A stretch of 64,000 nt of DNA from the NCBI GenBank assembly GCA_030429765.1, contig JAUIER010000001.1, positions 65,014 through 129,013 of the forward strand. Reading direction: 5' to 3'. This DNA is from a bacterium (GTDB lineage: Bacteria; Omnitrophota; Gorgyraeia; Zapsychrales; Zapsychraceae). Below, one piece after another: positions 1-64,000 of this stretch (positions within the stretch are counted from its first letter, which is position 1; every line of letters begins with the position of its first letter). The notes under the pieces were generated by a model, which was given only the letters and a program-made list of their open reading frames with translations, did no database searches and had not been told where the DNA came from. The position numbers and the translations under genes were made by a program.

Positions 1-1
1 A

Positions 2-613
2 ACCGAGAATATCCGTCAGGTGATCATGGCCGGTCAGGTGAATCCCGGCCATCTGTTTGAAGAGAGCACCGAGCTGGACGAAGATTTTAAGCAATTATTT
101 GATGCCTTGAAAGACCGTAAAGCTGACACAATTTTTGCGGCCGTGGCCGAGAAACTCAAAGAACATAATATCGAGTTGGTTGATTCGACGTTTTTGATCA
201 AGAATCACCTTGCTCCCAAGGGAACCCTGACACGGACGGCTCCTAATCTGGAACAATTAGGCGATATTGAATTCGGGCGGGATATCGCCAAGTCCATGGG
301 GCGCATTGACGTTGGGCAGACCGTGGTGATCAAGGACAAGGCGATCGTGGCGATTGAGGCCATGGAAGGGACTGACCGGACGATTTTGCGCGGCGGACAA
401 ATTGCCAAAGAAGGCGCCGTTGTCATCAAAATGAGCAAACCCAACCAGGATCTGAGATTTGATGTGCCGGTCGTCGGGCCGCGAACCATCAAGCACATGC
501 GAAAGTCCCGCTGTAAATGCCTGGCCATCGAAGCCGGCAAAACCATCATCATTGACCGGCAAAAAACCATTCACGCCGCCGACAAAGGCGGTATCTGCAT
601 TGTCTCCGTTTAA
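2..613 (+). CDS. lpxI: UDP-2,3-diacylglucosamine pyrophosphatase LpxI (DUF1009), 5'-truncated by window edge
   Basis: The reading frame is open back to the window start. The C-terminal region (GTDRTILRGG...VVGPRTIKHM) resembles LpxI family proteins. Confidence 0.6.
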   Translation, partial: TENIRQVIMAGQVNPGHLFEESTELDEDFKQLFDALKDRKADTIFAAVAEKLKEHNIELVDSTFLIKNHLAPKGTLTRTAPNLEQLGDIEFGRDIAKSMGRIDVGQTVVIKDKAIVAIEAMEGTDRTILRGGQIAKEGAVVIKMSKPNQDLRFDVPVVGPRTIKHMRKSRCKCLAIEAGKTIIIDRQKTIHAADKGGICIVSV

Positions 614-706
614 TTACGGAATTCTCCTCTGTATTTCCATCGAACACTAAAAAGATCGCAATTTCGTTGCAGGGTTTCGAGATTTTTCATATACTCAACT
701 TAAAGG

Positions 707-2263
707 TTGAAAAAAGCTAGTAACAGGCGATATAAAGATATGAAAAATCTGATCTCATTCATATTTATAATAGTATTAATCTGCTTTTCCGGTATTGCAG
801 ACGCGAAGGATAAGCAGGGCAAGCACAAAATCTATCATCCGAATAAGAAATTCTTCTGGGTTGAGCACAACTATAAACGCGGGACAAAGAACGGTGAGTC
901 ACGTCAATATTATCCGGACGGTAATCTTCAGTATGAAATTCTTTATAAAAATGATGTAAAGGTAAATATTGGCAAACACTACTACCGCAATGGTCAGATA
1001 AAAGAAGAAGTCACTTATCAAAACGGAAAGCCTGACGGTATTTACAAAAAATTTTATAAAGACGGAAAGTTGATGATCCAAATCAATTACCGCAATGGTG
1101 AACCTGACGGCATTTACAAGAAATTTCAAAAAAATGGACGGGTGAAAGAGCAGCTGCAATATAAAAATGGGCGTCCCGAAGGGTTGTTCCAGGCCTTTTT
1201 TTCCGACGGTAGTCGCCGTCAGGAAGTCAACTTTATTGGCGGTAAACGTGAAGGCGTCTTTCACGAGTATCACCGAAACGGTAAAGTCAAACAGCTCGTG
1301 GATTACCGCAACGGAAAACGGCAGGGAATTCAGAAAACATATTATCAAAGCGGCAAGCTCAAGTCTGAATCGCTGTATGAAAACGGCGAGCGGGTCGGAC
1401 TCCGTAAGAATTATCATGAGGACGGGACTGTCAAGGGTGAGGTAAATTATGTGGACGGCAAACGGGTTGGCGTGGACAAGACATATTACGCGTCCGGCAA
1501 GGTCAAGGAAATCATTCACTACATTGACGGTGAACGCGATGGTAAATATGAAAAGTTCTATGAATCGGGCGTGTTAATGACCCAGTCCAAATATTCAAAG
1601 GGAAAGCTCGACGGCAAACTGCTGAGTTATCACGAGGATGAAAGTCTCAAAGAGGAGACCAAATACCGGATGGGCCTAAGGCACGGAGAGCATACAGTAT
1701 ACTATCCGAATGGTGAACTTGAATTAGTGGAGAAGTATAAAGATGATGTCCTACATGGCAAGGCACTAAAATACTTTGAGGACGGGACCCTGAAAAGTTC
1801 ACGCAATTATACCGACGGCCAGCTTACCGGTGTGTCCAAAGAATATCACAGCAATGGAAATCTGCGCGTCGAGCAGTTTTATATCAATAACATGATCGCC
1901 TCGGTCAAAGAGTATGATGAGAATGGATATATCCTGTCACGGGTCACCGATTCGTGGGGAAGCTATCGTCATCCGGCGGATATCGGGGCCGATTCCCTGA
2001 CCCAGGGAAAGTTCAAGGAAGAATTTACAGTCATCGTCAGCCGTATTGAAAAAGATCTGCTCCTGCAGGGATGGAAGCCTGGAAAATTCTATGCCGTTTT
2101 CGAGCCGATCGAAGGGACGTCTCAGGTAAAAGTCGATTTATGGCATTACGACACCTTTTTGGACGTCAATAAAAATGAGATTGGCAATGTCTCTGGAAAG
2201 AACCATTCCGTGTTTTATGACTACCAGCAGGACACGATTGTCAAGAAGCAGGTTTGGCAATAA
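707..2263 (+). CDS. secreted MORN-variant (YwqK-like) repeat protein
   Basis: N-terminal signal peptide. At least 12 tandem ~23-aa repeats of the form YYxNGxxKxExxYKNGKxDG. Unique ~150-aa C-terminal domain. Confidence 0.7.
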   Translation: MKKASNRRYKDMKNLISFIFIIVLICFSGIADAKDKQGKHKIYHPNKKFFWVEHNYKRGTKNGESRQYYPDGNLQYEILYKNDVKVNIGKHYYRNGQIKEEVTYQNGKPDGIYKKFYKDGKLMIQINYRNGEPDGIYKKFQKNGRVKEQLQYKNGRPEGLFQAFFSDGSRRQEVNFIGGKREGVFHEYHRNGKVKQLVDYRNGKRQGIQKTYYQSGKLKSESLYENGERVGLRKNYHEDGTVKGEVNYVDGKRVGVDKTYYASGKVKEIIHYIDGERDGKYEKFYESGVLMTQSKYSKGKLDGKLLSYHEDESLKEETKYRMGLRHGEHTVYYPNGELELVEKYKDDVLHGKALKYFEDGTLKSSRNYTDGQLTGVSKEYHSNGNLRVEQFYINNMIASVKEYDENGYILSRVTDSWGSYRHPADIGADSLTQGKFKEEFTVIVSRIEKDLLLQGWKPGKFYAVFEPIEGTSQVKVDLWHYDTFLDVNKNEIGNVSGKNHSVFYDYQQDTIVKKQVWQ

Positions 2264-2314
2264 ACCATTGTCACATATCAAGTTAGCGTATCCATCCCAC
2301 CCCCACAGTTTGAA

Positions 2315-2343
2315 TTGACACCCCTTCGCTTTTTCTATATAAT
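2315..2343 (+). promoter_or_regulatory. sigma70-consensus promoter upstream of lysS (TTGACA-17-TATAAT)
   Basis: TTGACA at 2315-2320 and TATAAT at 2338-2343, separated by a 17-nt spacer, about 55 nt upstream of the lysS start. Confidence 0.6.
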
Positions 2344-2400
2344 CATTGTTTACACTCTATATATAACTACTAATACTAATAGATCAAGGAAGCGTATTTG

Positions 2401-3867
2401 ATGGAACATGATGATATCAAAAGAGTTAGGGAAGAGAAGTTAAATGGTCTCGTAGATGCAGGGGTCAATCCCTACGGCGGCAAATATGAGCCAACCCACA
2501 CAGTCGAGCAAGTGCTCACCGATTTTAAAGCGGATGAAAAGGTTAAGATTGCCGGCCGCCTAATGGCCAAGCGCAGCCACGGCAAGGTATTGTTTGCGGA
2601 TATCGAGGACCAGACCGGAAAGATTCAGCTATTTATCAAGATTCAGGATCCCGAGGCCCAAATGACGCGGATCGTTAAGTCCCTGGATATCGGAGACATC
2701 ATCGGTGTGGAAGGTGAAACCTTCACCACCAAAATGAACCAGGACAGTGTCCGTGTGACCCATATCGAATTTCTCACCAAATCATTAAAGACATTACCCG
2801 AAAAATGGCATGGGCTCAAAGACGTGGAGATCCGTTATCGACAGCGTTATGTTGATTTGATCGCCAATAAGGATGTGCGTGATGTCTTTATCAAACGCAG
2901 TAAGATTGTCTCATTTATCCGCCAGGTTTTGGATGATCGCGGATTTCTCGAGGTCGAAACACCGATGCTCCAGCCGATGGCCGGAGGGGCTCGGGGACGA
3001 CCATTCAAAAGTTTACACAATGCCTACGATCTGGATGTGTATCTGCGCATCGCCCCGGAACTTTATCTCAAGCGATTATTGGTTGGCGGATTGGAACGTG
3101 TGTATGAAATCAACCGAAATTTCCGTAACGAAGGTGTGTCGACACGTCACAATCCTGAGTTTACCATGCTTGAAGTCTATCAGTCATATGGCGATTTTGA
3201 GGACATGATGCGCTTGACCGAAGACCTGGTGGCGGGGGCGGCCAAAGAAATCACCGGCTCGTACGTTGTGCCTTATCAGGGCAAAGAGATCAATTTTGAA
3301 CCGCCATGGGAACGTCGCAGTTTTGCGGGAATCATGAAAGAAAAATTTGATATCAATCCCGACGACGAAGCTTCCGTGATGCTCGAGAAAGTCAAGGTTC
3401 ATAAAGGCGGCTCGGTCAAAGTGGACAAGCTTACACGCTCTGCCGTTATGAAGATCGCCGAGGATTTGCTGGAAGAAGATGAGATCATCAATCCGGTATT
3501 TTTTACGGACTATTTTACCTTCCTGTGTCCATTGGCCAAGACATTACCTGAAAATCCGGCCTTGTCTGCCCGTTTTGAAGCGTTTGTGGCGGGAATGGAG
3601 ATCGGTAACGCCTATTCGGAGTTAAACGATCCGACAGAACAGCGTCGACGTCTACTCGAAGATCTCGAAGATGATGTCGAGACCGGCAACCGGACCATCG
3701 ATGAGGATTTTCTTAACGCGCTGGAATACGGAATGCCTCCGGCGGGAGGATTGGGCATCGGGATCGACCGGATGGTCATGCTGTTAACAGATTCGCCGTC
3801 CATCAGGGACGTCATTCTGTTTCCGTTGATGAAACCCACTCAGGAAAAAACTCAAGACAAAGCATGA
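2401..3867 (+). CDS. lysS: lysyl-tRNA synthetase, class II
   Basis: N-terminal OB anticodon-binding domain plus class II aaRS catalytic core (motifs FRNEG, GGLGIGIDR). AAGGAAG ribosome-binding site before the ATG at 2401. Confidence 0.9.
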   Translation: MEHDDIKRVREEKLNGLVDAGVNPYGGKYEPTHTVEQVLTDFKADEKVKIAGRLMAKRSHGKVLFADIEDQTGKIQLFIKIQDPEAQMTRIVKSLDIGDIIGVEGETFTTKMNQDSVRVTHIEFLTKSLKTLPEKWHGLKDVEIRYRQRYVDLIANKDVRDVFIKRSKIVSFIRQVLDDRGFLEVETPMLQPMAGGARGRPFKSLHNAYDLDVYLRIAPELYLKRLLVGGLERVYEINRNFRNEGVSTRHNPEFTMLEVYQSYGDFEDMMRLTEDLVAGAAKEITGSYVVPYQGKEINFEPPWERRSFAGIMKEKFDINPDDEASVMLEKVKVHKGGSVKVDKLTRSAVMKIAEDLLEEDEIINPVFFTDYFTFLCPLAKTLPENPALSARFEAFVAGMEIGNAYSELNDPTEQRRRLLEDLEDDVETGNRTIDEDFLNALEYGMPPAGGLGIGIDRMVMLLTDSPSIRDVILFPLMKPTQEKTQDKA

Positions 3868-5057
3868 GCTACGAAAGCTGGATCAGTTACCGTTATCGAA
3901 AATCAAAACAGGGGCGGTTTTTAAAGTTTCTTAACTTTATCTCCGTGGCCGGGATTGCCACCGGTGTGATGGCGCTTTTGGTGGTCATCGCGATCATGAC
4001 TGGATTCGGCAATAACCTACGTGAGCAGATTATCGGCTCAACCCCGCATATCAGTATCGAGAAAGAGAACGGGATTAAAAATTACGATGATCTGAAGTCG
4101 CAGCTGATGCAGGTGGAAGGTGTCGTCGGCGCGTCGGCATACGCCCAGGGAAATATCTATCTGGAGAGCGGCGATCAGGCCCGGCCATTGTTTTTACGCG
4201 GCATTCAACCGGAAACCGAAGTGCAGGTGACCAAGGTTCAGGAGTATCTCGATGAGGGATCGTTAAGTGATTTAAGCAAGGGCAAGGTCTCGATCGGTAG
4301 CGAATTGGCCCGATTCTATGGCCTGGAGATTGGCAGTCTCCTGACGTTGATATCCCCGGGCACCGGGATCAAAGGTGAAGGCTGGAAACACACACTCGAG
4401 ATCGTCGGGATATTCACAACCGGACGCGCTGATTTTGACGCGAACATCATTATCACGAACATTGAAACGGCACAGATGCTGCTCAACTATCCGGATGACC
4501 GGGTCGACGGAATCGGACTAAAGACCGTTGATCCTGAGACGGCGGCTGATCTGAAAAAGGTGATCTACCAGAAATTTGGATTTAAGTATCTGGTCCGAAC
4601 GTGGATCGATACGAATAAAGGATTATTTACGGCGCTCAAACTTGAAAAATTAGGTCTGTTCATTATTTTGTCGCTGATTATTCTGGTGGCGTCGTTCAAT
4701 ATTATCAGTACCTTGATTGTTACCGTAACGAGCAAAGTGCATGACATCGGCGTGCTCAAGGCCATTGGCGTCCCGCGCGGAGCCATCCGGCGGATCTTCA
4801 CCAAGCAGGGCGTGGGCATGGGCGTTCGCGGAATCCTCTGGGGTCTGATGTTGGGGTTAGGCATTTGTTACTATTTGAAAACATACTTTGAGGTCCCGGC
4901 CGATGTGTACGGTATTGATCGGGTCCCTGTCGACGTCCAATTGCGTGATATGGCCTACATCGTGATCGCAGCGCTGGTCATCAGTTTTCTGGCGACCATT
5001 TATCCGGCATCTAAGGCCGCATCTCTGGAACCGGTCGACGCCTTAAGATACGAATAG
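3864..5057 (+). CDS. lolC: lipoprotein-releasing system permease LolC/LolE (FtsX family)
   Basis: N-terminal TM, MacB-like periplasmic domain and C-terminal FtsX 3-TM domain. Overlaps the lysS stop by an ATGA junction. Followed by lolD. Confidence 0.8.
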   Translation: MSYESWISYRYRKSKQGRFLKFLNFISVAGIATGVMALLVVIAIMTGFGNNLREQIIGSTPHISIEKENGIKNYDDLKSQLMQVEGVVGASAYAQGNIYLESGDQARPLFLRGIQPETEVQVTKVQEYLDEGSLSDLSKGKVSIGSELARFYGLEIGSLLTLISPGTGIKGEGWKHTLEIVGIFTTGRADFDANIIITNIETAQMLLNYPDDRVDGIGLKTVDPETAADLKKVIYQKFGFKYLVRTWIDTNKGLFTALKLEKLGLFIILSLIILVASFNIISTLIVTVTSKVHDIGVLKAIGVPRGAIRRIFTKQGVGMGVRGILWGLMLGLGICYYLKTYFEVPADVYGIDRVPVDVQLRDMAYIVIAALVISFLATIYPASKAASLEPVDALRYE

Positions 5058-5072
5058 GATCGTGAGAACAAG

Positions 5073-5801
5073 TTGATACTTTACGCCAAAAATATTCGGA
5101 AGGTTTACAAACAGGCCCGGACTGAACTTGAGGTCTTGAAGGGCGTGGATGTTTCTATCCAGCAGGGTGAAGTTGTCGCGATCGTCGGACCGTCCGGCGC
5201 GGGAAAGTCCACGTTGCTGCATATTCTCGGCGGCCTAGATGTGCCGACAGATGGCGAAGTCCTGCTCGACGGAGAGAATTTGTACCGGCTCAGGGACAAA
5301 CAGCGGGCCAAGGTCCGCAACGAAAAGATTGGATTTGTCTTTCAGTTCTATCATCTGTTGCCGGAGTTTAACGCGTTGGAAAATGTGATGATGCCCGGAT
5401 ATGTGCTGGGACGGTTAAGCCGGAGCGAGGTGAAGCGCCAGTCGGTGTCATTGCTCGAACAGTTGGGACTGGGCAAACGGCTCAAGCACAAGCCTTCACA
5501 GCTATCCGGCGGTGAACAGCAGCGAGTCGCGATTGCCCGGGCGTTGCTGAATGAACCCAAGATATTGCTGTCGGATGAGCCGACCGGAAATCTCGACTCT
5601 AAAAGCGGCAAGGAGATCATCAAGCTCCTGATGGATTTGAACTATGTTAAGAAGCAGGCGATTGTGATTGTCACGCATGACGAAAGTATTGCGCGCCAAT
5701 GTCACCGCACGATTCATATGCGTGACGGATTACTCGATAATGTAAAGGCCGAGAAGCCTCAGAAGAAGGAAAAAGGAAAAGTATATGAAAATTTATCTTA
5801 A
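5073..5801 (+). CDS. lolD: lipoprotein-releasing ABC ATPase LolD
   Basis: Walker A GPSGAGKST, ABC signature LSGGEQQRVAIARAL, Walker B LLSDEPTGNLD. TTG start. Confidence 0.85.
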   Translation: MILYAKNIRKVYKQARTELEVLKGVDVSIQQGEVVAIVGPSGAGKSTLLHILGGLDVPTDGEVLLDGENLYRLRDKQRAKVRNEKIGFVFQFYHLLPEFNALENVMMPGYVLGRLSRSEVKRQSVSLLEQLGLGKRLKHKPSQLSGGEQQRVAIARALLNEPKILLSDEPTGNLDSKSGKEIIKLLMDLNYVKKQAIVIVTHDESIARQCHRTIHMRDGLLDNVKAEKPQKKEKGKVYENLS

Positions 5802-6648
5802 TGGCGAATTTGTTGAAAAGAAGGACGCAGTTGTTTCGGTTTTTGATCATGGTTTTCTGTATGGTGATGGCGGATTTGAAGGCATCCGTTCTTACAACAG
5901 TCTGGTTTTTAAGTTGGACGAACATTTGAACCGTTTGTATGAGACTCTGCACACGTTGATGATCGATCCGAAAATGACCAAGGATGAAATGTCCAAGGCG
6001 ATTGTCGAAACGCTGAAAATCAATAACCTCACAGATGCCTATATCCGTGTAATCGTTTCGCGGGGTGAGGGGGATCTGGGATTGGATCCCAAGAAGTGCT
6101 GCGGAATGGCGAATGTCATAATTATTGCGGATAAAATTACTCTTTACCCTAAAGAGTTGTATAATAAGGGGATGGAGATTATGACCGTCTCCACGGTCCG
6201 AAATCATCCCGGTGCCATTAACCCGCAATTGAAGTCCCTGAACTATCTCAATAACATTCTTGGCAAGATCGAAGCGGGCAATTCGGGGTACAATGAAGCC
6301 ATTATGCTGGATCATCAGGGATTTGTGGCCGAATGCACGGGGGATAATATTTTTATCATCAAAAACGGACAGATGTCCACACCTAGCCAAGGGATTCTCA
6401 AGGGGATCACCCGGCAGGCTGTTTTGGATATTGCCGCGGACCAGAAAATCCCGGCCCGGGAATGTTTGTTAACCCGGCACGAAGTATATGTCGCCGATGA
6501 GTGTTTTCTGACCGGTACCGCCGCTGAAATCATTCCGGTTGTCAAAGTGGATGGGCGTATCATCGGCAGCGGGACGCCGGGGACAATTACCGAACAAATC
6601 AGAGAGGAATTTCACAAGCGAACGCAGACCGAGGGCGTGAAGTATTAG
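5785..6648 (+). CDS. ilvE: branched-chain amino acid aminotransferase (class IV PLP enzyme)
   Basis: Fold type IV aminotransferase motifs (FDHGFLYGDGGFEGIR, EAGNSGYNEAIMLD). Length about 287 aa. Confidence 0.8.
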   Translation: MKIYLNGEFVEKKDAVVSVFDHGFLYGDGGFEGIRSYNSLVFKLDEHLNRLYETLHTLMIDPKMTKDEMSKAIVETLKINNLTDAYIRVIVSRGEGDLGLDPKKCCGMANVIIIADKITLYPKELYNKGMEIMTVSTVRNHPGAINPQLKSLNYLNNILGKIEAGNSGYNEAIMLDHQGFVAECTGDNIFIIKNGQMSTPSQGILKGITRQAVLDIAADQKIPARECLLTRHEVYVADECFLTGTAAEIIPVVKVDGRIIGSGTPGTITEQIREEFHKRTQTEGVKY

Positions 6649-6675
6649 TCGTCCGCCTGGCGTCGCCAATCTATC

Positions 6676-7173
6676 ATGAAATGTGATCTATGCAATAAAA
6701 AAGCCACGGTTCACCTGACCGAGATCGTGGATGAACAGATGTCGGAAATGCATTTGTGTGAAGAGTGCGCCCGTGAAAAGAGTGTGCAGATGGAGCAGCA
6801 ATTCGGACTGTCTGACTTATTAGCGGGACTCACCGATTTTGGCAAGCAGGTCAAAACTGCCGATAAGGTCGATCTTAAATGTGAGCATTGCGGGATCACC
6901 TATGATGATTTCCGGAAATTCGGACGGCTGGGATGCGGACATTGTTATGACGCGTTCAAGTCGCATTTGTCGACACTGCTCAAAAAGATCCACGGTGCGA
7001 ACCATCATTTCGGCAAAACGCCTAAGAAGCTGCCCAAGGCCGATAAGAAAAAGGTTGAAGACCTGCAGGAACTCAAGAATAAATTGATGCTGGCGATCCA
7101 GATGGAAGATTTTGAAAAGGCCGCCAAGCTTCGCGATAAAATCAGAGATATTGAAAGTAAGAAGTCAAAATGA
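6676..7173 (+). CDS. mcsA: protein-arginine kinase activator McsA
   Basis: Two CxxC zinc-finger pairs at the N-terminus and a C-terminal UVR motif (FEKAAKLRDKIRDIE). Immediately precedes mcsB. Confidence 0.8.
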   Translation: MKCDLCNKKATVHLTEIVDEQMSEMHLCEECAREKSVQMEQQFGLSDLLAGLTDFGKQVKTADKVDLKCEHCGITYDDFRKFGRLGCGHCYDAFKSHLSTLLKKIHGANHHFGKTPKKLPKADKKKVEDLQELKNKLMLAIQMEDFEKAAKLRDKIRDIESKKSK

Positions 7174-8222
7174 AATTGGATTCATTCATTGATAACACCG
7201 GTGAATGGTTGAAGGGAACCGGGGACAATGCCAACATCGTGATGTCGTCCCGGATCAGATTAGCCCGAAATTTGATGGGTTTTCCGTTTCCCAATAAAGC
7301 CAGTAAAAAGCAATTGCATCAGATCTTAACGACGGTTCATAAGGCTATTGAGGAGATCGGTTATTTTGAGACCTCCTCGCTCTTTAAGATCAGTGAGTTG
7401 GACAATGTCGACAAACAGTTTTTGATCGAACGGCATTTGATCAGTCACGATCACGCCACGAACCCGGATGGCAAGGCCGTGCTTATTTCCAAGGAAGAGG
7501 TCTTGTCGGTGATGATTAACGAGGAAGATCATCTGCGGATTCAGGTCATGCAGTCAGGCCTGAATCTTGATGAAACATGGAAGATCATCAATTCGATCGA
7601 CGACGCTCTTTCGGAGAAGTTGGATTTTGCGTATTCCATGCATTGGGGATACCTGACCGCCTGTCCGACGAACACCGGTACCGCGATGCGCGGTTCGGTG
7701 ATGCTGCATTTACCGGCCTTGGTCATGACCAAGCAGATCAATAAAGTGATGGCAGCGATTTCCAAACTGAATTTTGCCTCACGCGGTTTTTATGGTGAAG
7801 GAACCCAGGCCAGCGGTAACATTTATCAGATTTCAAATCAGTTGTCGATGGGGCATGGCGAAGTCGAAGTCCTGCAAAATATCAAGGGACTGATCCGTCA
7901 GGTGATCGAGCAGGAGGAGCAGGCCCGTCAGGCATTGATGCTTCAGAACAAACCGATGCTGGAGGACAAGATCTTCCGTTCGTACGGTATTTTGAAAAAC
8001 GCGCATATTATTTCCAGCCAGGAAACCGTGGATCTGCTTTCCATGGTCCGCCTAGGCGTGGATTTAGGAGTCTTAAAAGATATAACCCGTAAATGCATTA
8101 ATGAATTATTCATCACGATTCAACCGGCCCATCTGCAGAAGATCGGCAAGAAAAAATTAAGCGCATCGGAACGTGATGCGAAAAGAGCGAATCTTATTCG
8201 AAAAAAATTGGGAGGAACATAA
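7170..8222 (+). CDS. mcsB: protein-arginine kinase McsB (ATP:guanido phosphotransferase)
   Basis: Phosphagen-kinase catalytic domain (CPTNTGT motif). ATGA overlap with mcsA. Followed by clpC. Confidence 0.85.
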
Positions 8223-8224
8223 AC

Positions 8225-10642
8225 ATGTTCAATCGATTTACGGAAAGAGCTAGAAAAGTTATTGTTTATGCAAAAGAAGAGGCGCGCCGTTTCAATCACG
8301 ATTACATTGGGACCGAGCATCTTTTACTGGGGCTGGTTCGCGAGGGTGAAGGGGTCGCCGCGGCGGTCCTCCAGAAATTGGGATTGGATTTGGAAACCAT
8401 TCGCATTGAAGTTGAAAAACTAGTGCAGCCGGGGCCGCAAACGCAGGTGCTGGGTGATATTCCATTTACGCCGCGTTCCAAAAAGGCGCTGGAATTATCT
8501 GCCGAAGAGGCGCGCGCTTTGGGGCACAATTATATTGGAACGGAGCATTTGCTTTTGGGATTGGTCAAGGAAGGCGAAGGCATGGCTTACCGCGTGCTTT
8601 TGAACTTGGGATTGGATCTCGGGAAGCTCCGCAACGAAGTTATGGAATTGCTGGGTTCGGGAATTCCGGGGTACGGATCACAAGAACCGGCCAAGAACGA
8701 CAAGACGCCGGCCATCGACGCGTATGGTCGAAATCTTAACAAGTATGCCAAGGACGGTAAATTGGACCCGGTCATCGGGCGAAAAGAAGAGATCGATCGA
8801 ATCCTTCAAATCCTTTCCCGCCGGACCAAGAATAACCCGGTACTTCTCGGTGAGGCCGGTGTCGGAAAGACGGCCATCGTTGAGGGATTGGCCCAGAAGA
8901 TTATCAAAGGGGAAGTACCGGAGATACTTCGGGATAAAACTATTGTTGTTTTGGATTTGGCCTTAATGATCGCAGGTACGAAGTATCGTGGTCAGTTTGA
9001 AGAACGGATCAAGGCCATCATGGATGAGATCAAACGTTCAGGAAAGATTATCCTGTTTATCGACGAGCTTCACACACTGGTTGGAGCGGGAGCGGCCGAA
9101 GGTGCGATTGACGCGGCCAATATCCTTAAGCCGGCATTGGCTCGGGGCGAGATTCAATGTATCGGAGCCACCACGCTCGATGAGTACCGCAAACATATCG
9201 AAAAGGACGCGGCCCTGGAACGTCGATTCCAGACGATTACCGTCGAACCTCCATCAGAGGAAGAGGCCATTCTTATCCTAAAGGGATTACGTGACAAGTA
9301 CGAAGCCCATCACCGTGTTAAATTTTCAGATGAATCATTGGAAGCGGCGGTCAAGTTGTCGGAACGGTATATCTCCGGACGGGCGCTGCCGGATAAGGCG
9401 GTGGATATTCTGGATGAGGCCGGCGCCAAGGCCCGCTTGTCGGCGATGGTTGTTCCGCCGGACTTGAAAGAACTCGAGGCCGAGATTGAATCGCTTAAAC
9501 AGGAAAAAGAAGCTTTCATCAAGAGCCAGGATTTTGAGAAGGCCGCCAAGATGCGTGACAAGGAACGCGAAACCCGTGACAAACTTGAAGAGGTCAAGAA
9601 CAAGTGGTCCGAGGAACGTGATAAAGTTTCGATCACGATCGGTTACGAAGATGTCGCGCTGGTTGTGTCGCAGTGGACCAAAGTTCCATTGAGCCGTCTG
9701 GAGGCTGGTGAATCCAAAAAACTACTTAAGTTGGAAGATCATCTGAAAAATGCGGTCATCGGTCAGGATGAAGCGATTGGATCGATAGCTCGAGCGATAC
9801 GACGATCGCGTGCCGGAATTAAAGATCCTCGTCGGCCGATTGGTTCGTTTATTTTCTTGGGACCGACTGGTGTGGGTAAAACGCTTCTGGCTCAGACAAT
9901 CGCGGAGTTCATGTTCGGCGGTAAAGAGTCATTGATCCAGATCGACATGAGCGAGTACATGGATAAGTTTAATGTGTCACGATTGATCGGTGCGCCGCCG
10001 GGGTACGTGGGTTATGAAGAAGGCGGTCAGCTGACCGAAAAAGTCCGGCGACGTCCTTATTCGGTTGTCCTTCTGGATGAAATCGAGAAAGCGCATCCGG
10101 ATGTCTTCAATCTTCTGCTTCAGGTATTCGAAGAAGGTCGTTTAACGGATAGTTTGGGGCGAAAGGTAGATTTTCGAAACACGATTATCCTGATGACGTC
10201 CAATGTCGGCGCACATACTGTCGGGACCGGCGGCGGATTGGGATTCGCGGAGCAGAGCGAAGAGCATACCTATGAAGGGATGAAGTCCAAACTATTGGAT
10301 ACTGCCAAAAAGACCTTCAAGCCGGAATTCCTAAACCGTATTGATGAGATCATTGTGTTCAAATCATTAACCAAAGAGAATCTCAAGAACATCGTACAGC
10401 TTGAGATCGCGGGCGTCTTAAACCGGTTGAAGGACAAGGAAATCGAGGTGGAGCTCAGCAAGGACGCCTTCGAGCTGATTATTGAAAAAGGATTCGATCC
10501 TGTTTACGGCGCGCGTCCGCTCCGACGGACTATTCAGCGTCTGCTGGAAGATCCGTTGGCTGAGGATATCATTTCAGGTGTCTTTAAAGAAGGGACCAAG
10601 ATCAAGGCCGATCGAAAAGAGGAAAAGCTGGTATTCAAATAA
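8225..10642 (+). CDS. clpC: ATP-dependent Clp protease ATP-binding subunit ClpC
   Basis: Duplicated Clp_N repeats, two AAA+ modules ([16 protein letters not shown]) and a UVR linker motif. 805 aa. Confidence 0.9.
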
Positions 10643-11622
10643 TGCGAAAACACGCCGTCAAAATTCTAGTCTTGTGCTTTGTCTTGGGGATCACCACCCA
10701 GGCGTCTGCCAAACAGCTGCTGAGTTTCCATGGAGTGCTGGATCTACAGGCTGAAAGTCTGGACGTCAACGTGGAGGTGTCCCCGGATGAAACCATTCGC
10801 GGATCGTTCCGCAAGGCCAGCGACGGCGTGTATGATCTAAAGGTCGATCTGGATCACGTGAAAGTCATGAATTATGATCTCTCGACGGAGATTCAGTCCC
10901 GGATAGAATTTAGAGACACCAACATCTATTCCTCGGAAATGATCGTTGGACGAATCTGGAGCAATTATTCGGTGGTGGACTTAAAGCCGGTTAAAGAATT
11001 AAGCGGGACATTCAAGATCGGAAATAACCATTTAGTTCTTAACGACGTGTCCTTCGGCGCGCTGAATACCAGCGGCTATATTGATCTACAGGCCCCGCAC
11101 AAACTCGATGTGGGGATCAATGTCAATTTCATGGAGATGGAAGACTTTCTGAAGTTCTGGATGAACACGGAAAATTACAGTTCCTCCGGGCAGGTGGCCG
11201 GCGTGATCAAGGCAACCGGCACAGTTGACCGGTTGAATCTGCGCGGAAACTTGAAGAGTTTTGATGGCCGGATTAAGGACATGAACTATGACAGTCTGGC
11301 GCTGAACATCGAAGGTGTGTACCCGGACTTTCAGATTGATAAGTCGTCCAACTTGTCCCGTGTCGATGGGATGAGTTTTTCATTCGACGGGCCGATTGAT
11401 TTTGCCGATCGTAAGGGATTCAAACGGCAGCTCAAGAATCTTAACATTTCGCCGCTGGTCAAAGAGTCAGCCTCCCAGAAGAAGTGGACGATTAAGCGTC
11501 ACAAGGAAAGTGGAGCTGATTCCGCGGAGCTTAAATATTTCATGCGCAAAGAAGGTTCGATCGGTTCTCAGAATGAAGAAGAGGCCGCGCTGTTCGGCAT
11601 TGAACGTGTGTTGGAATTCTAA
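10642..11622 (+). CDS. hypothetical secreted protein
   Basis: Signal peptide [23 protein letters not shown]. No recognisable domain. Sits between clpC and radA. Confidence 0.5.
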   Translation: MRKHAVKILVLCFVLGITTQASAKQLLSFHGVLDLQAESLDVNVEVSPDETIRGSFRKASDGVYDLKVDLDHVKVMNYDLSTEIQSRIEFRDTNIYSSEMIVGRIWSNYSVVDLKPVKELSGTFKIGNNHLVLNDVSFGALNTSGYIDLQAPHKLDVGINVNFMEMEDFLKFWMNTENYSSSGQVAGVIKATGTVDRLNLRGNLKSFDGRIKDMNYDSLALNIEGVYPDFQIDKSSNLSRVDGMSFSFDGPIDFADRKGFKRQLKNLNISPLVKESASQKKWTIKRHKESGADSAELKYFMRKEGSIGSQNEEEAALFGIERVLEF

Positions 11623-11652
11623 TCCATCCATTTCTCGCAGCACGAAAATATC

Positions 11653-13023
11653 ATGGTTAAAACCAAAACAGTTTATGTATGTCAGGAATGTGGAGCCCAG
11701 TCTCCGCGATGGCAGGGAAAATGCGTAAGCTGCAACGCCTGGAATTCGCTGGTCGAAGAAAGTCTAACGCCGGCAGATCCGCGCCGTCCAACCGCATCTT
11801 ATAAAGAACAGCCTGTCCTTCTCAGCGAAATTCAGCACAACGATGAAAGCCGGTATCAAACCGGGATCCGTGAATTGGACCGGGTTCTGGGCGGCGGCAT
11901 TGTACAGGGGTCGGTGACATTGATCGGTGGGGATCCGGGCATCGGCAAGTCAACCTTGTCCCTTCAGATTGGATGTTCGTTAAGCGACAGCGGACTCAAA
12001 GTTTTGTATGTGAGCGGTGAAGAGTCTGTGAAGCAGACCAGCCTGCGGGCCAAACGGATCAGCAGCTCAGATCCAAAATCGCTGTACATTGTGAATCAGG
12101 TCGACCTGAACGCCATTCTGGATTACATCAAGAAGATGTCTCCCGATGTGGTCGTGATCGACTCGATTCAGGTGATCTATAATTCGGAGATTGCGTCGTC
12201 GCCGGGAAGTGTCAGTCAGGTTCGGGAATGTTCAGCCATCCTGACGCATCTCGCGAAATCCAAAGGGATCGCGTTGTTTATTATCGGGCACGTGACCAAA
12301 GAGGGGATGTTGGCCGGACCGCGCGTTTTGGAGCACATCGTCGATACAGTGTTGTATTTTGAAGGCGAACGGTATTCGTCGTACCGGATTCTGCGGGCCA
12401 CCAAGAACCGTTTTGGATCGACTAATGAGATCGGTCTTTTTGAAATGATGTCGACCGGATTGACCGAGGTGCCTAACCCGTCGGAGATATTCCTCTCGGA
12501 ACGCGCCAGCAACACATCCGGTTCAGTCATTGTTCCGATTCTGGAAGGAACCCGTCCGTTTCTGGTTGAGATCCAGGGGCTTGTCAGCCGTTCGAGTTTT
12601 AACATGGTGCGCCAAAAGGCACAGGGCTTTGATATAAATCGTCTGGCGTTATTGATCGCTGTGCTCGACAAACGGATCGGACTCAACATGGCCGACAAGG
12701 ATGTCTTTTTGAACGTTGTCGGAGGCGTTCGATTGATGGATCCGGCGGCGGACCTGGGGGTTGTTCTGGCGATGGCCACGGCGTTGCTGGACAAGTCGGT
12801 CGACCGGTCAACCGTTGTGGTCGGGGAAGTGGGGTTATCGTCGGAAGTTCGCAGCGTCAGCCAATTGGCGCTTAGGGTTAACGAAGCACAGAAGCTCGGA
12901 TTTAAACGATGTATTGTGCCGAAAAATAATCTCAAGGCCAAGATTGAATTGCCGACAGATTTAATTGAGGTCTTTCCCGTGGAGACGGTCCGGGAGGCGT
13001 TGGATCTATTGGAGCAGTTTTAA
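11653..13023 (+). CDS. radA: DNA repair protein RadA/Sms
   Basis: N-terminal C4 zinc finger (CxxC...CxxC), RecA-like Walker A GDPGIGKST, KNRFG motif and Lon-like C-terminal domain. Confidence 0.9.
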   Translation: MVKTKTVYVCQECGAQSPRWQGKCVSCNAWNSLVEESLTPADPRRPTASYKEQPVLLSEIQHNDESRYQTGIRELDRVLGGGIVQGSVTLIGGDPGIGKSTLSLQIGCSLSDSGLKVLYVSGEESVKQTSLRAKRISSSDPKSLYIVNQVDLNAILDYIKKMSPDVVVIDSIQVIYNSEIASSPGSVSQVRECSAILTHLAKSKGIALFIIGHVTKEGMLAGPRVLEHIVDTVLYFEGERYSSYRILRATKNRFGSTNEIGLFEMMSTGLTEVPNPSEIFLSERASNTSGSVIVPILEGTRPFLVEIQGLVSRSSFNMVRQKAQGFDINRLALLIAVLDKRIGLNMADKDVFLNVVGGVRLMDPAADLGVVLAMATALLDKSVDRSTVVVGEVGLSSEVRSVSQLALRVNEAQKLGFKRCIVPKNNLKAKIELPTDLIEVFPVETVREALDLLEQF

Positions 13024-13030
13024 GGATATT

Positions 13031-14005
13031 ATGACCATTACCTTTATTCGGATTTTCTTTTTACTCGTCAGTGGGGTCACGGGATATTATGTCGGTAGTC
13101 TGCTGCAATCACCGCTGTTTGGCGCGCAGATTGGATTCTTAAGCGGATTGTTGATCATTTTCGTTGAACGATCTATGCAGCGGGTTTCGGTCCGGGGGCT
13201 GTCGAGTATGGTCTTTGGGCTATTGTTGGGATTTTTTATGGCGAAGCTTCTGGCCGATATTTTGTCGTTGATCCCGTTATCCGAATTTATTCATTCCGTC
13301 ACGCGCGTAATTTTGACGCTTGTGTTTTCTTACATCGGAACCGTGATCGCGCTGCGCGGTAAAGATGAATTCAATATCATTATCCCGTATGTGAAATTCA
13401 GACGGGAAGACGTCAAGGACGCCGTTGTGTTGCTTGATTCGAGCGCGATTATTGACGGACGGGTCACCGATATTTTTAAAACGCATTTTCTGGCCGGTCG
13501 TTTGGTGGTGCCGCGGTTTGTCCTGCATGAAATTCAGCATCTGGCGGATTCGGCGGATGATCTCAAACGTGAACGCGGTCGACGGGGACTGGAGTTATTA
13601 CGCTTGATGCGTGAGGATCCCAAGATGGATGTGCACATTCACGAAGATGATCTGACCGGCCCCGAACCGGTGGATGCCAAGCTGATCCGTCTGGCCAAGA
13701 TGATGGACGCCCGTATCTGCACAACGGATTTTAATTTGGGGCGAACCGCCGAACTTCAAGGGGTAGATACACTGAATATTAACGAGTTGGTTCACGCGGT
13801 CAAGTCGGTGTTGTTTACCGGTGATAAGATTGATGTCAAACTAATCAAAGAGGGAAAGGAACCGCATCAGGCTATCGGCTATATGGAAGATGGAACAATG
13901 ATTGTGGTAGCGAATGCCAGTCAGTACATTGGACAGGAAGTCAAAGCGGATGTGACGTCCGTACTGCAAACGCAGGCCGGTAAAATGATTTTTGCGAAGA
14001 TTTAG
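13031..14005 (+). CDS. yacL: PIN and TRAM domain membrane protein (YacL-like)
   Basis: N-terminal TM helices, a PIN domain (VLLDSSAIIDGR...) and a C-terminal TRAM domain. The ATG at 13031 avoids the out-of-frame overlap with radA implied by the ORF-track start at 12965. Confidence 0.7.
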   Translation: MTITFIRIFFLLVSGVTGYYVGSLLQSPLFGAQIGFLSGLLIIFVERSMQRVSVRGLSSMVFGLLLGFFMAKLLADILSLIPLSEFIHSVTRVILTLVFSYIGTVIALRGKDEFNIIIPYVKFRREDVKDAVVLLDSSAIIDGRVTDIFKTHFLAGRLVVPRFVLHEIQHLADSADDLKRERGRRGLELLRLMREDPKMDVHIHEDDLTGPEPVDAKLIRLAKMMDARICTTDFNLGRTAELQGVDTLNINELVHAVKSVLFTGDKIDVKLIKEGKEPHQAIGYMEDGTMIVVANASQYIGQEVKADVTSVLQTQAGKMIFAKI

Positions 14006-14007
14006 TT

Positions 14008-14685
14008 ATGAAAGCACAGGCTATTATCCCCACTGCCGGAATGGGAACCCGTATGGGCTCCGCCATTCCCAAGACCTTGATGGCGATCAATGGTGTCCCG
14101 TTGATCATTCATACCTTACGGGTGTTTGAACAATGTGAGGCGATTGACGCCGTTATTCTGGTCGTGCATCAGGACTTTGCGGAAGATTATCGTCAGGCCG
14201 TGGATAAGTTCGGGATCACGAAAATTAAGGAATATATCACCGGCGGGCAAACGCGTTGCCAGTCCGTCGGGAATGGATTATCGTATCTGGATGATGACTG
14301 TGATGTGATTGTTGTTCATGACGGCGCGCGTCCGTTGGTGACGCCCAAGTTGATAGAGCGGGCCATCGGGATGTGCAGCGTCGAGAAAGCGGTGGTGGTC
14401 GGACTGCCGGTCAAACAAACCATCAAAAAGGTCAGTGTTAATGAAGCCATTGTTGAGAAAACACTGAACCGCGAAGAGCTGTGGGAGATTCAGACGCCGC
14501 AAGTCTTTCAGAAGGAAGTCCTGATGGATGCGTACGAACAAACGGACAATTATGAGGCAACGGATGACGCGTCGCTGGTCGAACGGATTGGGATCAAGGT
14601 CAAAGTTATCGAAGGCGATTATATGAATGTCAAGGTCACAACGCCGGAAGATTTGATTATCGTCCAGAAACTGCTGGATAAATAG
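14008..14685 (+). CDS. ispD: 2-C-methyl-D-erythritol 4-phosphate cytidylyltransferase
   Basis: IspD N-terminal motif AIIPTAGMGTRMGS...PKTL. About 225 aa. Followed by ispF. Confidence 0.85.
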   Translation: MKAQAIIPTAGMGTRMGSAIPKTLMAINGVPLIIHTLRVFEQCEAIDAVILVVHQDFAEDYRQAVDKFGITKIKEYITGGQTRCQSVGNGLSYLDDDCDVIVVHDGARPLVTPKLIERAIGMCSVEKAVVVGLPVKQTIKKVSVNEAIVEKTLNREELWEIQTPQVFQKEVLMDAYEQTDNYEATDDASLVERIGIKVKVIEGDYMNVKVTTPEDLIIVQKLLDK

Positions 14686-14694
14686 GTCAGGTAT

Positions 14695-15174
14695 ATGTCG
14701 TTTAAGATTGGTATGGGCTATGACATTCACCGATTTGCACAGGGACGCAAATTGGTCCTGGGCGGGATTGAGATTCCCCACGAGCGCGGTCTGGAGGGGC
14801 ATAGTGACGCGGATGTCCTTTTGCATGCCCTGTGCGACGCGATCCTGGGCGCGCTTGGTCTAGGCGATATCGGCGAGCATTTTCCGAATACGGATATGAA
14901 ATTCAAGGATATTTCCAGTCTTAAGCTGCTTGATGAGGTCAAAGCTCAGATGGAGCTGCGGCAGTTTCGCATTGGTAACATAGACTGCATGGTGCAGGCG
15001 GAGGAGCCCAAGATCAACGCGCATAAGGCCGCGATGCAAAGCAAGATCGCGGAGCACCTGGCGATCGACCAGAGCCTCATCAATATCAAGGCCACGACAA
15101 TGGAAAAATTGGGATCTATTGGCCGCGCGGAAGGGATTGCCGCCTTTGCCACGGTTCTTTTGGAGCGGGTCTAG
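14695..15174 (+). CDS. ispF: 2-C-methyl-D-erythritol 2,4-cyclodiphosphate synthase
   Basis: IspF motifs GYDIHRF and GHSDADVLLHAL. 159 aa. Confidence 0.9.
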   Translation: MSFKIGMGYDIHRFAQGRKLVLGGIEIPHERGLEGHSDADVLLHALCDAILGALGLGDIGEHFPNTDMKFKDISSLKLLDEVKAQMELRQFRIGNIDCMVQAEEPKINAHKAAMQSKIAEHLAIDQSLINIKATTMEKLGSIGRAEGIAAFATVLLERV

Positions 15175-15193
15175 TCGGGACGGAGAGTTATAA

Positions 15194-15889
15194 ATGAATA
15201 TCACACTACTAAATATCCTAATATTCTTTGTTGGCTTTTCCGTGGTTTGGGCCGTGTTGGTGGCTGTTTTTTTTGCCAAGGAAATTCGCTGCACCAAGGA
15301 AAAAGATCCGGCCGCCAAGGGATATCTGGAGATTATTTTATTATACCCGGGGCTACACGCGCTGATCGCCCATCGGATGGCTCATGCCATCTGGAATTTT
15401 CGGATGCGATTTCTCGCGCGCTTTTTATCGCAAATATCACGTTTTATTACCGGCATCGAGATTCATCCCGGCGCCAGGATTGGAGACGGCTTGTTTATCG
15501 ATCATGGAATGGGCGTGGTGATTGGTGAAACCACGATCATCGGAAACAATGTGACACTTTTCCAAGGTGTAACACTCGGCGGAACAGGCAAGGAAACCGG
15601 CAAGCGGCATCCGACGCTGGGCAACAATGTTGTCGTCGGGACCGGGGCCAAGGTTTTGGGAAATATCACGATCGGGGACAATACCTATGTGGGGGCCAAC
15701 GCTGTGGTGCTTCGATCGGTGCCCGCGAATACCACGGTAGTGGGCGTGCCCGGGCATATCACCAAGAAAGACGGAAAGCGGGTGGATCCGATGGATCACG
15801 GCGGGGTATCTGACCCGGTCATGGTTCATATGAAGGATATGATCAAACGCATCAAGACCCTCGAAGACAGTCAAAAGCGAAAGTCTTAA
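15194..15889 (+). CDS. cysE: serine O-acetyltransferase
   Basis: Left-handed beta-helix hexapeptide repeats with the CysE-type motif IHPGARIGDGLFIDHGMGVVIGETTIIG. Confidence 0.8.
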   Translation: MNITLLNILIFFVGFSVVWAVLVAVFFAKEIRCTKEKDPAAKGYLEIILLYPGLHALIAHRMAHAIWNFRMRFLARFLSQISRFITGIEIHPGARIGDGLFIDHGMGVVIGETTIIGNNVTLFQGVTLGGTGKETGKRHPTLGNNVVVGTGAKVLGNITIGDNTYVGANAVVLRSVPANTTVVGVPGHITKKDGKRVDPMDHGGVSDPVMVHMKDMIKRIKTLEDSQKRKS

Positions 15890-15917
15890 GCCGAATCAGG
15901 TTTTTAATTATCTAACA

Positions 15918-16550
15918 ATGCCGACAAAAGCACGCGGAAAATTTATCACATTTGAAGGATCGGAAGGATCTGGCAAAAGCACGCAGATCAATTTGCTGTG
16001 CGAATATCTCAAGTCCGAGAGACATCCGGTGCTGTTTGTGCGTGAACCCGGCGGTGTGAAGATCAGTGAGAAGATCCGCGATATCTTGCTGGACGTCAAG
16101 AATCAGGAAATGAATCAGGAATGTGAAATGCTGCTGTATATGGCGGCCCGCGCGCAGCTCGTCGAGGAAGTCGTCCAGCCGGCCCTGAAGCAGGGCAAGA
16201 TTGTGATCTGCGATAGATTTTTGGATTCGACCGTCGTGTATCAAGGATACGGACATCGGATGGATGTCGCCTTTATCCGGAAAGTCGGTCGTTTTGTCAC
16301 TCAGGGATGTGATCCGGATTTGACCTTTTTATTTGATATCGACGCGTCCAAGGGATTAGCACGGATTAAACGCGCTAAAGACCGTATTGAAAAACGCGCG
16401 ATGGCCTATCATCGGCGTGTCCGGGACGGTTATTTGGAAATCGCCCGTCGAGAGCCCCGGCGGATCAAGGTCATCCCGTCTGAACAAAGTATCGAAGAGA
16501 TTCATGATCAAGTTGTTAAATACGTTAACCGACTGCTGAGCAAAAAATGA
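15918..16550 (+). CDS. tmk: thymidylate kinase
   Basis: P-loop FITFEGSEGSGKST and DRF motif (DRFLDST). Confidence 0.9.
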   Translation: MPTKARGKFITFEGSEGSGKSTQINLLCEYLKSERHPVLFVREPGGVKISEKIRDILLDVKNQEMNQECEMLLYMAARAQLVEEVVQPALKQGKIVICDRFLDSTVVYQGYGHRMDVAFIRKVGRFVTQGCDPDLTFLFDIDASKGLARIKRAKDRIEKRAMAYHRRVRDGYLEIARREPRRIKVIPSEQSIEEIHDQVVKYVNRLLSKK

Positions 16551-17452
16551 CCACGATCGAGATTCCGCCACATGCTGATATCGTTGATCGATTGCTGAAG
16601 TTGCATGAAGCTGATCGTTTGGCCCACGCATACCTGTTTATCGGGCAGAAATATACCGGAAAGTCCCAAACCGCCCAGGCGGTTGCCCGACAGATCAGCA
16701 GCAAAATCGATACGCATGTGATCGAATGCGAGTATGGCGAGAAGATCAAGATCGATGAGATCCGTCAGATTCTGGGTATGGTCAAGCTGCGTCCGTTCAA
16801 CGCCCCAAAAAAGGTCTTTATCATTCGGGATGTGGAACAGCTCACGATCGAGAGCTCCAACGCCCTGCTTAAAACCCTCGAAGAACCTTCAGCCAGCAGT
16901 GTGCTGATTTTAACGACATCAGTGGTCGAGCGACTGCTTCCTACGATCATTTCCAGATGTCACCGTGTGTATTTCGCGACCCCCTCGAAAGAATATCTTG
17001 CAGAACAATTGCAGACCCATTATCATGAAGACGCCTCAGAAGCGCATTTCCTCGGGGCCTTCGCGGACGGAAGTCTGGGAGCCGCGATGAAATACAAAGA
17101 AAAAAAGCTCTTTTCGGCCAAGAATCAATGGATTACGGAGTATATATTCGGTCAGCAGCCGGATGATTTTATCAAGAACCGGCTCAAGGATAAGGAAGTT
17201 ACTAAGGACTTTCTGGATGTGCTGTTGAGCTGGGTCCGTGATGCGACATTGATTCATGTCGAGGTACCGAGCCGCTCGTTAGTGCATCTGGATCGAGTGG
17301 ATGAGCTGAATCGATTCGTCCGGCAATTTGACTTTGATTATTTGCAGGAAGTTTATGCTGAAATTGTGCAGGCGCAGAAAATGCTGGCGGAGAATTTGAA
17401 TATCAAATTGCCGCTGTTGATCATAAAGGAGAAGTTGTCATGGGGAAGATAG
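16547..17452 (+). CDS. holB: DNA polymerase III delta-prime subunit
   Basis: Clamp-loader AAA+ fold (AHAYLFIGQKYTGKS, SRC motif ISRCHRV). ATGA overlap with tmk. Confidence 0.8.
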   Translation: MTTIEIPPHADIVDRLLKLHEADRLAHAYLFIGQKYTGKSQTAQAVARQISSKIDTHVIECEYGEKIKIDEIRQILGMVKLRPFNAPKKVFIIRDVEQLTIESSNALLKTLEEPSASSVLILTTSVVERLLPTIISRCHRVYFATPSKEYLAEQLQTHYHEDASEAHFLGAFADGSLGAAMKYKEKKLFSAKNQWITEYIFGQQPDDFIKNRLKDKEVTKDFLDVLLSWVRDATLIHVEVPSRSLVHLDRVDELNRFVRQFDFDYLQEVYAEIVQAQKMLAENLNIKLPLLIIKEKLSWGR

Positions 17453-18228
17453 TGGAAGTCCAACTCGGAGAATACCGTTCGGTTGGATTTTATGACTTAA
17501 ATGGAGTGGATTGCGACCGCGATGACTACGTGGTCCTGGAAATAGATCGGGGATCAGAATTCGGGAAGATCGTATCAGAGGTAGACCGAGCCTGTACGGG
17601 CAAGACGGACAACGCCAAGGGCAAGATTCTACGCAAGTGTACCGAGGGCGATCTCAAGCAGATTGAAAACAACCGCAGCAAGGCCAAAGACGCGTACAAC
17701 ATTTGCACCCGTAAAATCACCGACCGTAAGCTTGAGATGAAGGTCACCAAGGTCGAGTATACATTTGATTGCAGTAAGATTATCTTTTTCTTTACGGCGG
17801 AAGGACGGGTGGACTTTCGCGCGCTCGTCAAGGATTTGGCCAAGGTGTTCCGGGTCCGAATTGAGCTCAAACAGATCGGTGTCCGCGATAAGGCCAAGAT
17901 CGTCGGTGGATACGGCGTCTGCGGACGGGAATTATGCTGCACGTCTTTCATGAAGAGTTTTCATCCGCTGTCGATCAAGATGGCCAAGGAGCAGGGACTG
18001 CCGTTGAACCCGTCCAGAATATCGGGGGTTTGCGGTCGGATCAAGTGCTGTATGGCTTATGAGTTTCAAGTCTATAAAGAATTGTCCCGTAATCTGCCGC
18101 ATGTCGGAGAAAGGATTGTCTTGCCGGAAGGCAAGGGACGGGTCATTGATGTGAATATCCTTCGCCGGCTGGTCAGTGTTGAGTTGCCGGAAGGACAGGT
18201 TGTTCGAACTGAATATACTAAAAAATAG
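17440..18228 (+). CDS. ricT: PSP1 C-terminal domain protein (RicT/YaaT-like)
   Basis: PSP1 domain with conserved Cys cluster (CGRELCC...CGRIKCC). Located after holB as in Bacillus. Confidence 0.75.
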   Translation: MGKIVEVQLGEYRSVGFYDLNGVDCDRDDYVVLEIDRGSEFGKIVSEVDRACTGKTDNAKGKILRKCTEGDLKQIENNRSKAKDAYNICTRKITDRKLEMKVTKVEYTFDCSKIIFFFTAEGRVDFRALVKDLAKVFRVRIELKQIGVRDKAKIVGGYGVCGRELCCTSFMKSFHPLSIKMAKEQGLPLNPSRISGVCGRIKCCMAYEFQVYKELSRNLPHVGERIVLPEGKGRVIDVNILRRLVSVELPEGQVVRTEYTKK

Positions 18229-18283
18229 GGACAATCCGTCTGCTGATGTCAAAAATTGGCGGGCGGATTTTGTTTGAAAGATT

Positions 18284-19792
18284 ATGGCACAAAAAAATTT
18301 CTATCTGACTACGCCGATCTATTATGTCAATGATGAACCGCATATCGGCCACGCCTATACCACGATACTGGCTGATGTGATTTCTCGTTTTCATCGGGCG
18401 AACGGCGACGAGGTTTTCTTCCTGACCGGTTTGGATGAACATGGCCAGAAAGTGCAGCAGGCGGCGGAAAAGCGTGGTCGCCAGCCCCAGGAGCATTGTG
18501 ATCTACTGGCGCCGCGGTTTATTCAGCTGTGGGAAAAGCTTGAGATCAAGTATGACGATTTTATCCGCACCACACAGGAACGCCATACCCGAATTGTTCA
18601 GCAGGTCCTGCAGGATGTTTACGATAAAGACGACATTTACATGGCCGAATACGAAGGATGGTACTCGGTGTCCGAAGAACGCTTTATCACGGACACGGAG
18701 AAGGATTCCGGAGAGTTCCGTGATATTAAGAAGATCCAGGAGAAAAATTATTTCTTCAAGATGAGCAAATATCAGGACCGTCTCATCGAGCATATTCAAT
18801 CCAACCCTGAATTTATCCAGCCCGAGCATCGCAAAAATGAGATCCTCGGATTTTTACGTCAGCCGTTGAATGATCTATGTATCTCACGTCCCAAATCACG
18901 GATGAGCTGGGGGATAGATTTGCCGTTTGACGATGAGTATGTGACTTATGTGTGGTTTGACGCGCTTCTCAATTACGTGTCGGGACCGGGTTATGGATCG
19001 GATGAGGCCAAGTTCAACAAATGGTGGCCGGCGGATGTGCATTTAATCGGGAAAGATATTTTGACAACCCATTGTGTGTATTGGCCGACGATGCTGTTTT
19101 CGATGGGGGTCGAACTGCCCAAGACGATATTCGCGCATGGCTGGTGGCTGACGGGCGATACCAAGATGAGTAAATCATTGGGCAACGTGGTGAATCCGTT
19201 AGACCTGATTGACGAATATGGCGTTGATCCGGTCCGCTACTATTTGATGAGTGAAATGGTGTTGGGACAGGACGCGAACTTTACCATGGAATCATTTATC
19301 AAGCGGTTTAACAGTGACCTGGCCAATGATTTCGGAAATCTTCTGAACCGTGTGAGCGGATTGATCGGAAAATATTTTGATGGCGTCATCCCGGAATTAG
19401 GTGAGTTAACACCGTCGGAACAACCGGTTGTCGAAAAGATTAACGCGCTCGAGTCTCAGGTTGCCGAATCGATCAACCAGCTTAAGGTCCAGGAGGCCGT
19501 GGATCAAATTCTGCAGCTGGTTCGTCTGGTTAATAAATACATGGAAGAACAGGCGCCGTGGCGCGTGGCCAAAGAGGATCTTTCGGCCGCCGGACGGATT
19601 CTGTATACCGCGACGGAAGCCCTGCGGGTTGTCGCTGTTCATTTAACAGCGGTGATGCCGGATAAAACGCGTACCGTTTTAGAAGTTCTCGGCGCGTTGG
19701 GGACCGGTAGTCAGTGGGGGCAATTGACCTCCGGCACCAAGTTGAAAGAACATGACGCCCTGTTCCCGCGATTGGAATTGCCTGCCGAATAA
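18284..19792 (+). CDS. metG: methionyl-tRNA synthetase (short form)
   Basis: Class I HIGH motif (PHIGHAYT) and KMSKS motif. Confidence 0.9.
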   Translation: MAQKNFYLTTPIYYVNDEPHIGHAYTTILADVISRFHRANGDEVFFLTGLDEHGQKVQQAAEKRGRQPQEHCDLLAPRFIQLWEKLEIKYDDFIRTTQERHTRIVQQVLQDVYDKDDIYMAEYEGWYSVSEERFITDTEKDSGEFRDIKKIQEKNYFFKMSKYQDRLIEHIQSNPEFIQPEHRKNEILGFLRQPLNDLCISRPKSRMSWGIDLPFDDEYVTYVWFDALLNYVSGPGYGSDEAKFNKWWPADVHLIGKDILTTHCVYWPTMLFSMGVELPKTIFAHGWWLTGDTKMSKSLGNVVNPLDLIDEYGVDPVRYYLMSEMVLGQDANFTMESFIKRFNSDLANDFGNLLNRVSGLIGKYFDGVIPELGELTPSEQPVVEKINALESQVAESINQLKVQEAVDQILQLVRLVNKYMEEQAPWRVAKEDLSAAGRILYTATEALRVVAVHLTAVMPDKTRTVLEVLGALGTGSQWGQLTSGTKLKEHDALFPRLELPAE

Positions 19793-19809
19793 AATTTCAA
19801 GGAGTCTTA

Positions 19810-20852
19810 TGGCCGTAGAAACAATCAAATGGGTGAACGGACGGATCCGGCTGATCGATCAGACACAGCTGCCCGACAAGTTTGAATATATCTATTGTGA
19901 CGATATCCGAACGTTGTGGAAGGCCATCAAAGTGCTGAGTGTTCGGGGCGCGCCCGCCATTGGAGTCGCCGCGGCGTTCGGCGTGGTGCTAGCGGCTAAT
20001 AATTCCACCACCAAAAATGTAAAGACACTTACCCGGCAGGTGCGTAAGGCATGCGGATATTTGTCAACATCACGTCCAACCGCGGTCAATCTGTTTTACG
20101 CGCTGGCCCGGATGGAGAAAGTTCTGGACCGTGATGATCTTCATTCCGTGGAAGATATCAAAAAGGCGCTCAAGGCCGAGGCCATGGCCATGTTCCGGGA
20201 AGATCAAACGGTCTGCCGCAATATGGGACGCGTCGGCGCCAAGCTCATCAAAAATAATTCGGCGATCATGACAATTTGTAATGCCGGAGCGCTCGCCACC
20301 GCGGATTATGGGACCGCCCTCGGAGTCATGTATGCCGCCCAGGAACAGGGGAAGGAGTTTAAGGTCTACGCCTGCGAGACACGCCCGCTGCTTCAAGGCG
20401 CCAGGTTGACGGCATGGGAATTGCATAAATCGGGGATTGATACGACGCTGATTTGCGACAGCATGGCGGCAACGCTCATGAAACAGGGACGGATTAGCGC
20501 GGTCTTTACCGGTGCCGACCGGATCGCCTCTAATGGGGATACGGCCAATAAAATCGGTACTTACAATTTGGCCGTGTTGTGTAAGCATCACCGGATTCCT
20601 TTTTATGTTGTGGCGCCGATCTCAACCTTTGATATGTCTATTCGGGATGGATCAGAAATTCCCATCGAAGAACGCGGACGCGACGAGGTGGCCGGTTTCA
20701 GAGATGTACAAACCGCGCCCCGGGGTGTGCCAGTATATAATCCTGCGTTTGATGTGACCGAAGCGAAATTGATTACCGGCATTGTCACAGAGAACGGACT
20801 CATCGCCGGGCCTAGCAAAACACGAGTCAAAAAAATTGTCAACGCGTCATGA
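19810..20852 (+). CDS. mtnA: methylthioribose-1-phosphate isomerase (eIF-2B alpha/beta/delta family)
   Basis: MtnA signature motifs (VRGAPAIG, GADRIA.NGDTANKIGTY). Start placed at the ATG at 19810, after the metG stop. Confidence 0.8.
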
Positions 20853-21760
20853 TGTCAAATCAAACCCCGCTGCGCGGACTGGGTGAATTCCAACTTATCC
20901 AAGAGATCACAAAATCATTGCCAACCGGTGGAAGTATTGTCGCGGCAGGAGATGACACGGCGGTATTGCCGTACACCAAAAACAAGTATCAGCTAATTAC
21001 CACGGACATGCTCATCGAGGGCGTACATTTTACGGCTGATACGCCCGCGACGAAGATCGGAGCCAAGGCGCTGAACGTCAACATCAGTGATATCGCGTCG
21101 ATGGGGGGGCGGCCAAAATTTGCGGTGGTGTCAATCGGTCTGCCGGCCGGCCAGACGCTGGGATATGTCAGGAAAATCTATCAGGGACTCAGACGATCGG
21201 CCGAGGCCTTTAATATCGGTATCGTCGGCGGCGATACCACGCGGTCTGCGCGGGTGGTGATCAATATCACACTCACCGGCGACGTGGACAAACGTCGGGT
21301 GATTCGCCGGGACGGGGCCAGGCCGGGCCATTTGATCTTTACAACCGGACGTCTGGGAGGATCATTGGCCAGTGGACGGCATTTGACCTTCAAACCGCGG
21401 CTGGCCGAAGCTCAATATTTAGTCCAGTCAATCCGGCCGAGCGCGATGATTGATTGTTCGGACGGACTGGCCGCTGATTTAGGACACATTCTCAAAGCCA
21501 GCGGCTGCGGGGCGGTCTTGTATGAGACGAAGATTCCATGCCACCGAAACGCGACCATAAAACAGGCCCTGGAAGACGGGGAAGATTTTGAACTCATCTT
21601 TACCGTACCGGGAAAGCGTGCGGCGCGATTAATGAATGAAAAACACGCCAGGTTTAAATTTTATCCGATCGGAGAGGTCACCGACGGCGGATATTGGTTG
21701 ATCAAAACGAATGATCAAAAAATTGCGTTAACCCCAACCGGATACAATCATTTTAAATAG
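20849..21760 (+). CDS. thiL: thiamine-monophosphate kinase
   Basis: AIR-synthase-related fold with GDDTAV motif. ATGA overlap with mtnA. Confidence 0.75.
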   Translation: MMSNQTPLRGLGEFQLIQEITKSLPTGGSIVAAGDDTAVLPYTKNKYQLITTDMLIEGVHFTADTPATKIGAKALNVNISDIASMGGRPKFAVVSIGLPAGQTLGYVRKIYQGLRRSAEAFNIGIVGGDTTRSARVVINITLTGDVDKRRVIRRDGARPGHLIFTTGRLGGSLASGRHLTFKPRLAEAQYLVQSIRPSAMIDCSDGLAADLGHILKASGCGAVLYETKIPCHRNATIKQALEDGEDFELIFTVPGKRAARLMNEKHARFKFYPIGEVTDGGYWLIKTNDQKIALTPTGYNHFK

Positions 21761-21761
21761 A

Positions 21762-22232
21762 ATGTCAGCATACATTAGTCAATCAGAAAAACAGACCCGT
21801 GCCGTGGCCACGCAGTTGGCTCAGGAATTGCGGCCAGGCGATATTATCAATCTGATAGGAGACCTTGGCGCCGGAAAGACCACGTTTGTGAAAGGTTTGG
21901 CCGCCGGTTTGAAAATCACTCCGGAAGCCGTCAGCAGTCCGACTTTTGTCCTGATGAATATTTATGAGACGAATCCGCCGATCTATCATTTTGATTTATA
22001 TCGTTTGGAAGGGACCGAAGATATGCGGCAAATGGGATTCGATGAATTTTTTTACGGTGAAGGCATCGCGGTGATCGAGTGGGCTGAGCGGCTGGGAGAG
22101 CTTATGCCGCCGGCGTATTTAAAGATTGAGATTGCTCATCAAGGTGAGTCCGAACGCGCCATCACCATCAGCGGGGTGGGAGAACGATTTGAACAGATCG
22201 CGGATCACATGCAGACATGGATGACGGCATGA
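21762..22232 (+). CDS. tsaE: tRNA t6A biosynthesis ATPase TsaE
   Basis: Walker A GDLGAGKTTFVKG. About 156 aa. Confidence 0.85.
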   Translation: MSAYISQSEKQTRAVATQLAQELRPGDIINLIGDLGAGKTTFVKGLAAGLKITPEAVSSPTFVLMNIYETNPPIYHFDLYRLEGTEDMRQMGFDEFFYGEGIAVIEWAERLGELMPPAYLKIEIAHQGESERAITISGVGERFEQIADHMQTWMTA

Positions 22233-22906
22233 ACATATTAGCCTTGGACACATCAACCGGCAATTTAAGTTTGGCTCTCGGGGCGGATGGAGAAATCCTG
22301 TCGACGGCGAACTATCCGTTACGTCGTGAGATGGCCAAGCGGATTCTTTCCTGTATCGATGAATTCCTGGCCCAATCAAATTTATCGGTGCGAGATATTC
22401 AGGGGATGGCCGTCGGGTTGGGGCCGGGATCGTTTACGAGTCTACGGATTGGTTTATCAACGGTGAAGGGATTGGTATTTGCAGATCGTAAACCGGTGGC
22501 CGGTGTTTGCAGCCTTGATGCGGTGGCACTGGCCGTCAAAGCAAGCCATGGTTCCGTATGTGTGCTGATGGATGCCAAGCGTTCGATGGTGTACAGCGCG
22601 ATGTATGACGTGTCTGACGGTGGTTTGCGGCGGACAGGCGGTTATCGATTGGCCGGTATTGATGCCGTCCTTCAATCCGTAGAGCAGCCGACCGTTTTTA
22701 TTGGGGATGCGGTGAATTTATTCGAAAACGAGATTAAGGCGACAGGCTACGCCGAGTCGATGATTTCTGATCCCAAGTCTGTCCGTCCGCAGGCCGGGGC
22801 GGTCTTGAAATTGTCATGGGATCAATTTGAACAAGACCTCACAGATTCGGCCTCGAGTCTGGTACCTATGTATCTGTATGAAGAAGATTGTCAGGTGCGC
22901 CGATGA
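22217..22906 (+). CDS. tsaB: tRNA t6A biosynthesis protein TsaB
   Basis: Inactive Kae1/YgjD paralogue fold with N-terminal motif ILALDTSTGNLSLAL. Overlaps tsaE. Confidence 0.8.
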   Translation: MDDGMNILALDTSTGNLSLALGADGEILSTANYPLRREMAKRILSCIDEFLAQSNLSVRDIQGMAVGLGPGSFTSLRIGLSTVKGLVFADRKPVAGVCSLDAVALAVKASHGSVCVLMDAKRSMVYSAMYDVSDGGLRRTGGYRLAGIDAVLQSVEQPTVFIGDAVNLFENEIKATGYAESMISDPKSVRPQAGAVLKLSWDQFEQDLTDSASSLVPMYLYEEDCQVRR

Positions 22907-24105
22907 ACGAAAAGAATTTTGATGTGGCATTACCCATGTTTTCAACCTGGTGTGATATTGACCTGGCCGCGATTACTCATAATCTGGAGCAGATCAAGAC
23001 CCTTGCCGCCAGAAATAAGTTTGTAATCCCCACGCGCGGCGAATACAAACCCGTGCATACAAGTTTGATGGGCATCCTGATGGTGATCAAGGCCGACGCG
23101 TATGGTCATGGCATGGTGGATATTGGGTTGCACCTCGATGAGTTGAATGTCGATATATTCGGCGTGTCTGATATTAATGAAGGAATGCTGCTGCGGGATC
23201 ACGGCATCAAACGTCCGATTCTTTTATTTGAAAGTACACTGCCGGAACACATCCCGTTTATCTGCGAGTATAATTTGACGCCGAGTGTTTGTTCCATTGA
23301 GTTTGCCCGGCAGCTTAATGACTGTGCCAAAACCATGGATAAGCTCATCAAGATTCACGTTGAGGTGGATACCGGAATGGGCCGGCTCGGTGTGTGGCAT
23401 GAAGACGCGCTGGATTTTGTCAAAGAGCTCAGCGGGTTTCGTCATCTGTTAACCGAGGGGATATTTACACATTTTCCCGTCGCTGATACAGATCGAAAAT
23501 TTACCGAAAATCAGATCCATCAATTATTTGAGCTGGTCTCGACACTCGACAAAAACGGATTTATTATCCCGTACGTCCATGCGTCGAACAGTATGGGATT
23601 GATCGGATACAAAACCAGTGTCCTGAATCTGTTTCGTCCGGGACTCATGCTGTATGGGCTCCATCCCAATCAGCATCATCAACCCAATCTTGATCTCAAA
23701 CCGGCATTGGCGGTGAAATCCAAAGTCATCTTTGTAAAGGAGATTACCCGGGGGAGAGGGATCAGTTATGGCCGGACATTTATCGCCAAGCGGAAGATGC
23801 GGGTCGCGACAATCCCGATCGGATACAATGACGGATACTTTCGTCAGCTCTCGAACAAAGCGGACGTGTTAATCAAAGGACAGCGTTGTCCGGTGATTGG
23901 AACGGTCACGATGGATCAGATCGTGGTGGATGTTTCCCATCTTGATGAGGTCACTATTGGTGAGTCTGTCACAGTCTTGGGGCGGGACCAGAATGAAGAG
24001 ATCAGCGCGGATGAATTAGCCGCGCACATTAAGTCGATTAATTATGAAGTGGTCTGCAATCTTGGAAATCGATTGCCGCGGGTGTACTCAGGTCAATTGA
24101 CGTAA
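22903..24105 (+). CDS. alr: alanine racemase
   Basis: PLP-binding lysine motif VIKADAYGHG. The ATG at 22903 overlaps the tsaB stop (ATGA). Confidence 0.85.
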   Translation: MNEKNFDVALPMFSTWCDIDLAAITHNLEQIKTLAARNKFVIPTRGEYKPVHTSLMGILMVIKADAYGHGMVDIGLHLDELNVDIFGVSDINEGMLLRDHGIKRPILLFESTLPEHIPFICEYNLTPSVCSIEFARQLNDCAKTMDKLIKIHVEVDTGMGRLGVWHEDALDFVKELSGFRHLLTEGIFTHFPVADTDRKFTENQIHQLFELVSTLDKNGFIIPYVHASNSMGLIGYKTSVLNLFRPGLMLYGLHPNQHHQPNLDLKPALAVKSKVIFVKEITRGRGISYGRTFIAKRKMRVATIPIGYNDGYFRQLSNKADVLIKGQRCPVIGTVTMDQIVVDVSHLDEVTIGESVTVLGRDQNEEISADELAAHIKSINYEVVCNLGNRLPRVYSGQLT

Positions 24106-25205
24106 CTGGTTTCGACGACAATATAACCGACGCAGAAAAACAGTCCGGGCGTCAACCAGGCTGACAAGGCCGGAGGCAGCAGGCCGCCTTTACCAAACGC
24201 CAAAGACACGGCGCTCAGGACATAGAACGCAAAGCTGATTCCGATCGCTATTCCCACCGACGTAAATGTCATCCCCTTCCGGCTTTTGGTCATTAACGCA
24301 AACGGCAATCCCAAAAATACAACAACGAAATTTCCGAATGGAAACGCGATCTTATGGTGAAGGTCCACGCGTAAATTATTCAGGGCCTTGGTGGCCCCGC
24401 TGTTCTTGAATCGATCGATGTATTCGTTGAGCTCACGGATATTCATCGCGGAGACCTTGATCCGCTGACGCATAAAGTCGTCGGGACCTTCCTTAATATC
24501 CATCAGTTTTTCTTTGTAAATTTTTACCTTCAAAGGTTCCGTGATGCCGCCCTCGCCGTAGGTGGTGACCTGACACTGAAAAAACTTCCAGGCAATCCCG
24601 GTCCATTTACCCTCAAGCGCGACGACCTTTTCTTTGATCGTGGCCTTGTTGTCATACTCGATGATCGTGATACCGAACAGCTCATTCTCATTGGGGTCCA
24701 TATTGTTGACATAGTACAGGCGGTTGTTCAGACCGTAAAATGTCACGTTCTTAATCTTTTCCTGCTTTTTACGCTTGCTGTCGACTTCCAGGATCAGGTT
24801 TTCATTCTCGATTTCCTTAGTGGTCTGGTAGGACTTGGGAACGTATTTTTCATTCATCCAGAAAACCAGCATCGAGACCATCAATCCGAAACACAATGCC
24901 GGGCGGGTGATCTGCCAGAAATTCAGTCCGCTGGAACGCATTACAATGATTTCGTTGCTGTTGTTGAGACTGCCGAAGGTGACAAGTACCGAGATCAGAC
25001 ACGCGATGGAGGAGGTCTGAACGAGGATCATCGGGATATACGCCAGATAGTAGCGCACGATGATATCGATGGAAACCTTACGGTCGATAAACTTGTCCAG
25101 GTTGCTGGTCACATCGATCAGGATGTACAGCAGTGAGAAAATGGCCACCATGAAGCAGAACATGGTGATGATATTTTTGGAAATATATTTATCTAAGAGA
25201 CGCAT
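24093..25205 (-). CDS. lptG: LPS export permease LptF/LptG family
   Basis: YjgP/YjgQ family topology: N-terminal TMs, periplasmic beta-jellyroll domain and C-terminal TMs. Paired with an adjacent paralogue. Confidence 0.75.
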   Translation of the reverse strand: MRLLDKYISKNIITMFCFMVAIFSLLYILIDVTSNLDKFIDRKVSIDIIVRYYLAYIPMILVQTSSIACLISVLVTFGSLNNSNEIIVMRSSGLNFWQITRPALCFGLMVSMLVFWMNEKYVPKSYQTTKEIENENLILEVDSKRKKQEKIKNVTFYGLNNRLYYVNNMDPNENELFGITIIEYDNKATIKEKVVALEGKWTGIAWKFFQCQVTTYGEGGITEPLKVKIYKEKLMDIKEGPDDFMRQRIKVSAMNIRELNEYIDRFKNSGATKALNNLRVDLHHKIAFPFGNFVVVFLGLPFALMTKSRKGMTFTSVGIAIGISFAFYVLSAVSLAFGKGGLLPPALSAWLTPGLFFCVGYIVVETSYVN

Positions 25206-26302
25206 TTATAATTTAAGACTCCTGCAAATAGCCCCACAATGAGGTTGGGGGCCCACATAATTAAGGCCGGTTCGACGACCTGTTTGGTCGCCAGGGCTTC
25301 CGCCCCCAGTGTTAAGAGATAGTAGAAGGCCGCGCACAGAACGGCCAGGACAATATTGGCCGACTTTTCCCGACGGTGGGTGATAACGGCCATGGGAAAT
25401 CCCAGAATGATGAAAAACAACGGAGCAAAGGACCAGGTGATCTTCCGGTGATATTCTGAACGGATCCGGGAGTCATCCACTAGCAGTTGCTCGAGCCGGG
25501 TCATTTCGTCCTTGAGTTCGCTTAGCGTCATACTCTTGGGTTTTTTACGGATCTTTTTATTGCCGCCGGAGACATCAAGTGTCACAAATAGGGTTTCAAA
25601 GTTGATCTTGTAGAAGGACGCGGAGCCATCCAAGGCGGGTTCGTCGCTGGTCCCGTCGATGAGTTTGAGCTTGATCTTGTCGGTCCCGGGAATCGGTGTG
25701 AACTCACCCTGTTTCGCGATAATAGTACGGGTAGGACCATCGTCTTGAGGCTGATAGATCGTAATATTAAAAAATTTGTTGCCGACAATTTTATGGATAA
25801 ATAATATTTGCCCCTCGAATGAATCAATGAACATACCCGATTCCAGCAGCGCGGTCGGGTTTTTGATCCCCAGCTGTTTGAGCAGCACACGCTGGCGATG
25901 GTGCGCGTAGGGGATAACGCGGTCATTGAGCAATAGTGACACCATACTGAGCAGTAATCCCAACACCACCAGGGGGATCAGGATCCGGCCGAGTGAAATG
26001 CCGCTCGCGCGGATCGCGATGATCTCATTGTCCACCGACATCCGGCTGAACCCGATGATCACACTGATCAAACAGGCGATTGGCAGGGTGTATCCGATGA
26101 GCACCGGAAAGTACAGCAAGAAAACCTCACCGATTGTGCCAAGTGAGACACCTTTGTTGATTACCAGATTGGCGAGTCGGACCAGATTTCCAAGTAAAAA
26201 AACACTGGTAAGAACAACCAGTGAAAGCAGAAAGGGAATGAAACATTCAACCAGGATATAATTTCTCAGAATTTTCATATATGAAAGCACGCGTTTAGGC
26301 AA
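25193..26302 (-). CDS. lptF: LPS export permease LptF/LptG family
   Basis: Second YjgP/YjgQ paralogue, overlapping the first gene. Typical lptFG pair. Confidence 0.75.
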   Translation of the reverse strand: MPKRVLSYMKILRNYILVECFIPFLLSLVVLTSVFLLGNLVRLANLVINKGVSLGTIGEVFLLYFPVLIGYTLPIACLISVIIGFSRMSVDNEIIAIRASGISLGRILIPLVVLGLLLSMVSLLLNDRVIPYAHHRQRVLLKQLGIKNPTALLESGMFIDSFEGQILFIHKIVGNKFFNITIYQPQDDGPTRTIIAKQGEFTPIPGTDKIKLKLIDGTSDEPALDGSASFYKINFETLFVTLDVSGGNKKIRKKPKSMTLSELKDEMTRLEQLLVDDSRIRSEYHRKITWSFAPLFFIILGFPMAVITHRREKSANIVLAVLCAAFYYLLTLGAEALATKQVVEPALIMWAPNLIVGLFAGVLNYKCVS

Positions 26303-27023
26303 TGGCCAACGTGAAAACGGCCACTGTTGATGCGTCGGTCTCTTCCTTAATAATGTGTGCGGCGGCGGAAGCTGTGGCGCCGGTCGTCAGCAGATCGTCG
26401 ATTAGCAGAATATTCTTCTGATTCAGCCGTTTAGAGGATTTTATTCTAAAAGCCCCCTCAATATTTGTCCAGCGTTCTTTTCGTGAAAGCGACGTCTGAG
26501 TCGGTGTATGACGCTTTCTTACAAGAACGTTCGACAAACAGCGAATGCGCAGACGTTTTTCCAGTTCGCGCGCGAGCAGTTCGGCCTGGTTATAACCGCG
26601 TTCACGTTGTCGCGTGGCCGATAAAGGGATGGGGATCAGCCCGTCAAACTGCTGGATGTCCAGCTGATAGCGTTGGAGATATGCGCACATCATCTCGGCC
26701 ATGATGAAGCGGTAATATATTTTCTGGTGATACTTGAACCGATGGATCATGCGACGCAGGTGATCATGATACGGAGCTGCGCCCCAGGCAAAATCAAAGT
26801 GCGGATGATACTTTCGGCAATTCAGGCATCTAGGATGTTCAACCGGGGCTGAGAGCGGACGGGAACAGGTCAGACAGAAAGGCGGCCGGGATAGAGGCAG
26901 GGCCTTCGCGCAGCTGTGACATACGCCGGTGTACACCGGATTGGTCACCGGATGATGGCGGCAAATTGTGCAGATAGGGGGATAAACCAGATCAAGGAGA
27001 CCGTCCATAAATGATCTGATCAT
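26295..27023 (-). CDS. comFC: ComF family protein (double zinc ribbon plus phosphoribosyltransferase domain)
   Basis: N-terminal Cys-rich zinc ribbon and C-terminal PRTase motif LLIDDLLTTGAT. Confidence 0.8.
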   Translation of the reverse strand: MIRSFMDGLLDLVYPPICTICRHHPVTNPVYTGVCHSCAKALPLSRPPFCLTCSRPLSAPVEHPRCLNCRKYHPHFDFAWGAAPYHDHLRRMIHRFKYHQKIYYRFIMAEMMCAYLQRYQLDIQQFDGLIPIPLSATRQRERGYNQAELLARELEKRLRIRCLSNVLVRKRHTPTQTSLSRKERWTNIEGAFRIKSSKRLNQKNILLIDDLLTTGATASAAAHIIKEETDASTVAVFTLAIA

Positions 27024-27135
27024 GTTGTCATCCTAGCATTTACGGTTCTATCTGTCAAACCGGCGACCGCGGATTCTGGGCTTGAATCGGTCCTCGGATA
27101 ACGTTATAATAACCAAAAATTAAGGAGGAGAACCC

Positions 27136-27444
27136 ATGCGAAAACTTATCATTTTTACCGTTCTGCTTATGTTGCTGTCGACCAGTGCCCATGCATTCTT
27201 GTACGAAATCAAACTCCTTACACCGCAGGAAATTGGGGAGCTAAGTGATGAAGAACTTGTTTCCGTTTACATGGAAGCCAAGATCGAGCAGACCACCAGT
27301 GCCGAGTTCCATGAAGGAGCCGGATTTTCGTCCGCCCAAGAGTACTACAAACGCAAAGACTTGCTGCGGTTTATCATCTATCTGCATCAGGAAATGCTCG
27401 AACGCGGCATTCAGGCTGATCCGATCGATGTCTGGCTGCGGTAG
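27136..27444 (+). CDS. hypothetical small secreted protein
   Basis: Signal peptide MRKLIIFTVLLMLLSTSAHA. GGAGGAG ribosome-binding site upstream. Confidence 0.5.
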   Translation: MRKLIIFTVLLMLLSTSAHAFLYEIKLLTPQEIGELSDEELVSVYMEAKIEQTTSAEFHEGAGFSSAQEYYKRKDLLRFIIYLHQEMLERGIQADPIDVWLR

Positions 27445-27483
27445 TCTAAAACTCAACGATCAACCCTCATACCAGAAAGTCCT

Positions 27484-28044
27484 ATGTTAACCAAAAGCAT
27501 ACAAGAAGAACGTCAGGATTTACTTGAACTAATCACCCGTGACGCTTATTTCCGTGAGAAGATTATTCTTTCGTCCGGAAAGGAAAGCGACTATTACATT
27601 GATGCCCGCTTGATCACCCTTAATCCGTTGGGCGCCTATTTGTGCGCGCGGCAGATTTTGATCAAGGTCGGAGATCAACCCATTGACGCCATCGGCGGCC
27701 CGACGCTGGGGGCTGATCCGATGATCGGCGCTGTGGGAGTCCTGAGCCTGCAGGCCGGCGCGCCGATCAACACATTCATCATCCGTAAAGAAGCCAAGGC
27801 CCACGGCAAAGGCAAGCAGATCGAAGGGCCGGCCCTCAAGGCCGGCGACAAGGTGGTGGTCATCGACGATGTGGCCACGACGGGAAAGGCCTTTATCCAT
27901 TCGCTGGATGTCCTGCAGAGCATGGATATCGAAGTGACACAGTGCATTTGTATTGTTGATCGGGAGGAAGGAGCGGCTGAAGCCGTCGCCGCTAAGGGTT
28001 CCCAATTGGTCTCCATATTCAAGGCTTCAGAAATTCACACGTAG
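27484..28044 (+). CDS. pyrE: orotate phosphoribosyltransferase
   Basis: PRTase motif VVVIDDVATTGKA. Size matches the short PyrE form. Confidence 0.8.
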   Translation: MLTKSIQEERQDLLELITRDAYFREKIILSSGKESDYYIDARLITLNPLGAYLCARQILIKVGDQPIDAIGGPTLGADPMIGAVGVLSLQAGAPINTFIIRKEAKAHGKGKQIEGPALKAGDKVVVIDDVATTGKAFIHSLDVLQSMDIEVTQCICIVDREEGAAEAVAAKGSQLVSIFKASEIHT

Positions 28045-28087
28045 GCTCCTACGTTATTTCAAACCACGTTTTCTTGTGACATAATTC

Positions 28088-29419
28088 ATGAAGAAAATTA
28101 TCCTCGCCTCTGGTTCGGCGCAACGAAAAAATCTTCTCAAAATGACCGGCGTGCCGTTTACCGTCTGCAAAAGCGGCTGTCCGGAAATTGAGGCAATCCA
28201 GACATCCTGCGCCAAATTAGTCAAAGACAACGCGTTGCTAAAAGCGCGCGATGTCGCCTCGCGCCATAAGTCGGGTGTGGTCATCGGTGCCGATACCGTT
28301 GTCTATACCGGGCAAAAAAATCTTGTCCTCAAACCCCGAGATCTCAAAGAAGCCAAAAAAAGTCTCAAATTATTAATGTCCCGTCCGCAATGGGTATACA
28401 CTGGTGTTGCGGTGATTGATATCGATCAAAAACGCGAGATGGTGGACTATGAAAAGACCAAGGTCTTTATGAGTCCGTTATCCGACCCTGAGATCGACCG
28501 TTATCATCAAAAGGTCCCGCCGTTTGACAAAGCCGGCGGTTTTGATATCGAAGGCGTGGGGAGCTTGTTTATTCATCGCATTGAGGGCTGTTATACCAAT
28601 GTGATCGGCCTGCCGATGGCCAAGCTCCGGGAAATGCTGAAGAAAGCGGGTGTGTCGCTGATCAGCCTTATGTGTTTGTTTTTGATAACCGGATGCACAA
28701 CGGAATATAATGTGGCGACCAATCAGCAGGAGTATTTTATTCACTCGACGGAAAAGGAAGTCAAATTAGGGGCCAGTGTCGCCAACAGTATCAACAAAAA
28801 ATATGATATGTATGGCGGTGTCGAAGAGAATCGACGCATTGAGGAAATCCTCGATCGTATCGTGGCTGTGTGCGACCGGAAGGATATTGTTTATTTTATC
28901 AAGATCATTGATCGCGATGATATCAACGCCTCAGCGCTGCCGGGCGGATATATTTACTTGTTCAAGGGGATTTTGGAGCATGCCGAGAACGACGATCAGA
29001 TCGCGGGTGTCATCGCGCATGAGGTGGCGCATATTACGGCCAAGCATGGCTTGAAGAGGTTGCAGGCGTCTTATGGGGCTTTGCTTCTGCAGATTGCCGC
29101 CGCGGAGACGCGCAGCAATGTCGGCGCCGGTGTGGATTTGGCCTTGGCCTCACTGTTCACGGAATATTCGCAGCAGGACGAACTGGAGGCGGATAAGCTC
29201 GGCGTCAAGTATATGGAGCTCGCCGGTTATGATCCCAATGAGATGATCAAGTTTTTGGAGATCATCAAAAAAGAAAATGATAAAAAGCCGTTACGGCAGT
29301 TTTCGTATTGGCGAACGCATCCGCATCTGCCGGAGCGGATCGCGAATGTAAATCAATTAATTCGAGGTGAGATGACTTACCGGGATTATATCCGGCTGAT
29401 CGATCGTGTGCATGAATAG
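28088..29419 (+). CDS. Maf-like nucleoside triphosphate pyrophosphatase domain fused in frame to an M48-family zinc metallopeptidase
   Basis: Residues 1-185 form a Maf domain (ILASGSAQRKNLL...VIGLPM). A perfect lipoprotein signal (MLKKAGVSLISLMCLFLITGC) starts at the internal ATG 28634. It is followed by an M48 peptidase with HEXXH motif HEVAHITAKHG. No stop codon separates the two parts. Confidence 0.65.
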   Translation: MKKIILASGSAQRKNLLKMTGVPFTVCKSGCPEIEAIQTSCAKLVKDNALLKARDVASRHKSGVVIGADTVVYTGQKNLVLKPRDLKEAKKSLKLLMSRPQWVYTGVAVIDIDQKREMVDYEKTKVFMSPLSDPEIDRYHQKVPPFDKAGGFDIEGVGSLFIHRIEGCYTNVIGLPMAKLREMLKKAGVSLISLMCLFLITGCTTEYNVATNQQEYFIHSTEKEVKLGASVANSINKKYDMYGGVEENRRIEEILDRIVAVCDRKDIVYFIKIIDRDDINASALPGGYIYLFKGILEHAENDDQIAGVIAHEVAHITAKHGLKRLQASYGALLLQIAAAETRSNVGAGVDLALASLFTEYSQQDELEADKLGVKYMELAGYDPNEMIKFLEIIKKENDKKPLRQFSYWRTHPHLPERIANVNQLIRGEMTYRDYIRLIDRVHE

Positions 29420-29861
29420 ATGGTTTTATAGTTTGGTTTTATTGCTTCTGATCGTGTCGACCGGATGCGGCGCGCAGTCTCTCAAGGGAGATCATGTCTG
29501 TTTTGACCGAGATTGTTTCGCTGTCGAGGTTGTCAGTCGTATGCCCGAGCGCACGCGGGGGCTGCAGCACAGAGAGTCTCTCTCCCCGCAATCCGGGATG
29601 TTGTTTGTATTTGAGCGGTCGTGGCCGTACACCTTCTGGATGAAAGATACGCTGATTCCGTTGGATATGATCTGGATGGATTATACCCGTAAGATCGTTC
29701 ATATTGAACACGATGTTCCGCCGTGCAAGGCTGATCCATGTCCGCATTACGGTTCCAGGAATAAGGCTCTATACGTGTTGGAACTCAATGCCGGTGAGGC
29801 CAGGCAGTTTGACTTGAATATCGGTGATGTCGCGAAGTTCCATTTGGATTTTGATCAATAG
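29406..29861 (+). CDS. DUF192 domain protein
   Basis: Signal or lipoprotein-like N-terminus and a conserved DUF192-like core (PLDMIWMD). Confidence 0.6.
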   Translation: MCMNRWFYSLVLLLLIVSTGCGAQSLKGDHVCFDRDCFAVEVVSRMPERTRGLQHRESLSPQSGMLFVFERSWPYTFWMKDTLIPLDMIWMDYTRKIVHIEHDVPPCKADPCPHYGSRNKALYVLELNAGEARQFDLNIGDVAKFHLDFDQ

Positions 29862-29864
29862 TCT

Positions 29865-31505
29865 ATGAAGATATCAAATAAAATTACCATGCTGGTTATC
29901 TTTTTGCTGCTGGCGATGGGGATCAATACCTTCATCGGTCTGCAGCAGTTAAAGAAGGTCAGTGTGGAGTTTCGGCGGGTGGCGCAGCGCTATATCGCCT
30001 TAACCGAGGTCGTCACCAGCATTTCCCACGATCAGCTGGAGAAGGCCGTGCTCTTTGAACGCCTTCAACGCGTCGCGGAGGAAATGGCCTTTGAAAATGT
30101 GAATGCCTCCCGTAAAATCCATTTGCTGGATCATATTGAGATTACCAAGAAAGGGTTCGACCATCTTTCCGGCAAGGTGGCCGAAAAAATTATTGAGGGT
30201 CGCCTGCTGATCGATTTGCTGTTAAGCGAGGCCAACACGGTACTTAAAGCCGATGAGATTCAGGTCATCAAGAATAACCTTTCCAGTATTGAACGCGCGC
30301 ATATCAATTATGACAAATCCGTCAATACGATGATCGATCTGATTAAATCAGAGAAGCTTGAGATTTCCTTTGAGGATATCGGCAATTTACGGCGTGAAGA
30401 TAAGCGTCTGTCCAAGGCGATCCAAGAGTTATTGACATTGGTTCAGAAGTTTACCCGCAGTTCACTCAAGACAGCCGCGCAGGCGGAGAGTGTGGCCGGC
30501 AAGATCCTTTGGAACAGTTTGATCTTCAGCGTGCTGATCGGTATTCTCGTGGCGTTTTATCTGATCAAAAGCATTTCCCGTCCGTTGAAGCGTCTGGTCA
30601 ACGCGTCACAGAAAATCGGTGAGGGAGATCTGTCGGTTAAAGTTGAATCATCTGACAATTTTGAGATCAATGAGCTCAGCCATGCGTTTAATACGATGAC
30701 CGATCAGCTTTCGGAGGCCAAGGTTCAGTTGGAAGAAAAGAACAAGGCGTTAATCAAAAACCTGAATATCGTCGAGCAGCAGAAGAAAGATCTCGAAAAG
30801 GTCAACAAGGAGCTGGATAACTTTGTCGGTACGGTGAGCCACGACGTGCGCTCGCCGTTGACGGGGATCAGCGGTTACGCGACCATCCTTGAAACGCAGT
30901 ATGCCGAGCAGCTCGACAAGCGGGCGCAGCGCTGCATTCATGGTATTTCCAAGGGAACCCGTCGGGTCAATGATATGATCGTCGACTTGCTGCAGCTAAC
31001 CAAGATATCCCGGGTTCGTAATCCGTATGAAAAAGTGAACATGGATAATCTGATTGATTCGATTGTTGACCGTCTGGAATATCGGATTAATGAACACAAT
31101 GTGACGATCAATATTGCCGACAATATGCCGGTCCTGTTCTGCGACCGGATCAAGATTGGTGAGGTATTTCATAATTTGATCAGCAATGCGATCAAGTTTT
31201 CATCCAAGCAGGATTACCCGCCGGTGTTGAACATCGGATATACGGAAAATCCCAACAGTCATGAATTTTCGGTGAAGGACAATGGGATTGGAATCGCTCC
31301 GGAGGATCAGGAGCGCGTGTTCGGATTTTTCAAACGGCTGGAGAGCGCCAAGGAATTTGAGGGGACCGGAGCCGGCTTGAGCATTGTTAAAGAGATTGTC
31401 TCGGAGCATCAAGGTCAAATCTGGATTGATTCCAAGGTGGGGGAATACACCTGTTTTTACTTTACGATCAGCAAGAATCTGTCGAATGAATCCGTTCAAG
31501 GATAG
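29865..31505 (+). CDS. sensor histidine kinase (TM, HAMP, HisKA and HATPase_c domains)
   Basis: Two TM segments flanking a periplasmic domain, a HAMP domain, H-box VSHDVRSPL and a G-box GTGAGLSIVKEIV. No response regulator is adjacent. Confidence 0.8.
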   Translation: MKISNKITMLVIFLLLAMGINTFIGLQQLKKVSVEFRRVAQRYIALTEVVTSISHDQLEKAVLFERLQRVAEEMAFENVNASRKIHLLDHIEITKKGFDHLSGKVAEKIIEGRLLIDLLLSEANTVLKADEIQVIKNNLSSIERAHINYDKSVNTMIDLIKSEKLEISFEDIGNLRREDKRLSKAIQELLTLVQKFTRSSLKTAAQAESVAGKILWNSLIFSVLIGILVAFYLIKSISRPLKRLVNASQKIGEGDLSVKVESSDNFEINELSHAFNTMTDQLSEAKVQLEEKNKALIKNLNIVEQQKKDLEKVNKELDNFVGTVSHDVRSPLTGISGYATILETQYAEQLDKRAQRCIHGISKGTRRVNDMIVDLLQLTKISRVRNPYEKVNMDNLIDSIVDRLEYRINEHNVTINIADNMPVLFCDRIKIGEVFHNLISNAIKFSSKQDYPPVLNIGYTENPNSHEFSVKDNGIGIAPEDQERVFGFFKRLESAKEFEGTGAGLSIVKEIVSEHQGQIWIDSKVGEYTCFYFTISKNLSNESVQG

Positions 31506-31557
31506 GGCGGTCTGTTCATAAATATTGATTGTGGAAGCTTTTAAGGCACGGTAAAAT

Positions 31558-31944
31558 ATGGTCAAAACAAATAGATTTCTACCTGTCTGGATGATTGTCC
31601 TGGCGCTCATCATGCTGTCAGGGTGTGCTCGGACTATTCGTTATGAAGATATTTTATGGCAGGCCCAAACGGTGGACCCGTCCGATGGGATAGATGAAGG
31701 CGAGGCTGTCATCCTTGCCCAACAGTATTTGATCGAGAACAATTTTGACCAAGAACATTCGGTATACGAAATCCAAATTGTCGAGCCGCTGGAAGACGGA
31801 ATCCACTGGCTGGTCGTGTTTCGATCGGGGGTGAATCGGGGCAATAATCCCCGCCGACAATTTGATTATGTTCCGGCCCGGAATATCGTCGTCGACAAAA
31901 CGACGGGGTTTACGGAGATTGCGCTGGAGCAGCACTACGAGTAA
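31558..31944 (+). CDS. hypothetical lipoprotein
   Basis: Lipobox LIMLSGCA. Confidence 0.5.
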   Translation: MVKTNRFLPVWMIVLALIMLSGCARTIRYEDILWQAQTVDPSDGIDEGEAVILAQQYLIENNFDQEHSVYEIQIVEPLEDGIHWLVVFRSGVNRGNNPRRQFDYVPARNIVVDKTTGFTEIALEQHYE

Positions 31945-31947
31945 GTC

Positions 31948-33027
31948 ATGAAGAAGAAAGTACATTACCAATTAATTGCCGGGTTGATGGTTTTACTCTG
32001 GGTTGGATTTTTTTATCAGACTCGTGTCGAGGCCCAGGAACGTCCGGTTGATGTTAAAGAGATCCCGGCCGAATCCGACATGGATTTTCTGAGCTTTCAG
32101 GAGCAGGAGGAAATTACACCGCAGATCTGGTATGAAAAGGTCAAGGCGGGAGAAGCAAGCCTATTCGAACCCGGATTGTATAATTTTATCCGTACGTCCG
32201 ACTATAAATCGTTTCCCTTTGAAGGCGTCAAACGGTACTACAAAGTGCATCTTCCCAAAGAATACAGCCGTGATCGTCAATGGCCGTTGGTGCTGGTGTT
32301 TCATGGCGGGGGCGGTAATGCGGACTCAGCCGCCTGGGTTTCACAGATGAATGATAAAGCGGATCAGGAGGGATTTATCGTCGTATATCCTGAAGGAACG
32401 GGGCCGTACCAACACCGAATGCTCACCTGGAACGCCTGGACCTGCTGTGGTCCGGCGATGGAGCGAAATGTGAACGATGCCAAGTTTATCCGCGAACTGC
32501 TGTTTGCCTTGGACCGTAAATATATGCTGGACCCTCGACGGATATATGCGACCGGTTTTTCCAATGGGGGAATGTTCACCTACAAGCTGGCCTGTGAGCT
32601 GTCCGATATTATTGCCGCGTTTGCACCGATTGCCGGCGCGATGAACGGAGATTGTTATCCGCAACGCCCCATTCCATTAATTGTTTTTCACGGTATGCGG
32701 GATGAAAGGGTTCCCTATAATGGCGGGATGGGCTCCAAAAGTTTGAAAACCCGATACGATTCGGCCGTCAGCGATTCGGTAGGATATTTCAGTTATCACA
32801 ATAATTGTCTATCCACACCTGAGCGCCGGAATTATGGTAACGTCATTGTAGATTCCTACATTGGTTGCCAGAATGGCGGCGATGTCGAGGTTTATTCGAT
32901 TGTCGACCAGGGGCACGCGTGGCCAGGCGGTAAGAAGGCGCTTCGTATGGGAGCCGACGAACCGACCACTGATATTTCAGCGACGGATTTGATGTGGGAC
33001 TTTTTTCAACGACACCCGTTCTATTAA
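31948..33027 (+). CDS. secreted esterase of the PHB depolymerase (LpqC-like) family
   Basis: Signal peptide, an alpha/beta-hydrolase core (LVLVFHGGGGNADS) and a nucleophile elbow GFSNGG. Confidence 0.7.
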   Translation: MKKKVHYQLIAGLMVLLWVGFFYQTRVEAQERPVDVKEIPAESDMDFLSFQEQEEITPQIWYEKVKAGEASLFEPGLYNFIRTSDYKSFPFEGVKRYYKVHLPKEYSRDRQWPLVLVFHGGGGNADSAAWVSQMNDKADQEGFIVVYPEGTGPYQHRMLTWNAWTCCGPAMERNVNDAKFIRELLFALDRKYMLDPRRIYATGFSNGGMFTYKLACELSDIIAAFAPIAGAMNGDCYPQRPIPLIVFHGMRDERVPYNGGMGSKSLKTRYDSAVSDSVGYFSYHNNCLSTPERRNYGNVIVDSYIGCQNGGDVEVYSIVDQGHAWPGGKKALRMGADEPTTDISATDLMWDFFQRHPFY

Positions 33028-33039
33028 GGATGACCAACG

Positions 33040-33432
33040 ATGCTGATCGACGTCTTATTTCAATTTATCGCCTACATGATTTTTCAGTCACTGCTCCAGC
33101 TGCCTTTTGACTGGCTGTATCTGAAACCCCGCAAAGACAACCTGGATCGACCGGAAAGCATGAAGGAGTTCACGTTTTTTATCTGTATGCTCTTGGGATT
33201 GGCCATGGGTGCGATTACCCTTATCATTGTTCGATCACCATTCATCGGCAACAGCTGGTTGAGATTCATGAATTTGTTTATTACCCCGTATATCGTTGGC
33301 AAAACCATTCACTATATTCATCACCGACGGACATTTGAACCGGATCGGGTTTATCTATTCGATCATTTTTGGAACGCCTATATTTTCGCCTTCAGTACCG
33401 CCTTGTTACGGTTTGTTTTTGTCTGGAATTAA
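33040..33432 (+). CDS. hypothetical membrane protein
   Basis: Three to four predicted TM helices. No recognisable domain. Confidence 0.4.
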   Translation: MLIDVLFQFIAYMIFQSLLQLPFDWLYLKPRKDNLDRPESMKEFTFFICMLLGLAMGAITLIIVRSPFIGNSWLRFMNLFITPYIVGKTIHYIHHRRTFEPDRVYLFDHFWNAYIFAFSTALLRFVFVWN

Positions 33433-33441
33433 GGAGTACCT

Positions 33442-34866
33442 ATGAAAGTTATATTTGCCGCAATTCTACTTTTAAGTTTGCCGTCCGTGGTGTTGGCCGA
33501 GGAGTCAGTCTTTGCATTGATGGAACGTGGGGATGTCGATGGGATTGTGGAACGTATCCAGACCGACCCGATGGTCGTGTTATCAACGACGGAGGATGAA
33601 GCGAAGAACCAGCCGATTCATGTTGCCGCTCAAAAATGCTCTATCCCTTTGCTGCAGACGTTCATTAATGGCAAGGCGGACCTCAATGTCAAAAACTATT
33701 ACGGGCATACCCCGTTGATGATAGCGGCCGGTTCGTGTCCGTTAGACGTTGTAAAATTCCTGATCGAAAACTCGGCGGATCCGAAGGTAGCGACGGACCA
33801 GGATGGTTTTACGGCATTGCATTTTGCCATGCGCCAGGGGGAAGCCTTCGATATCATTGACTACCTGTTGTCACAGGGGGCGGATCTTAATGCCGTCACC
33901 CGGCTTCATCAGACAACGCCCTTAATCAACGCCATCAAGTACGGCCATATGGATTTGGTCCGGTATCTGCTCGAGAAGGGGGCTGATGCGTCAATCGGAC
34001 AACCTGTGTATGAGTTGATTCAATTGGGCTCGGCCACGCCGGCCATGATCGACTTGCTCCTCGAGCATAAGGCGGACATCAACGCGGCCAACCCGATTGC
34101 AGGAGCGATCGCCTATGGAAAGATAGACCTGGCCCGGTATTTGATCGAACAGGGAGCGGACATCAATCAGGCAGAAGCGTTGGCCCATGCAGCCGCCTAT
34201 GGGGATATGGATCTGGTCAAATACCTGGTGGAGCAGGGGGCCGATATTAATGCGGGTAACCGGACACCATTGATGCAGGCCGCGCAGGCGGGGCATCTGT
34301 CGATTGTCAAATATTTGCTGGAAAAAGAGGCCGATATCAATATGTTATCGGTGCCGGGTGAACAAACGGCCCTGTCGCTGGCTATTTGGAATGGACACAA
34401 GATTGTCACGGATGTGCTGATCAAGAACGGGGCGGCAAAGACGGTTTTTTCGGACGCCATGCTGGGCGAGATCGATCGGTTGGAAAAATATGGGCTTGAA
34501 GAATTGCTGGCTTCGCAGGATGCGTTAGGACGAATCCCGCTGATGGCCGCGATTGTGGGGCGGCAGAAAAAGGCGGTGGAATTTTTGCTAAGTAAAGGGG
34601 CGGATGTCAATGCGCGAACTTCAACGGACCAAATGTCGGCGTTACATATGGCGGTTGATCTAGGCCATCGTGAAATTGTCCGTTTGTTGCTCGATTCGGG
34701 GGCCGATATCACGGCTCAAATGAACGAATCCTTGTATGTACGTCCGGGGTATACACCCTTGCAAATTGCCGAAGAAAATAACGATGACTTTATGATCAAG
34801 CTACTGAAAAAATATTTGGATCAGACCAAGCAAGAGGAAATGACAACAGGTATACGGGAAGAATAA
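33442..34866 (+). CDS. secreted ankyrin-repeat protein
   Basis: Signal peptide followed by more than 10 ankyrin repeats (TPLMxAAxxGHxxxVKYLLExGADxN). Confidence 0.8.
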   Translation: MKVIFAAILLLSLPSVVLAEESVFALMERGDVDGIVERIQTDPMVVLSTTEDEAKNQPIHVAAQKCSIPLLQTFINGKADLNVKNYYGHTPLMIAAGSCPLDVVKFLIENSADPKVATDQDGFTALHFAMRQGEAFDIIDYLLSQGADLNAVTRLHQTTPLINAIKYGHMDLVRYLLEKGADASIGQPVYELIQLGSATPAMIDLLLEHKADINAANPIAGAIAYGKIDLARYLIEQGADINQAEALAHAAAYGDMDLVKYLVEQGADINAGNRTPLMQAAQAGHLSIVKYLLEKEADINMLSVPGEQTALSLAIWNGHKIVTDVLIKNGAAKTVFSDAMLGEIDRLEKYGLEELLASQDALGRIPLMAAIVGRQKKAVEFLLSKGADVNARTSTDQMSALHMAVDLGHREIVRLLLDSGADITAQMNESLYVRPGYTPLQIAEENNDDFMIKLLKKYLDQTKQEEMTTGIREE

Positions 34867-35420
34867 TGCAAACACTTCGAAGATTAGCCTTAAAACTTAT
34901 TATTGTATGTGTATTAAGCGTATCATGGTGTTCTATGGCGTCGGCTGAAAAGACAAAACTATCGAGCACGACGGATGTATGGCTGAGACTGGCCGAAATT
35001 GAAGAAGAGAAGACGGCCCTTTTTGACAAGTATCAGGAACAAAAGTCTGATCTTGATGCCCGATATCAATATGATTTTAATCATTCTAAGACACTCGAGG
35101 ATGGGGCCAAGTTCCGAAAGAAACTGAACCGGGTTTACAAGCAGCAAAAAGAGAAATTGCTTCAAACCTATCGATCGAAACAGCGGAAGCTGGAAAAAGA
35201 AGAGCGTAGGTTGAAGGGCCGGCCGGCCAAAATTGACATTCGGTCAAACGCCCAATACCGGTTGAAAAAAGACGACACTTACTCCACACGGGTTCAGAGG
35301 TCTCCGTCCAAGCGCGGAGGAAAAAGCTATATTAAAAAAAGCGGATACACCCCCAAGAAATTAAGACCGGCCAGGATTCCTTCAAGTCCGAGAAATTACA
35401 AAGGCAGTCACAGCAATTAA
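34866..35420 (+). CDS. hypothetical secreted basic protein
   Basis: Signal peptide and a Lys/Arg-rich low-complexity C-terminus. Start overlaps the stop of the ankyrin gene. Confidence 0.5.
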   Translation: MQTLRRLALKLIIVCVLSVSWCSMASAEKTKLSSTTDVWLRLAEIEEEKTALFDKYQEQKSDLDARYQYDFNHSKTLEDGAKFRKKLNRVYKQQKEKLLQTYRSKQRKLEKEERRLKGRPAKIDIRSNAQYRLKKDDTYSTRVQRSPSKRGGKSYIKKSGYTPKKLRPARIPSSPRNYKGSHSN

Positions 35421-35456
35421 ATGCGAGATTAATAATGGCATGGCGCTTCCTCTGAT

Positions 35457-35485
35457 TTGACAGCGGATATAACCTGTGCTATAGT
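35457..35485 (+). promoter_or_regulatory. sigma70-consensus promoter (TTGACA-17-TATAGT)
   Basis: TTGACA at 35457-35462 and TATAGT at 35480-35485, separated by a 17-nt spacer. Drives the leader upstream of the DMT transporter. Confidence 0.55.
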
Positions 35486-35494
35486 TTGCGAATC

Positions 35495-35584
35495 ATGAAA
35501 AACCTAACGATGAAAAAACTGCATATCATTTGTGTCGCGCTTTTTCCTGTGTGGAGAAAGTTGATGCGAGGAGGTGCGTTCTGA
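35495..35584 (+). other. 29-codon small ORF in leader transcript (MKNLTMKKLHIICVALFPVWRKLMRGGAF)
   Basis: The ATG lies about 10 nt downstream of the -10 element, so it is near-leaderless. The ORF ends before the intrinsic terminator. Confidence 0.3.
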
Positions 35585-35619
35585 TCCGTTAGGTAGAATC
35601 GAAATTTCGACCGTTTTTG

Positions 35620-35657
35620 AACCACCGAATCTCATTGAGGCTCGGTGGTTTTTTTAT
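35620..35657 (+). terminator. intrinsic terminator or attenuator hairpin (AACCACCGA...TCGGTGGTT plus a T7 run)
   Basis: 9-bp GC-rich stem followed by TTTTTTT, about 20 nt upstream of the transporter start codon. Confidence 0.6.
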
Positions 35658-35677
35658 TGGTCCTCACCTGTAATTTT

Positions 35678-36592
35678 ATGAAACAAGTAAAGAAAGATTT
35701 AAAGATGGGAATACATATCAAACTAGTCATTATGTCATTTTTGTACGCGGGCGGGTTCGTCGCCGGGAAGGTCGCCATGGCCGAGGCAGGTCCGTTTACG
35801 ATCGCATTTATCCGGTTTTTTATCGCGTCGATCATCCTGACTGTCGTCGTTAATCGGCAGGAGGAAACGACCCAATTGAATCCGCGGGATTATGTGATCG
35901 GGGCGATTGGTGCGTTCTTTGGAGTTTTTTGCTACAACTATCTCTTTCTAAGCGGGATTCAGTATGTCGATACGTCGCGGGCCGCGATTATAGTCAGTAT
36001 GATCCCGATTGTCGTCGCTGTGCTGTCGATGTGGATGTTTGACGAGCCCGGAGGGCGCGCCAAGATCACGGGCATCATCGTGTCCATGTCGGGAGCATGG
36101 ATCGTCCTCTCCGGGGGAAAGCTTTCCCAGATTCTCGTACAACCGCTGGGCAAAGGAGAGATGCTCCTGTTGGGATGCGTGCTTTGCGCCGCATGTTTTA
36201 CATTTTTATCGCGGCACTTGCTGAGGACGTTAACTCCATTAAGGACGATTACGATTATCTCGACATTGGGCGCCTTGTCCTTGGCTGGTCCGGCGTTGAG
36301 TGAAATCCGCAGCGGTATGATGGATTCGGTCTCGGTGCACTTTCTATGGAGTATTTTTTATCTAGGAATCGGACCGTCGGTTATCGGTGTAACTTTTTAT
36401 TATCAGGCGTTGCGGTTGATTGGACCCTCTCGGGCGACGCAATACATGAACTTGATGCCTGTGTTTGCGGTGTGCCTGGGAGTGATATTTCTGGACGAAC
36501 AAATAAACCGGACATTAATGCTGGGAGGCAGTTTAGTTGTCGCGGGGTTGTACCTGACCAACATGAATAAAAATCCAATGGAAAGGAGGTGA
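35678..36592 (+). CDS. EamA/DMT-family transporter
   Basis: Ten TM helices arranged as two EamA repeats. Start codon uncertain (MKQ at 35678 or MGIH at 35705). Confidence 0.75.
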   Translation: MKQVKKDLKMGIHIKLVIMSFLYAGGFVAGKVAMAEAGPFTIAFIRFFIASIILTVVVNRQEETTQLNPRDYVIGAIGAFFGVFCYNYLFLSGIQYVDTSRAAIIVSMIPIVVAVLSMWMFDEPGGRAKITGIIVSMSGAWIVLSGGKLSQILVQPLGKGEMLLLGCVLCAACFTFLSRHLLRTLTPLRTITIISTLGALSLAGPALSEIRSGMMDSVSVHFLWSIFYLGIGPSVIGVTFYYQALRLIGPSRATQYMNLMPVFAVCLGVIFLDEQINRTLMLGGSLVVAGLYLTNMNKNPMERR

Positions 36593-36597
36593 TAGAT

Positions 36598-36846
36598 ATG
36601 GAAATCAATTTATTTCCGGAGTATGAAAACCGGCCGGATAAAACGCTGATGGTCACATCATTGCTTTATTTCGAAGACGCCCTGATAAAGGAGCGCTTTG
36701 AAGAATGCCGTGAGTTATCACAGTTGGCCCGACGATATGGCGCGAAACAAAGTCAGATCAATCGGGTCATCGCGCGTCATATCCGTCGAATGAAAAAAAC
36801 GAATAGAAATGGTTTCAGCAAGAGTAAGAGAAACAAGCGATTCTAG
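36598..36846 (+). CDS. hypothetical small protein
   Basis: GGAGG ribosome-binding site 10 nt upstream. Basic C-terminus. No confident domain. Confidence 0.4.
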   Translation: MEINLFPEYENRPDKTLMVTSLLYFEDALIKERFEECRELSQLARRYGAKQSQINRVIARHIRRMKKTNRNGFSKSKRNKRF

Positions 36847-37005
36847 GAAGGAGGGTGCTATCGTGTATTACTCTTGTGATTAAAGAGGGCGGATCTGAAA
36901 AATGATCGGCCCTCTTTTTGTGATTATCACTTTAAAATTTGAAATGCTGTGGCATAATGTACCTAAGTCTATTAATAACATATAGATAGAAATAAGTCAG
37001 TTAGG

Positions 37006-38676
37006 ATGAAAAAAGTCAGTATGAAGAGAAGTTTGGATATAAGGATGCTGCTCGTTCTGGTGATGGGGCTGCTGTCGTTAAACTTTTTGAGCGTTTCCCA
37101 CGCGGCTGAGGAGGGCCTCCCCGACGGCGAGCATCGGGAGTTCTATAATGCCGCCAGGGTCAAGAAATTCTGGAATGTGAAAGACGGACAGATTCACGGT
37201 TCGTATAAGACATATTATAAAAGCGGTAAGTTGAAGGAAGAATTGCAGTATGAGCAGGGCGAGCTGCACGGCCTGCAAAAGAAATATTTTGAAACGGGGG
37301 TCGTTAGCGGTCAGTGGAATATGCTCAAGGGCAAGAAGCAGGGAGCCGAGCAGTTATATTATCCGAACGGTCAGGTCAAGGAAGTGAATAACTACAAAAA
37401 TAATAGATTTGACGGCAAGCAAATTAAATATCGTAAAACCGGATTGGTCCACAAAGAGAGAACATATAAGAACGGAAAGCTCAGCGGAACGCAGAAGGAC
37501 TATTGGTTAAATGGTCAGATTTCGGTGGTATCCAAGTATCAGAACGGCCGGTTACACGGGGAGTTCAAGACCTATTCACCATCCGGGGAATTGCTCAAGA
37601 TCAGTTTGTACGAGGATGGTCAGCCCGTGAGGACCGAGAAAGAGAATGAGCGGTTTGAACGATCTAATGAGGTTAAGAAAATATTGGATGCAACCAAGGT
37701 GGTCAAGAAAAGTTTTTACGATACAGGAGAGCTTCAGTCCGTCTCTCAGTTTGAGAATGGTGTGCTGCATGGATTGGTGAAAGAGTATTTTGAGAATGGC
37801 GGAGCCAGGAGCGTACAGCATTATGTTGAGGGATTGTTGGATGGTATACAGATTATCTACTTTGATAATGGTCAGATTGCCAGTAAAAATATTTATAGCG
37901 AAGGAAAGTATAATGGAATTCAGGAATTTTTCTATCGTAATGGTGTGTTAAGGGCCAGAGAGAATTATGTGATGGGAAAAATGGATGGACTTCAGGAGTA
38001 TTATTATGAAAATGGAGTGTTACTGGCACGCAAAGTATATACAATGGGAAATTTGTTGAGATTGCAGAAATTTATCTATGAAGACGGGGTTTTAAAAACA
38101 ATTGAGGAGCTCATTGAGAATCAGTTGATTGTGCGGGAAATAGTCGATAAAGAGGAGTCGAAGGACGATGTTGAGGAATCTATTCTGACCGATGTTTTTA
38201 TTCAGGCGGACATCCAGGAGTTTTACGAAAATGGAAATTTGAAGCTGGAGCTGGAGATCAAGAATGCCAAGAGGGTGTTGCAACGAATTTACTATGAAGA
38301 AGGCGGGCTTCACTATGAGATCAAGTGGGATGGCGGTGAGCAATTGTATTATGAATCGTATGGTATAGCCGGTGTCATGGAGAAAAGCGAGTATGCTGAT
38401 ATCCATAAGCGATCGGACCTGGTGGCGCATCAAGAGTTTTGTGACCTTATGGACGGAGAAATGTTGGAAAACGGATGTGATATACCGGCTAAAGACAGCG
38501 GGACGCCGTGTGAAGACTCGGATGAATGTCAGGCCTTTTGTGTTGCCTACAATGCCAAGCGGGATGACAAGGTCAAAGGTGAATGTTCCGCCCGGTCACT
38601 GACGATCAATGGCTGTTATCATCTGGTTGAGGATGGTGTGGCCACACAGCAAAAAGGGGATTGTTCGGCTCCATAG
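37006..38676 (+). CDS. secreted MORN-variant (YwqK-like) repeat protein with Cys-rich C-terminal domain
   Basis: Signal peptide and at least 12 MORN_2-like repeats. C-terminal approximately 100 aa carry 8 Cys residues. Paralogue of the 707-2263 gene. Confidence 0.7.
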   Translation: MKKVSMKRSLDIRMLLVLVMGLLSLNFLSVSHAAEEGLPDGEHREFYNAARVKKFWNVKDGQIHGSYKTYYKSGKLKEELQYEQGELHGLQKKYFETGVVSGQWNMLKGKKQGAEQLYYPNGQVKEVNNYKNNRFDGKQIKYRKTGLVHKERTYKNGKLSGTQKDYWLNGQISVVSKYQNGRLHGEFKTYSPSGELLKISLYEDGQPVRTEKENERFERSNEVKKILDATKVVKKSFYDTGELQSVSQFENGVLHGLVKEYFENGGARSVQHYVEGLLDGIQIIYFDNGQIASKNIYSEGKYNGIQEFFYRNGVLRARENYVMGKMDGLQEYYYENGVLLARKVYTMGNLLRLQKFIYEDGVLKTIEELIENQLIVREIVDKEESKDDVEESILTDVFIQADIQEFYENGNLKLELEIKNAKRVLQRIYYEEGGLHYEIKWDGGEQLYYESYGIAGVMEKSEYADIHKRSDLVAHQEFCDLMDGEMLENGCDIPAKDSGTPCEDSDECQAFCVAYNAKRDDKVKGECSARSLTINGCYHLVEDGVATQQKGDCSAP

Positions 38677-38789
38677 AAGTGGAGAGACGTAGTCTGAGAA
38701 TTTTATGAAAGGGTGAGTCGTTCGGCTCCCCCTTTTTTGTTGGATCAGAAAACCATGTACAATTTAAGTTGCTTTCGATACACTTAGAC

Positions 38790-39170
38790 ATGATGAAAAA
38801 AATTGCCACGGCTGCGGTCGTATACCACGAGAATAAAATATTAATCGCCCAACGGGCCAAGGATGATTACTGGGAGTTTCCCGGCGGCCGGATCGATGAA
38901 GGTGAAACACCTGAGGAATGTCTGATACGTGAATACTGGGAGGAGCTCGACATCGGGATTCGGATCACGGAGCAATGGCCCACCGTGGTCGGTCAATTTC
39001 GCGGACAGGATATGACGCTTTATTGTTTCAAGGCTGAATGGACCGAAGGGACGATCACGCGGGATCCGCTGGTACATCATGATGTGAAATGGATTGATCC
39101 GGAAGAATTATCCGATTATGAAATCATCGACGAAGATCGGGAGCTGGTGAAGTATATTCTGGAAATATAG
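38790..39170 (+). CDS. NUDIX hydrolase (MutT-like)
   Basis: Nudix box GGRIDEGETPEECLIREYWEELDI. Confidence 0.8.
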   Translation: MMKKIATAAVVYHENKILIAQRAKDDYWEFPGGRIDEGETPEECLIREYWEELDIGIRITEQWPTVVGQFRGQDMTLYCFKAEWTEGTITRDPLVHHDVKWIDPEELSDYEIIDEDRELVKYILEI

Positions 39171-39194
39171 GTTCGCCCGAAAATAATATCATCC

Positions 39195-39231
39195 ATAAAA
39201 AAAGGCAATCCATGCGGATTGCCTCTTTTAT
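39195..39231. terminator. bidirectional intrinsic terminator
   Basis: Hairpin AGGCAATCC-ATGC-GGATTGCCT flanked by an A-run on one side and a T-run on the other. Lies between the convergent NUDIX and lpdA genes. Confidence 0.7.
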
Positions 39232-39249
39232 TATATATATATGACAGCG

Positions 39250-41052
39250 TTATTTCTTGGGACGGTAGATATGAGTGGCCTGTCCGAAGAAGCTTTCAGC
39301 GGCTTCCATCATGGTCTCAGTCAATGTTGGATGCGCATGAATACTCATCTTTAGATCAGTAACATTCGCGCCCATTTCAATCGCCAAGACACCCTCCGCG
39401 ATCATTTCACCGGCATTGGGGCCGACAATGGAGACGCCCAGAATACGTTCCGTGTCCGGATCGACGATCAACTTGGTCATCCCATCGACACGGTCCAGTG
39501 TAATCGCCCGGCCGGAGGCGCCCCATGGGAATTTGGCCACCACGTGTTTGCGACCCTGCGCTTTGGCTTCGGTCTCAGTCAAACCTGCCCAGGCCATCTC
39601 CGGATCCGTAAAGACTACAGCCGGAATCGCGTTAGGCTCGAAGGCGACTTTATGGCCGGCCATATGTTCGACGGCCACACGGCCTTCATGTGAGGCCTTG
39701 TGCGCCAGCATCGGATTGCCGACGATATCACCGATCGCGTAGATCGACGGATCGTGCGTTTGAAGTTGCGCGTTGACGTCGACAAATCCGCGGTCGTTTA
39801 CCGAGATCTTGGTGTTTTCCAATCCGATGTTGTCTGAGTTTGGACGTCGTCCGATGGCTACCAATACCTTGTCATAGGTTTCGCTGAATTGCTTGCCGTC
39901 TTTGTCTTCAAACGTGATTTTGATGCCGTCCTTGGTTTCATCCATCTTGACCACTTTGGTCGACACCATGATCTTGTCCATAATCGTCTTCAAGCGCTTG
40001 ATCAGGATGTTCGAAAGATCTTTGTCTGAACCGGTCATAATCTGAGGGAGCAGTTCTACCACAGAGACCTTGGTCCCAAGCTCCGCGTAAACCTGTCCCA
40101 ATTCCAGTCCGATGTAACCCCCGCCGATGAGTAAGAGATTTTTAGGGATTGTCGCGATATCCAGCGCGCTGGTTGAATCCATGACGCGATCAGACTTAGG
40201 GGCGAATGGTAATTCGATGGGGCGAGAACCTGTGGCCAGAATCGCTTTCACATAGGTCAGCGTCTGTTTGCCACCGCCGACCTTCTCGATTTCGAGTGTG
40301 TTGGAATCGACAAACTTGGCCCGGCCCTGGATCATCGTGATCTTACGTTGTTTGGCCAATTGACCTGTCCCGCCGGTTAGACGTGTCACCACGTCGTTTT
40401 TCCATCCGCGTAGTTTGTCCAGATCAATTTTGGGTTGTCCGAACGTAACACCGAATTCTTCGGCCTCACGCGCTTCAGAAATGACTTTAGCGGCATGAAG
40501 CAAGGCCTTCGATGGGATGCATCCCCGATATAAACATACTCCGCCCGGATTCTTTTCCAGGTCAACGATAGTCACATCCATTCCCAGGTCAGCCGCCAGA
40601 AAGGCCGCAGCGTATCCGCCCGGTCCTCCGCCGATGACGACCAGTTGCGTGTCCTTACCGGCTTCTTCCTTGGTTGGAATCGCGGCCGCTGGGGCATGCT
40701 CAATGGCAGAAGATGGAGCAGATTTCGTTTCGGTCTTCGCTGCGGGTTTGGCTTCGGCCGCTTTGGCTTCAGCTTTTTTAGGGGCCGGTTTCGGCGCTTC
40801 GGAAGTCTCAGCCGATGCCCCGGCCTCAACGCGCATAATCACAGCTCCGATCTTGACTTCATCACCGGTATTCACCAAAATTTCCTTGATGACACCATCG
40901 GTAGGGGAAGGGACCGGCAATGATGCCTTGTCGGTTTCCAGTTCCAGCAAATCCATGCCTTTGGTGATTGAGTCGCCGACGTTGACATAAACATTGACGA
41001 TCGTGCCCGCTTCGATATTTTCTCCAACTTCAGGTAGTTTGATATCAGTCAT
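39250..41052 (-). CDS. lpdA: dihydrolipoyl dehydrogenase (E3) with N-terminal lipoyl domain
   Basis: N-terminal lipoyl-attachment motif ETDKASLPVPS, then an FAD/NAD Rossmann domain (GGGPGGY), a redox-active CxxxxC and a C-terminal dimerisation domain. Confidence 0.85.
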   Translation of the reverse strand: MTDIKLPEVGENIEAGTIVNVYVNVGDSITKGMDLLELETDKASLPVPSPTDGVIKEILVNTGDEVKIGAVIMRVEAGASAETSEAPKPAPKKAEAKAAEAKPAAKTETKSAPSSAIEHAPAAAIPTKEEAGKDTQLVVIGGGPGGYAAAFLAADLGMDVTIVDLEKNPGGVCLYRGCIPSKALLHAAKVISEAREAEEFGVTFGQPKIDLDKLRGWKNDVVTRLTGGTGQLAKQRKITMIQGRAKFVDSNTLEIEKVGGGKQTLTYVKAILATGSRPIELPFAPKSDRVMDSTSALDIATIPKNLLLIGGGYIGLELGQVYAELGTKVSVVELLPQIMTGSDKDLSNILIKRLKTIMDKIMVSTKVVKMDETKDGIKITFEDKDGKQFSETYDKVLVAIGRRPNSDNIGLENTKISVNDRGFVDVNAQLQTHDPSIYAIGDIVGNPMLAHKASHEGRVAVEHMAGHKVAFEPNAIPAVVFTDPEMAWAGLTETEAKAQGRKHVVAKFPWGASGRAITLDRVDGMTKLIVDPDTERILGVSIVGPNAGEMIAEGVLAIEMGANVTDLKMSIHAHPTLTETMMEAAESFFGQATHIYRPKK

Positions 41053-41118
41053 AGTCGTATCCTGCTTTGTGATAAGTGAAGTCTAGTGATTCACCGATCA
41101 TGAATAGTGGTTAAAAAT

Positions 41119-42405
41119 TTATCCTTGAAGATCCATCAGGAATGGCTGTTCGATGGCGTCGCAAATCCATTTAAGGAATCGCGCTCCATCAGCCCCGTCG
41201 ATCAGACGGTGATCATAGGATAATGAAAGTGGTAATTTGAACCGCGGGATGAACTGACCGTTCTCAAAAACAGGTTCCCAGCCGCCGCGGGAGACACCCA
41301 GAATAGCGACCTCAGGCCAGTTGACGATCGGTGTAAAGCTTGTCCCGCCGATTCCGCCCAGGTTGGTCAATGTCATCGAGCCGCCTTTAAGATCGTCCGG
41401 CAAGACTTTACGATCGCGTGCTTTTTTGGCGACCGCGACAACTTCGTCGTTGATCTCAAAGATGCCTTTTTTATCGACATCCCGAATGACCGGAACCAGT
41501 AATCCGTTCTCTGTATCCACGGCCACACCCAGGTTGATAAATTTTTTGTAGATGATTTCATGCGTGGTCATATCGACCGAGGCATTAAATTGAGGGAAGT
41601 TCTTCATCGCCGAGGCCATGACCTTTAACAGGAACGGCGTAATGGTCAGTTTACGGTCCGGCGTTGAGACGCGTTTGCGAAGTTTTTCAAGTTCCGTGAT
41701 GTCTGCCTTTCCGAATTGCGTGACATGCGGAATAGTCTGCCAGCAGAAGGAGAGATGATCAGCCGTGACTTGTCGGATCTTCGACATCTTGACGCGTTCA
41801 ACATCTCCCCATTTGGAGAAGTCAGGGATCGGTTTATTGGCAACTCCACCGCCGCCTTGACCGGCGACTTGGCCTTGATTGAGCTGCTTGGCGTAGGCCT
41901 TGACGTCGGCTTCAAAGATGCGACCGCCAGGTCCGCTGCCGGGCACTTGTGAAATATCGATGCCAATCTCCCGGGCGAATCGTCGAACGGAAGGAGCGGC
42001 CGGTACGTCTTTCTGTGCCGGAATAGATGCTGAAGCCGCAGACTGAGCCGGTTTAGAAGCGGCCTTGGGCGCGGCTTTCTTGGCTGCCGGCGCTGGTTTC
42101 GCCTTTTTGGTTTCCTTGGCCTTGGTTGACTTCGATGCTGAAGCCTTCTTCGGCGCGGCTTTACCGCCACCGCCTTCTTCGATCTTCATGACCACTTGTC
42201 CGATGGCCACATCTTCGCCTTCCTGGATGAGGATTTCCTTGATCGTTCCATCCACAGGCGACGGGACCGGAAGGGAGGCCTTATCTGTTTCCAGCTCCAG
42301 CAGGTCCTGATCTTTCGTGACCGTGTCACCGACGGCAACCGCGATCGACACAACATTTCCGGATTCGATATTTTCACCGACTTCAGGGAGTTTAAATTCT
42401 AGCAT
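41119..42405 (-). CDS. aceF: dihydrolipoamide acetyltransferase (E2) of the pyruvate dehydrogenase complex
   Basis: Lipoyl domain, Ala/Pro/Lys-rich linker, E3-binding domain and a catalytic domain with motif DHRLIDG. Confidence 0.85.
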   Translation of the reverse strand: MLEFKLPEVGENIESGNVVSIAVAVGDTVTKDQDLLELETDKASLPVPSPVDGTIKEILIQEGEDVAIGQVVMKIEEGGGGKAAPKKASASKSTKAKETKKAKPAPAAKKAAPKAASKPAQSAASASIPAQKDVPAAPSVRRFAREIGIDISQVPGSGPGGRIFEADVKAYAKQLNQGQVAGQGGGGVANKPIPDFSKWGDVERVKMSKIRQVTADHLSFCWQTIPHVTQFGKADITELEKLRKRVSTPDRKLTITPFLLKVMASAMKNFPQFNASVDMTTHEIIYKKFINLGVAVDTENGLLVPVIRDVDKKGIFEINDEVVAVAKKARDRKVLPDDLKGGSMTLTNLGGIGGTSFTPIVNWPEVAILGVSRGGWEPVFENGQFIPRFKLPLSLSYDHRLIDGADGARFLKWICDAIEQPFLMDLQG

Positions 42406-42451
42406 AGTCTGTTCCTTCGATATTTAAGTGAACCCATAGAGGTAGGGTCCG

Positions 42452-45133
42452 TTACGAAATCATTGGGTTCAATTTTTCAGGATTAATCTGAAGATCCTTG
42501 GCGGCCTGACTGAGGACGTCCTCTGACACCTTGCCTTGTTTGTACAGCAAACCAAGCGCACCGTAAACGATGTGACGATCATCGACTTCAAAGAAGTCTC
42601 TGAGCGCTTTACGTGACTCGCTTCGACCAAACCCATCCGTTCCCAAACTCAGTGACGGTCCGGGAACCCATCGGTGGATACCATCTGACAAGATCTTCAT
42701 GTTATCCGACGCGAAGACAAAGATATCGCCTTCGTCTTTGAGGCATTTGGTGACATAAGGGATCTTCGGTGCTTCATTCGGGTTAAGCACATTAAACCGT
42801 TCGGCATCAAGACCGTCCCGGCGAAGCTCGTTATAGCTGGTTACCGACCAGACATCCGCGGCGATCCCGTATTTATCTTCAAGGATCTGCTGCGCCGAAA
42901 GCACTTGATTGGTGATCGAACCGCTTCCGAATAGCTGTACTTTTGTCTTGGCATCCTTTTTCTCAGATGTCTTGAACTTGTACATTCCCTTGAGAATTCC
43001 ATCCCGGCAGCCTTCAGGCATTTTCGGCATTGCGTAGTTTTCGTTACCGACACTGAGATAGTAGAAGATATTTTCCTGTTTTTCGTACATGCGATGCATG
43101 CCTTCACGGATAATCACCGCGATTTCGTAGGCGAATGACGGATCGTAGGTGACACAGTTCGGAACCGAAGAGAGCAGTACATGGCTGTGGCCGTCCTGGT
43201 GCTGAAGCCCTTCACCGTTCAACGTTGTCCGGCCGGATGTCGCTCCAATCAGGAATCCACGGCATCGAGAGTCGGCGGCACACCAAATCAGGTCTCCGAC
43301 ACGTTGCGGTCCGAACATAGAATAGTAGATGTAGAATGGAATGGTGTTGATGCCCTGTGTTGAGTAGGCCGTACCCGCGGCGATAAAGGATGACATCGCG
43401 CCGGCTTCGTTAATACCTTCCTCCAGGATTTGTCCATCCACCGCTTCTTTGTAGTACAGCAGGCTATCGGCGTCTACCGGCTCATAAAGCTGTCCGACGT
43501 GAGAATAGATACCGCATTGACGGAATAAGGCTTCCATACCGAACGTACGCGCTTCGTCGGGAATGATCGGAACGATCAGTTTTCCGACTTCTTTGTCTTT
43601 CAAAAGCTTGGTGAGAATCCGGACGTAAGCCATTGTTGTCGAAACTTCGCGGCCGCTGGTTCCTTCATAGAATTCCTGGAAGAGCTCTTCGGAAGGAGGC
43701 GTCAGCGGTTTGCTGGTTTCATGACGGGACGGAACATATCCGCCCAGGGCCTTACGCCGTTCATGCATGTATTTCATTTCTTCCGAGTCGTCGGCCGGTT
43801 TGTAGAATGGCGCATCGGCGACTTCATCGTCGGAGATTGGAATGTTAAATCGTGTGCGGAATTGACGAAGCTCGTCTTCGTTGAGCTTCTTCTGCTGATG
43901 GGTGATATTTTTTCCTTCACCACTTTCGCCCAGTCCGTAGCCTTTGATGGTCTTGGCGAGGATGACGGTTGGCGCGCCTTTGAACTCAGTCGCGTTCTTG
44001 TAGGCCGCGTAAACCTTGCGGGGATCATGACCGCCACGTTTAAGGCCTTCGATGTCTTCATCGGAAAGATGCGAAACGAGTTTTTCCAGTTCCGGATACT
44101 TGCCGAAGAAATCTTTTCGGACAAAGTCACCGGACTCGACCGAATATTTCTGGAACTGCCCGTCGACACATTCGCCCATACGTTTAGGCAGCAAACCTTG
44201 AGTGTCGTCATCCAAGAGGGGATCCCAATCGCTTCCCCAAATGACCTTGAGGACATTCCATTGCGCGCCGCGGAACAGGGCCTCGAGTTCCTGAATGATC
44301 TTGGCGTTACCGCGCACCGGACCGTCCAGACGCTGAAGGTTGCAGTTGATGACAAAAATCAGGTTATCAAGTTTCTCACGCGAAGCGACCGTGATCGCGC
44401 CTAACGATTCCGGCTCGTCACACTCACCGTCACCCATGAATACCCATACCTTCGCGTCGTCTTTGGGCTTGAGCCCGCGGTCTTCGAGGTAGCGCATAAA
44501 TCGTGCCTGGTAGATCCCGCAGATCGGACCGAGTCCCATCGATACCGTCGGGAATTGCCAGAAGTTCGGCATCAACCATGGGTGAGGGTAGGACGATAAC
44601 CCTTGTTCGTCCTGAAGTTCCCGTCGGAAATTCAGCAAGTTCTGTTCGCTTAATCGTCCTTCGAGAAACGCGCGGGCGTATACACCCGGCGAACCATGTC
44701 CCTGAAAATAGACAAAGTCGCCGCAGAATTCTTCGGTTCGCGCGCGGAAAAAGTGATTGAATCCAACCTCCAAAAGCGTGGCTGAAGATGCGTACGTAGA
44801 AATGTGTCCTCCGATGCCGGCTTCGGCATGATTACCTTTGACAACCATCGCCATCGCGTTCCAGCGTACCAGACTTTTGATGCGCCGTTCGATCTCCCGG
44901 CTGCCGGGCATGGATGGTTCTTCTGTGTGATGGATGGTGTTGACATACGGTGTGTTCACCGTGAAAGGTAAGGTGACTCCGGCCGCCTGGGCACGAAGTT
45001 GGAGTTGGTGGAGGATTTTCTCCGCTTGTTCTACGGATCCGTGTTTGAGGACATAGTCTAGAGAAGACAGCCACTCGCGCACTTCAATATCGTCTACTTC
45101 AGTCGTGTTTTGGTTTACGCCATCTGGATTCAT
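42452..45133 (-). CDS. aceE: pyruvate dehydrogenase E1 component, homodimeric type
   Basis: Single-chain E1 of about 890 aa with transketolase-like ThDP-binding regions. Confidence 0.85.
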   Translation of the reverse strand: MNPDGVNQNTTEVDDIEVREWLSSLDYVLKHGSVEQAEKILHQLQLRAQAAGVTLPFTVNTPYVNTIHHTEEPSMPGSREIERRIKSLVRWNAMAMVVKGNHAEAGIGGHISTYASSATLLEVGFNHFFRARTEEFCGDFVYFQGHGSPGVYARAFLEGRLSEQNLLNFRRELQDEQGLSSYPHPWLMPNFWQFPTVSMGLGPICGIYQARFMRYLEDRGLKPKDDAKVWVFMGDGECDEPESLGAITVASREKLDNLIFVINCNLQRLDGPVRGNAKIIQELEALFRGAQWNVLKVIWGSDWDPLLDDDTQGLLPKRMGECVDGQFQKYSVESGDFVRKDFFGKYPELEKLVSHLSDEDIEGLKRGGHDPRKVYAAYKNATEFKGAPTVILAKTIKGYGLGESGEGKNITHQQKKLNEDELRQFRTRFNIPISDDEVADAPFYKPADDSEEMKYMHERRKALGGYVPSRHETSKPLTPPSEELFQEFYEGTSGREVSTTMAYVRILTKLLKDKEVGKLIVPIIPDEARTFGMEALFRQCGIYSHVGQLYEPVDADSLLYYKEAVDGQILEEGINEAGAMSSFIAAGTAYSTQGINTIPFYIYYSMFGPQRVGDLIWCAADSRCRGFLIGATSGRTTLNGEGLQHQDGHSHVLLSSVPNCVTYDPSFAYEIAVIIREGMHRMYEKQENIFYYLSVGNENYAMPKMPEGCRDGILKGMYKFKTSEKKDAKTKVQLFGSGSITNQVLSAQQILEDKYGIAADVWSVTSYNELRRDGLDAERFNVLNPNEAPKIPYVTKCLKDEGDIFVFASDNMKILSDGIHRWVPGPSLSLGTDGFGRSESRKALRDFFEVDDRHIVYGALGLLYKQGKVSEDVLSQAAKDLQINPEKLNPMIS

Positions 45134-45306
45134 AAATCACCCTTTGTTGATTAAATATAAGACTTTATATAGAAATAAGTTTATTTTAGGCTCAATAATC
45201 TGGGTATTGTATTATGGTTTGTCGGAATGTGCAAGCAAATAATCGGCAGGAGCGCCCGGAATCTTTCAATTTGGCCTGATAGACAATTGTGCTATAATGG
45301 GCGGCT

Positions 45307-45768
45307 ATGGGACAGGCAATTATCTCCAACAAGAAGGCGTTTCGGGATTTTGAGATCCTGGACAAGTGGGAATGCGGCATCGAGCTCAAGGGCTCGGAGG
45401 TCAAATCCATTCGTGCGGGCCATGTGAACTTCAAAGATACCTTTGCCCGGGTCGAAAAAGGGGAGATCCTGCTTTACAGCCTGCACATAGATCCCTACAA
45501 ACAGGCCAGTTACGAAAATGTGGATCCGGACCGTGTCCGCCGGCTCCTGCTGCACAAGCGTGAGGTCCGAAAGATCGATAACGAGGTCACCCTCAAAAAT
45601 TACGCCCTGATTCCAACCAAGCTCTACTACAACAAACGCGGATTCGTCAAGGTCGAACTGGCCATGGGCAAGGGCCGAAAATTCTACGATAAGCGTGAGG
45701 TGATCAAGAAGCGTCAGATCGCCCGCGATCTCAACCGGGCCATCCGGACCGGTTCCCGCCGCCGCTAG
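45307..45768 (+). CDS. smpB: SsrA-binding protein
   Basis: SmpB fold motifs (NKKAFRDFEILD...GIEL.GSEVKS) and a basic C-terminal tail. Located 3.3 kb upstream of ssrA. Confidence 0.9.
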   Translation: MGQAIISNKKAFRDFEILDKWECGIELKGSEVKSIRAGHVNFKDTFARVEKGEILLYSLHIDPYKQASYENVDPDRVRRLLLHKREVRKIDNEVTLKNYALIPTKLYYNKRGFVKVELAMGKGRKFYDKREVIKKRQIARDLNRAIRTGSRRR

Positions 45769-45821
45769 GGGAGAGCCGGGGGACGGCTTGTAAATAATGT
45801 ACTATATGGTACAATAAAAGT

Positions 45822-46439
45822 ATGACCAAATCCGCCACACCTAAAATTGATACCCGCACACGGATGATTCAGGCCGCGTTTGATCTGTTCCATCAACAGG
45901 GAGTGAACGCGACGAGTGTCGATGAAATCCTGGCCAAATCCGGCACCGGCAAAAGCCAGTTCTATCACTATTTTAAGAGTAAAGAGGATCTTGTTCATGC
46001 CGTGGTGGAGTCGTTCGGCGAGATGCTTAAGGCCCAAAAGCTGCCGTTGAAATATGAGATCGATTCGTGGGCCGACCTGGAAGAATGGTTTGGCGTATTT
46101 GTAAATCATCAGCGCCGCTCAGGCTGTTCCCGAGGCTGTCCGATGGCCACGATTGCCTATGAACTGACGGGGGATGACGAATTGATCCGTCAGGATATCA
46201 ACATGATCTGTGAATTGTCCCGCAAACCATTGCTCAAATTCTTTGTGACCGAACAGGCCCGCGGACATCTGGTAGACGGGGCTGATCCTGAAGCGTTAAC
46301 AGACTTTTGCTACACGATTATGCAGGGCGGGCTGATCCTTTCCAAGATTCAAAAAGACGCGGCCGGATTCGAACGTTCGGTGGAGCATGCCATCACTTAT
46401 CTGAAGACATTACGGAAGGTATCGGAAATTGATCGTTGA
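45822..46439 (+). CDS. TetR-family transcriptional regulator
   Basis: N-terminal TetR helix-turn-helix (RTRMIQAAFDLFHQQGVNATSVDEIL). Confidence 0.8.
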   Translation: MTKSATPKIDTRTRMIQAAFDLFHQQGVNATSVDEILAKSGTGKSQFYHYFKSKEDLVHAVVESFGEMLKAQKLPLKYEIDSWADLEEWFGVFVNHQRRSGCSRGCPMATIAYELTGDDELIRQDINMICELSRKPLLKFFVTEQARGHLVDGADPEALTDFCYTIMQGGLILSKIQKDAAGFERSVEHAITYLKTLRKVSEIDR

Positions 46440-46500
46440 CAAAAATGTACTAAATAGTACAATATGAGTAAGATTAATCTCATAACACAAGGAGAACAGA

Positions 46501-47142
46501 ATGCTTACGATTTATGCACTGACGATGTCACCCCCGGCACTCAAGGTTTTGTATGTGGCCAATGCCCTGGGGTTGGAATACGAGCAAAAAGGGGTCAAAT
46601 TGGCCGAAGGAGAGGGTCAGTCTGAACAATACAAGCGCATCCACCCGGCCGGTAAGGTCCCGGCGCTGGTTGACGGCGATTTTACCCTGTTTGAGAGCAA
46701 CGCGATTATCAAATATCTGGCGCGAAAGGCCGATTCAGCGCTGTATCCAGATGATCTCAAGAAACAAGCGATCATTGACCAATGGGTGGACTTTGTCAGT
46801 CAGCATATTCATAACGGCATCAGCCGCGTTTTATGGAACAAGATGATGGCGCCGAAGTTCGGATTTGATGTAGATGAGAATTCGATGAAATGCGGTTACG
46901 AGTTTCTGGAAAAATATCTGCCGATTGTCGACGCTCAGCTCGGCAAGACCAAATATCTGGCGGGAGATGAGATCTCAATTGCCGATTATATTCTGTTGGC
47001 CCATGTGGATCCTCTGGAGGCGATTGAAATTGACGTCAACAAGTATCCGAATCTGGCTCGCTGGCGCGAAGCGCTTCGAACACAGGACTTCTATCAACGG
47101 GTGCACAAGTTTTACGGTGAGGCCTTGATGGCGAAGGGATAG
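46501..47142 (+). CDS. glutathione S-transferase
   Basis: N-terminal thioredoxin-like fold (KVPALVDGDFTLFES) followed by a C-terminal alpha-helical GST domain. Confidence 0.75.
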   Translation: MLTIYALTMSPPALKVLYVANALGLEYEQKGVKLAEGEGQSEQYKRIHPAGKVPALVDGDFTLFESNAIIKYLARKADSALYPDDLKKQAIIDQWVDFVSQHIHNGISRVLWNKMMAPKFGFDVDENSMKCGYEFLEKYLPIVDAQLGKTKYLAGDEISIADYILLAHVDPLEAIEIDVNKYPNLARWREALRTQDFYQRVHKFYGEALMAKG

Positions 47143-47157
47143 ATTTATTGGTGTTAA

Positions 47158-47197
47158 CGGGTCAGACGGGTGGTCATGCCTGTCTGGCCCTTTTTTT
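47158..47197 (+). terminator. intrinsic terminator after GST gene
   Basis: 12-bp stem (GGGTCAGACGGG / CCTGTCTGGCCC with two G:U pairs) followed by a T7 run. Confidence 0.6.
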
Positions 47198-47603
47198 ATA
47201 GGTGAAATTTTTGACGGGCGATTTCAGCGACGGCGCGGCAGGCGTCGACGGTGGTGAAGATACCGACGATGTGCGAATTCTGTTTGATGATCACGCATCC
47301 GTAGTGATGCTCGGCCATTTCCTCACAGACCACATCGACGGGGGTGTCCGGATCGACCGAATAGACGTCGGTATGACAGATCGCCTCGCATAAAAGATGT
47401 TTGTCGGCCTGGACCAGGCACAACGCCAGGCGAATGTCCCGGTCGGAGATGATGCCGTACAATTGATCGTCGCGCGTGACGGGCAGATGACGGATATTTT
47501 GCTCATTCATTAGTTCGAGGGCTTCTTTGATAGGCTGTTCCGCTTTGACGACCAGCGGATCATAGGTCATGTACTTCTGAATAGGAGGGATGGATTTGCT
47601 CAT
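47196..47603 (-). CDS. CBS-domain pair protein
   Basis: Tandem CBS motifs. About 135 aa. Confidence 0.7.
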   Translation of the reverse strand: MSKSIPPIQKYMTYDPLVVKAEQPIKEALELMNEQNIRHLPVTRDDQLYGIISDRDIRLALCLVQADKHLLCEAICHTDVYSVDPDTPVDVVCEEMAEHHYGCVIIKQNSHIVGIFTTVDACRAVAEIARQKFHL

Positions 47604-47613
47604 GATGCCCCCA

Positions 47614-47979
47614 TTATATCAGATAATTGAAGTTGGTGGGCTGATGAGGTGAAGTTTTTCGGATAAAGATATTTTCGAGCAGCTGATGCCCGCCGGTCAC
47701 CGGTTCGTCCGAATACTCCAGAAACGTGACGATGCGTCCCGTATCCCGGTAGAGCTCCTGTTCGTGGATCCGCCGCGTGACGGTGATCAGCTCGGCCTGG
47801 CCGATCCGCTCGGACATATCTCCCATCAGCGTGTAGCGGTACTCGGTGAATCCCATTCGACGGACAATCCGCAGCGAACACACCAAGAAATGACCTTCAT
47901 CTTGGTCCGGTTGATCATATGGCAGACGTTTGATGTGGATTTGCAGATGCCCGTCGATAGTAATGGGATTTGTGGTCAT
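47614..47979 (-). CDS. hypothetical protein
   Basis: ORF with no recognisable domain. Start set at the MTTNP codon. Confidence 0.35.
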   Translation of the reverse strand: MTTNPITIDGHLQIHIKRLPYDQPDQDEGHFLVCSLRIVRRMGFTEYRYTLMGDMSERIGQAELITVTRRIHEQELYRDTGRIVTFLEYSDEPVTGGHQLLENIFIRKTSPHQPTNFNYLI

Positions 47980-48388
47980 ACCTAAATTATAAACCTCCTG
48001 CAAGTATTTGCCATGAGTAGACATACGCATCCGGGTGGGTAGTTTTACCTATCCGTCTGGAGGCCGGATATTTAGCATTTGCCAAGTTCCAGAGCATCGA
48101 CTATACTTATAGACTGTTCTTTAAAAATTTGGGGGTGATCTGGTTCTGCTTCGTTTCCGACATTTTGAATTGGAGTTTTGAAATGTCGTTAACTTCGCAG
48201 GAACTAGTTCGAAGCAGAAATTCTTCGAAGCTCCTAGAGTATTTTCTGATCAAGCATAGAAGATTCTAAGCTTGATCATCCGTTCTTTAAAAATTTGGGG
48301 GTGATGTGGTTCTGCTTCGTTTCCGACATTTTGAATTGGAGTTTTGAAATGTCGACAACTTCGCAGGAACTAGTTCGAAGCAGAAATT

Positions 48389-48432
48389 CTTCGAAGCTCC
48401 CGGTTTTTTATATTGTGTAGCGAAGAAGATTA
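48389..48432 (+). repeat. 45-bp direct repeat flanking the GIY-YIG gene (left copy)
   Basis: CTTCGAAGCTCCCGGTTTTTTATATTGTGTAGCGAAGAAGATTAT. Near-identical right copy at 48796-48840. Confidence 0.7.
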
Positions 48433-48494
48433 TAGAGCTATCCTTAATCTATGCATATGCGCATAGCTCCAAAAGGTAGAGAGGAGAATGTGCC

Positions 48495-48752
48495 ATGCAG
48501 TATGTATACGTGTTGGTTAGCCAAGTAAATAAATCAAAAATCTATATTGGCAGAACTGAAGATCTAGATTCTCGCTTTAGACAGCACAATTCTGGTCAAG
48601 GCGATTATTCAAGGCGCTGGAAACCTTGGCAAATTGAGACCTATATTGCCTTTTCATCAGAATCATTGGCAGTCAAATTTGAAAAGTATCTCAAGGGTGG
48701 ATCGGGCTTTGCTTTTCTAAAGAAAAGATTTTTACCTGAGATTGATTCTTAA
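48495..48752 (+). CDS. free-standing GIY-YIG nuclease-domain protein (YhbQ/UPF0213-like, 85 aa)
   Basis: Motifs YVYVL...KIYIGRTEDLDSRFRQHNSG match the GIY-YIG catalytic core, including the conserved Arg. GAGGAG ribosome-binding site 8 nt upstream. Confidence 0.75.
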   Translation: MQYVYVLVSQVNKSKIYIGRTEDLDSRFRQHNSGQGDYSRRWKPWQIETYIAFSSESLAVKFEKYLKGGSGFAFLKKRFLPEIDS

Positions 48753-48795
48753 ATATATTGAAGTTTGCAATCCTTGTGCTCGAAGATTCAATCCT

Positions 48796-48840
48796 TCGAA
48801 GCTCCCGGGTTGTATTATTGTGTAGCGAAGAAGATTATTT
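48796..48840 (+). repeat. 45-bp direct repeat flanking the GIY-YIG gene (right copy)
   Basis: CTTCGAAGCTCCCGGGTTGTATTATTGTGTAGCGAAGAAGATTAT. Confidence 0.7.
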
Positions 48841-49023
48841 GTTCTTTAAAAATTTGGGGGTGATCTGGTTCTGCTTCGTTTCCGACATTTTGAATTGGAG
48901 TTTTGAAATGTCGACAACTTCGCAGGAACTAGTTCGAAGCAGAAATTCTTCGAAGCTCCTAGAGTATTTTCTGATCAAGCGTAGAAGATTTTAAGCTTGA
49001 TCATCCGTTCTTTTAAAATTTGG

Positions 49024-49682
49024 GGGTGATGTGGTTTCGACTTGAGATGTTTGAGTCTTAGGTGGCATGCCGAGGAAGTCTGGTTGGCCTCGTTAATCAT
49101 CCGGACAAACAATAAATGGTAACGATTCAACGTTAACATTCGCAGACTTTGAAAGAGAAACTGAGAATTCAGTGGCTCCTCAAGGTTTCGCACCTGTATT
49201 AGCTTAAGAATAAGCTAATCCCTTATACAAATCATGTCTGTGGATTTGTATAAGGACCTTTACAGACTAGCGCAGTTGAGGTCTAGGCGACTGTTGCGAA
49301 ATTTTTAGACTGGCCGTCGGTAATCCTGTGCATTGGAGTGCAGGCGGTAAGATTAATAAATGTACTAAGCATGTAGAGGCTTAAGGCCGGCTCGTTAAGG
49401 ACCGGGGTTCGATTCAAAGGAGTCGACTTTTGGAGTAATCCAGAATGCTAAACTTGGCTTACATCAAGGAAGCCCAATTCTCAAACCTTATCTTGCGAAG
49501 GGTAATCTTGAGGGGTGAAAGCCCTGCAGAGACTTCTCCGGAAGGAGAGATGAAAGGCTCTACCAATATTGGTAAATCTATGCCTTTCATAATACGCCAA
49601 GCTCCTCGACGAATGTTGAGGATGAAGAGATAGTCCATGCTGATCGGGTAACGATCAGATTAGTGTCCCCGCACCTCCACTT
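49024..49682 (+). ncRNA. ssrA: tmRNA (SsrA) gene interrupted by an intron-like insertion in the T-loop
   Basis: 5' end GGGGGUGAUGUGGUUUCGAC resembles the E. coli tmRNA 5' end. PK1 region UGCCGAGG...GGCCUCG is present. Tag frame ends ...APVLA with UAA-GAA-UAA. Near the 3' end is CUAAGCAUGUAG. The T-arm is CGGGGUUCGAU | insertion | UCCCCG, followed by the acceptor strand CACCUCC-A-C, which pairs with the 5' end including a G3:U pair. Confidence 0.85.
49416..49667 (+). other. candidate group I intron (about 252 nt) within the tmRNA T-loop
   Basis: The 5' exon ends in U. Intron GUCGA (49424-49428) pairs with exon UCGAU, giving a U:G wobble at the splice site (P1). The GGA immediately 5' of it pairs with exon 2 UCC (P10). 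There is a GACU...AGUC P7-like pairing with a UCUCC-GGAA-GGAGA hairpin between (P8-like), a CUGAUCG-GGUAA-CGAUCAG hairpin (P9-like) and a terminal G at 49667. No ORF lies inside. Confidence 0.65.
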
Positions 49683-49691
49683 TAAATTAAA

Positions 49692-49743
49692 GGCCTTGTA
49701 AATTGTTGTTTTATAATAATTTACAAGGCCTTTTGTTTTTTAA
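49692..49743 (+). terminator. intrinsic terminator of ssrA
   Basis: 15-bp hairpin AAGGCCTTGTAAATT...AATTTACAAGGCCTT followed by a T-rich run. Confidence 0.8.
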
Positions 49744-49755
49744 AATGTTTTAGTG

Positions 49756-49806
49756 CCCAAACAGTGCCCAAATCAATCCAAAACATCGGTAAACAAATCT
49801 AACACT
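49756..49806 (+). repeat. intergenic repeat R (GTGCC-N5-GGTGCC ... AAAACA.CGGTAAACAAA.CTAACA), copy 1
   Basis: Three roughly 50-bp copies with over 80% identity at 49756, 50818 and 52456, plus a short fourth copy at 52694. All are intergenic in the island downstream of ssrA. Confidence 0.7.
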
Positions 49807-49917
49807 ATATTACTACGAACATTTACCCTACCTTTCCGATCTCCTTTTTGTTAACATATTTCAATCATAAAAAGTGGCTCAATTTTCGGGGGACGCTTAA
49901 CTATAGGGGAAATTAAC

Positions 49918-50817
49918 TTGAAATTCGTTTTTGTATTGACGTTTCATAAAGATATTGAAATCTGCCAAAACCGTATCAGAATGCTGCGTAGGCACAATCC
50001 TGACATACCGATTTACGGGGTTTATGGAGGTGAGCCGGATGAAGAAGCGGCTTTTCGCAAGGCCTTAGAAGGGAGATTAGACGGCTATTATTATTTTGAT
50101 GAACCTAAGGATGGCATGTGGAAATGGTTTAATTTTGATCTTCTGGTGACGAAATGGTACACAGACATAGGGAAAGATATGGACTTTGATTCGGTAATTT
50201 GGGTGCAATGGGATCAGCTCGTATTAGCGCCTGTAAAAGAACTGTTTAAGAACATAAAAAAAGGTGAAATGTTCATCACTGGTTTGCGGCCAGCTCAGGA
50301 AGTTATGGATTGGTGGTGTTGGGTGTCGAAGGACGCAGAGCAGGCGCCACCTGGGCATGGATATGAAACCTATATGGACTTTCTAAAGCATCTTAAGGAA
50401 GAATATAATTACAGTGAAGAGCCGGTATTTTCTCAGCCTTTTATAAGTATTTTCCCACGCGAATTTTTAGATCCTTACAGCAAACTAGAGTGGCCTATCG
50501 GTGGATACGGTGAATATCGTATGCCCATGTATGCACAAGTTTTTGGGGTGCCGTTTTACCGGTCTCATCATTATGAAGTATGGTGGCCCGATGATCCCGA
50601 GCAAAGGAATCCATCGGATGAAGAGAGGGTACTAACAGCATGGCAGGGTCCACTTCCCCTAAAACGAATTATGGAATTGTCCGCCGGTGAGAACGGACAC
50701 AAATTGATTCATCCCTATAGTAGAATTTACCCTCTGAATGCACTTGATTGGCTGAGATTGCTCAGGGACAAATTCTTAAACCGAAGGTATAGTCAGCCGG
50801 ATTCGGAAGAAAAGTGA
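49918..50817 (+). CDS. hypothetical protein (Trp-rich, no recognised domain)
   Basis: TTG start with a GGGGA ribosome-binding site. 299 aa. First gene of the island. Confidence 0.45.
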   Translation: MKFVFVLTFHKDIEICQNRIRMLRRHNPDIPIYGVYGGEPDEEAAFRKALEGRLDGYYYFDEPKDGMWKWFNFDLLVTKWYTDIGKDMDFDSVIWVQWDQLVLAPVKELFKNIKKGEMFITGLRPAQEVMDWWCWVSKDAEQAPPGHGYETYMDFLKHLKEEYNYSEEPVFSQPFISIFPREFLDPYSKLEWPIGGYGEYRMPMYAQVFGVPFYRSHHYEVWWPDDPEQRNPSDEERVLTAWQGPLPLKRIMELSAGENGHKLIHPYSRIYPLNALDWLRLLRDKFLNRRYSQPDSEEK

Positions 50818-50870
50818 GTGCCCAAACGGTGCCTAACGAAAACCAAAACACCGGTAAACAAACCGAACAA
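50818..50870 (+). repeat. intergenic repeat R, copy 2
   Basis: GTGCCCAAACGGTGCCTAACGAAAACCAAAACACCGGTAAACAAACCGAACA, starting at the stop codon of the preceding gene. Confidence 0.7.
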
Positions 50871-51028
50871 GAGCTAAATAACCGATCACAAGGATTCATT
50901 CATTGCGGAATACATTTGTGTCACATCTTGTAATGAAAGGCAGTGATTTTTTAGCGGCTCGTTGCTATTGATGTTCTCGATTATTATTGTAATTTATTTC
51001 AGACCATCCGGAAAGTTAGGAGATTAAA

Positions 51029-51592
51029 ATGAAGAAAGTATTTTTGATAGTAACAGTATTGATGAGTATATCGATATTTTCGCAAGCTCAAGAGGCTGAT
51101 GTCCGCAAAGAATATTATCCGAATGGTCAAGTTCAATATGAAAGAAGTTATGTGAATGGTATACGACATGGTGTTTCAAAGATGTATTCAGAAGATGGTA
51201 ATTTGTGGCAAGATGTTATGTATGTTAATGGAAAAAAAGAGGGTCTTTGGAGGGAATATTACCCGAGTGGTGAGTTAAAAGAAACTCGTATTTATAAGAA
51301 CGATAGTGTTAATGGAATTGCCGTTAGATATTTTGAGGATGGGAAGCGTGAAAGAGAAACAATGTGGGTTAACAATATGCCTGACGGCAATGAAGGTATA
51401 AAAACTTGGGATTATTATGAAAATGGAAATCTAAAAGGCGAATATTTTTTTGCTCATCGTAAGGGCCATCGTAAGGATTATTATGAAAATGGTCAGGTAT
51501 CATTAGAGATGCAAATTGATAATGGTGAATTTTACTGTAAGAATTATGATGAAAGTGGAAGTTTTGTATCTTCTGAATGTCCAACTATGTAA
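51029..51592 (+). CDS. small secreted MORN-variant (YwqK-like) repeat protein
   Basis: Signal peptide plus about 6 MORN_2-like repeats (EYYPNGQ...). Third paralogue in the window. Confidence 0.65.
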   Translation: MKKVFLIVTVLMSISIFSQAQEADVRKEYYPNGQVQYERSYVNGIRHGVSKMYSEDGNLWQDVMYVNGKKEGLWREYYPSGELKETRIYKNDSVNGIAVRYFEDGKRERETMWVNNMPDGNEGIKTWDYYENGNLKGEYFFAHRKGHRKDYYENGQVSLEMQIDNGEFYCKNYDESGSFVSSECPTM

Positions 51593-51634
51593 GAAGATTG
51601 CTTTTTAGAATCTTTTACATTTTTTGAAGCCCAA

Positions 51635-52387
51635 ATGAAGTCCCGTAAGTTTATCCAAAGAGACAATTGGTATGGTATATTATCAGTTATGAAAATAATT
51701 CAATTTAAAATTCTATTTATGATGATGGTAATGTTGTTGAGTCCGTCGTTAAGTTTTGCTGATAGTTGGGCAGGATTTGAAGGTGTTCAAGATAAGTGGA
51801 AGGCGTTTTCAGAAGAGCATATGAGTCTAATGCGAGAGGAGTTTGAACAAAGCTCTTGGGCCAAGCGGGGAAAAAAATTTGAGATGAAATGGACTGAATT
51901 AAATCCAACTCTATTTAAGAAATATTTTCCAGACTATAAGTTTTTCGGAGAAATGGGTTCTTCATTTGCCATCGATAAGGCGGGATCAATAATTCGATTT
52001 AAAAATATAATGCTACTAGGAAGGAAAAACATAGCATCTCCAGATCTACAAATTAAATATTTTTTTTCGTTTCTTGAAGAGTCAGATTTGAAAGTGACTG
52101 ATTCTGAAACCGCTGCCGATGTGGGGCGAATGATTGACTGGATTCAGAGTTCAGGTAGATCGAATTATAAAACAGGTAGTCCGGATGATTATAGGGTAAC
52201 TCGAAAAGATTATGGGTGGTATGTAAATACCCCCGATTTTAGTAGAGGCACGTCTGCTTATCTGCATGGGGATTATGAAATAATTACGGACGAAGTAGGT
52301 AACATATTGGATGTTAAGCGCCACGATATGATGGGCGGAATTGGCGCTGGGTCTGGTGGTGCGGTGAGAAAATTAGAAGATATTTAG
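51635..52387 (+). CDS. hypothetical secreted protein
   Basis: Probable signal peptide beginning at the internal Met (MKIIQFKILFMMMVMLLSPSLSFA, about 51692). No recognised domain. Confidence 0.45.
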   Translation: MKSRKFIQRDNWYGILSVMKIIQFKILFMMMVMLLSPSLSFADSWAGFEGVQDKWKAFSEEHMSLMREEFEQSSWAKRGKKFEMKWTELNPTLFKKYFPDYKFFGEMGSSFAIDKAGSIIRFKNIMLLGRKNIASPDLQIKYFFSFLEESDLKVTDSETAADVGRMIDWIQSSGRSNYKTGSPDDYRVTRKDYGWYVNTPDFSRGTSAYLHGDYEIITDEVGNILDVKRHDMMGGIGAGSGGAVRKLEDI

Positions 52388-52423
52388 TGTGTGCTTACTA
52401 CGTAAGATAAATAAATTTAAAAA

Positions 52424-52455
52424 AGGCACTTCACACATGTGAGGTGCCTTTTTTG
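52424..52455 (+). terminator. conserved terminator hairpin family, copy a (AGGCACTTCACA-CATG-TGAGGTGCCT plus T-run)
   Basis: GC-rich stem plus T6. The same GGCACTTC...GAGGTGCC stem recurs at 53584, 59144 and 60642. Confidence 0.7.
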
Positions 52456-52510
52456 GTGCCCAAACGGTGCCTAACGAAAACCAAAACAACGGTAAACAAA
52501 CCTAACAAAA
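52456..52510 (+). repeat. intergenic repeat R, copy 3
   Basis: GTGCCCAAACGGTGCCTAACGAAAACCAAAACAACGGTAAACAAACCTAACA, immediately after terminator copy a. Confidence 0.7.
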
Positions 52511-52693
52511 CCTAAACAACCGGACAGTTTTAAAAAGGTGTTTTCCGATGAGACTTGAAGCAATATATTGAAAATAAAGGGTTTATGTAAAATCGACTAA
52601 ACGTATCCCCGCACCTCCATAATTTAAATAAGGGTTTGTAAGTAACTGTCACACAGCTATTTGCAAACCCTTTTTTATTTTGGGATGCCGAGG

Positions 52694-52710
52694 TGCCGAA
52701 ATGGTGCCTT
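52694..52710 (+). repeat. short R-like motif (GTGCCGAAATGGTGCCT)
   Basis: Retains the GTGCC-N5-GGTGCC core. Lies 180 nt upstream of the first PEP-CTERM gene. Confidence 0.45.
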
Positions 52711-52889
52711 AAGTGAATCCCTAGGCTGTCACAGTTGGTCCTGGTTTGTCGTCGGGTGTCCTGTTGACCAAGATATTATCGATTGATAACATTAATCGAA
52801 AACTGTTAGAGATGAGAAATACCTATGAAGTATCTGATAGCCACTGTGATTGTTTTCAGTTGTACATTTGGTAAAGCAGTACCTTTAAA

Positions 52890-53558
52890 TTGAGAGAGGC
52901 GATGAAAAAATTATTTGGATTATGTTTCACGACGATACTAGTCTTCTGTATGCACTCCTCGGCTTTTGCAGTTATCGTGTATGACTCTTTTGGTCCGGGT
53001 CAAACTTACAGTTTTGGGCCTATATATCCGGTCGAAAATTATTTCACTTCTAGTGTTGGATCAAATAAACAACATGCAGATCAGTTTATACCAGCTGTGG
53101 ATGTTAATCTTGGTCAGATAGATGTAGCAGTTCAGGATGCTTTTCAAGTTAATAAAGTCGATCTAACTATTATGACTGACAGTTTGGGGGTGCCCGGATC
53201 AATTGTAGAGTCGTTCAGCCTACAGGATGCGATGGCCCGCTCAAATACGCCTAATGCATTTGTTACGGCCACATCCATTGTCAGGCCGGTACTGCAGGCA
53301 GGTGTTCCATATTGGTTGGTAGTGGCCGCTCCCGAGAACTTAGTTCAAATAGCGTATTTTATGAACGATCAGGATATATTCGGGCAGCATGCCGTGCGTC
53401 AAAACGGGGGGCCTTGGGAGGTAAGTAGAGAAATTCAGGGTGTTTTTAGAATCACAGGAGATGCAGTAAATGCGAGTGCCGTTCCCGAACCAACCACCGT
53501 ACTCTTATTTGGCACAGGAATGATCGGCGCCGCTTTACGACGTAGAAAACAAGCGTAG
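52890..53558 (+). CDS. PEP-CTERM sorting-domain protein
   Basis: Signal peptide. C-terminus VPEPTTVLLFGTGMIGAALRRRKQA, which is PEP, a TM helix and a basic tail. Confidence 0.8.
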   Translation: MREAMKKLFGLCFTTILVFCMHSSAFAVIVYDSFGPGQTYSFGPIYPVENYFTSSVGSNKQHADQFIPAVDVNLGQIDVAVQDAFQVNKVDLTIMTDSLGVPGSIVESFSLQDAMARSNTPNAFVTATSIVRPVLQAGVPYWLVVAAPENLVQIAYFMNDQDIFGQHAVRQNGGPWEVSREIQGVFRITGDAVNASAVPEPTTVLLFGTGMIGAALRRRKQA

Positions 53559-53582
53559 CCAATATATATAAAATTTCAAAGA

Positions 53583-53614
53583 AGGCACTTCACACCCGTG
53601 AGGTGCCTTTTTTA
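53583..53614 (+). terminator. conserved terminator hairpin family, copy b
   Basis: GGCACTTCACACCCGTGAGGTGCC plus T6. Confidence 0.7.
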
Positions 53615-53654
53615 TTGCCTTGAGTCAATGTTTAGCAGGTAGTAAAATATTCAA

Positions 53655-54284
53655 ATGAAAAAGATATTACAAGGCGCTTACAAAATTAGCTGGTTCTGTA
53701 TTTCTCTTTTTTCAGCGATTTCATGCACACATTTAGAATCTTTGTCCAATAGGTCCGGTCCGGTCTCTATGCCGTTCTGGGTATATGTTGATTATGCTTC
53801 ACCTGATAATCATTACGATGCCTCCGGATATATGGGCGATCACAGAGATATAAGTGTGGATCTCAACAGTATCAATTTCCCGTATCGGGGAAATAGTGCT
53901 CTGAAATTTAGTATGGTCGCGAGTGATGCGACTGGAGAGGGATGGGCCGGTCTATATTTTCAGGATCCGCCGAATAATTGGGGGACCATGCATGGCGGGT
54001 ATAATTTACAAAATGCCAAGAAACTTACGTTTTTTGCCAGGGGTAAAACCGGTAAAGAGTTGATTTACCAGTTTAAAGTCGGTGGTATCAAAGGAGACCT
54101 CCAGGCGGATACCGCGGTGGCTTTTATACAGAATATTCGTTTAACTAAGGACTGGAAGCAATATACGATTAATTTAGAAGGTTATAATCTTTCTAATATC
54201 GTCGGGGGCTTCTGCTGGATTGCTATCAAAAAAGACAACCCGGATGGCTTAACATTTTACATCGATGACATACGTTTCGAATGA
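53655..54284 (+). CDS. hypothetical lipoprotein or secreted protein
   Basis: Hydrophobic N-terminus with Cys (LFSAISC). Beta-rich sequence. No recognised domain. Confidence 0.45.
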   Translation: MKKILQGAYKISWFCISLFSAISCTHLESLSNRSGPVSMPFWVYVDYASPDNHYDASGYMGDHRDISVDLNSINFPYRGNSALKFSMVASDATGEGWAGLYFQDPPNNWGTMHGGYNLQNAKKLTFFARGKTGKELIYQFKVGGIKGDLQADTAVAFIQNIRLTKDWKQYTINLEGYNLSNIVGGFCWIAIKKDNPDGLTFYIDDIRFE

Positions 54285-54552
54285 ATCTGGTGACTAAACA
54301 CCCGTGCCAGACTCCACGCAATCGAATCATGCCAAAATCCCACCATGATGTAATGGCAAGTAGGTATCGTGAATTATTTTAAAAGATTGATGTCGTATAG
54401 ATCAGCTGCATCTCTATGTGAGGTGTCGTTTTTGTACTCAAGTGGTAGAAATGTTCTGATCTTGAGTCAATGAAGAAACGGGAGTAGAATAACCTAAAAA
54501 CAGAAAGTTTTAGCTTATTATTTAGCAAGTTGGAAAACATGAGGAAATACTG

Positions 54553-54897
54553 ATGCTTCGTGCAACATCCCGCCAATTATTATTCATTTTGGTCTATCCA
54601 ATATTTCATATAGCACTAATCTTTATTTCCATTCGAATGTTGCTTAGTACAGGATTTAATCCCTCAAGCCTTGTTCATGCTACTAGAACACAAATGCTAC
54701 TTACGGAAGTAGGGTATTATTTATCGCCAATCTTAATTTGGCCGTGCTTCATTCTAGAAGGTTTTGGATTTCAACATGACAGCTTGGTTTTAGGTGGAAG
54801 AAATATTGGTGATTATGTTGCATTTTATGCGTGCGGCATCATCTATGCCATAATTGGGATAGCCTTATTCAATATTTATAAGAAGATTTTCAAGTAG
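54553..54897 (+). CDS. hypothetical membrane protein
   Basis: Four predicted TM helices. Gene lies in an AT-rich block. Confidence 0.4.
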   Translation: MLRATSRQLLFILVYPIFHIALIFISIRMLLSTGFNPSSLVHATRTQMLLTEVGYYLSPILIWPCFILEGFGFQHDSLVLGGRNIGDYVAFYACGIIYAIIGIALFNIYKKIFK

Positions 54898-55183
54898 AGC
54901 AATTTTGCTTTTTGCAGAGTTGTTTATTTATTGGCTTCGATATTTAATGTGCAAAGGAGTAACTCTATTGTTTAGAAAAGACGTAGTATTGATGCTGATT
55001 ACGAATTTGGGATTTATTGTGATTGCTGCTTTAATGTCCTTGATTTTGCCTAATATATTTTAGTGAAACATAGTCATGAACGTACATAGAAATTAAAATC
55101 TTTGGTCTACGCAATGGCTAGTTTTTGCGAAATTTTATCTTTATAGCTGAGTATATGCCTCTAATTAAAGTGAGATACAGAAT

Positions 55184-56194
55184 ATGAAATTTACACCTGT
55201 TTGGAATAGACATCTACATCAAGCAATAAATCGTAATGGTTTAATAGTCGAAGAAAGATTTATATACGTTACTGAAAGAGGCCAATTTCTTACTAAATTA
55301 GAAGTTCTAACGGGAAAAGAACTATGGACGGTTAAAACAGGTGATGCTTGGGGGTGGCTGCTTCGATCTGAATCGAAGTTATATTATTTAACACAATCTG
55401 GGACTTTATTGGAAGTAAATATTGAAACAGCAGAAATTAGTAAGATTAGTGAGGAGGAGTTTTACTATCCAGGATATATAATTCGATCCAAAGATTTTTT
55501 TATAACAGGAGGGTGGAGAGGGTATTCGGATCTAGTTTGTTATAATTCAGCGTTATCTAGGAAGTTATGGACTAAAGATACCAGCAGCCAATCATTAATA
55601 GATTTTTCAATTCCATATATTATCCGAAACAAACTTTTGTTCACTGTTAATCATAGCTCAAAAAGAATAATAATATATGAACTCATTTCTGGTGAGCTTA
55701 AGGCTGAGATGGAACTTCCAAAAAATATAGGATGTCCAGACTTGGGGAGGTCATATCAGATTATAGACGGTAGGATCACGTTTGTGTCGTGGGACGGCAA
55801 AATATATACACTTGCTGACGATTTCAGGAGTTTGCATTGTGAGGATTTAAACGTGGATTGCGTATCCACGAATCTACCACTCTTTGATGGGGAAAATATT
55901 TTATTTGAAGACGGAAATAGTAACTGTATTTTATACCGACGTAGTGACAGCAAAATATTGTGGCAAATTAAGATTGAAAACAATTTCAAGACCAATATTT
56001 TTGCATGCAAACTAATGAATGAATGCTATCTAGTAGGAGGATCGACGGGGCAACTAAGTATTGTGGATGAGGAGGGAATCAGACGGAGAGATATAAAATC
56101 TGAAAGACGAATCACTACGGGTATATCTAGAATTAATGACCTAATCGTTTTATGCACGAAAAGTGATATTAAGGTATTGAGTTTCAATGAATAG
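55184..56194 (+). CDS. hypothetical cytoplasmic beta-propeller-like protein (PQQ/BamB-like repeats)
   Basis: Repeated hydrophobic/Trp beta-strand pattern (KELWTVKTGD..., RKLWTKDT..., SKILWQIKI...). No signal peptide. Gene lies in an AT-rich block. Confidence 0.4.
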   Translation: MKFTPVWNRHLHQAINRNGLIVEERFIYVTERGQFLTKLEVLTGKELWTVKTGDAWGWLLRSESKLYYLTQSGTLLEVNIETAEISKISEEEFYYPGYIIRSKDFFITGGWRGYSDLVCYNSALSRKLWTKDTSSQSLIDFSIPYIIRNKLLFTVNHSSKRIIIYELISGELKAEMELPKNIGCPDLGRSYQIIDGRITFVSWDGKIYTLADDFRSLHCEDLNVDCVSTNLPLFDGENILFEDGNSNCILYRRSDSKILWQIKIENNFKTNIFACKLMNECYLVGGSTGQLSIVDEEGIRRRDIKSERRITTGISRINDLIVLCTKSDIKVLSFNE

Positions 56195-56314
56195 AATACA
56201 GTGAAACTCGGAAAAATTAGACGGATAACCAAATAAGCAGAGTAGGATGATCTACGATGCATTCCTAGTCAAAAACTATATAGCGCATCTTAATTATAAA
56301 GCCTAATTGGGGAG

Positions 56315-56824
56315 ATGAATTTGGACTATGAACCAATTTTAAAGAAACGATTTAGAAGTGTTCAGTTTCTCACATTGCAAATACTGATAACGATCCTAAT
56401 TTGTGGATGTGCGGCATATTTTGTGTCGAAAGATCAACAAATCGTTAATGAGGATGTCGCTGTTTTTAGGTTAATTATGATTAGCGTTTCAGTAACTATG
56501 GTTTTATTGCTACCAATTGCAAGAAAGGTAATACCTAAGATGAGAAGATCCGTGTCAGCAAAGTCTAGAAATCTGTCTGACGAAGAAATCTATATTAATA
56601 AACTTATGGTTTCCGATGCTGTAGGAGTGTCCGTTTCGCAATGTCCTGCCATTGGAGGTTTAGCAACGACTTGTATTTCCAATAACATAACTGACTATTA
56701 CATTTTAGGAGGATTTGGTCTTGTTATTCTATTTTTAAATCTTCCTAACTATTCAAAGTGGATAGAGAAATTTGAAAGAGAATTCAATTTAGCTACTTGG
56801 AGACAAGGCAGTTTTACACAATAG
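56315..56824 (+). CDS. hypothetical membrane protein
   Basis: Four TM segments. Confidence 0.4.
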   Translation: MNLDYEPILKKRFRSVQFLTLQILITILICGCAAYFVSKDQQIVNEDVAVFRLIMISVSVTMVLLLPIARKVIPKMRRSVSAKSRNLSDEEIYINKLMVSDAVGVSVSQCPAIGGLATTCISNNITDYYILGGFGLVILFLNLPNYSKWIEKFEREFNLATWRQGSFTQ

Positions 56825-56863
56825 TGCTATAACTATTAGTCGGCAAAAAGAAGTTGTGAAATT

Positions 56864-57121
56864 ATGAAATATGAAGGTACGACCTTAAACGAACGTCTTT
56901 TGAAAGCGGGTTTGTTAGATGGGTTCAACAGAGTGTCTCGAAAAGGGGACAGGGAAGGTATGATCGCAATTTTGAAACGAGTCGAACTGGATGAGCGACA
57001 AATCTCATATACTGTTGATATTATTACTCGTCGGCAGAGGAAGTTCCTAGTTTTCATGTATGGATTTTTGATAGTTACAGCGATATTGATTTTATTGGGG
57101 TTTGTAGTAGAGGGAATTTAA
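56864..57121 (+). CDS. hypothetical small protein with C-terminal TM helix
   Basis: 85 aa. Tail-anchored topology. Confidence 0.35.
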   Translation: MKYEGTTLNERLLKAGLLDGFNRVSRKGDREGMIAILKRVELDERQISYTVDIITRRQRKFLVFMYGFLIVTAILILLGFVVEGI

Positions 57122-57137
57122 GAGTGCGGGTAGAGAG

Positions 57138-57536
57138 ATGAAGATTTTGGAAAGGATATTTTGGGTAGGGTTGACTTTATTAACACTGATATTGATTTGG
57201 ATAGGTTTCAGTCGCTTATTGGATTCACCCAATAATTGGGTTGGGGTTCTGGTTGCGACCTTGTTTTTCCTGATTATGGGTACGGTGTCATTCGGTAAGT
57301 GTATATTGAGTTTTAGCGAGATAGCAAATTGGAAGGATTATGACACAATAGAGAATTTGAACTATTTTTTATATATGCTTGCATCAGTTGCTTTTGTAGG
57401 GGCTGGATTATACCTAATTGCTTCCGAGGGGATGTCCATGGGGGCTTTAGGCGGAATAGTATTCTTTGGATTTGGTGGCATTATTTTTGGGTATATGTTG
57501 AATTCAAATTTAAAACGGATACGGAAGAATAGGTAG
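57138..57536 (+). CDS. hypothetical membrane protein
   Basis: Four TM segments. GGAGG-like ribosome-binding site. Confidence 0.4.
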   Translation: MKILERIFWVGLTLLTLILIWIGFSRLLDSPNNWVGVLVATLFFLIMGTVSFGKCILSFSEIANWKDYDTIENLNYFLYMLASVAFVGAGLYLIASEGMSMGALGGIVFFGFGGIIFGYMLNSNLKRIRKNR

Positions 57537-57669
57537 TATATGGCAATCCTAAGAATTAAATGGAGCAGTTAATATATTGACTTTACGATGGATGCAAAGT
57601 CTCGGTAGGAGCGTTAACATCCATGATCAACAAAAAACGAAATCTAACAAGCCCGGAAACTCATAATCT

Positions 57670-58527
57670 ATGCTCGCCGTAAGAATACCAAATCTGCTGC
57701 TTCCTCTCACCCTAACCATCGCTCTATCAATTCTCCTGGGCGGTTGCGCGGCTTCGGGGAAGGGCTATGATTACACTCAGCCAGACCGGCCGCGGTTTGT
57801 CTCTGCGGATGCGGTTGCGACCAGGCACACCGACCCGGAGTCAATAAAGATAGTCTCCTACAATATCAAATTTGCCGAACGCGTCGACGAGGCCATCCAA
57901 CTCTTGCAGTCGCACGCGGAGCTTCGAGATGCCGATTTTATCTTTCTTCAGGAGATGGACATGACTGGTGTCGAACGGATTGCTGCGACGCTGAATTATA
58001 ATTACGTCTACTATCCGACCTCCAAGCACCCTTACCATCAAAAAAATTTCGGCAACGCGATTCTGTCCAAATGGCCGCTCATTGAAGATGAAAAGATTAT
58101 CTTTGGGCCTTCACGTTATGTGAGTCGGCAACGGGTCACGGTGAGGGCGCGCGCTCAGCTCCATAATCAAACCGTTGACCTCTTTAATGTCCATATGCAT
58201 GTGAAGATCAAGCCGCATGAACGGGCCAGGCGTCTTCAAACATTGATCGAGAAATCTGACGAGAGAAGCGATTACGTGATCATCGCGGGTGATTTTAATA
58301 CCTATTGGCCGCGGGAAAGTCGATATGTACGGGAAGCGCTCATCAATCATCGTTTTGATTTCGCAACCAGCGAAGTGGACTGGACGTTTCGGCACTGGAT
58401 ATTCCTGAACAAGGCGTATGTTCTGGACTATATTTTTGCCCGAGGTTTTGAGGTGTTGGAGGCGGGAGCCGTGGAAGACCGGTCGGCCAGCGATCATCTG
58501 CCGATTTGGGCTGAGCTGAAACTATAG
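57670..58527 (+). CDS. endonuclease/exonuclease/phosphatase (EEP) family lipoprotein
   Basis: Lipobox LLGGCAAS. EEP motifs (VSYNIKF, LQEMD, GDFN, SDHLPIWAEL). Confidence 0.7.
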   Translation: MLAVRIPNLLLPLTLTIALSILLGGCAASGKGYDYTQPDRPRFVSADAVATRHTDPESIKIVSYNIKFAERVDEAIQLLQSHAELRDADFIFLQEMDMTGVERIAATLNYNYVYYPTSKHPYHQKNFGNAILSKWPLIEDEKIIFGPSRYVSRQRVTVRARAQLHNQTVDLFNVHMHVKIKPHERARRLQTLIEKSDERSDYVIIAGDFNTYWPRESRYVREALINHRFDFATSEVDWTFRHWIFLNKAYVLDYIFARGFEVLEAGAVEDRSASDHLPIWAELKL

Positions 58528-58659
58528 ATGAAAGCGTAGAGCGCTTCAGGTCTTCAAATAAAGTGATTCCACGAAATTTTCTTTCCTGATAAAATAGGCG
58601 TCCGATCAAGAAAAGTACCGTGATGTCTAATAATAACCGTATATGAGGAAGGTATTATC

Positions 58660-59085
58660 ATGCTTTCAAGAAAATCCAAACCTTCATCCGATGTGCAACA
58701 CATCAGTCTTTCAATTAAACGCAGCTACAATGAGGTTTACAAATTTACGTCCAATCCGGCTAATCTGCCCCGCTGGGTCGAAGGATTGACGGGTAATATC
58801 AGTCAGGTCGATGGTGAATGGGTGGCCGAATCAACCAACGGAAAGATCAAAGTTCGTTTCACCGATCCTAATCCATACGGCGTGCTCGATCATGAGATGG
58901 AATTGGAGAATGGCTACAACTTTACAAATGTCCTGCGTGTCGTTCCGAATGAGCAAGGCTGTGAAATTATTTTCACGTTGTTTCGCCAGTCGGATAAGAG
59001 CAAATCTGAATTTGAGGAAGACGGAAAAATGGTCGAGGCCGATCTGGCCAAGTTGAAGAATATTCTCGAGGCGGAGAGATCATGA
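58660..59085 (+). CDS. SRPBCC (START/Bet v1-like) domain protein
   Basis: Approximately 140-aa helix-grip pattern (NPANLPRWVEGL...). Moderate confidence. Confidence 0.5.
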   Translation: MLSRKSKPSSDVQHISLSIKRSYNEVYKFTSNPANLPRWVEGLTGNISQVDGEWVAESTNGKIKVRFTDPNPYGVLDHEMELENGYNFTNVLRVVPNEQGCEIIFTLFRQSDKSKSEFEEDGKMVEADLAKLKNILEAERS

Positions 59086-59142
59086 CCGTGTTTCAAAAAT
59101 CTTAGACTCTTTAATAAATTGGAATGTTGTAAAAAATATGCA

Positions 59143-59175
59143 AGGCACTTCGCTGAGGCGAGGTGCCTTTTTTTT
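59143..59175 (+). terminator. conserved terminator hairpin family, copy c
   Basis: GGCACTTCGCTGAGGCGAGGTGCC plus T8. The inner stem differs from copies a and b by compensatory changes. Confidence 0.7.
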
Positions 59176-59276
59176 GTTAATGAACGGCTGTAAATGAGCT
59201 GTCCTAGTGTGTCCAATACTGTCCCGTTGTCCCGTGAAACAGGCCATGCTATAGTGTAACCATTAATTGGCAACCA

Positions 59277-59894
59277 ATGGGGCGACGTGTTATGCAAAAA
59301 ATGACAACAATTTTAGTGTGCTTCATGGTCACTATGCTGGGTGCGAGCCGGGCCGATGCTTTAGTGCTTTTTGACGGATTATTTGCTGAAGGAGTTATCG
59401 GCGGTGTGGGTACAAATCCGAACGTAATTTTTACGGCATCTTACCTGGGAATTGCGGATACGACGATTTTTGGCGGTGAAACTTTCGATATCACGGACCC
59501 TACCAATGTGGGGCGAATGTTCACAGTATCAGCAGGAGATGCAGGGTTTACTGAATTCAGTTCAAATATCACAAATGGAGTAATTCAGGGAGTATTGGTT
59601 GATTTCGCCTTTGGTGGTGGATCAGCACAATCAGTTTTTTTGGAGTCAAGTTACTTTGGAAGTAGCTCGTTTAGTTTGAACAGCTATGACTATGCAGGTT
59701 ACGCAATAGACTCTTATAAAGTCACGATTGATTCTATTACCCAGTCGCCAACCAATGCTGATTTTTATGAATTTTCAAGTTCACTCATTGTCAATGGTGA
59801 GCGAATAACAAATGTTGTCCCCGAACCCTCCACCATGCTGTTGTTCGGTGTGGGTATGCTTGGGGTATCATGGCGAAGAATGAATCGCCACTAA
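59277..59894 (+). CDS. PEP-CTERM sorting-domain protein (paralogue)
   Basis: C-terminus VVPEPSTMLLFGVGMLGVSWRRMNRH. Shares internal motifs (SPFSLNSYDY, YKVTIDSI) with the 60005 and 52890 proteins. Confidence 0.8.
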   Translation: MGRRVMQKMTTILVCFMVTMLGASRADALVLFDGLFAEGVIGGVGTNPNVIFTASYLGIADTTIFGGETFDITDPTNVGRMFTVSAGDAGFTEFSSNITNGVIQGVLVDFAFGGGSAQSVFLESSYFGSSSFSLNSYDYAGYAIDSYKVTIDSITQSPTNADFYEFSSSLIVNGERITNVVPEPSTMLLFGVGMLGVSWRRMNRH

Positions 59895-60004
59895 AGTATG
59901 TATGTGTTCATAATATAGTAACAAACAGATACTTAATATAGATGTCCATTGGAATAATTTACTTAAACATTGGGTAACGATATTGAAAAACTAGGTACTT
60001 ACTT

Positions 60005-60619
60005 TTGAACTATTTAGGGGGATTAATGAAAAAATTAATAATATCAATTTTTGTAAGCATATTTCTGACAGGCGTAGCTGTAAACGTGGAAGCTTTGGTT
60101 TTGTATGAAAACATTTTTATCAGTTCGGGAATAGGACGAAATTCCTTTGATCCAGAAGCTAGGATCAGTGCGAATTATCAAGGAATTTCTTCATCCGTTG
60201 TTTTTGACAATGCAACGCTTGATGCTAGCGATTTAAGTAATATAGGTCGAACTTTCGTTTCTCAAAATGGAAATCAAGGATTTACTGAGTTTACTGACAG
60301 GTTAACAAATGGAATAGACGATGTGTGGCGAATGGATATGTTTTATGAAGGTGGTAGTACTTCATATATAGCAGGCGAGAGCGGAACGTTTGCAAATAGT
60401 CCGTTTAGTTTAAACAGTATTGATTTCGAGGGATATGATATAAATCAGTTAAAATGGACAATTGACAATATCATGATTGGAACCGAATCAATTGAAGTTG
60501 CTTCGAGATTCATAGTTGTGGGTGATAGAAGTGTAAGTGTTGTTCCCGAACCAACGACTATGCTGCTGTTCGGTACGGGAATGGCTGGCGCGGCGTTAAG
60601 GAGACGAAGAAAAACGTAA
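60005..60619 (+). CDS. PEP-CTERM sorting-domain protein (paralogue)
   Basis: C-terminus VVPEPTTMLLFGTGMAGAALRRRRKT. Confidence 0.8.
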   Translation: MNYLGGLMKKLIISIFVSIFLTGVAVNVEALVLYENIFISSGIGRNSFDPEARISANYQGISSSVVFDNATLDASDLSNIGRTFVSQNGNQGFTEFTDRLTNGIDDVWRMDMFYEGGSTSYIAGESGTFANSPFSLNSIDFEGYDINQLKWTIDNIMIGTESIEVASRFIVVGDRSVSVVPEPTTMLLFGTGMAGAALRRRRKT

Positions 60620-60640
60620 GCCCCATTTATAACAATTTAA

Positions 60641-60672
60641 AAGGCACTTCGCTCAGGCGAGGTGCCTTTTTT
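60641..60672 (+). terminator. conserved terminator hairpin family, copy d
   Basis: GGCACTTCGCTCAGGCGAGGTGCC plus T7, followed by GTGCCCC. Confidence 0.7.
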
Positions 60673-60809
60673 TGTGCCCCTACCGGACATTATTATCCCA
60701 TTACAAAATCAGTTGATTCTTATAATTGTCGACGGGGATGGCGGATGCTATTCTAAGAATGACCGCGGATTTCTTGCCACGTCGTCTAATCAATTATGGG
60801 AGGGTTTGA

Positions 60810-61385
60810 ATGGGATCAGTTGCTTTGCTGAAAGGTGTGTTGATTGTGCTGTTTGTCGGGTTGCCGTTGTTTGGAATCCTGCAATGCGCCCTGGACTATG
60901 ATATGCCGGGGAGTTCAAAAGTGATTTGGATTGTGTTGATGATGTTTACCGGCGCGCTGGGCGCGCTGTTATTCGCGATTATGGGAACCCGAAGCGCGTC
61001 ATTCCGTACCTTTGCCTTCAGCGGAATTGTCGGATTGATGATTGCCATTCCGGCGGTGATGCGCCAAGGGTTCGCATTTGTTGAAAACACGGCGGCCAGT
61101 CATGTTGATGATATTTATACGCGATGGGGGAATACGTACATGCCGGATATCAGCGTGGAGCAGCATAACCGGGTTTTCGGAGCGATTGCTGTCCTCGAGA
61201 CTGAAACCCAACAGACCGGCAAGGCCGTGATCGCCAACCACTTGCTGGAATCCCTGTCCATCCTGATCGATGACGGAGATTTGACATTGTCGGAATACAA
61301 AGAATGGGATCAGCACTTTTCGCGACGGCACCAACTAGCCCCGGCCCAAGCCAGAGAATTTCTGGCCACGCTCCGATCCGACTAA
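60810..61385 (+). CDS. membrane protein with PLD-nuclease N-terminal-like (PLDc_N) segment
   Basis: Two N-terminal TM helices containing a W-x-P-x-G-like pattern (VIWIVLMMFTGALGALLFAIMG), followed by a soluble domain. Confidence 0.4.
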   Translation: MGSVALLKGVLIVLFVGLPLFGILQCALDYDMPGSSKVIWIVLMMFTGALGALLFAIMGTRSASFRTFAFSGIVGLMIAIPAVMRQGFAFVENTAASHVDDIYTRWGNTYMPDISVEQHNRVFGAIAVLETETQQTGKAVIANHLLESLSILIDDGDLTLSEYKEWDQHFSRRHQLAPAQAREFLATLRSD

Positions 61386-61546
61386 TCCGGCCACCGCGGT
61401 TAGATTTGGCCATAGTACTATTATTATGATATACTGCTTTTACTGATCGGGCGTGGTCCGGTCAATTCCCCAATCTGATTTCAGTCCGTTCCGGGCTGTG
61501 GCTTTGGTTTTCGTTTAGGTGTCGATGGCACCCGAAAGCTTTAGGC

Positions 61547-63970
61547 ATGAAAATTACCATTCAACTTAATCAAATATTCAGAATTTTGGCAGTAGTCCTG
61601 TGTCTGCTGCTCGGGCAGGGTACGTGTGTGTTCGCTCAAGCTCAAACCGATCCTGATGTCATGATCCGGCCCAGCGATCCGCATGTTCCGATGGTCTTGA
61701 AAGGCCTGACGATCGATCCGGCCCAGCCGCTTGGACTGCGATTTGTGATCGATACCGGCGATCGGGCCATGGATACGCCGCAGGTTCACGCGGAGGCCCG
61801 GCGATTGATCCATTATTTTATGGCGTCGCTGGCCATTCCCACGCAAGATTTGTGGGTTAATCTTTCACCCAATGAACCCGACCGCATTATTCCGACGGCG
61901 TTGGGTCAGACCGAATTGGGTCGGGATCTACTCGAACAGGATTATATCCTCAAGCAATTGTCGTCGGCCTTATTGTATCCCGAAAATCCGTTGGGCGCGG
62001 CGTTCTGGGATGAATTGCATCAGACAATCGTCGAGCGTCATGGCGGTGTGGACATTCCCGTTGATACATTCAACAAGGTATGGATCCTGCCGGCGAGTGC
62101 GGCCGTGCTTGAACAATCTGATGGTGTGGTTATTTTGGAAGCAAGGCTCAAGGTGATGCTCGACGCTGACTATCAATCGATGAATGGGCCAGGCCATCAG
62201 GGTCAGGCCGTCACGGCAGATCAAACCCGGCTTGATATCTATCGGGAACTAATCGTACCGGCGATTGAGCATGAGGTGAATCACGGTAAAAATTTTGCGC
62301 CACTCCGCCAGATTTATCATTCGCTGATCCTGGCCAAGTGGTATAAAGAAACCCTGGCCGTGAGTGTCCTCGGACAGTTGTACGCCGATCAGCAGGATGT
62401 CCGGGGAATCGATACGGTCAGCGGCGAGATCAAGACGGATATCTACGAACGATATTTGACCGCGTACCGTCGGGGCGCGTTTGATTATATTCGGGAAGAC
62501 TATGACCGGCTGAGCGGGTCAACGATACCGCGACGCTATTTTTCCGGCGGGTTCACCGACGTGGACTTGAATCTGGAGCGTCGTGACCGGGCGATGATTT
62601 CCGATGCCATCACCGGAGACACATTTGAGCTCGACATCGAGGTGGTGCCGCGTGATGCCGAGGGTCGGGCGATATCCGTCAACGCCTTATTGGGAGATGT
62701 TATGAACGATTTTACCATGTTGTCTGAAGATCTGAACGCGATACTCGAGGATTCATCTCTGGGGGATGACCGGTTTTATTATTTCGCGCGGCTCAAGCTC
62801 GAGCGGGCCATTGAAGACGCTGAGGATATTTATTTTGATGACAAAAACCGGGACAACTGGAAGCGACTGGAAGGTCTGTTTGACCAACGGCAACGATTGC
62901 TGGATGCCTATGAGCAAGGCGTGATTGAACGGGTCAAGGCCGAGGAGGTGTTCCGGGTGGTGCAGTGGAATCTCCTGAAGAATCCCACGGCTGAACGGAT
63001 GGAAGTCATGCGGGAGCAGTTTGTATCGACATTGGGTCCGAACCGGCCGCAGGTCATCACCATGCAGGAGACCACGGACTTGATGGATTCCTACAATCTC
63101 GTCCGGGAGATGGCCCGCAGTATCGGATATCAATGGCATGAATTTCTCTACAAAGGCGAACCGCTGAACCGGGAAGGGTTGGCGATCGCGTACCATTCGT
63201 CGCTGGAAGTTGTTGAGACGGTGGAACGGAATATTATTGACGGCAAGGTACTGTTGGGAATCAAGTTTCGCTCGACGTTGACGCAGCGCGAGTATTATGT
63301 CTTCACGACACATTTATCTTTTATGCCGAATGAAGATGATATTCGTATCAATCAGATCCGGAATATTCATAAGATCATCGAAGAGGTCGTGCCTGAGGGA
63401 ACGCCGGTGATCCTGTCGGGGGATCTGAACTTCTTTCATCCGCATGAGTTTGATCAGGCCGGAGCGATCTTAAACGGATTTGTGGATTCGTTTAACGCGG
63501 TTAATCCCGGCGTCAAAGGGCACACCTTTTCACGCCGGAATCCGCTGGTTGAGTACGCGGCCAAGCGGCTGGACGTGATTTATGCCCGGGGATTTAATCC
63601 GGTCGAGTCGAATATTCTGCTGGATCAAGCGCCATTCGCCTCGGATCATTTTGCCTTGCGTTCGGACCTGGAATTGCGGGCGGATCGGGCAGAACAGGGA
63701 TTGAGCGTTCGCATCGGCCGCGAGGTATTGGACGGATTGCAATCCGTCGGTATTGATTTGGGGGAGACCTTTTGGTCAACATACGATCAGGCCATGACCT
63801 CAGATACCGACGACACCGTCGGGGGGATTGATATGCAGGATATCAGCCTGCAGCGTCAAAATACGGATGCGAAAATCCAATTATCCCATCCAGAGATCTC
63901 ACCTTATCTGCTGCAAGAGATCACTCACTTCACACCCGAGCTTATTCAACTAAGAAAAATCGAACCATAG
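61547..63970 (+). CDS. large secreted protein with C-terminal endonuclease/exonuclease/phosphatase (EEP) domain
   Basis: Signal peptide. Approximately 470-aa N-terminal region with no recognised domain. C-terminal EEP motifs (VVQWNL, TMQET, SGDLNF, ASDHFALRSDLEL). Confidence 0.65.
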   Translation: MKITIQLNQIFRILAVVLCLLLGQGTCVFAQAQTDPDVMIRPSDPHVPMVLKGLTIDPAQPLGLRFVIDTGDRAMDTPQVHAEARRLIHYFMASLAIPTQDLWVNLSPNEPDRIIPTALGQTELGRDLLEQDYILKQLSSALLYPENPLGAAFWDELHQTIVERHGGVDIPVDTFNKVWILPASAAVLEQSDGVVILEARLKVMLDADYQSMNGPGHQGQAVTADQTRLDIYRELIVPAIEHEVNHGKNFAPLRQIYHSLILAKWYKETLAVSVLGQLYADQQDVRGIDTVSGEIKTDIYERYLTAYRRGAFDYIREDYDRLSGSTIPRRYFSGGFTDVDLNLERRDRAMISDAITGDTFELDIEVVPRDAEGRAISVNALLGDVMNDFTMLSEDLNAILEDSSLGDDRFYYFARLKLERAIEDAEDIYFDDKNRDNWKRLEGLFDQRQRLLDAYEQGVIERVKAEEVFRVVQWNLLKNPTAERMEVMREQFVSTLGPNRPQVITMQETTDLMDSYNLVREMARSIGYQWHEFLYKGEPLNREGLAIAYHSSLEVVETVERNIIDGKVLLGIKFRSTLTQREYYVFTTHLSFMPNEDDIRINQIRNIHKIIEEVVPEGTPVILSGDLNFFHPHEFDQAGAILNGFVDSFNAVNPGVKGHTFSRRNPLVEYAAKRLDVIYARGFNPVESNILLDQAPFASDHFALRSDLELRADRAEQGLSVRIGREVLDGLQSVGIDLGETFWSTYDQAMTSDTDDTVGGIDMQDISLQRQNTDAKIQLSHPEISPYLLQEITHFTPELIQLRKIEP

Positions 63971-64000
63971 GCGAGTACCATAAATAGACAAAACTTTGTA

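Follow-up and report, generated by a model that had tools for sequence, protein, structure and literature searches.

Genes of tRNA and tmRNA are classic landing sites of mobile DNA; in the known cases integrases are at work and it is the 3' half of the gene that is used. Free-standing GIY-YIG homing endonucleases possess C-terminal DNA-binding domain(s), are typically about 200–250 aa long and cut alleles devoid of their gene, into which the gene is then copied by repair. In the REPIN/RAYT systems doublets of palindromic repeats occur together with a domesticated transposase. The GIY-YIG nuclease SegB cuts tRNA genes at a T-loop motif, and its activity leads to tandem amplification of tRNA + segB units joined by microhomology (PMC13096335). 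As to tmRNA itself, an intron-containing form comprising 883 genes from 21 phyla is described in PMC11915505, in the text of which the words "tandem", "pseudogene" and "Omnitroph" do not occur.

In the 64-kb stretch of DNA analysed here (the window), the 5' end of the tmRNA gene ssrA is preceded by a repeat array, which we consider rather probable to consist of tandem copies of a nuclease cassette borne by tRNA and tmRNA genes. The cassette is composed of a "box" module followed by a gene of an 80–85-aa GIY-YIG protein of the UPF0213/Slx1 branch. As with SegB of T4-like phages, GIY-YIG nuclease genes lie directly beside tRNA genes, and the tandem units hold the nuclease gene together with fragments of the RNA gene; in one of the related loci (L149) the duplicated fragment starts in the T-loop. 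In contrast to SegB, the proteins are only 80–85 aa long, consist of the catalytic domain and belong to another branch (UPF0213/Slx1), the loci are chromosomal (Omnitrophota, Elusimicrobia) and not phage-borne, a conserved double-hairpin module with an exact 0-nt 3'-end junction is present, and the window duplicates the 5' end of the gene in the form of 15-nt fragments instead of whole genes. Patchy presence at the same locus among related genomes is a feature shared with homing endonucleases, but the 85-aa ORF of the window has no C-terminal DNA-binding domain of the Seg/I-TevI type. The tRNA/tmRNA islands (Williams 2002; Islander, cited in PMC11915505) are similar in that the insert is flanked by direct repeats of part of the RNA gene, the RNA gene stays intact and tandem arrays are formed by repeated events. 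However, such islands encode a tyrosine or serine recombinase, and the cassette contains no integrase, its units are as short as 166–560 bp, and in the window the 5' end is duplicated along with the leader, although two other loci (L148 and L149) do match displacement of the 3' part. The short imperfect palindromic hairpin doublet and the single small nuclease-type gene flanked by repeats resemble REPIN/RAYT, but the protein is of the GIY-YIG and not of the HUH/Y1 transposase type, the modules sit at RNA-gene ends, and within the 64 kb they are not dispersed but occur only at ssrA (none outside 48.1–49.0 kb). The likeness to the intron-form tmRNAs concerns the ssrA gene itself and not the repeats upstream of it.

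The array is built on a 30-nt block formed by 15 nt of the leader and nucleotides 1–15 of tmRNA (−15 to +15). The string TTTGGGGGTGATSTGGTT occurs four times in the 64 kb, with zero occurrences expected. Copies of the block begin at 48116, 48282, 48841 and 49007; the original prediction had located the first two correctly and the other two 2 nt off (at 48843 and 49009). The upstream copies are identical to the ssrA copy at 28–29 of 30 positions. Because the block starts are spaced by 166, 559 and 166 bp, the period of the array is non-uniform, and the exact 166-bp period proposed originally holds for two of the three intervals but not for the 559 bp between units B and C. Self-comparison of the window, suggested as a check, did reveal the repeats: a 166-bp period at 48116–48439 (TRF) and three copies of a 197-nt repeat (repeat search).

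Three units on the forward strand precede the native leader. Unit A (48116–48281) includes the block (48116–48145), a box module without ORF (48144–48264) and a 17-nt arm which completes a 15-bp palindrome at 48247–48278. Unit B (48282–48433) includes the block (48282–48311) and a complete module from Box1 to Box5 (48310–48430). It is followed by the GIY-YIG ORF (48495–48752) and by a partial module (Box3' to Box5, 48780–48838), which is a 59-nt direct repeat of 48375–48433 (50/59, 85% identity) and gives a weak profile match at 48792–48835. Unit C (48841–49006) consists of the block and a module without ORF (48869–48989). The complete cassette is accordingly represented by unit B with its ORF, and units A and C are devoid of the ORF. 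The TT that ends the shared block also opens the module, so that in the window the module joins nucleotides 13–15 of tmRNA at its 5' end. Every unit is succeeded by a fresh copy of the leader block, and as a result the last copy runs on into an intact ssrA. Units A and C are identical at 162 of 166 positions (97.6%, four differing positions), and units B and C at 118 of 119 across the first 119 nt; these differences indicate that the units are distinct copies. The 10-bp inverted repeat noticed earlier (TTCTGCTTCG/CGAAGCAGAA) is indeed present in the units, as well as the two tail variants, the second of which belongs to unit B. The copy number of the array is that of a metagenome assembly. In a close relative (L134, with a neighbouring protein 91% identical) the contig ends exactly within the 30-nt block, as expected if the repeat branches there.

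The module following the block in every unit is a double hairpin of 121 nt (approximately 100–120 nt across the family). Two hairpins are framed by five boxes (TTCTNCTTCG, CTTCGNAGGAA, GCGAAGNAGAA, TTCCTNCGAAGC and GCGAAGNAGAA), and the right half of the module approximates the reverse complement of the left half. The invariant boxes are common to the units and to the modules of other loci in two alignments. An nhmmer profile built exclusively from other genomes matched the three units (E 5.3e-7, 6.1e-7 and 9.5e-6) and nothing further in the 64 kb, and the first profile, in which unit B was included, had no match in 120 unrelated metagenome loci. As judged from these alignments and profile matches, the units are demonstrably homologous to the cassette module. 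The matches obtained on the minus strand result from the palindromic symmetry of the module; the minus-strand orientation was rejected, as the profile score is higher on the plus strand and the order of the boxes fits it.

The alignment of modules also demonstrates a conserved, covarying two-hairpin structure: 94.9% of the cells are paired, whereas shuffles reach 79.5%; a covariation score of 0.43 compares with 0.15 for shuffles and no more than 0.12 for slid partners; and three pair types are observed at Box position N. Folding of the units as RNA gives z from −3.6 to −4.75, the latter value belonging to unit A, and the stem of hairpin A in the window contains U-G and G-U pairs that are mismatches on the opposite strand. 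Assignment of the module to a known ribozyme or RNA family was rejected: Rfam 15 gave no meaningful match (E ≤ 10) for 48100–48500 of the window, and for positions 1070–1300 of locus L135 it gave the tRNA and no other meaningful match. Similarity to a tRNA or acceptor stem (possible pairing of GGGTGATC with GATCATCC, GGGG with CUCC) was set aside, since these segments are box and palindrome parts inherited in the family and ARAGORN detects nothing. The 28-codon ORF pointed out in the original prediction does not stand as a gene; it lies in hairpin A, which is variable, homologous modules lack it, its C-terminus in unit B is another one, and it matches no family.

The ORF at 48495–48752 is oriented as ssrA, has a ribosome-binding site (GAGAGGAGAA) upstream and encodes 85 aa. 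Its product matches Pfam PF01541 with E 4.1e-15 (56 bits, the cut-off being 22.6). The structures nearest to the family profile are UPF0213 protein BH0048 (1zg2, 3e-10) and SLX1 (1e-6). On the basis of these comparisons the predicted protein belongs to the GIY-YIG superfamily, UPF0213/Slx1 branch. TIGR01453 scores only 18 bits at a cut-off of 56, unlike what is expected of a homing endonuclease of the Seg/I-TevI type. Tyr5, Tyr17, Gly19, Arg27, His31 and Glu63 are invariant in an alignment of ten members; as the fold employs the two Tyr of the GIY and YIG motifs, an Arg, a His or Tyr and a Glu for catalysis, the catalytic residues are presumably among them. Homologues number 2,133 proteins at E ≤ 1e-8, and those named by their sources are from Omnitrophota and Elusimicrobia. 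Most of the listed members are 80–95 aa long and comprise the catalytic domain only. In the 85-aa ORF there is likewise no obvious DNA-binding domain beside the catalytic one, a point against the selfish-cassette interpretation. Two distant GIY-YIG relatives were found on viral contigs, neither of them beside a tRNA gene and neither with a full box module.

The single good promoter-like site of the plus strand before ssrA is TTGCCA-N17-TATACT at 48079–48107 (sigma-70-like, score 10/12). It lies outside the repeat and is probably the ssrA promoter; a similarly placed TTGCCT-N17-TATAAT is read directly from the sequence of L134. No promoter-like site was found within the 30-nt block or the units, and a promoter inside the repeat was rejected for this reason. 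The proposed triplication of the ssrA promoter is therefore not borne out, and neither are decoy or alternative small RNAs with promoters of their own. The native leader (49007–49021) is followed by tmRNA exon 1 (49022–49413; Rfam RF00023, 122 bits), position +1 of tmRNA being 49022. The tag reading frame in exon 1 is, by hand translation, (G)NDSTLTFADFERETENSVAPQGFAPVLA followed by a stop, and a similar tag was translated by hand in L004. Rfam places the tmRNA match at 49030–49416 and a group I intron match at 49403–49658 (RF00028, 50.9 bits at a gathering score of 50). The intron is predicted to occupy 49414–49665 in the tmRNA T-loop; its exact boundaries (−1 base U at 49413, terminal G at 49665) are deduced from the fact that splicing would restore CGGGG-TTCGATT-CCCCG at the 49413/49666 join, with CACCTCCA next to it. 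Exon 2 (TCCCCGCACCTCCA, 49666–49679) supplies the 3' strands of the T-stem and acceptor plus the discriminator. By its predicted organization this ssrA is an intron-form tmRNA gene whose T-psi-C loop is interrupted by a group I intron, and ARAGORN detects no tmRNA gene in the window. The genuine tmRNA of the original prediction is, hence, present according to Rfam, but it starts at 49022 and is of the intron form. Both this intron and the GIY-YIG gene within the array had been overlooked.

An intrinsic terminator at 49689–49733 is the sole terminator-like site from the promoter to this point. No cassette module was found 3' of ssrA in the window, so that a scenario with duplication of ssrA with its 3' cassette and deletion of the gene body has no direct remnant here. 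Further downstream a displaced ssrA 3' fragment is located at 52606–52619, with small repeats between the fragment and ssrA; it is probably a trace of a classical island-type integration.

In nine other loci the module begins 0 nt past the 3' end of an RNA gene, namely of tmRNA (L001, L002 and L003), tRNA-Arg (L135), tRNA-His (L136 and L149), tRNA-Gly (L158), tRNA-Phe (L161) and tRNA-Glu (L163). At the sequence level these junctions demonstrate a precise linkage between the module and tRNA or tmRNA 3' ends. The link to tRNA is not absolute, since L139–143 have the module and the ORF but no tRNA, and L144–147 have the ORF without the module. Cassette and RNA gene are always oriented alike, and the predicted transcript of the gene includes the cassette. 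In L149 tRNA-His is followed by the module and the ORF, then by 15 nt duplicated from the tRNA 3' end and by a module without ORF; L148 contains two cassettes in tandem with a 372-bp period, with two tandem ORFs in comparison with one in L149. The offset of the ORF shifts among eight k141 contigs of 513 bp, several of which have a second module copy 372 bp away from the first. Fragments of the 3' end are found in the L148 and L149 arrays, and fragments of the 5' end in L002, where a short unit with the same hairpin is situated between the promoter and ssrA, and in L135, where the 5' end of tRNA-Arg is repeated four times upstream of the gene. As assembled, tandem arrays with RNA-gene end fragments are thereby shown to recur in the family. 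Comparison with related ssrA loci confirms that the copy number varies: 5' units are present in the window and L002 and absent from L001, L003 and L004, and 3' cassettes are present in L001–L003 and absent from L004 and the window. A metagenome scan with the loose pattern GGGTGAYN{0,6}TCTGCTTCG returned 120 chance matches and no unit-like locus. Literature searches retrieved no published description of the cassette, the module or the 5' ssrA repeats, and the arrangement may be called undescribed, as was supposed originally, within the literature searched.

Most likely, the array represents a selfish nuclease cassette riding on the ssrA transcript. With a promoter-like site at 48079–48107 and a terminator only at 49689–49733, the entire array would be transcribed from the ssrA promoter, and RNase P would then release mature tmRNA at 49022. 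The nuclease gene would be expressed within the tmRNA leader, as it would be in the 3' trailer elsewhere. We infer an insertion event, together with its boundaries, in which the cassette was placed in the 5' region of ssrA and the 30-nt block was duplicated. This could have been caused by repair of a nuclease-triggered break with segmental amplification, as for SegB, or by att-like recombination. The units without ORF may have appeared later through unequal crossing-over between the 30-nt blocks and loss of the ORF between the 59-nt repeats. The junction at nucleotides 13–15 of tmRNA is unlike the 3'-end junctions of the family elsewhere, and this speaks against the cassette interpretation. 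The original suspicion that integration or homing events had repeatedly left scars at the ssrA 5' end comes close to this picture, the units being mobile-looking copies of a nuclease cassette with a regenerated 5' end. It may tentatively be proposed, with less confidence than for the cassette interpretation of the array, that we deal with an undescribed class of selfish elements, in which a minimal Slx1/UPF0213-like GIY-YIG gene and a box module colonise the ends of tRNA and tmRNA genes, ride on their transcripts and amplify by nuclease-triggered repair. Such an element would normally reside exactly at the 3' end and, here and in two other loci, at the 5' end; the nuclease would recognise or cleave the module in a structure-specific manner. 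Repair would copy the gene-end fragment during tandem amplification, and the host gene would for this reason always remain intact.

The same identity block bounds every unit and three different right ends abut position −15, which could also mean that the units are miniature att-flanked elements mobilised in trans by a site-specific recombinase encoded elsewhere. The 30-nt block (−15 to +15) would be the att core, and circular cassettes integrating one after another at the chromosomal ssrA 5' end would produce the tandem array, in the way of genomic islands at 3' ends. L149 and L148 resemble a classical att duplication of the tRNA 3' end from the T-loop, circles of 372 bp would be consistent with the k141 contigs of 513 bp, and the ssrA fragment at 52606–52619 points to recombination at ssrA in the lineage. 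However, apart from the 85-aa GIY-YIG gene the array (48116–49006) contains only short ORFs and none of recombinase size, five ORFs tested in 49.9–54.3 kb have no integrase match, units of 166 bp are far below the size of known integrative elements, and the 0-nt module junctions at many tRNA 3' ends show no common core. In addition, the tRNA/tmRNA-targeting integrases known to us displace the 3' part of the gene and not the 5' part. We regard this origin of the units as unlikely.

A still less probable explanation is that the module is a structured RNA leader or trailer of benefit to the host and not a mobile element, acting on tRNA/tmRNA precursors or on the nuclease mRNA at the level of processing, stability or expression, the repeats being a selected leader or a source of small RNA. 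The strongly conserved and covarying two-hairpin structure, the good folding of the units as RNA with the U-G/G-U pairs included, the constant orientation inside the predicted transcript of the RNA gene and the retention of the short form in L002, a locus with an SmpB of only 69% identity, are all in favor of it. On the other hand, the element is patchy among relatives (no 5' unit in L001, L003 and L004) and variable in copy number, with ORF-containing and ORF-less forms; the profile matches both strands by palindromic symmetry, a typical trait of elements acting at the DNA level; neither an Rfam family match nor a promoter-like site inside a unit was obtained; and a function as RNA does not by itself readily account for the RNA-gene end fragments in the arrays. 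The metagenome source, the 97.6% identity of units A and C, which is hard for short reads, and the break of the L134 contig at the repeat call for consideration of an assembly artefact, either mis-expansion or a chimeric join of strain variants in the metagenome-assembled genome. This is very improbable: any assembly path has to include at least three structurally different junctions (promoter–unit, tail 1–unit B and tail 2'–unit C), four positions distinguish unit A from unit C, and similar arrangements are found in independent assemblies (L002, L135 and L148/L149).

Because of arrays of this kind and of the T-loop intron, tmRNA genes escape standard finders (here ARAGORN), and the arrays also break assemblies. 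The locus reveals a family of more than 2,100 proteins from phyla that have been little studied. Their nuclease cassettes are very small, are attached to the ends of tRNA and tmRNA genes with single-nucleotide precision and form tandem arrays that include gene-end fragments. Should the nuclease be the driving force of these rearrangements, bacterial chromosomes would have a counterpart of the recently demonstrated SegB-driven amplification in phages, and this would provide a function for the widespread, uncharacterised GIY-YIG proteins of the UPF0213 type.

The repeat in front of ssrA (the tmRNA gene) is real. The string TTTGGGGGTGATSTGGTT is present in four copies in the 64-kb window, all of them at the array, with none expected from shuffled sequences, and the 166-bp period is recovered at 48116–48439 by Tandem Repeats Finder; repeat search of the window returned a 197-nt repeat in three copies and a 59-nt repeat in four. 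The full 30-nt block, GTTCTTT(A/T)AAAATTTGGGGGTGAT(C/G)TGGTT, starts at 48116, 48282, 48841 and 49007 (the original prediction had the third and fourth of these copies 2 nt too high). Successive blocks are separated by 166, 559 and 166 bp, so the proposed 166-bp period does not hold at every step. Unit A (48116–48281) and unit C (48841–49006) are identical at 162 of 166 positions, and unit B matches unit C at 118 of its first 119.

A sigma-70-like site, TTGCCA-N17-TATACT, is located upstream of unit A and outside of the repeat (48079–48107, plus strand). It is the only good plus-strand site before ssrA, and no promoter-like site was found inside the 30-nt block; the ssrA promoter is thus not what is repeated, contrary to what had been suggested. 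A similar site (TTGCCT-N17-TATAAT) is similarly placed upstream of the block in L134, a contig from a close relative whose neighbouring protein is 91% identical. Since the promoter-like site lies outside of the repeat, the block is made up of a transcribed 15-nt leader segment and tmRNA nucleotides 1–15. In relatives without the unit, e.g. at the L001 locus, GTTCTTTAAAAATT is the native leader of ssrA. The only terminator-like site found follows ssrA (49689–49733).

No tmRNA was found by ARAGORN in the window, and Rfam reports it at 49030–49416 (122 bits), together with a group I intron at 49403–49658 (50.9 bits) that overlaps it. Reading of the sequence places this 252-nt intron, which has no ORF, in the tmRNA T-loop at 49414–49665: exon 1 ends with U49413, the intron with G49665, and exon 2 is TCCCCGCACCTCCA (49666–49679). 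Joining of the exons restores, as read from the sequence, the T-arm CGGGG-TTCGATT-CCCCG and the acceptor stem GGGGGTG/CACCTCC with its G3-U pair. The position of the intron in the T-loop explains the failure of ARAGORN. The intron is missing from the ssrA genes of L001–L004. The tag frame (49117–49206), (G)NDSTLTFADFERETENSVAPQGFAPVLA*, is unusually long, with 28 residues past the resume codon. It begins similarly to the L004 tag (..NDETLTFAS..), and the L001 and L003 tags are shorter and end with ..ALV (window and L004 tags translated by hand). The smpB gene lies at 45307–45768, 3.2 kb upstream of ssrA; its product, with best matches of 61–71% identity, assigns the organism to Candidatus Omnitrophota.

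An 85-residue ORF with a GIY-YIG domain is located between units B and C (48495–48752; PF01541, E 4e-15). Its matches to 1zg2 (3e-10) and SLX1 (1e-6) place the nuclease in the UPF0213/Slx1 branch, and the residues expected of a GIY-YIG nuclease are invariant in the family alignment. In nine distinct loci of other assemblies, a homologous ORF of 80–85 residues follows a tRNA or tmRNA gene at a distance of 100–370 nt and shares its orientation: after tmRNA (L001, L002, L003), tRNA-Arg (L135), tRNA-His (L136, L148/149), tRNA-Gly (L158), tRNA-Phe (L161) and tRNA-Glu (L163). The spacer between the RNA gene and the ORF is a conserved module which begins 0 nt past the 3' end annotated for the RNA gene and runs Box1 TTCTNCTTCG, hairpin A, Box2 CTTCGNAGGAA, Box3 GCGAAGNAGAA, Box4 TTCCTNCGAAGC, hairpin B and Box5 GCGAAGNAGAA. 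From TTCTGCTTCG onward the window units match it box for box (alignments A2 and A4). Of the two tails described in the original prediction, the second is hairpin B with Box5; the first is the same region with Box5 as GC(A/G)TAGAAGAT, plus 17 nt completing a 15-bp palindrome. An nhmmer profile built from other genomes only retrieved the three units (E 5.3e-7, 6.1e-7 and 9.5e-6) and had no further match anywhere in the window; a first profile, with unit B included, matched none of 120 unrelated metagenome loci. By the box alignment and the profile matches, unit B and the ORF together form one complete cassette, of which units A and C are ORF-less copies. A 59-nt direct repeat running from Box3 to Box5 (50/59 identical) lies on both sides of the ORF and could mediate its loss.

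RNAalifold predicts two hairpins of the same design in the module: in each, the outer stem is (C)TNC/GNAG, the internal loop is conserved and the inner stem varies. The box position N is G-C, A-U or U-A, and its partner changes in step. In A4, 94.9% of cells are paired (79.5% in shuffles), 34 are changed on both sides (10.8) and the covariation score is 0.43 (0.15 in shuffles, at most 0.12 with slid partner columns). Folding z-scores of the units are between −3.6 and −4.75, and a search of Rfam with the units and module gave no family match. The module is thus structured, and its structure may act either in RNA or in DNA. In L158 the two hairpins, A and B, are reverse complements of each other, and the module profile also matches the minus strand with a lower score, so the module is a large imperfect palindrome. 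Several boxes (window 48375–48433 and the homologous boxes of L135, L136, L149 and L158) contain GCGAAGC, a heptamer that reportedly folds into a DNA mini-hairpin of unusual stability; this could hint at a single-stranded-DNA role of the module.

Tandem arrays with RNA-gene-end fragments are a trait of the cassette family. L148 (2021–2861) carries two tandem cassettes with a 372-bp period, each made of a 15-nt tRNA-His 3' fragment, module and ORF. The cassette is single in L149, where tRNA-His, module, ORF and stop codon are followed by the 15-nt tRNA 3'-end copy TCCCGTCAGCCACCC, beginning at the last T-loop base, and an ORF-less module. In L150–L157, eight k141 contigs of 513 bp that come from different samples, the ORF lies at shifting offsets, several having a second module copy 372 bp away, which is compatible with tandem arrays, maybe longer, or with 372-bp circles. 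Some versions are located at the 5' end. In L002, promoter and ssrA are separated by a short unit (leader, GGGGTGA, TTCTGCTTCG-loop-CGAAGCAGG, leader, ssrA). In L135 (860–1154), whose tRNA-Arg(CCG) also carries the cassette at its 3' end, the 5' end of this gene, TGCGCCCGT, occurs four times upstream of it, extended to TGTGCGCCCGTAGCT in two copies; one copy is fused to a box-like hairpin, and another (864–890) resembles an internally deleted tRNA, GCGCCCG-TCCTAAAGGA-CTGGCGC-CA, in which a short hairpin is enclosed by the two acceptor strands, 5' and 3'. The 5'-end arrangement thus recurs, and the window shows it in its most developed form.

Traces of recombination are also seen at the 3' side of ssrA. 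An exact 14-nt copy of exon 2 is present at 52606–52619, 2.9 kb downstream of the gene, and between them AGTGCCCAAAC(A/G)GTGCC(C/T)A followed by ..CGGTAAACAAAC occurs three times (49752–49770, 50817–50835, 52455–52473). The region has the look of a tandem integration of two or three small islands at the ssrA 3' end. Five ORFs at 49.9–54.3 kb were searched against Pfam: MORN repeats were recognised in one and a PEP-CTERM motif in another, which lies just downstream of the fragment, while the other three gave no match. About 1.9 kb downstream of its ssrA, L004 (15296–15448) has an ssrA 3'-end copy, CGATTCCCCGCACCTCCA, and directly after it an ORF-less module-like stretch (weak profile match, E 0.0028), with GTGCCCA-type repeats like those of the window at the island ends; here integration of an island has apparently separated ssrA from its former 3' end and the module. 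The tmRNA intron of the window sits before the last T-loop base, which is also where the duplicated tRNA fragment of L149 and the displaced fragment at 52606 start.

Slx1 is a structure-specific nuclease, and the hairpin or cruciform module may be the substrate of the cassette enzyme, which would fit an Slx1-type activity. The cassette always points in the direction of the RNA gene, inside the transcription unit predicted for that gene, so the simplest model of its expression is read-through from the strong RNA-gene promoter. In the window this would produce a long 5' leader starting at 48079–48107 and cut off by RNase P at 49022, the tmRNA +1. The GIY-YIG endonuclease SegB, encoded beside phage tRNA genes, cuts tRNA genes at the T-loop motif and by this activity gives rise to tandem tRNA-plus-segB repeats joined by microhomology (PMC13096335). 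SegB is the best analogue for the origin of the 5' duplication. Either the cassette would have inserted at ssrA nucleotides 13–15 with duplication of −15 to +15, or ssrA with a 3' cassette would have been duplicated in tandem and the gene body then deleted between TT +14/+15 and the TT starting Box1. Later unequal crossing-over between the 30-nt blocks would account, in both cases, for the near-identical units A and C.

The idea of integration or homing in the original prediction was thus broadly right, the units being copies of a nuclease cassette with ssrA 5' fragments. An origin of the array by an integrase is less probable: no recombinase-sized ORF exists within 48116–49006, the five ORFs at 49.9–54.3 kb gave no integrase match, and we know of no case of 5'-end displacement by tRNA/tmRNA-targeting integrative elements. 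Two other readings were ranked less likely still. A purely RNA-functional role of the units is quite unlikely. Neither the decoy RNAs nor the 28-codon micro-ORF proposed earlier found support. Least probable is an assembly artefact, as the copies differ and their junctions are of three structurally different kinds, which argues against simple assembly expansion. The L134 contig ends exactly within the block, at ...GGGGGTGATCTGGT (1–20, read on the minus strand), as expected of an assembly graph if the repeat branches there; this suggests that in the relative behind this Logan contig the 5' end of ssrA is likewise repeated or polymorphic.

Our literature search, of incomplete coverage, found no published description of the cassette, the module or the 5' ssrA repeats. 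The cassette is similar in its way of working to free-standing homing-endonuclease genes, but its enzyme has no obvious DNA-binding domain and therefore does not fall among the Seg/I-TevI-type enzymes. Gene-fragment repeats are shared with tRNA-targeting islands, whereas the integrase is absent and the 5' end is used in the window. With REPIN/RAYT the cassette shares a palindromic doublet and one nuclease gene, and differs from it in enzyme class and distribution. It is possible, and we propose it only tentatively, that the cassette represents a distinct class of elements colonising the ends of tRNA and tmRNA genes.

What the first reader, a model, noticed from the sequence alone, without database searches (positions are those of the whole stretch)
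48389..48840. Free-standing GIY-YIG nuclease gene inside the repeat array, bracketed by 45-bp direct repeats
The 85-aa ORF at 48495-48752 has the complete GIY-YIG catalytic core (YVYVL...KIYIGRT..R..H..G) and a strong ribosome-binding site, but no DNA-binding extension. It is flanked by near-identical 45-bp direct repeats (48389-48432 and 48796-48840) that are themselves the variant tail of the 166-bp unit. It therefore looks like a small cassette inserted into one repeat unit. GIY-YIG enzymes are the classic homing endonucleases of group I introns, and free-standing versions target intron-less alleles. The ORF-less group I intron in ssrA lies only 660 bp downstream, so a functional link is plausible.
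Basis: partly seen in the sequence, partly recalled or inferred. Interest (0 to 1): 0.65.

Follow-up and report, generated by a model that had tools for sequence, protein, structure and literature searches.

The report
Mini nuclease-and-hairpin element beside tmRNA gene
The small nuclease gene is real, but it is not an intron-homing enzyme. It belongs to a widespread and apparently undescribed family of tiny nuclease genes that sit, with their own hairpin repeats, right next to tRNA and tmRNA genes, and the 166-bp repeats around it are copies of that family's hairpin element.

Summary
An intact 85-aa GIY-YIG ORF (48495-48752; Pfam E 4e-15) lies in a repeat array 270 bp upstream of an intron-containing ssrA. 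It is bracketed by direct repeats that match at 41 of 45 positions.

The intron-homing reading is not supported. By sequence and by predicted fold the protein belongs to the minimal Slx1/UPF0213-like lineage, not the I-TevI lineage. Related Omnitrophota carry a homologue beside intron-less ssrA.

In 48 of 55 informative metagenome loci a homologue lies a median 127 nt downstream of a tRNA or tmRNA gene, on the same strand. Between them sits a conserved structured element, with an "L" hairpin and an "R" hairpin (GAA/GAA internal loop). This element has no Rfam family.

A covariance model built only from other loci finds the window's three 166-bp units (E about 1e-6) and nothing else significant in the 64 kb. 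So the array consists of ORF-less copies of the nuclease's own element.

The element is often duplicated around the ORF, sometimes forms tandem arrays, and is sometimes followed by a copy of the tRNA 3' end. Close paralogues follow different tRNAs.

The best reading is a mobile nuclease-plus-hairpin element, analogous to Ssn/NTS but distinct from it, that targets tRNA and tmRNA flanks. The mechanism is inferred, not shown.

The parts
48079..48107 (+). Sigma-70-like promoter (TTGCCA-17-TATACT) upstream of the whole array. It is the probable ssrA promoter.
   Evidence: 10 of 12 consensus matches. Read by eye, a TATACT -10 box with a plausible -35 hexamer lies upstream of ssrA in L009 and upstream of the mini-unit in L010. 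No consensus promoter was found inside the units.
48116..48143 (+). Unit A head: a copy of the pre-tmRNA leader (GTTCTTTAAAAATTT) plus tmRNA nt 1-13 (GGGGGTGATCTGG).
   Evidence: aligns with the true ssrA start at 49007-49034.
48144..48265 (+). Unit A element: L hairpin, X'b segment, R hairpin. No ORF.
   Evidence: Covariance model R2, built without the window: 33.0 bits, E 8.5e-6, full length.
48282..48309 (+). Unit B head: leader copy plus tmRNA nt 1-13 (GATGTGG variant).
48310..48431 (+). Unit B element directly upstream of the ORF. L is about 48310-48372 (TTCTGC-TTCG...CTTCG-CAGGAA), X'b is 48375-48386 (CGAAGCAGAA), and R is 48388-48431 (TTCTTC-GAA-GC...GC-GAA-GAAGA).
   Evidence: R2: 38.1 bits, E 6.4e-7, full length. 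Fold.
48432..48494 (+). Leader of the nuclease ORF, with ribosome-binding site AGAGGAG at 48480-48486.
48495..48752 (+). 85-aa single-domain GIY-YIG nuclease gene of the Slx1/UPF0213-like lineage, with the C-terminal motif FEKYLKxGSGxAFLKK.
48780..48838 (+). Second, partial copy of the element after the ORF: a TCGAAG-N8-CTTCGA hairpin plus the R hairpin at 48793-48836. This is the right-hand direct repeat.
   Evidence: 41 of 45 identical to 48389-48433. Weak partial R2 hit at 48793-48834.
48841..48868 (+). Unit C head: leader copy plus tmRNA nt 1-13 (GATCTGG).
   Evidence: 48840-49036 matches 48115-48311 at 192 of 197 positions.
48869..48990 (+). Unit C element (L, X'b, R). No ORF.
   Evidence: R2: 36.2 bits, E 1.6e-6.
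49022..49680 (+). The true ssrA gene. Exon 1 is about 49022-49413, the group I intron in the T-loop is about 49414-49665, and exon 2 is about 49666-49680. It lies in the same transcription unit as the element but is not part of it.
   Evidence: Rfam hits. Splice boundaries are inferred from the U(-1)/omega-G rule and from rebuilding the T-loop as TTCGATT.
49689..49733 (+). Intrinsic terminator of ssrA.

Best explanation
The ORF is the protein gene of a small repeat-associated genetic element.

Shown:
- It belongs to a large family of about 80-aa stand-alone GIY-YIG nucleases of the Slx1/UPF0213-like lineage. These genes lie 50-300 nt downstream of a tRNA or tmRNA gene, on the same strand.
- The gap is filled by a conserved structured element that starts at the first base after the tRNA 3' end. 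It has three parts: an L hairpin (stem, UUC/UUC internal loop, stem), a segment X'b complementary to the 5' arm of L, and an R hairpin (stem, GAA/GAA internal loop, stem). L is the mirror image of R.
- The element is frequently repeated after the ORF, sometimes amplified into tandem ORF-less arrays, and sometimes followed by a 14-20-nt copy of the tRNA 3' end.
- Near-identical nucleases follow different tRNAs.
- The window's 166-bp units are this element. Unit B carries the ORF between two R hairpins. Units A and C have no ORF.
- Here the element lies in the 5' leader of the ssrA transcription unit rather than its 3' flank. Each unit begins with a copy of the pre-tmRNA leader plus tmRNA nt 1-13.

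Inferred:
- The nuclease recognises its L and R hairpins, probably extruded in single-stranded DNA, as Ssn nucleases recognise NTS hairpins. It cuts nearby.
- Host repair or recombination then spreads the element to other tRNA or tmRNA flanks and expands or contracts arrays.
- Expression depends on read-through from the strong tRNA or tmRNA promoter.
For: Protein:
- Pfam GIY-YIG E 4e-15. Catalytic Y, Y, R, H and E are conserved.
- 3740 clusters (at 50% identity) match at E<=1e-3 and 534 at E<=1e-10.
- The AlphaFold2 model has pLDDT 94. Its best solved-structure matches are UPF0213 and SLX1.

Context:
- L009, L010 and L011 (Omnitrophota) have an intron-less tmRNA followed by the gene.
- 48 of 55 metagenome loci with at least 400 bp upstream have a tRNA or tmRNA within 700 bp upstream on the same strand, median spacer 127 nt. 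Only 1 of 68 has a tRNA within 700 bp downstream.
- The closest homologues, at 65, 62 and 59% identity, follow tRNA-Arg, tRNA-Glu and tRNA-His with the element between.

Element:
- In 19 GC-rich copies 97% of cells are paired, 10 of 20 pairs show compensatory changes, and 0 of 500 shuffles reach this.
- In 10 AT-rich copies the L helices are 100% paired.
- 129 of 130 hits of covariance model R1 lie within 700 nt of a GIY ORF.
- No Rfam family matches.
- Model R2, built without the window, hits the three window units at E 6e-7 to 9e-6. Nothing else in the 64 kb falls below E 0.1 apart from mirror-strand and partial copies.

Mobility:
- Element copies lie on both sides of the ORF in L031, L037, L047, L068, L076 and L090.
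- Duplicates of the tRNA 3' end occur in L032, L046, L064 and L082.
- Arrays: 8 copies in L054 and 4-5 in L092.
- Nucleases 76-87% identical follow Ile/Val, Val/Tyr, Ala/Arg and Ala/tmRNA genes.

Precedent: Ssn nucleases are single-domain GIY-YIG proteins whose genes are flanked by the hairpin repeats they bind, cutting the single-stranded DNA just upstream (PMC11893778).
Against: - No biochemical data exist for this subfamily. Substrate (ssDNA, dsDNA or RNA), cut site and any role in mobility are all inferred.
- GIY-YIG enzymes hydrolyse DNA and cannot transfer strands, so a transposition-like step has no known catalyst.
- The window lacks the canonical junction. Module L is preceded by tmRNA nt 1-13, not by a tRNA 3' end, and I cannot explain this.
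- Base pairs are almost all Watson-Crick, and G-U versus A-C counts do not decide between RNA and DNA.
- The 80 loci are the best-scoring of 564 hits, not a random sample.
- Covariance-model E-values are rough because calibration was short.
Confidence: 0.6

Rival explanations
1. The ORF is a free-standing GIY-YIG homing endonuclease that works with the ORF-less group I intron in ssrA. It would cut intron-less ssrA alleles and so drive intron spread.
For: The gene lies about 660 bp from the intron in the same transcription unit. Weak N-terminal matches to homing-endonuclease profiles: TIGR01453 E 0.002, phrog_7168 E 0.0016. In other family loci the duplicated tRNA 3' ends begin in the T-loop or T-stem, the region the intron interrupts.
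Against: Homologues accompany intron-less ssrA in L009-L011 and 10 further intron-less tmRNAs, as well as about 40 ordinary tRNAs. TIGR01453 scores 18 bits against a cut-off of 56. The protein has no DNA-binding domain. Its fold is closest to SLX1 and UPF0213, not I-TevI. The homing-endonuclease genes detected so far in tmRNA introns are LAGLIDADG, in 36 of 883 introns.
Confidence: 0.04
2. The gene and its structured leader serve tRNA or tmRNA biology at the RNA level. The element would be an RNA processing or regulatory signal in the tRNA 3' trailer, and the nuclease would act on RNA precursors. In this view the gene is a host gene, not a selfish element.
For: Orientation is strictly the same as the tRNA, and the element starts at the first base after the tRNA 3' end. 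The structure shows covariation. In the GC-rich set G-U pairs outnumber A-C pairs 12 to 2. A prokaryotic Slx1-like domain fused to a TrmH-type tRNA methyltransferase led to a published suggestion of a role in RNA metabolism (PMC1564403).
Against: Close paralogues follow different tRNAs, genes occur in tandem, ORF-less arrays exist, and tRNA 3' ends are duplicated. All of these are hallmarks of a mobile element. The gene has decayed in L012 and is absent downstream of ssrA in the window. Characterised relatives act on DNA: SLX1 on DNA, Ssn with no RNA activity, and YhbQ is annotated as an exodeoxyribonuclease. In the AT-rich set A-C pairs outnumber G-U pairs 7 to 3.
Confidence: 0.15
3. A housekeeping YhbQ/UPF0213-type DNA-damage nuclease that happens to lie in a locally duplicated ssrA leader. 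The repeats would then be unrelated to it.
For: The best solved-structure sequence match is UPF0213 BH0048 (E 7e-5). E. coli YhbQ aligns over 98% of the protein at 32% identity.
Against: The family HMM separates members (98-124 bits) from a UPF0213-like protein (48 bits). No NCBIfam YhbQ-type model matches. The repeats are the element that accompanies this gene family: 129 of 130 R1 hits lie next to a family gene, and R2 finds the window units.
Confidence: 0.03
4. A domesticated locus guardian. The nuclease and its hairpins occupy tRNA and tmRNA 3' ends, the favourite integration sites of phages and genomic islands, and interfere with integration or recombination there. This would parallel Ssn/NTS limiting recombination of transforming DNA.
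For: The element lies exactly at tRNA or tmRNA ends. Ssn/NTS modulates the integration of incoming DNA. There are weak PADLOC hits to candidate defence proteins (PDC-S14, E 1e-5, GIY motif region only). The family is rare in viral contigs, with 3 loci in IMG/VR.
Against: There is no direct evidence. In L012 other genes sit between ssrA and the decayed gene, which is compatible with an insertion at ssrA despite the element. The PADLOC hits cover only about 35 residues.
Confidence: 0.1

Closest known systems
Ssn family of site-specific ssDNA nucleases with NTS/SRM hairpin repeats (SsnA of Neisseria meningitidis; Chenal et al. 2025, PMC11893778)
   Same: Both are single-domain GIY-YIG proteins of about 80-100 aa. 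In both the gene is bracketed by copies of a hairpin-forming repeat, as in NTS-ssnA-NTS. In both the repeats also occur without the gene and in clusters. Both are widespread across phyla.
   Different: The repeat differs. It is a bipartite L/R element with UUC/UUC and GAA/GAA internal loops, not a simple CGTC-hairpin SRM. The published SRM pattern has no hit next to any family gene. The protein subfamily differs: a Sphingobium gene flanked by true SRMs scores 32 bits on the family HMM against 98-124 bits for members, and the C-terminus is FEKYLKxGSG, not EKRLKxWxRxWK. No N. gonorrhoeae sequence matches even at E<=10. The location at tRNA/tmRNA flanks is not mentioned in that paper.
Phage T4 SegB, a free-standing GIY-YIG homing endonuclease in the tRNA gene cluster (PMC2330249; PMC13096335)
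   Same: Both are GIY-YIG nuclease genes embedded among tRNA genes. SegB cuts tRNA-region DNA of a related phage genome and is copied with its flanks. By its abstract, it has recently been linked to segmental amplification of anti-defence loci, which echoes the tandem arrays here.
   Different: SegB is a phage enzyme of the I-TevI/Seg lineage, whose members pair the nuclease domain with a separate DNA-binding domain (my knowledge). This protein is a cellular 85-aa minimal domain of the Slx1-like lineage, with dedicated hairpin repeats.
SLX1 and prokaryotic stand-alone Slx1-like proteins (UPF0213: BH0048 1zg2, EF2693 1ywl; E. coli YhbQ)
   Same: They are the closest solved structures and sequences. 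They share the minimal GIY-YIG core. SLX1 is a structure-specific nuclease for branched DNA (entry titles), which fits hairpin or cruciform substrates.
   Different: Identity is only 29-34%. This protein has no RING domain and no SLX4 partner. The YhbQ/UPF0213-like genes seen here (E. coli next to yhbS, Cetobacterium) lie among ordinary genes with no element recorded beside them, whereas this family moves among tRNA flanks with a companion element.
REP/BIME repeats with RAYT (TnpA-REP) transposases, and IS200/IS605
   Same: A small nuclease gene is flanked by inverted hairpin modules that also multiply as ORF-less copies. Hairpins are recognised in single-stranded DNA. The Ssn authors draw the same analogy.
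   Different: Those enzymes are HUH/Y1 transposases that form covalent intermediates. A GIY-YIG hydrolase cannot. REPs are scattered through intergenic regions (my knowledge), not tied to tRNA 3' ends.
Integrase-borne genomic islands and prophages that insert into tRNA/tmRNA 3' ends
   Same: Both target the 3' end of tRNA or tmRNA genes. Both duplicate the terminal 14-20 nt, so that an intact gene is kept.
   Different: No integrase is present. The whole element is about 0.4-0.5 kb, with one 80-aa nuclease.

Membership tests
GIY-YIG nuclease superfamily (Pfam PF01541) | Profile match above the curated cut-off | tested here: met
   56.3 bits against a cut-off of 22.6, E 4.1e-15.
GIY-YIG nuclease superfamily (Pfam PF01541) | Catalytic residues (Tyr of GIY, Tyr of YIG, Arg, His, Glu) and the beta-beta-alpha-alpha-beta-alpha fold | tested here: met
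   Y5, Y17, R27, H31 and E63 are invariant or at least 90% conserved. The AlphaFold2 model has pLDDT 94 and matches GIY-YIG structures.
GIY-YIG homing endonucleases (I-TevI/Seg type; NCBIfam TIGR01453) | Match to the group I intron endonuclease model at its cut-off | tested here: not met
   18.1 bits against a cut-off of 56.05, covering only residues 3-33.
GIY-YIG homing endonucleases (I-TevI/Seg type; NCBIfam TIGR01453) | C-terminal linker plus DNA-binding domain that gives site specificity | tested here: not met
   The protein is 85 aa, and the GIY-YIG domain fills it.
GIY-YIG homing endonucleases (I-TevI/Seg type; NCBIfam TIGR01453) | Association with an intron or an intron-less target allele | tested here: not met
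   Homologues accompany intron-less tmRNA and tRNA genes. The homing-endonuclease genes detected in tmRNA introns are LAGLIDADG.
YhbQ/UPF0213 (housekeeping stand-alone GIY-YIG) | Close sequence clustering with YhbQ/BH0048-type proteins | tested here: not met
   1zg2 E 7e-5, 26 bits. YhbQ is 32% identical, 39 bits. A UPF0213-like protein scores 48 bits on the family HMM against 98-124 for members. No NCBIfam model matches.
YhbQ/UPF0213 (housekeeping stand-alone GIY-YIG) | Conserved, non-mobile genomic context | tested here: not met
   Paralogues 76-87% identical follow different tRNAs. Tandem copies, arrays and duplicated tRNA ends also occur.
Ssn family (cd10448, PMC11893778) | Single-domain GIY-YIG protein of about 94 aa | tested here: met
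   85 aa, single domain.
Ssn family (cd10448, PMC11893778) | Best CDD hit cd10448, and blastp E<1e-10 with 75% coverage to N. meningitidis SsnA (CAX49033.1) | not testable with these tools
   Neither CDD nor the SsnA sequence is available. Proxy tests: there is no tblastn hit in two NTS-rich N. gonorrhoeae chromosomes even at E<=10. An SRM-flanked Sphingobium homologue gives 30% identity, 33.5 bits. Both point to non-membership.
Ssn family (cd10448, PMC11893778) | Published SRM motif within 500 bp on both sides of the gene | tested here: not met
   0 hits in the window and next to any family gene. There are 5 scattered hits in 475 kb of loci. Positive control: SRMs flank the Sphingobium gene in L116 on both sides.
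Ssn family (cd10448, PMC11893778) | Gene bracketed by hairpin-forming repeats that also occur elsewhere without the gene | tested here: met
   R hairpins at 48388-48431 and 48793-48836. ORF-less units A and C. Other loci show the same.
Ssn family (cd10448, PMC11893778) | Site-specific cleavage of single-stranded DNA only | not testable with these tools
   Needs biochemistry.
tRNA/tmRNA-flank GIY-YIG plus L/R element (family defined here) | Protein scores with members on the family HMM and has the C-terminal FEKYLKxGSGxAFLKK motif | tested here: met
   123.6 bits. The window sequence is itself a row of the alignment A8 behind this HMM, so its score is not independent. L009-L011, which are not in A8, score 108-119 bits. 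The motif is present.
tRNA/tmRNA-flank GIY-YIG plus L/R element (family defined here) | L-X'b-R element directly upstream of the ORF | tested here: met
   R2, built without the window, hits 48310-48431 at 38.1 bits, E 6.4e-7, full length.
tRNA/tmRNA-flank GIY-YIG plus L/R element (family defined here) | Element abuts the 3' end of a complete tRNA or tmRNA gene on the same strand | tested here: not met
   In the window L follows a copy of the ssrA leader plus tmRNA nt 1-13, and the complete ssrA lies downstream. The window has no tRNA gene. The gene is still adjacent to ssrA and on the same strand.

The most novel reading that the evidence does not exclude
A previously undescribed class of minimal mobile element. 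It consists of one roughly 80-aa Slx1-like GIY-YIG nuclease plus a bipartite, mirror-symmetric hairpin element (L/R, with GAA/GAA loops). It homes to the 3' ends of tRNA and tmRNA genes across bacterial phyla, regenerates the tRNA end on insertion, rides on tRNA promoters and spawns ORF-less arrays. In this Omnitrophota genome it has colonised the ssrA leader instead. The T-loop intron of ssrA may incidentally mask the element's usual target at the gene's 3' end.
Probability: 0.4. Interest if true: 0.8.

Novelty: new variant of a known kind. Interest (0 to 1): 0.62.

Why it matters
Three reasons.

First, thousands of small "GIY-YIG nuclease family" or "UvrC-like" hypothetical genes would gain a concrete, testable identity. 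They would be nuclease-plus-hairpin elements tied to tRNA and tmRNA genes.

Second, it would add a kind of tRNA-end-targeting element that has no integrase. It would also extend the recently discovered Ssn/NTS principle, in which a minimal nuclease recognises its own flanking hairpins, to a separate lineage with a different recognition module.

Third, the L/R hairpins are a conserved structured motif absent from Rfam. Each nuclease and hairpin pair is a candidate sequence- or structure-specific nuclease tool.

For genome annotation, it explains repeat arrays and contig breaks next to tRNA genes.

Tried and rejected
- Exact-protein look-ups for the window ORF and for P0001 found nothing on record, and cluster membership gave no names.
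- ARAGORN misses the window's ssrA because of the intron. Rfam finds it.
- The published SRM pattern gave no hit near the gene.
- My own loose regular expression for the R hairpin was no better than chance, with 11 hits against 3-12 in shuffles. I dropped it in favour of covariance models.
- A rigid stem-scanner and an automatic two-domain RNAfold parser misplaced many elements. I replaced them with hand-chosen seeds.
- The GC-rich model R1 hit the AT-rich window units only weakly, at E about 1-2. A second model from AT-rich and intermediate loci was needed.
- Literature searches for GIY-YIG together with tmRNA, tRNA genes, 'downstream of tRNA' or 'adjacent to tRNA' found no description of this arrangement.
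- tblastn against plasmids at E<=1e-3 found nothing.
- 90 kb of N. gonorrhoeae sequence searched for ssnA held no GIY-YIG ORF. Two NTS sites on sphingomonad plasmids had no nuclease gene beside them.
The afdb50 library was unavailable.
- G-U versus A-C counts did not settle whether the element works as RNA or DNA.
- I considered and rejected the idea that each unit carries its own ssrA promoter. The only consensus promoter lies upstream of the whole array.
Full report
**1. What is in the window**

The ORF at 48495-48752 (+) encodes 85 aa, preceded by AGAGGAG 8 nt upstream. It matches Pfam GIY-YIG at 56.3 bits (cut-off 22.6, E 4e-15). The catalytic Tyr, Tyr, Arg, His and Glu are conserved in the family alignments.

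The ORF is bracketed by direct repeats. 48389-48433 and 48794-48838 match at 41 of 45 positions, and the 59-nt versions are 85% identical.

Three 166-bp units surround it: A, B (whose tail is the left repeat) and C. Each begins with a copy of the pre-tmRNA leader plus tmRNA nt 1-13.

The true ssrA starts at 49022. A group I intron interrupts its T-loop (Rfam tmRNA 122 bits, Intron_gpI 50.9 bits).

The genome is a Candidatus Omnitrophota. SmpB is 61-71% identical to those of four Omnitrophota MAGs, and the neighbouring genes run in the same order in L009 (smpB, a TetR-like ORF, a GST-like ORF, two minus-strand ORFs, ssrA).

**2. What kind of GIY-YIG protein it is**

Sequence matches to solved structures are UPF0213 BH0048 (E 7e-5) followed by SLX1. 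A confident AlphaFold2 model (pLDDT 94) matches UPF0213 and SLX1 (TM about 0.68, E about 1e-3). It matches UvrC and I-TevI far more weakly (E 0.2-0.9).

The intron-endonuclease model TIGR01453 scores 18 bits against a cut-off of 56.

In the classification of Dunin-Horkawicz et al. these minimal prokaryotic proteins form the 'Slx1, non-eukaryote' group. That group is paralogous to the UvrC and homing-endonuclease lineage (PMC1564403).

The family is large: 3740 clusters (at 50% identity) at E<=1e-3 and 534 at E<=1e-10.

**3. Context in relatives**

In L009, L010 and L011 a homologue (43-46% identical) lies 170-370 nt downstream of an intron-less ssrA. L012 keeps only a decayed remnant.

The closest homologues in the protein databases (59-65% identical) lie just downstream of tRNA-Arg, tRNA-Glu and tRNA-His.

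A metagenome scan seeded only by the peptide FE[KR]YLKx[GPS]SG returned 80 loci. Of the 55 with at least 400 bp upstream, 48 have a tRNA or tmRNA gene within 700 bp upstream on the same strand. These are 16 Ala, 10 tmRNA, 5 Ser, 3 Val, 3 Tyr and others, with a median spacer of 127 nt. Only 1 of 68 has a tRNA within 700 bp downstream.

Many short contigs begin inside the tRNA or inside the spacer. Only three family loci occur in 2.9 million viral contigs.

**4. The companion element**

The spacer is not random. Directly after the tRNA 3' end comes a conserved element rich in CTTCG and CGAAG words. It has three parts.

- L is a stem, a UUC/UUC internal loop and a second stem.
- X'b is complementary to the 5' arm of L.
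- R is a stem, a GAA/GAA internal loop, a short stem and a loop.
- L is the reverse-complement form of R, so the element is mirror-symmetric.

On 19 GC-rich copies the named structure is 97% paired. Ten of 20 pairs show compensatory changes, 0 of 500 shuffles reach this, and slid controls pair at only 36-45%. On 10 AT-rich or intermediate copies the two L helices are 100% paired, with five compensatory positions.

No Rfam family matches the element. Covariance model R1 found 130 copies in 86 loci, and 129 of them lie within 700 nt of a family ORF.

**5. The window's repeats are this element**

Model R2 was built from ten other loci, without the window. It hits 48310-48431, 48869-48990 and 48144-48265 full length at 38, 36 and 33 bits (rough E 6e-7 to 9e-6).

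Nothing else in the 64 kb falls below E 0.1, apart from mirror-strand hits of the same units and the partial copy after the ORF.

So the order upstream of the ORF (L, X'b, R, leader, ORF) is the family's canonical order. The '45-bp direct repeats' are two R hairpins.

**6. Signs of mobility**

- In L031, L037, L047, L068, L076/L077 and L090 a second element copy follows the stop codon. In L040, L046 and L064 the ORF sits between L and R.
- In L032, L046, L064 and L082 a 14-20-nt copy of the tRNA 3' end follows the element. I estimate the chance of such a match at about 2.5e-4 per locus.
- ORF-less tandem arrays occur: 8 copies in L054 and 4-5 in L092. Tandem gene copies occur in L079.
- Nucleases 76-87% identical follow different tRNA species.

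An array with the gene embedded, as in the window, is therefore a family trait.

**7. The window's peculiarity**

The only consensus promoter (TTGCCA-17-TATACT, 48079-48107) lies upstream of the whole array. TATACT -10 boxes can also be read upstream of ssrA in L009 and upstream of a single partial unit in L010. The units and the ORF therefore lie in the 5' leader of the ssrA transcription unit.

Each unit starts with the leader plus tmRNA nt 1-13, fused to L.

The segments 48115-48311 and 48840-49036 match at 192 of 197 positions and flank the part that carries the ORF.

I cannot explain why a 5' piece of ssrA replaces the usual tRNA 3' end. Possible routes are insertion at nt 13-15 with a long duplication, an internal deletion of an upstream ssrA copy, or recombination through the repeat.

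**8. Relation to known systems**

The nearest concept is Ssn/NTS. These are single-domain GIY-YIG nucleases that bind the hairpin repeats flanking their own genes and cut the single-stranded DNA just upstream (PMC11893778). That paper never mentions tRNA.

Membership in Ssn is not supported by the tests available.

- The published SRM pattern has no hit beside any family gene.
- As a positive control, a Sphingobium plasmid gene has SRMs on both sides. It scores 32 bits on the family HMM, against 98-124 bits for members and 48 bits for a UPF0213-like protein.
- Two NTS-rich N. gonorrhoeae chromosomes, filed as plasmids in the collection, give no hit even at E<=10. The best plasmid-collection hit is E. 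coli YhbQ, at 32% identity and 39 bits.
- CDD assignment and comparison with SsnA itself could not be run.

**9. The intron link**

In the enlarged tmRNA database all 883 intron-form sequences have the intron in the T-loop. Only 36 carry a homing-endonuclease gene, and these were detected by homology to LAGLIDADG enzymes (PMC11915505).

Given the intron-independent distribution of this family, the proposed partnership is not supported.

One speculative connection remains. The duplicated tRNA ends in other loci begin in the T-loop or T-stem, which is where the intron splits the window's ssrA. The 3' flank of that ssrA is unoccupied.

**10. Verdict**

Shown:
- an intact minimal GIY-YIG gene;
- membership in a large family tied to tRNA and tmRNA flanks;
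- a conserved, covarying L/R element;
- identity of the window's repeats with that element;
- genomic signatures of mobility.

Inferred:
- the nuclease recognises the hairpins, probably as single-stranded DNA;
- cleavage followed by host repair spreads and amplifies the element;
- the gene is expressed by read-through from the tRNA or tmRNA promoter.

The RNA-level alternative is not excluded, because G-U versus A-C counts are inconclusive.

Noticed in passing
window 49022-49680: ssrA is of the intron form. A group I intron of about 252 nt with no protein match sits in the T-loop, so ARAGORN misses the gene. This fits the known intron-form tmRNA class (883 sequences, PMC11915505), although that paper's text does not mention Omnitrophota. 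The four related MAGs have intron-less ssrA.
   Followed up: partly
window 49750-49773 and L012 13458-13478: A shared motif (TTAGTGCCCAAA, and GTGCCCA repeated) lies just downstream of ssrA in the window and in L012, two genomes that lack the nuclease gene right after ssrA. It may be the junction of something inserted at the ssrA 3' end.
   Followed up: no
L012 2401-2428 and 5487-5514: Two canonical NTS/SRM-type hairpins (for example TGTCATTCCCGCGAAAGCGGGAATCTCC) flank aceE in an Omnitrophota MAG. Classical Ssn-type repeats therefore also occur in this phylum, separately from the L/R element.
   Followed up: partly
L010 2835-2915: A single partial unit lies between the promoter and ssrA of a related genus. 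It reads leader-like GTTCTTTCAAATTTCA, then GGGGTGAT, fused to TCTGCTTCG...CGAAGCAGGAA. The fusion of the tmRNA 5' end to the element is therefore either older than the window's lineage or recurrent.
   Followed up: partly
L054 2101-2591; L092 356-837; L079 2721-3228: There are eight tandem ORF-less element copies upstream of the nuclease gene in L054 and four or five between the tmRNA and the gene in L092. L079 has two tandem nuclease genes, 91% identical, downstream of a tmRNA.
   Followed up: partly
L012 13469-15152 and 16239-16400: Two tandem pairs of paralogous small ORFs (88 or 69 aa plus 147 aa) lie between ssrA and a decayed remnant of the nuclease gene. This looks like an insertion at the ssrA 3' end.
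   Followed up: no
L004 1396-1507 (also L005-L008): The 58%-identical homologue P0005 has the full L/R element directly upstream, but ARAGORN finds no tRNA gene. This is one of the few family loci without a recognisable tRNA.
   Followed up: partly
L102 1622-2005: A more distant homologue (P0006, 40% identical) has a tRNA-Arg about 50 nt downstream rather than upstream, and no element was detected. The arrangement may differ in outlying branches of the family.
   Followed up: no
plasmids collection: NZ_CP119140.1, NZ_CP119142.1: Two complete 2.17-Mb Neisseria gonorrhoeae chromosomes are filed as plasmids in PLSDB, with almost no annotation.
   Followed up: no
window 52890-53558: This ORF ends in a PEP-CTERM-like sorting signal (VPEPTTVLLFGTGMIGAALRRRKQA). 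It is unrelated to the finding.
   Followed up: no

Follow-up and report, generated by a model that had tools for sequence, protein, structure and literature searches.

Can a tmRNA gene whose T-loop has been broken open still deliver a tmRNA, and what is it that breaks it open? This is the question raised by the ssrA locus of the Omnitrophota genome considered here. The stretch of DNA that was analysed (the window, 64 kb in length) carries a single copy of ssrA, in which the 3′ strands of the T-stem and acceptor stem are separated from the rest of the gene. The original prediction held that ssrA is split by an intron in the T-loop, and Rfam, which places a tmRNA match and a group I intron match side by side, leads to the same conclusion; the helices of the insert specify it further as an IA-type group I ribozyme. 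That the gene is split is confirmed, with Rfam scores far beyond chance. It is very probable that the locus is an Omnitrophota ssrA divided between nucleotides 6 and 7 of the T-loop by an endonuclease-less, 252-nt, self-splicing group I intron of the IA type, a reading in which we infer splicing and the activity of the product from the nucleotide sequence.

Layout of the Interrupted ssrA Gene

The interrupted gene occupies 49022-49679 on the forward strand, 658 nt up to the discriminator base. Its 5′ exon (49022-49413, +) is supported by the Rfam tmRNA match (RF00023, 122.3 bits), by ARAGORN on the spliced sequence and by alignment with relatives. It opens with the 5′ strand of the acceptor stem, GGGGGUG (49022-49028, +), continues through PK1 (CCGAGG at 49070-75 paired with GGCCUCG at 49086-92, +) and further pseudoknots, and ends with the 5′ strand of the T-stem, CGGGG (49403-07, +), followed by T-loop nucleotides 1-6, UUCGAU (49408-13). 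Within this exon ARAGORN reads the tag frame, GNDSTLTFADFERETENSVAPQGFAPVLA plus stop, at 49118-49207 (+; tmRNA positions 97-186) with GGU as the resume codon; the frame terminates in APVLA-UAA-GAA-UAA, a hydrophobic C-terminus followed by a stop, as is characteristic of a tmRNA. The intron (49414-49665, +) then intervenes, supported by the Rfam group I match (RF00028) and by helices checked base by base, and the short 3′ exon follows at 49666-49679 (+), comprising T-loop nucleotide 7 (U49666), the T-stem strand CCCCG (49667-71), the acceptor strand CACCUCC (49672-78) and the discriminator A49679. The pairing of this 3′ exon was checked, and its sequence equals the 3′ end of the uninterrupted ssrA in two related loci (L004 and L005). 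CCA is not encoded, the bases after A49679 being CUU. Just downstream, a 20-bp hairpin and the T-run behind it form an intrinsic terminator (49689-49743, +), the sole strong terminator-like site in 47900-49950.

The elements from which the split had been recognized (PK1, the end of the tag, CUAAGCAUGUAG, the T-stem and the 3′ strand) are all present, with internal coordinates that had been set uniformly 2 nt too high: GGGGGUG begins at 49022 rather than 49024, CGGGG-UUCGAU lies at 49403-49413 rather than 49405-49415, and UCCCCG begins at 49666 rather than 49668. The segment to be removed likewise has the proposed length of 252 nt and lies at 49414-49665, not at 49416-49667. Its deletion yields a 7-bp acceptor stem (GGGGGUG/CACCUCC) with G3.U, a 5-bp T-stem (CGGGG/CCCCG) and the 7-nt T-loop UUCGAUU, so that the restored T-loop and G3.U-bearing acceptor anticipated by the original prediction hold when the pairing is checked. 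Only with 49414-49665 removed does the RNA combine G3.U, an A discriminator and a loop of the GUUCGAnUC type. The protein partner of tmRNA is also encoded in the window: smpB (45307-45768, +), 3.3 kb upstream of ssrA, is intact (Pfam PF01668 SmpB, E 8e-53), and the nearest genomic homologs of its product all come from Candidatus Omnitrophota MAGs, at 61-71% identity.

Anatomy of the Intron

The helices of the intron were read from a single sequence, and each was checked base by base for Watson-Crick or G.U pairing. P1 joins the end of the 5′ exon (UCGAU, 49409-13) to an internal guide (GUCGA, 49422-26) and places the wobble pair U49413.G49422 at the 5′ splice site. Directly adjoining P1, on the 5′ side of the guide sequence, GGA (49419-21) pairs with UCC (49666-68), the first bases of the 3′ exon, forming P10. 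P2 (49430-34/49439-43) is followed by P3 (49453-58/49596-601), P4 (49464-69/49506-11), P5 (49473-80/49497-502, with an AA bulge) and P6 (49512-16/49521-25, closed by a GAAA loop). P7 is built from G49529 and 49531-34 on one strand and 49632-36 on the other, with A49530 bulged beside the pair G49531-C49635, which we take to be the usual look of a group I guanosine-binding site. P7.1 (49535-39/49544-48) and P7.2 (49550-58/49582-90, with an inner hairpin) come after the 5′ strand of P7 and before the 3′ strand of P3, which is the IA-type arrangement, and P8 (49603-10/49615-22) and P9 (49640-46/49652-58) complete the core. The intron ends in G49665, its terminal (omega) G, and the intron-exon junction is unique, since a boundary shifted by 1 nt would end in U. 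The U.G pair in P1, P10, the terminal G and a P3-P9 core with the P3/P7 pseudoknot are found together in one insert.

Folded on its own and without constraints, the intron adopts a minimum free energy structure that contains P2-P6, P7.1, P7.2, P8 and P9; its stability corresponds to z = -3.98, and none of 200 dinucleotide shuffles was as stable. No homing endonuclease (LAGLIDADG, GIY-YIG, HNH etc.) is encoded inside the intron, whose sole ORF, of 62 aa and without a Pfam match, is a mechanical frame across the core helices; the intron is hence not of the mobile, endonuclease-bearing kind. A blastn comparison of the intron with phage records gave no match.

Recognition by Annotation Tools and Authenticity of the Sequence

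Searching the whole 64-kb window with Rfam at the gathering threshold returned exactly two matches, the tmRNA and the group I intron. The RF00023 match (49030-49416) reaches 122.3 bits against a gathering score of 47 (E 2.6e-47), and its alignment shows the 3′ T-stem and the entire 3′ acceptor strand as deleted; the score lies below the 158-194 bits of related genes because this 3′ strand is displaced. The RF00028 match (49403-49658) covers the model from 1 to 253 of 253 positions at 50.9 bits (E 5.4e-10), which, with a gathering score of 50, makes it marginal, just 0.9 bits above the cut-off; the seed alignment of this family holds 12 sequences, none of them a bacterial intron. A different T-arm in the uninterrupted sequence, which had been named as the covariance-model result that would speak against an intron, was not seen by Rfam.

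ARAGORN found no tRNA or tmRNA in the native window, nor any in 48900-49800 when run with its intron option. Once 49414-49665 was deleted, it called a 407-nt tmRNA with the 29-codon tag GNDSTLTFADFERETENSVAPQGFAPVLA*, in agreement with the spliced length of about 407 nt that had been estimated. This comparison with and without the deletion had been suggested as a check, and it came out as anticipated. The expectation that such a gene breaks automatic annotation is likewise borne out, as ARAGORN fails on the native DNA and the Rfam alignment loses the 3′ T-stem and acceptor.

The interruption is present in a second data set as well. A Logan contig of 1897 nt (L015, run ERR3428548) corresponds to window positions 48951-50847 with 0 mismatches, and since it is independent and identical, the interrupted ssrA is not an artefact of one assembly.

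Comparison with Related ssrA Loci

Seven related ssrA loci were compared (L002, L003, L004, L005, L040, L046 and L047), and in L040 the genes that flank ssrA are those found beside it in the window. In all seven, Rfam matches the complete tmRNA model (1-374, 158-194 bits) without interruption, and in none does it report a group I intron. The in-silico spliced RNA aligns from end to end with ssrA of L002-L005 at 60-74% identity, and its T-arm and acceptor, CGGGGTTCGATTCCCCGCACCTCCA, are identical in L004 and L005. The tags of the relatives are homologous and long, start with G or A and end in PALV. The exon junction follows from the alignment to these intron-less relatives without recourse to an intron model; the junction GGGGUUCGAU/UCCCCG given in the original prediction is the one required both by them and by the group I rules (a -1 U paired with G in P1, and a terminal G). 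The comparison shows the intron to be an insertion specific to this lineage, in an ssrA that is ordinary in other respects and was inherited vertically. Judged by these sequences the intron is sporadic within the clade, all seven sampled relatives being without it. Contigs of the nearest sister species, in which the intron and the upstream array described below were looked for (L038, L039 and L043, with SmpB 82% and 71% identical, and L044), stop short of ssrA or lack it, and homologs of the downstream 299-aa protein were not syntenic with ssrA.

The Upstream Array and the GIY-YIG Gene

The region upstream of ssrA is rearranged. A sigma-70-like promoter match, TTGCCA-17-TATACT (48079-48107, +; 10/12 consensus), is probably the promoter of ssrA, a function suggested by the related loci: TTGCxA/TTGATA-17-TATACT stands upstream of ssrA in L040, L003 and L002, and in these a leader of about 47 nt ending in GTTCTTTAAAAAT runs into the mature ssrA 5′ end. 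A -10-like TTTAAAAAT directly before each G1 was also considered as a promoter and rejected, being too near the mature 5′ end, and TTGCxA-17-TATACT fits better. Between the promoter and ssrA lie three near-identical units of 104 nt, at 48131-48234, 48297-48400 and 48856-48959 (all +), each preceded by the ssrA leader (GTTCTTTAAAAATTT before unit 1) and beginning with the first 15 nt of ssrA; a 30-nt probe of leader and 5′ end matches the units with 1-2 mismatches. From the promoter to the terminator behind ssrA there is no strong terminator-like site, so the whole of about 1.6 kb may be one precursor.

In the fold predicted for each unit the two ends are paired, and there is a long arm and, right next to the 3′ end, a hairpin like a T-arm, an outline that resembles a tRNA-like domain. 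The fold has z of about -3.3 to -3.5 in two copies, among them unit 1 with -3.5, and -1.9 in the third, and the three units are too alike for covariation analysis. A permissive Rfam scan of the array (48030-49030) gave no match even at E up to 5. A reading of the units as internally deleted tmRNA copies found no support, as their interior, outside the shared leader and first 15 nt, is no closer to tmRNA than shuffled sequence. A metagenome scan for GGGGTGAT-N0-6-TCTGCTTCGTT returned 22 matches, none with the paired strand or a nearby tmRNA, so that all are chance matches. In its present form the array occurs in none of the seven relatives. One of them, L003, has a single decayed unit between promoter and ssrA, which keeps the CUGCUUCG...CGAAGCAG stem and not the acceptor-like closure, and its close relative L002 has no unit.

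A free-standing GIY-YIG domain gene of 85 aa (48495-48752, +; Pfam PF01541, E 4e-15) is found between units 2 and 3, outside the intron and 660 nt upstream of it. On either side of it stands a copy of a 59-nt direct repeat of family D2 (48375-48433 and 48780-48838), made up in each case of the 3′ end of a unit and spacer. Its homolog in L002, L003 and L004 (43-46% identity) comes 170-370 nt after ssrA, and that in L005, at 35%, about 3 kb after ssrA; the exact protein has no record in the contig index. In a further contig (L048) the 3′ fragment of a tRNA and a CGAAG-rich module present in duplicate precede a GIY-YIG gene.

The array may stem from unequal crossing-over between copies of the 30-nt repeat of leader and 5′ end, may be the scar of a small GIY-YIG-associated cassette moving together with the ends of tRNA-like genes, or may consist of functional processing elements. 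The retention of the CUGCUUCG/CGAAGCAG stem in L003, though L002 is without a unit, and the position of the GIY-YIG gene behind a tRNA 3′ fragment in L048 were counted for a functional or a cassette reading, and the closure that is not conserved in L003, the close similarity of the three copies, which leaves no room for covariation, and the lack of further homologs in the searches made were counted against. On the whole we regard it as rather unlikely that the units are functional, whether as RNase P "punctuation" or as SmpB/AlaRS-binding mini-RNAs co-transcribed with ssrA, or that they are the footprint of an undescribed small mobile cassette, driven by the GIY-YIG nuclease and targeting the ends of tRNA-like genes.

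The GC content drops from about 50% to about 38% over 48-60 kb of the window, a region that encodes PEP-CTERM, MORN-repeat and unknown proteins. A genomic island integrated at ssrA, which would explain the drop, was considered and rejected, as Pfam detected no integrase domain in the ORFs of this region and no direct repeat of the ssrA 3′ end was found. An intergenic motif of the low-GC region recurs downstream of ssrA in L005, and because the motif is common to both, the region looks native to the clade.

A Plausible Pathway and Its Alternatives

The structural prerequisites for a group I pathway are present at this locus, and from them we infer catalysis and function along the following lines. 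The precursor would be transcribed as far as the terminator at 49689-49743, and the intron would fold into its P3-P9 core, with P1 (UCGAU/GUCGA) forming between the internal guide and the last bases of the 5′ exon. Free guanosine, bound in P7 at G49531-C49635 near the bulged A49530, would attack after U49413, and the terminal G49665 would next take the same binding site. P10 (UCC/GGA) would align the 3′ exon, and ligation would give UUCGAU|UCCCCG, restoring the 7-nt T-loop, the 5-bp T-stem and the 7-bp acceptor stem with G3.U, the alanine identity pair. Processing of the 5′ end and addition of CCA would then lead to a tmRNA of about 406 nt, presumably alanylated by way of G3.U, which together with SmpB would carry out trans-translation and add the tag (A)GNDSTLTFADFERETENSVAPQGFAPVLA to stalled proteins.

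The same locus could be read as a dead gene, in which the insertion destroyed the T-arm and left a decaying pseudogene, with trans-translation lost or provided by another copy. It would account for the failure of ARAGORN on the native gene and for an unusually rearranged locus with three partial 5′ duplicates upstream, and a further copy could lie elsewhere, the portion of the genome examined being 64 kb. However, both exons are intact, and their T-arm and acceptor are the same as in relatives that look functional; an open frame encodes a tag homologous to the tags of the relatives; smpB is intact; and the insert carries all the elements that self-splicing requires, placed at the very junction whose ligation restores the T-loop. 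Moreover, 883 genes of this arrangement have been catalogued (PMC11915505), and we consider a dead ssrA very improbable.

Doubt could also be directed at the nature of the insert, which might be an insertion of another kind, for instance a miniature mobile element, or a spacer that RNases cut out to leave a two-piece tmRNA. The marginal Rfam score (50.9 against a gathering score of 50) leaves room for this, as does the blastn search against phage records, from which no homologous intron was available for covariation. Against it, the match extends over the full model with E 5.4e-10, P1, P10, the terminal G and the P7 bulge with its G-C pair are all correctly placed, and the insert has neither terminal inverted repeats nor a target duplication in the sequence as read. 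Furthermore, the known two-piece tmRNAs stem from circularly permuted genes (PMC11915505), whereas ssrA here is not permuted. On all these grounds an insert other than a self-splicing intron is scarcely credible. A chimeric join that put an unrelated group I intron inside ssrA would be easier to imagine in a repeat-rich region such as this one, where contigs built from short reads are interrupted within the upstream array (L001 stops at 48144, and L015 does not begin until 48951), yet L015 covers the whole interrupted gene with 0 mismatches and the guide of the intron is complementary to both exon ends, which is not expected from a random join; an assembly artefact is next to inconceivable. 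The reading that we retain is thus the ordinary ssrA carrying a self-splicing intron in its T-loop.

Comparison with Known Intron-Form tmRNA Genes and Other Group I Introns

For annotation, a gene of this kind means that ARAGORN-based pipelines will score the genome as lacking tmRNA, and that estimates of MAG completeness or calls of "loss of trans-translation" could be wrong for such genomes. Intron-aware tools, namely tFind and the tmRNA_intron covariance model, already address this gap. The latter applies a criterion of at least 150-225 bits and is available as a supplementary file, being absent from Rfam 15 (PMC11915505). The duplicates of the ssrA 5′ end upstream and the relocated GIY-YIG gene are the sole features of this locus from which new findings might come. 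The intron itself is one more sporadic, endonuclease-less example at position 7; it agrees with the repeated invasion already described in the literature and does not extend it.

Intron-form tmRNA was reportedly first described by Williams in 2002, with a subgroup IA3 intron, in Clostridium botulinum. Earlier work had counted 343 such genes, and a 2026 survey found tmRNA genes to host 6% of bacterial group I introns. The 2025 tmRNA database distinguishes three major forms of tmRNA gene, standard, permuted and intron, and the last comprises 883 unique sequences from 21 phyla, in every one of which a group I intron interrupts the T-loop (PMC11915505). The majority of these introns lie at internucleotide position 7. 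Of all intron-form sequences just 4.1% carry an endonuclease gene, the mean intron length is about 293 nt, and the boundaries follow common rules, in that the exon nucleotide at -1 is a U pairing with G in P1, the intron closes with G and the T-loop is reconstituted (PMC11915505). For Omnitrophota, Supplementary Table 2 of the database paper gives 600 genomes with 416 standard genes and 18 intron-form genes at position 7 (PMC11915505). The claim that intron-containing tmRNA genes are very rare was thus overstated, given 883 unique sequences and 18 instances in this phylum at the same T-loop position; the kind, the site and the phylum of the split ssrA are already documented.

The present gene shares with the intron-form tmRNA genes its host gene, its site (position 7, after UUCGAU) and its boundary rules, the arrangement being UUCGAU|intron|U-CCCCG with the T-loop reconstituted. 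Its intron measures 252 nt against the mean of 293 nt, and at 658 nt the whole gene compares with 545 nt for the shortest one reported; like 96% of the catalogued cases it is without an endonuclease gene. Nothing essential differs, and the phylum was already represented. The architecture of subgroup IA introns such as that of the phage T4 td gene is said to have been laid out by Michel and Westhof in 1990, and P7.1 and P7.2 are common to td and to the intron described here, a likeness of architecture and not an assignment by a subgroup model. A P7.1 region in tmRNA introns is also mentioned in the database paper (PMC11915505). In contrast to introns of the td kind, the present one has no homing endonuclease ORF, and its sequence has no detectable similarity to phage records. 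Group I introns in the anticodon loops of tRNAs are likewise small and ORF-less, lie in a loop of a tRNA-like structure and break annotation tools; these sit in true tRNAs, however, whereas the intron of this ssrA is placed in the T-loop of a tmRNA, whose tRNA-like domain is without an anticodon loop.

Repeated ssrA 5′-end units upstream of the tmRNA gene

An array (48116-49021) separates the genuine ssrA from its conserved promoter (48079-48107) and includes three near-identical units of 104 nt (48131-48234, 48297-48400, and 48856-48959). The ssrA leader GTTCTTTAAAAATTT stands before every unit, and each unit opens with the initial 15 nt of ssrA. The predicted fold of these units has the outline of a tRNA-like domain, and no match to them was found in Rfam. 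They are missing from six of the seven related loci with an uninterrupted ssrA, and the locus L003 carries a single decayed unit (2838-2915), which retains just the CUGCUUCG/CGAAGCAG stem. The copy number of the array is that assembled in the 296-kb NCBI contig, and it should be regarded as provisional, because two short-read Logan contigs from run ERR3428548 break exactly within the end units, L001 ending at 48144 inside the first and L015 starting at 48951 inside the last.

A free-standing GIY-YIG gene of 85 aa (48495-48752, + strand) is also located upstream of ssrA, flanked by 59-nt direct repeats (48375-48433 and 48780-48838). Homologs of this gene are found 170-370 nt downstream of ssrA in the related loci L002, L003, and L004, and in a further locus, L048, a GIY-YIG gene (7460-7681) comes after a 3′ fragment of a tRNA and a duplicated module rich in CGAAG. 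This pattern suggests a small cassette that is linked to the ends of tRNA-like genes.

3′ end and tag of the tmRNA

CCA is not encoded in the window ssrA, in which CUU follows the discriminator A (49679-49682), and therefore 3′ maturation must depend on a CCA-adding enzyme. Among related loci, CCA is likewise unencoded in L002 and L005, and is encoded in L003, L004, and L040. The tag (49118-49207) is unusually long with 29 codons, and its resume codon is GGU (Gly) instead of the usual Ala codon. Tags of the relatives are also long, with 22-24 or more codons, G or A as the first residue, and PALV at the end. In L046, which is a more distantly related Omnitrophota locus, smpB and ssrA are separated by a tRNA gene (3201-3274), and 2.6 kb downstream of ssrA there is a tyrosine-integrase-like gene (6413-7300).

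Low-GC block and its intergenic elements

GC content falls from about 50% to 35-44% across 48001-60000, and the genes of this block, directly downstream of ssrA, encode PEP-CTERM, MORN-repeat, beta-propeller, and unknown secreted or membrane proteins. A classical ssrA island was considered for the block and ruled out, because both an integrase and a repeat of the ssrA 3′ end are missing from 48001-60000. Near-identical terminator hairpins of one family, AAGGCACTTCRC....GYGAGGTGCCTTTTTT, stand after four genes, all within the block (52407-52460, 53566-53619, 59126-59179, and 60625-60678). An intergenic module, GTGCC-CAAACG-GTGCC...AAAACAnCGGTAAACAAAC (49753-49819, 50818-50884, and 52456-52522), usually with a hairpin terminator immediately before it, precedes successive ORFs by 164, 211, and 434 nt. 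This module, a possible promoter or regulator-binding element of the PEP-CTERM gene set, is kept in another Omnitrophota genome, that of L005, with copies at about 14176, 15155, and 16089.

Follow-up and report, generated by a model that had tools for sequence, protein, structure and literature searches.

The window, that is, the whole 64-kb stretch of DNA analyzed here, contains a standard-order tmRNA gene (ssrA) at 49022-49679 on the forward strand, the T-loop of which is split by an insertion. The locus raises the question of what this insertion is, where exactly it begins and ends, and what it would mean for the tmRNA. An earlier note had proposed a group I intron, and this proposal was examined by covariance-model searches, structure prediction and comparison with related loci.

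The interrupted gene and its ends

When run on the raw window, ARAGORN reported no tRNA and no tmRNA. Following deletion of 252 nt in silico, a complete tmRNA starting at 49022 and having the tag GNDSTLTFADFERETENSVAPQGFAPVLA was reported. In the Rfam search of the 64-kb window, only RF00023 and RF00028 gave matches. The RF00023 match spans 49030-49416 and stops in the T-loop, and it is directly abutted by a match to RF00028, the group I catalytic intron (49403-49658, 50.9 bits, E 5.4e-10, gathering score 50). The parts of the locus, all on the forward strand, are as follows.

45307..45768 (+): smpB, encoding the protein partner of tmRNA (Pfam PF01668 SmpB, E 8e-53)
49022..49413 (+): ssrA exon 1 (Rfam RF00023, 122.3 bits, alignment cut off in the T-loop)
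49414..49665 (+): group I intron, 252 nt, ORF-less (Rfam RF00028, profile built without the window, intron-less relatives)
49665 (+): terminal (omega) G of the intron, directly before exon 2
49666..49679 (+): ssrA exon 2, with T-loop nucleotide 7 (U), T-stem 3′ strand CCCCG, acceptor 3′ strand CACCUCC and discriminator A
49689..49743 (+): intrinsic terminator after ssrA, a 20-bp hairpin plus T-run

Exon 1 starts with the acceptor 5′ strand GGGGGUG (49022-49028), contains the tag reading frame (49118-49207, peptide GNDSTLTFADFERETENSVAPQGFAPVLA followed by a stop), the pseudoknots and the T-stem 5′ strand (49403-49407), and ends with T-loop nucleotides 1-6, UUCGAU. Exon 2 has no encoded CCA. 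In the acceptor stem formed by the two exons, G49024·U49676 corresponds to the G3·U70 alanine identity pair. The smpB gene lies 3.3 kb upstream and marks this gene as the normal chromosomal ssrA locus.

The junctions read GGGGUUCGAU/UCAAAGGAGUCGA...GAUUAGUG/UCCCCGCACCUCCA, with slashes at the cuts. As TC occurs at both junctions, three cuts would give an identical spliced product; the cut 49414-49665 is the only one that satisfies both a U at position -1 and a terminal G. The insertion site is thus between T-loop nucleotides 6 and 7 (UUCGAU/U, "position 7"). The bounds proposed before, 49416-49667, were correct in length and sequence and shifted by +2 in coordinates; the same holds for the guide GUCGA, which had been placed at 49424-49428 and lies at 49422-49426, its pairing in P1 with a U:G wobble being as described.

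The longest ORF of the intron (49445-49633, 62 aa) had no Pfam match and is not conserved, the longest ATG ORFs in homologous introns being 7-57 aa; the intron is therefore counted as ORF-less in practice. As the earlier note had held, no homing-endonuclease ORF was found inside the intron. Its absence had been considered noteworthy, whereas it is the usual state: a homing-endonuclease gene is present in just 4.1% of tmRNA introns and missing from 96% (PMC11915505).

Removal of the intron restored the T-arm in ARAGORN, and the joined junction is that of intron-less relatives. A comparison of SmpB with 185,579 species genomes gave four Candidatus Omnitrophota MAGs as the closest relatives (61-71% identity), followed by Planctomycetota (49% identity or less). 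In all four MAGs, an uninterrupted tmRNA gene (164-194 bits) lies downstream of smpB, and the sequence in two of them, ...GGACCGGGGTTCGATTCCCCGCACCTCCA, equals exon 1 joined directly to exon 2 of the window. This unbroken junction indicates that the insertion is a clean addition of 252 nt between T-loop nucleotides 6 and 7. At the nearest loci with the intron, SmpB is only about 52% identical to that of the window. A distribution as patchy as this suggests that the intron was occasionally gained laterally or repeatedly lost; it is expected for elements of this kind and fits the known picture of sporadic gain and loss.

Helices of the intron and its homologues

The structure was derived from an unconstrained minimum free energy (MFE) fold together with the naming of helices P1-P9, in which all pairs are canonical. 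The following elements, all on the forward strand, were assigned; percentages refer to paired cells in the family alignment described below.

49409-49415 with 49420-49426 (+): P1, exon UCGAU plus intron UC against GAGUCGA, loop AAAG, 7/7 pairs canonical
49419..49421 (+): P10 guide GGA, 3 canonical pairs with the first bases of exon 2, UCC 49666-49668
49431..49442 (+): P2 hairpin, UGGA-GUAA-UCCA, GNRA loop, 98.6% paired
49453..49458 with 49596..49601 (+): P3, CUUGGC/GCCAAG, 6 canonical pairs
49464..49525 (+): P4-P6 domain, comprising P4, P5 and P6, with compensatory changes
49464-49469/49506-49511 (+): P4, 98% paired
49473-49475/49500-49502, extension 49478-49480/49497-49499 (+): P5, 89% paired
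49512-49516/49521-49525 (+): P6, GAAA loop, 100% paired
49529..49534 with 49632-49636 (+): P7, G49529, bulged A49530 and GACU 49531-49534, 3′ strand AGUCC
49535..49548 (+): P7.1 hairpin, UCUCC-GGAA-GGAGA
49550..49590 (+): P7.2 extended hairpin, 49550-49558/49582-49590 and 49561-49565/49570-49574, from the MFE fold
49603..49622 (+): P8 hairpin, UCCUCGAC-GAAU-GUUGAGGA, 8 canonical pairs
49623..49636 (+): J8/7 (UGAAGAGAU) and P7 3′ strand AGUCC, agreeing with the Rfam consensus UgAAGAUAUAGUC
49640..49658 (+): P9 hairpin, CUGAUCG-GGUAA-CGAUCAG, 49640-49646 with 49652-49658, 7 canonical pairs

The unconstrained fold recovered all of these helices except the P7 pseudoknot; of the P3-P7 core for which folding had been suggested, P3 was thus obtained directly, and both P3 and P7 are canonical throughout. 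The 7-bp P1 contains the splice-site wobble U49413·G49422. The GACU/AGUC pairing and the 7-bp CUGAUCG hairpin, noted before as P7-like and P9-like, are P7, with the bulged A49530, and P9, and the terminal G is present as G49665. The UCUCC-GGAA-GGAGA hairpin had been taken for P8; it is P7.1, the real P8 being located at 49603-49622. P7.1, P7.2, the P3 3′ strand and P8 lie between the two strands of P7. G49531-C49635 would be the guanosine-binding pair.

Insertion of P7.1/P7.2 between P7 and the P3 3′ strand is the hallmark of subgroup IA, for which this architecture is established. On the modelled architecture, we read the intron as a probable member of subgroup IA. The same P7.1/P7.2 insertion is found in phage T4 td-type IA introns; unlike the window intron, these interrupt protein-coding genes and often carry endonuclease ORFs. 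When the intron was compared with 50,697 phage records by blastn in distant mode, nothing matched, and the window intron thus had no detectable nucleotide similarity to this phage collection.

Homologous introns were retrieved by scanning metagenome contigs with the pattern GGTTCGAT-N(100-130)-AGACT-N(75-105)-GAAGANATAGTC, which includes the J8/7 and P7 3′ strand region. The scan gave 40 loci, in 32 of which exon 2 was located. At 29 loci, ARAGORN reported a tmRNA after removal of an intron of 236-254 nt from the same T-loop site, and smpB is adjacent at most of the intron-bearing loci. The search for homologous T-loop introns suggested before thus yielded about 30 of them at the same site. 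By the rule used for locating exon 2, 9 of the 40 pattern matches gave no intron-form tmRNA. In eight, no exon 2 was located: five look like chance matches, two (L025 and L031) have an exon 2 beginning with C, and one (L035) ends at the contig end. A 418-nt "intron" at L030 was spurious and gave no tmRNA. A G precedes exon 2 in 31/31 spliceable homologues, a feature imposed by the exon-2 locating rule. Identity between the window intron and the retrieved homologues was 52-69%.

For covariation analysis, 18 sequences were aligned with MAFFT. The window has all 66 family-invariant columns, including those of the guide sequence and J8/7. In the alignment, 84.6% of the cells were paired, compared with 73.0 ± 0.7% in column shuffles, and none of 500 shuffles reached the observed value. 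Double-sided changes were observed in 120 cells (41 expected), and sliding the partners by 1-3 columns lowered pairing to 35-52%. P2, P3, P4, P6 and P8 were approximately 95-100% paired with many compensatory changes, and covariation supports these helices. Double-sided changes occurred at 4/4 pairs of P2, at 4/6 pairs of P3 (100% paired) and at 6/8 pairs of P8 (94.9% paired). The MAFFT register was poor at P7.2 and P9 (41% and 63% paired), so these two helices rest on per-sequence folds instead of column covariation. In such folds, a 6-8 bp hairpin equivalent to P9 was predicted in 28/28 sequences and a long hairpin equivalent to P7.2 in most homologues. A hairpin in the place of P7.1 is present in some homologues and absent in others.

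The U·G wobble occurs in 18/18 homologues and the guide GUCG is invariant in 18/18 family members, the guide being outside the search pattern. P7 is also invariant, but both of its strands are part of the search pattern, and its invariance is therefore not independent evidence. The three P10 pairs (GGA with UCC) described before do form in the window but are not conserved, the two G-C pairs forming in just 2-3 of the 18 sequences, so that P10 is weakly supported. P10 is dispensable in many group I introns.

An intron-only nhmmer profile, built from 27 other tmRNA introns with the exon flanks removed and the window excluded, matched the window once (49420-49647, E 9e-45, 147 bits). Together with the RF00028 match, this lies well outside what chance would give. 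The RF00028 threshold was passed by just 2 of 9 homologues, indicating that the borderline 50.9 bits of the window are normal for the tmRNA intron family. None of the Rfam seed sequences for group I introns is bacterial (bioRxiv 10.1101/2020.01.27.920355).

Repeated sequences around ssrA

Upstream of the gene, the sequence TTTGGGGGTGATNTGGTT, which includes the first 14 nt of the tmRNA, occurs four times, at 48128, 48294, 48853 and, as the real start, 49019. The three upstream copies of the ssrA 5′ end lie within repeat units of approximately 166 nt around a small GIY-YIG gene. For one such unit, the predicted fold was better than those of its shuffles (z -3.2) and consisted of a branched structure with a terminator-like hairpin behind it. 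An Rfam search over the upstream units (E up to 1) found no family besides tmRNA itself. A 78-aa ORF at 48758-48994 had no family match, lies mostly within a repeat unit and was treated as spurious.

The GIY-YIG gene (48495-48752, 85 aa, Pfam PF01541, E 4e-15) encodes a bare catalytic domain, is located between the repeat units and is flanked by 59-nt direct repeats. It was considered as a free-standing homing endonuclease partner of the intron and rejected, its bare domain giving faint matches to intron-endonuclease models. Homologues with 43-46% identity are located just downstream of intron-less ssrA in three relatives (L002-L004), which indicates a lineage neighbour of ssrA rather than an intron-associated endonuclease.

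Downstream, exon 2 (TCCCCGCACCTCCA) recurs exactly at 52606-52619, 2.9 kb from the gene, and a terminator hairpin and GTGCC...GTGCC motifs come after the second copy as well. The approximately 125 nt that follow the two copies can be aligned with each other at about 65-70% identity; no part upstream of the 14-mer can be aligned. Three ORFs were identified in the 2.9 kb between the copies, and no integrase was found there by Pfam, NCBIfam, PHROGs or PADLOC. A 67-nt repeat is present at 49753, 50818 and 52456. A similar layout was observed in the intron-less relative L005, with a 19-nt block TCGATTCCCCGCACCTCCA reaching into the T-loop and a GTGCCC-N5-GTGCCC motif; in the window, the identity block is 14 nt long and has the 3′ splice site as its precise start. 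The arrangement resembles that of an islet without an integrase, inserted at the ssrA 3′ end. Were the T-loop the usual place of the crossover, the attachment site would be split by the intron, and the movement of islands at ssrA might be restricted or reshaped as a result. The upstream units could, in addition, be expressed small RNAs or a new repeat that copies the start of ssrA. That the locus records such an undescribed interplay of mobile elements seems to us unlikely.

Identity of the intron

With the RF00028 match, the profile match and the canonical helices, the proposal of a group I intron held, and the insertion very probably belongs to the known tmRNA T-loop "position 7" family, with an architecture of the subgroup-IA type. 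This family is well populated: a 2020 report counted 343 tmRNA genes carrying a group I intron in the T-loop (bioRxiv 10.1101/2020.01.27.920355), and a 2025 report 883 unique intron-form tmRNAs from 21 phyla, most of them at position 7, with Omnitrophota, the apparent phylum of the window, accounting for 18 position-7 intron forms in the phylum table (PMC11915505). In a 2026 survey, 6% of 846 bacterial group I introns were in tmRNA genes (PMC13011429). The statement in the earlier note that such an intron had been reported once is therefore out of date. Its suggestion of an independent occurrence also fails, the intron occupying the same main subsite and being homologous in sequence and structure to the retrieved tmRNA introns; neither rarity nor independent origin is supported.

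The window intron shares with position-7 introns the gene, the internucleotide site UUCGAU/U, the U-1·G wobble, the terminal G, the lack of an endonuclease gene and a similar size (252 nt, compared with a mean of 293 nt for the founding intron-form sequences), and a P7.1 region is named in tmRNA introns too (PMC11915505). Nothing categorical sets it apart from the family, and its identity to the retrieved members does not exceed about 69%. Its L9 is a 5-nt loop, GGUAA, compared with a GAAA tetraloop in most members; three other long-tag members also have 5 nt. Small, ORF-less introns in a loop of a tRNA-like domain are also known as the cyanobacterial tRNA-Leu type, which is located in the anticodon loop; tmRNA lacks this loop, and the window intron is in the T-loop. 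Bacterial tRNA introns mostly belong to subgroup IC3 and have no P7.1/P7.2. In their splicing chemistry the anticodon-loop introns do not differ, and the U-1 and terminal-G rules serve to map them too (bioRxiv 10.1101/2020.01.27.920355).

Catalysis would follow the established group I chemistry, by analogy to the tmRNA intron of Clostridium botulinum, a 287-nt intron that is stated to be self-splicing, was used for crystallization trials and was studied with a 5′-CGAU-3′ substrate oligonucleotide (PMC2729099). Both are ORF-less ribozymes in the same gene with CGAU as the 5′ exon substrate in P1; the window intron is 35 nt shorter and from another phylum. Reportedly, the C. botulinum intron is of subgroup IA3. 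In the window, ssrA would be transcribed as one precursor, in which the intron would adopt its P1-P9 core. The phosphate after U49413, a base that P1 would present as the U·G wobble, would be attacked by an external guanosine held at the P7 pair G49531-C49635. The freed 3′-OH of U49413 would then attack after the terminal G49665, exon 2 possibly being held by the 3-bp P10. Joining of UUCGAU to UCCCCG would restore the 7-nt T-loop, the T-stem and the acceptor stem including G49024·U49676, the parts that a tmRNA needs for alanylation and SmpB binding.

Three other explanations were weighed. The best of them is loss of splicing through decay of the group I intron; this copy of ssrA would then be a pseudogene, and either a functional ssrA would lie elsewhere in the genome or trans-translation would have been lost. 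The locus is indeed rearranged, with exon 2 duplicated at 52606 and three pseudo 5′ ends upstream, the view is limited to 64 kb of the genome, and splicing activity is a prediction; however, every core helix is intact and canonical, no family-invariant column (of 66) is lost, the exons match the functional-looking junction of the relatives exactly, and an intact smpB and a proper terminator are nearby, which makes decay very unlikely. Even less probable, to the point of being hardly credible, is a two-piece or permuted tmRNA whose halves are separate, the intervening sequence being removed by RNases. The earlier note had named this arrangement as the one that would overturn the intron, and two-piece tmRNAs do exist in other lineages (PMC11915505). 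The order here is nevertheless the standard one (acceptor 5′ strand, tag, pseudoknots, T-arm, acceptor 3′ strand), the standard RF00023 is the sole tmRNA model to match, an exon 2 of 14 nt could not, as a second piece, remain stably bound by itself, and a group I ribozyme is recognizable in the intervening sequence. Another small mobile element in the T-loop (MITE, IS remnant or group II fragment), as the 2-nt TC repeat at both junctions and the standing of ssrA as a hotspot for mobile DNA (PMC11915505) might suggest, is effectively refuted by the group I covariance model match, the homology and covariation with about 30 tmRNA introns, the lack of terminal inverted repeats and of a transposase, and the lack of a match in the BLAST search against phages.

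For annotation, the group I intron has a practical consequence: since ARAGORN misses the tmRNA gene and Rfam shows a tmRNA cut off in the T-loop, the genome could wrongly seem to be without an intact ssrA. As it has no endonuclease gene, the intron is most likely maintained as a selfish passenger that does no harm. It fits the position-7 family on every tested feature and is both real and ordinary. It opens no new question on group I introns or trans-translation and represents one more divergent member of this family from a sparsely sampled phylum.

Repeated 5′ end of ssrA and the adjacent nuclease gene

The region upstream of the tmRNA gene ssrA was found to be repetitive. Three additional copies of the ssrA upstream region, together with the first approximately 14 nt of the tmRNA, were observed in 48115-49036, sitting within repeat units of approximately 166 nt that are 97–99% identical. 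One such unit folded better than its shuffles (z = −3.2). Its predicted structure is branched and closed by the 5′ end that resembles tmRNA, with a terminator-like hairpin after it; the units matched no Rfam family. The only public contig with an identical SmpB, L001, stops 30 nt inside the first unit. A short GIY-YIG gene lies between the units, just upstream of ssrA, and is itself flanked by direct repeats. The features are as follows.

48128, 48294, and 48853: additional copies of TTTGGGGGTGATNTGGTT
49019: copy of TTTGGGGGTGATNTGGTT at the real gene start
48495-48752 (+): stand-alone GIY-YIG nuclease gene, 85 aa (Pfam E = 4e-15)
48375-48433 and 48780-48838: 59-nt direct repeats flanking the GIY-YIG gene, 85% identical

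In three Omnitrophota relatives, L002, L003, and L004, ssrA has no intron and is directly followed by the gene for a homologue of the GIY-YIG protein (43–46% identity); therefore, the nuclease gene is a conserved neighbor of ssrA that has changed sides in the window.

tmRNA tag, 3′ end, and metagenome loci

The tmRNA tag (49118-49207) is unusually long, with 29 codons (GNDSTLTFADFERETENSVAPQGFAPVLA) and a C-terminal VLA. Several intron-bearing metagenome tmRNAs (L016, L021, L023, L024, and L040) have tags of similar length, as does the tmRNA of the intron-less relative L005. The window ssrA lacks an encoded 3′ CCA.

At two metagenome loci, L025 and L031, the 3′ intron junction reads G|CCCCGGCACC... 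or G|CCCCGCCGTC..., such that exon 2 begins with C, not U; therefore, these loci may differ from the main family in the restored T-loop or in the splice subsite. Metagenome contig L050, which also carries an intron-form tmRNA, has two closely spaced Rfam tRNA matches, much longer than a normal tRNA, which may be tRNA genes with insertions.

L050, 3156-3259: tRNA match, 104 nt
L050, 3494-3617: tRNA match, 124 nt

Duplicated 3′ end of ssrA and the downstream region

Exon 2 of ssrA, TCCCCGCACCTCCA (49666-49679), has an exact second copy 2.9 kb downstream (52606-52619), with a terminator hairpin and GTGCC...GTGCC motifs after each copy. The 3′ flanks of the two copies are approximately 65–70% alike, and no alignment between the copies was found upstream of the 14-mer. 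The identity block has its first nucleotide exactly at the 3′ splice site of the ssrA intron. No integrase was found among the three ORFs between the copies, and 49680-52605 has the appearance of an islet without an integrase, lying at the 3′ end of ssrA.

Within 49680-52605: three ORFs, encoding 299 aa, a MORN-repeat protein of 187 aa, and 250 aa
49753-49819, 50818-50884, and 52456-52522: 67-nt repeat beginning GTGCCCAAACGGTGCCTAAC
52407-52460, 53566-53619, and 54416-54434: further repeats downstream of ssrA

Between small genes, some encoding PEP-CTERM or choice-of-anchor proteins, a terminator-like hairpin (GGCACTTCACAC..GTGAGGTGCC plus a T-run) occurs two to three times. With the 67-nt repeat and these recurring hairpins, the region downstream of ssrA is cassette-like in layout.

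In L005, an intron-less Omnitrophota relative, the tmRNA 3′ end is also duplicated, as a 19-nt block (TCGATTCCCCGCACCTCCA); the ORFs separating its two copies are all small. A GTGCCC-N5-GTGCCC motif follows the first copy, the same motif as at the window ssrA.

L005, 13366-13384 and 15301-15319: copies of TCGATTCCCCGCACCTCCA, approximately 1.9 kb apart

This second case of 3′-end duplication suggests that small ssrA-targeting elements form a family in this lineage.
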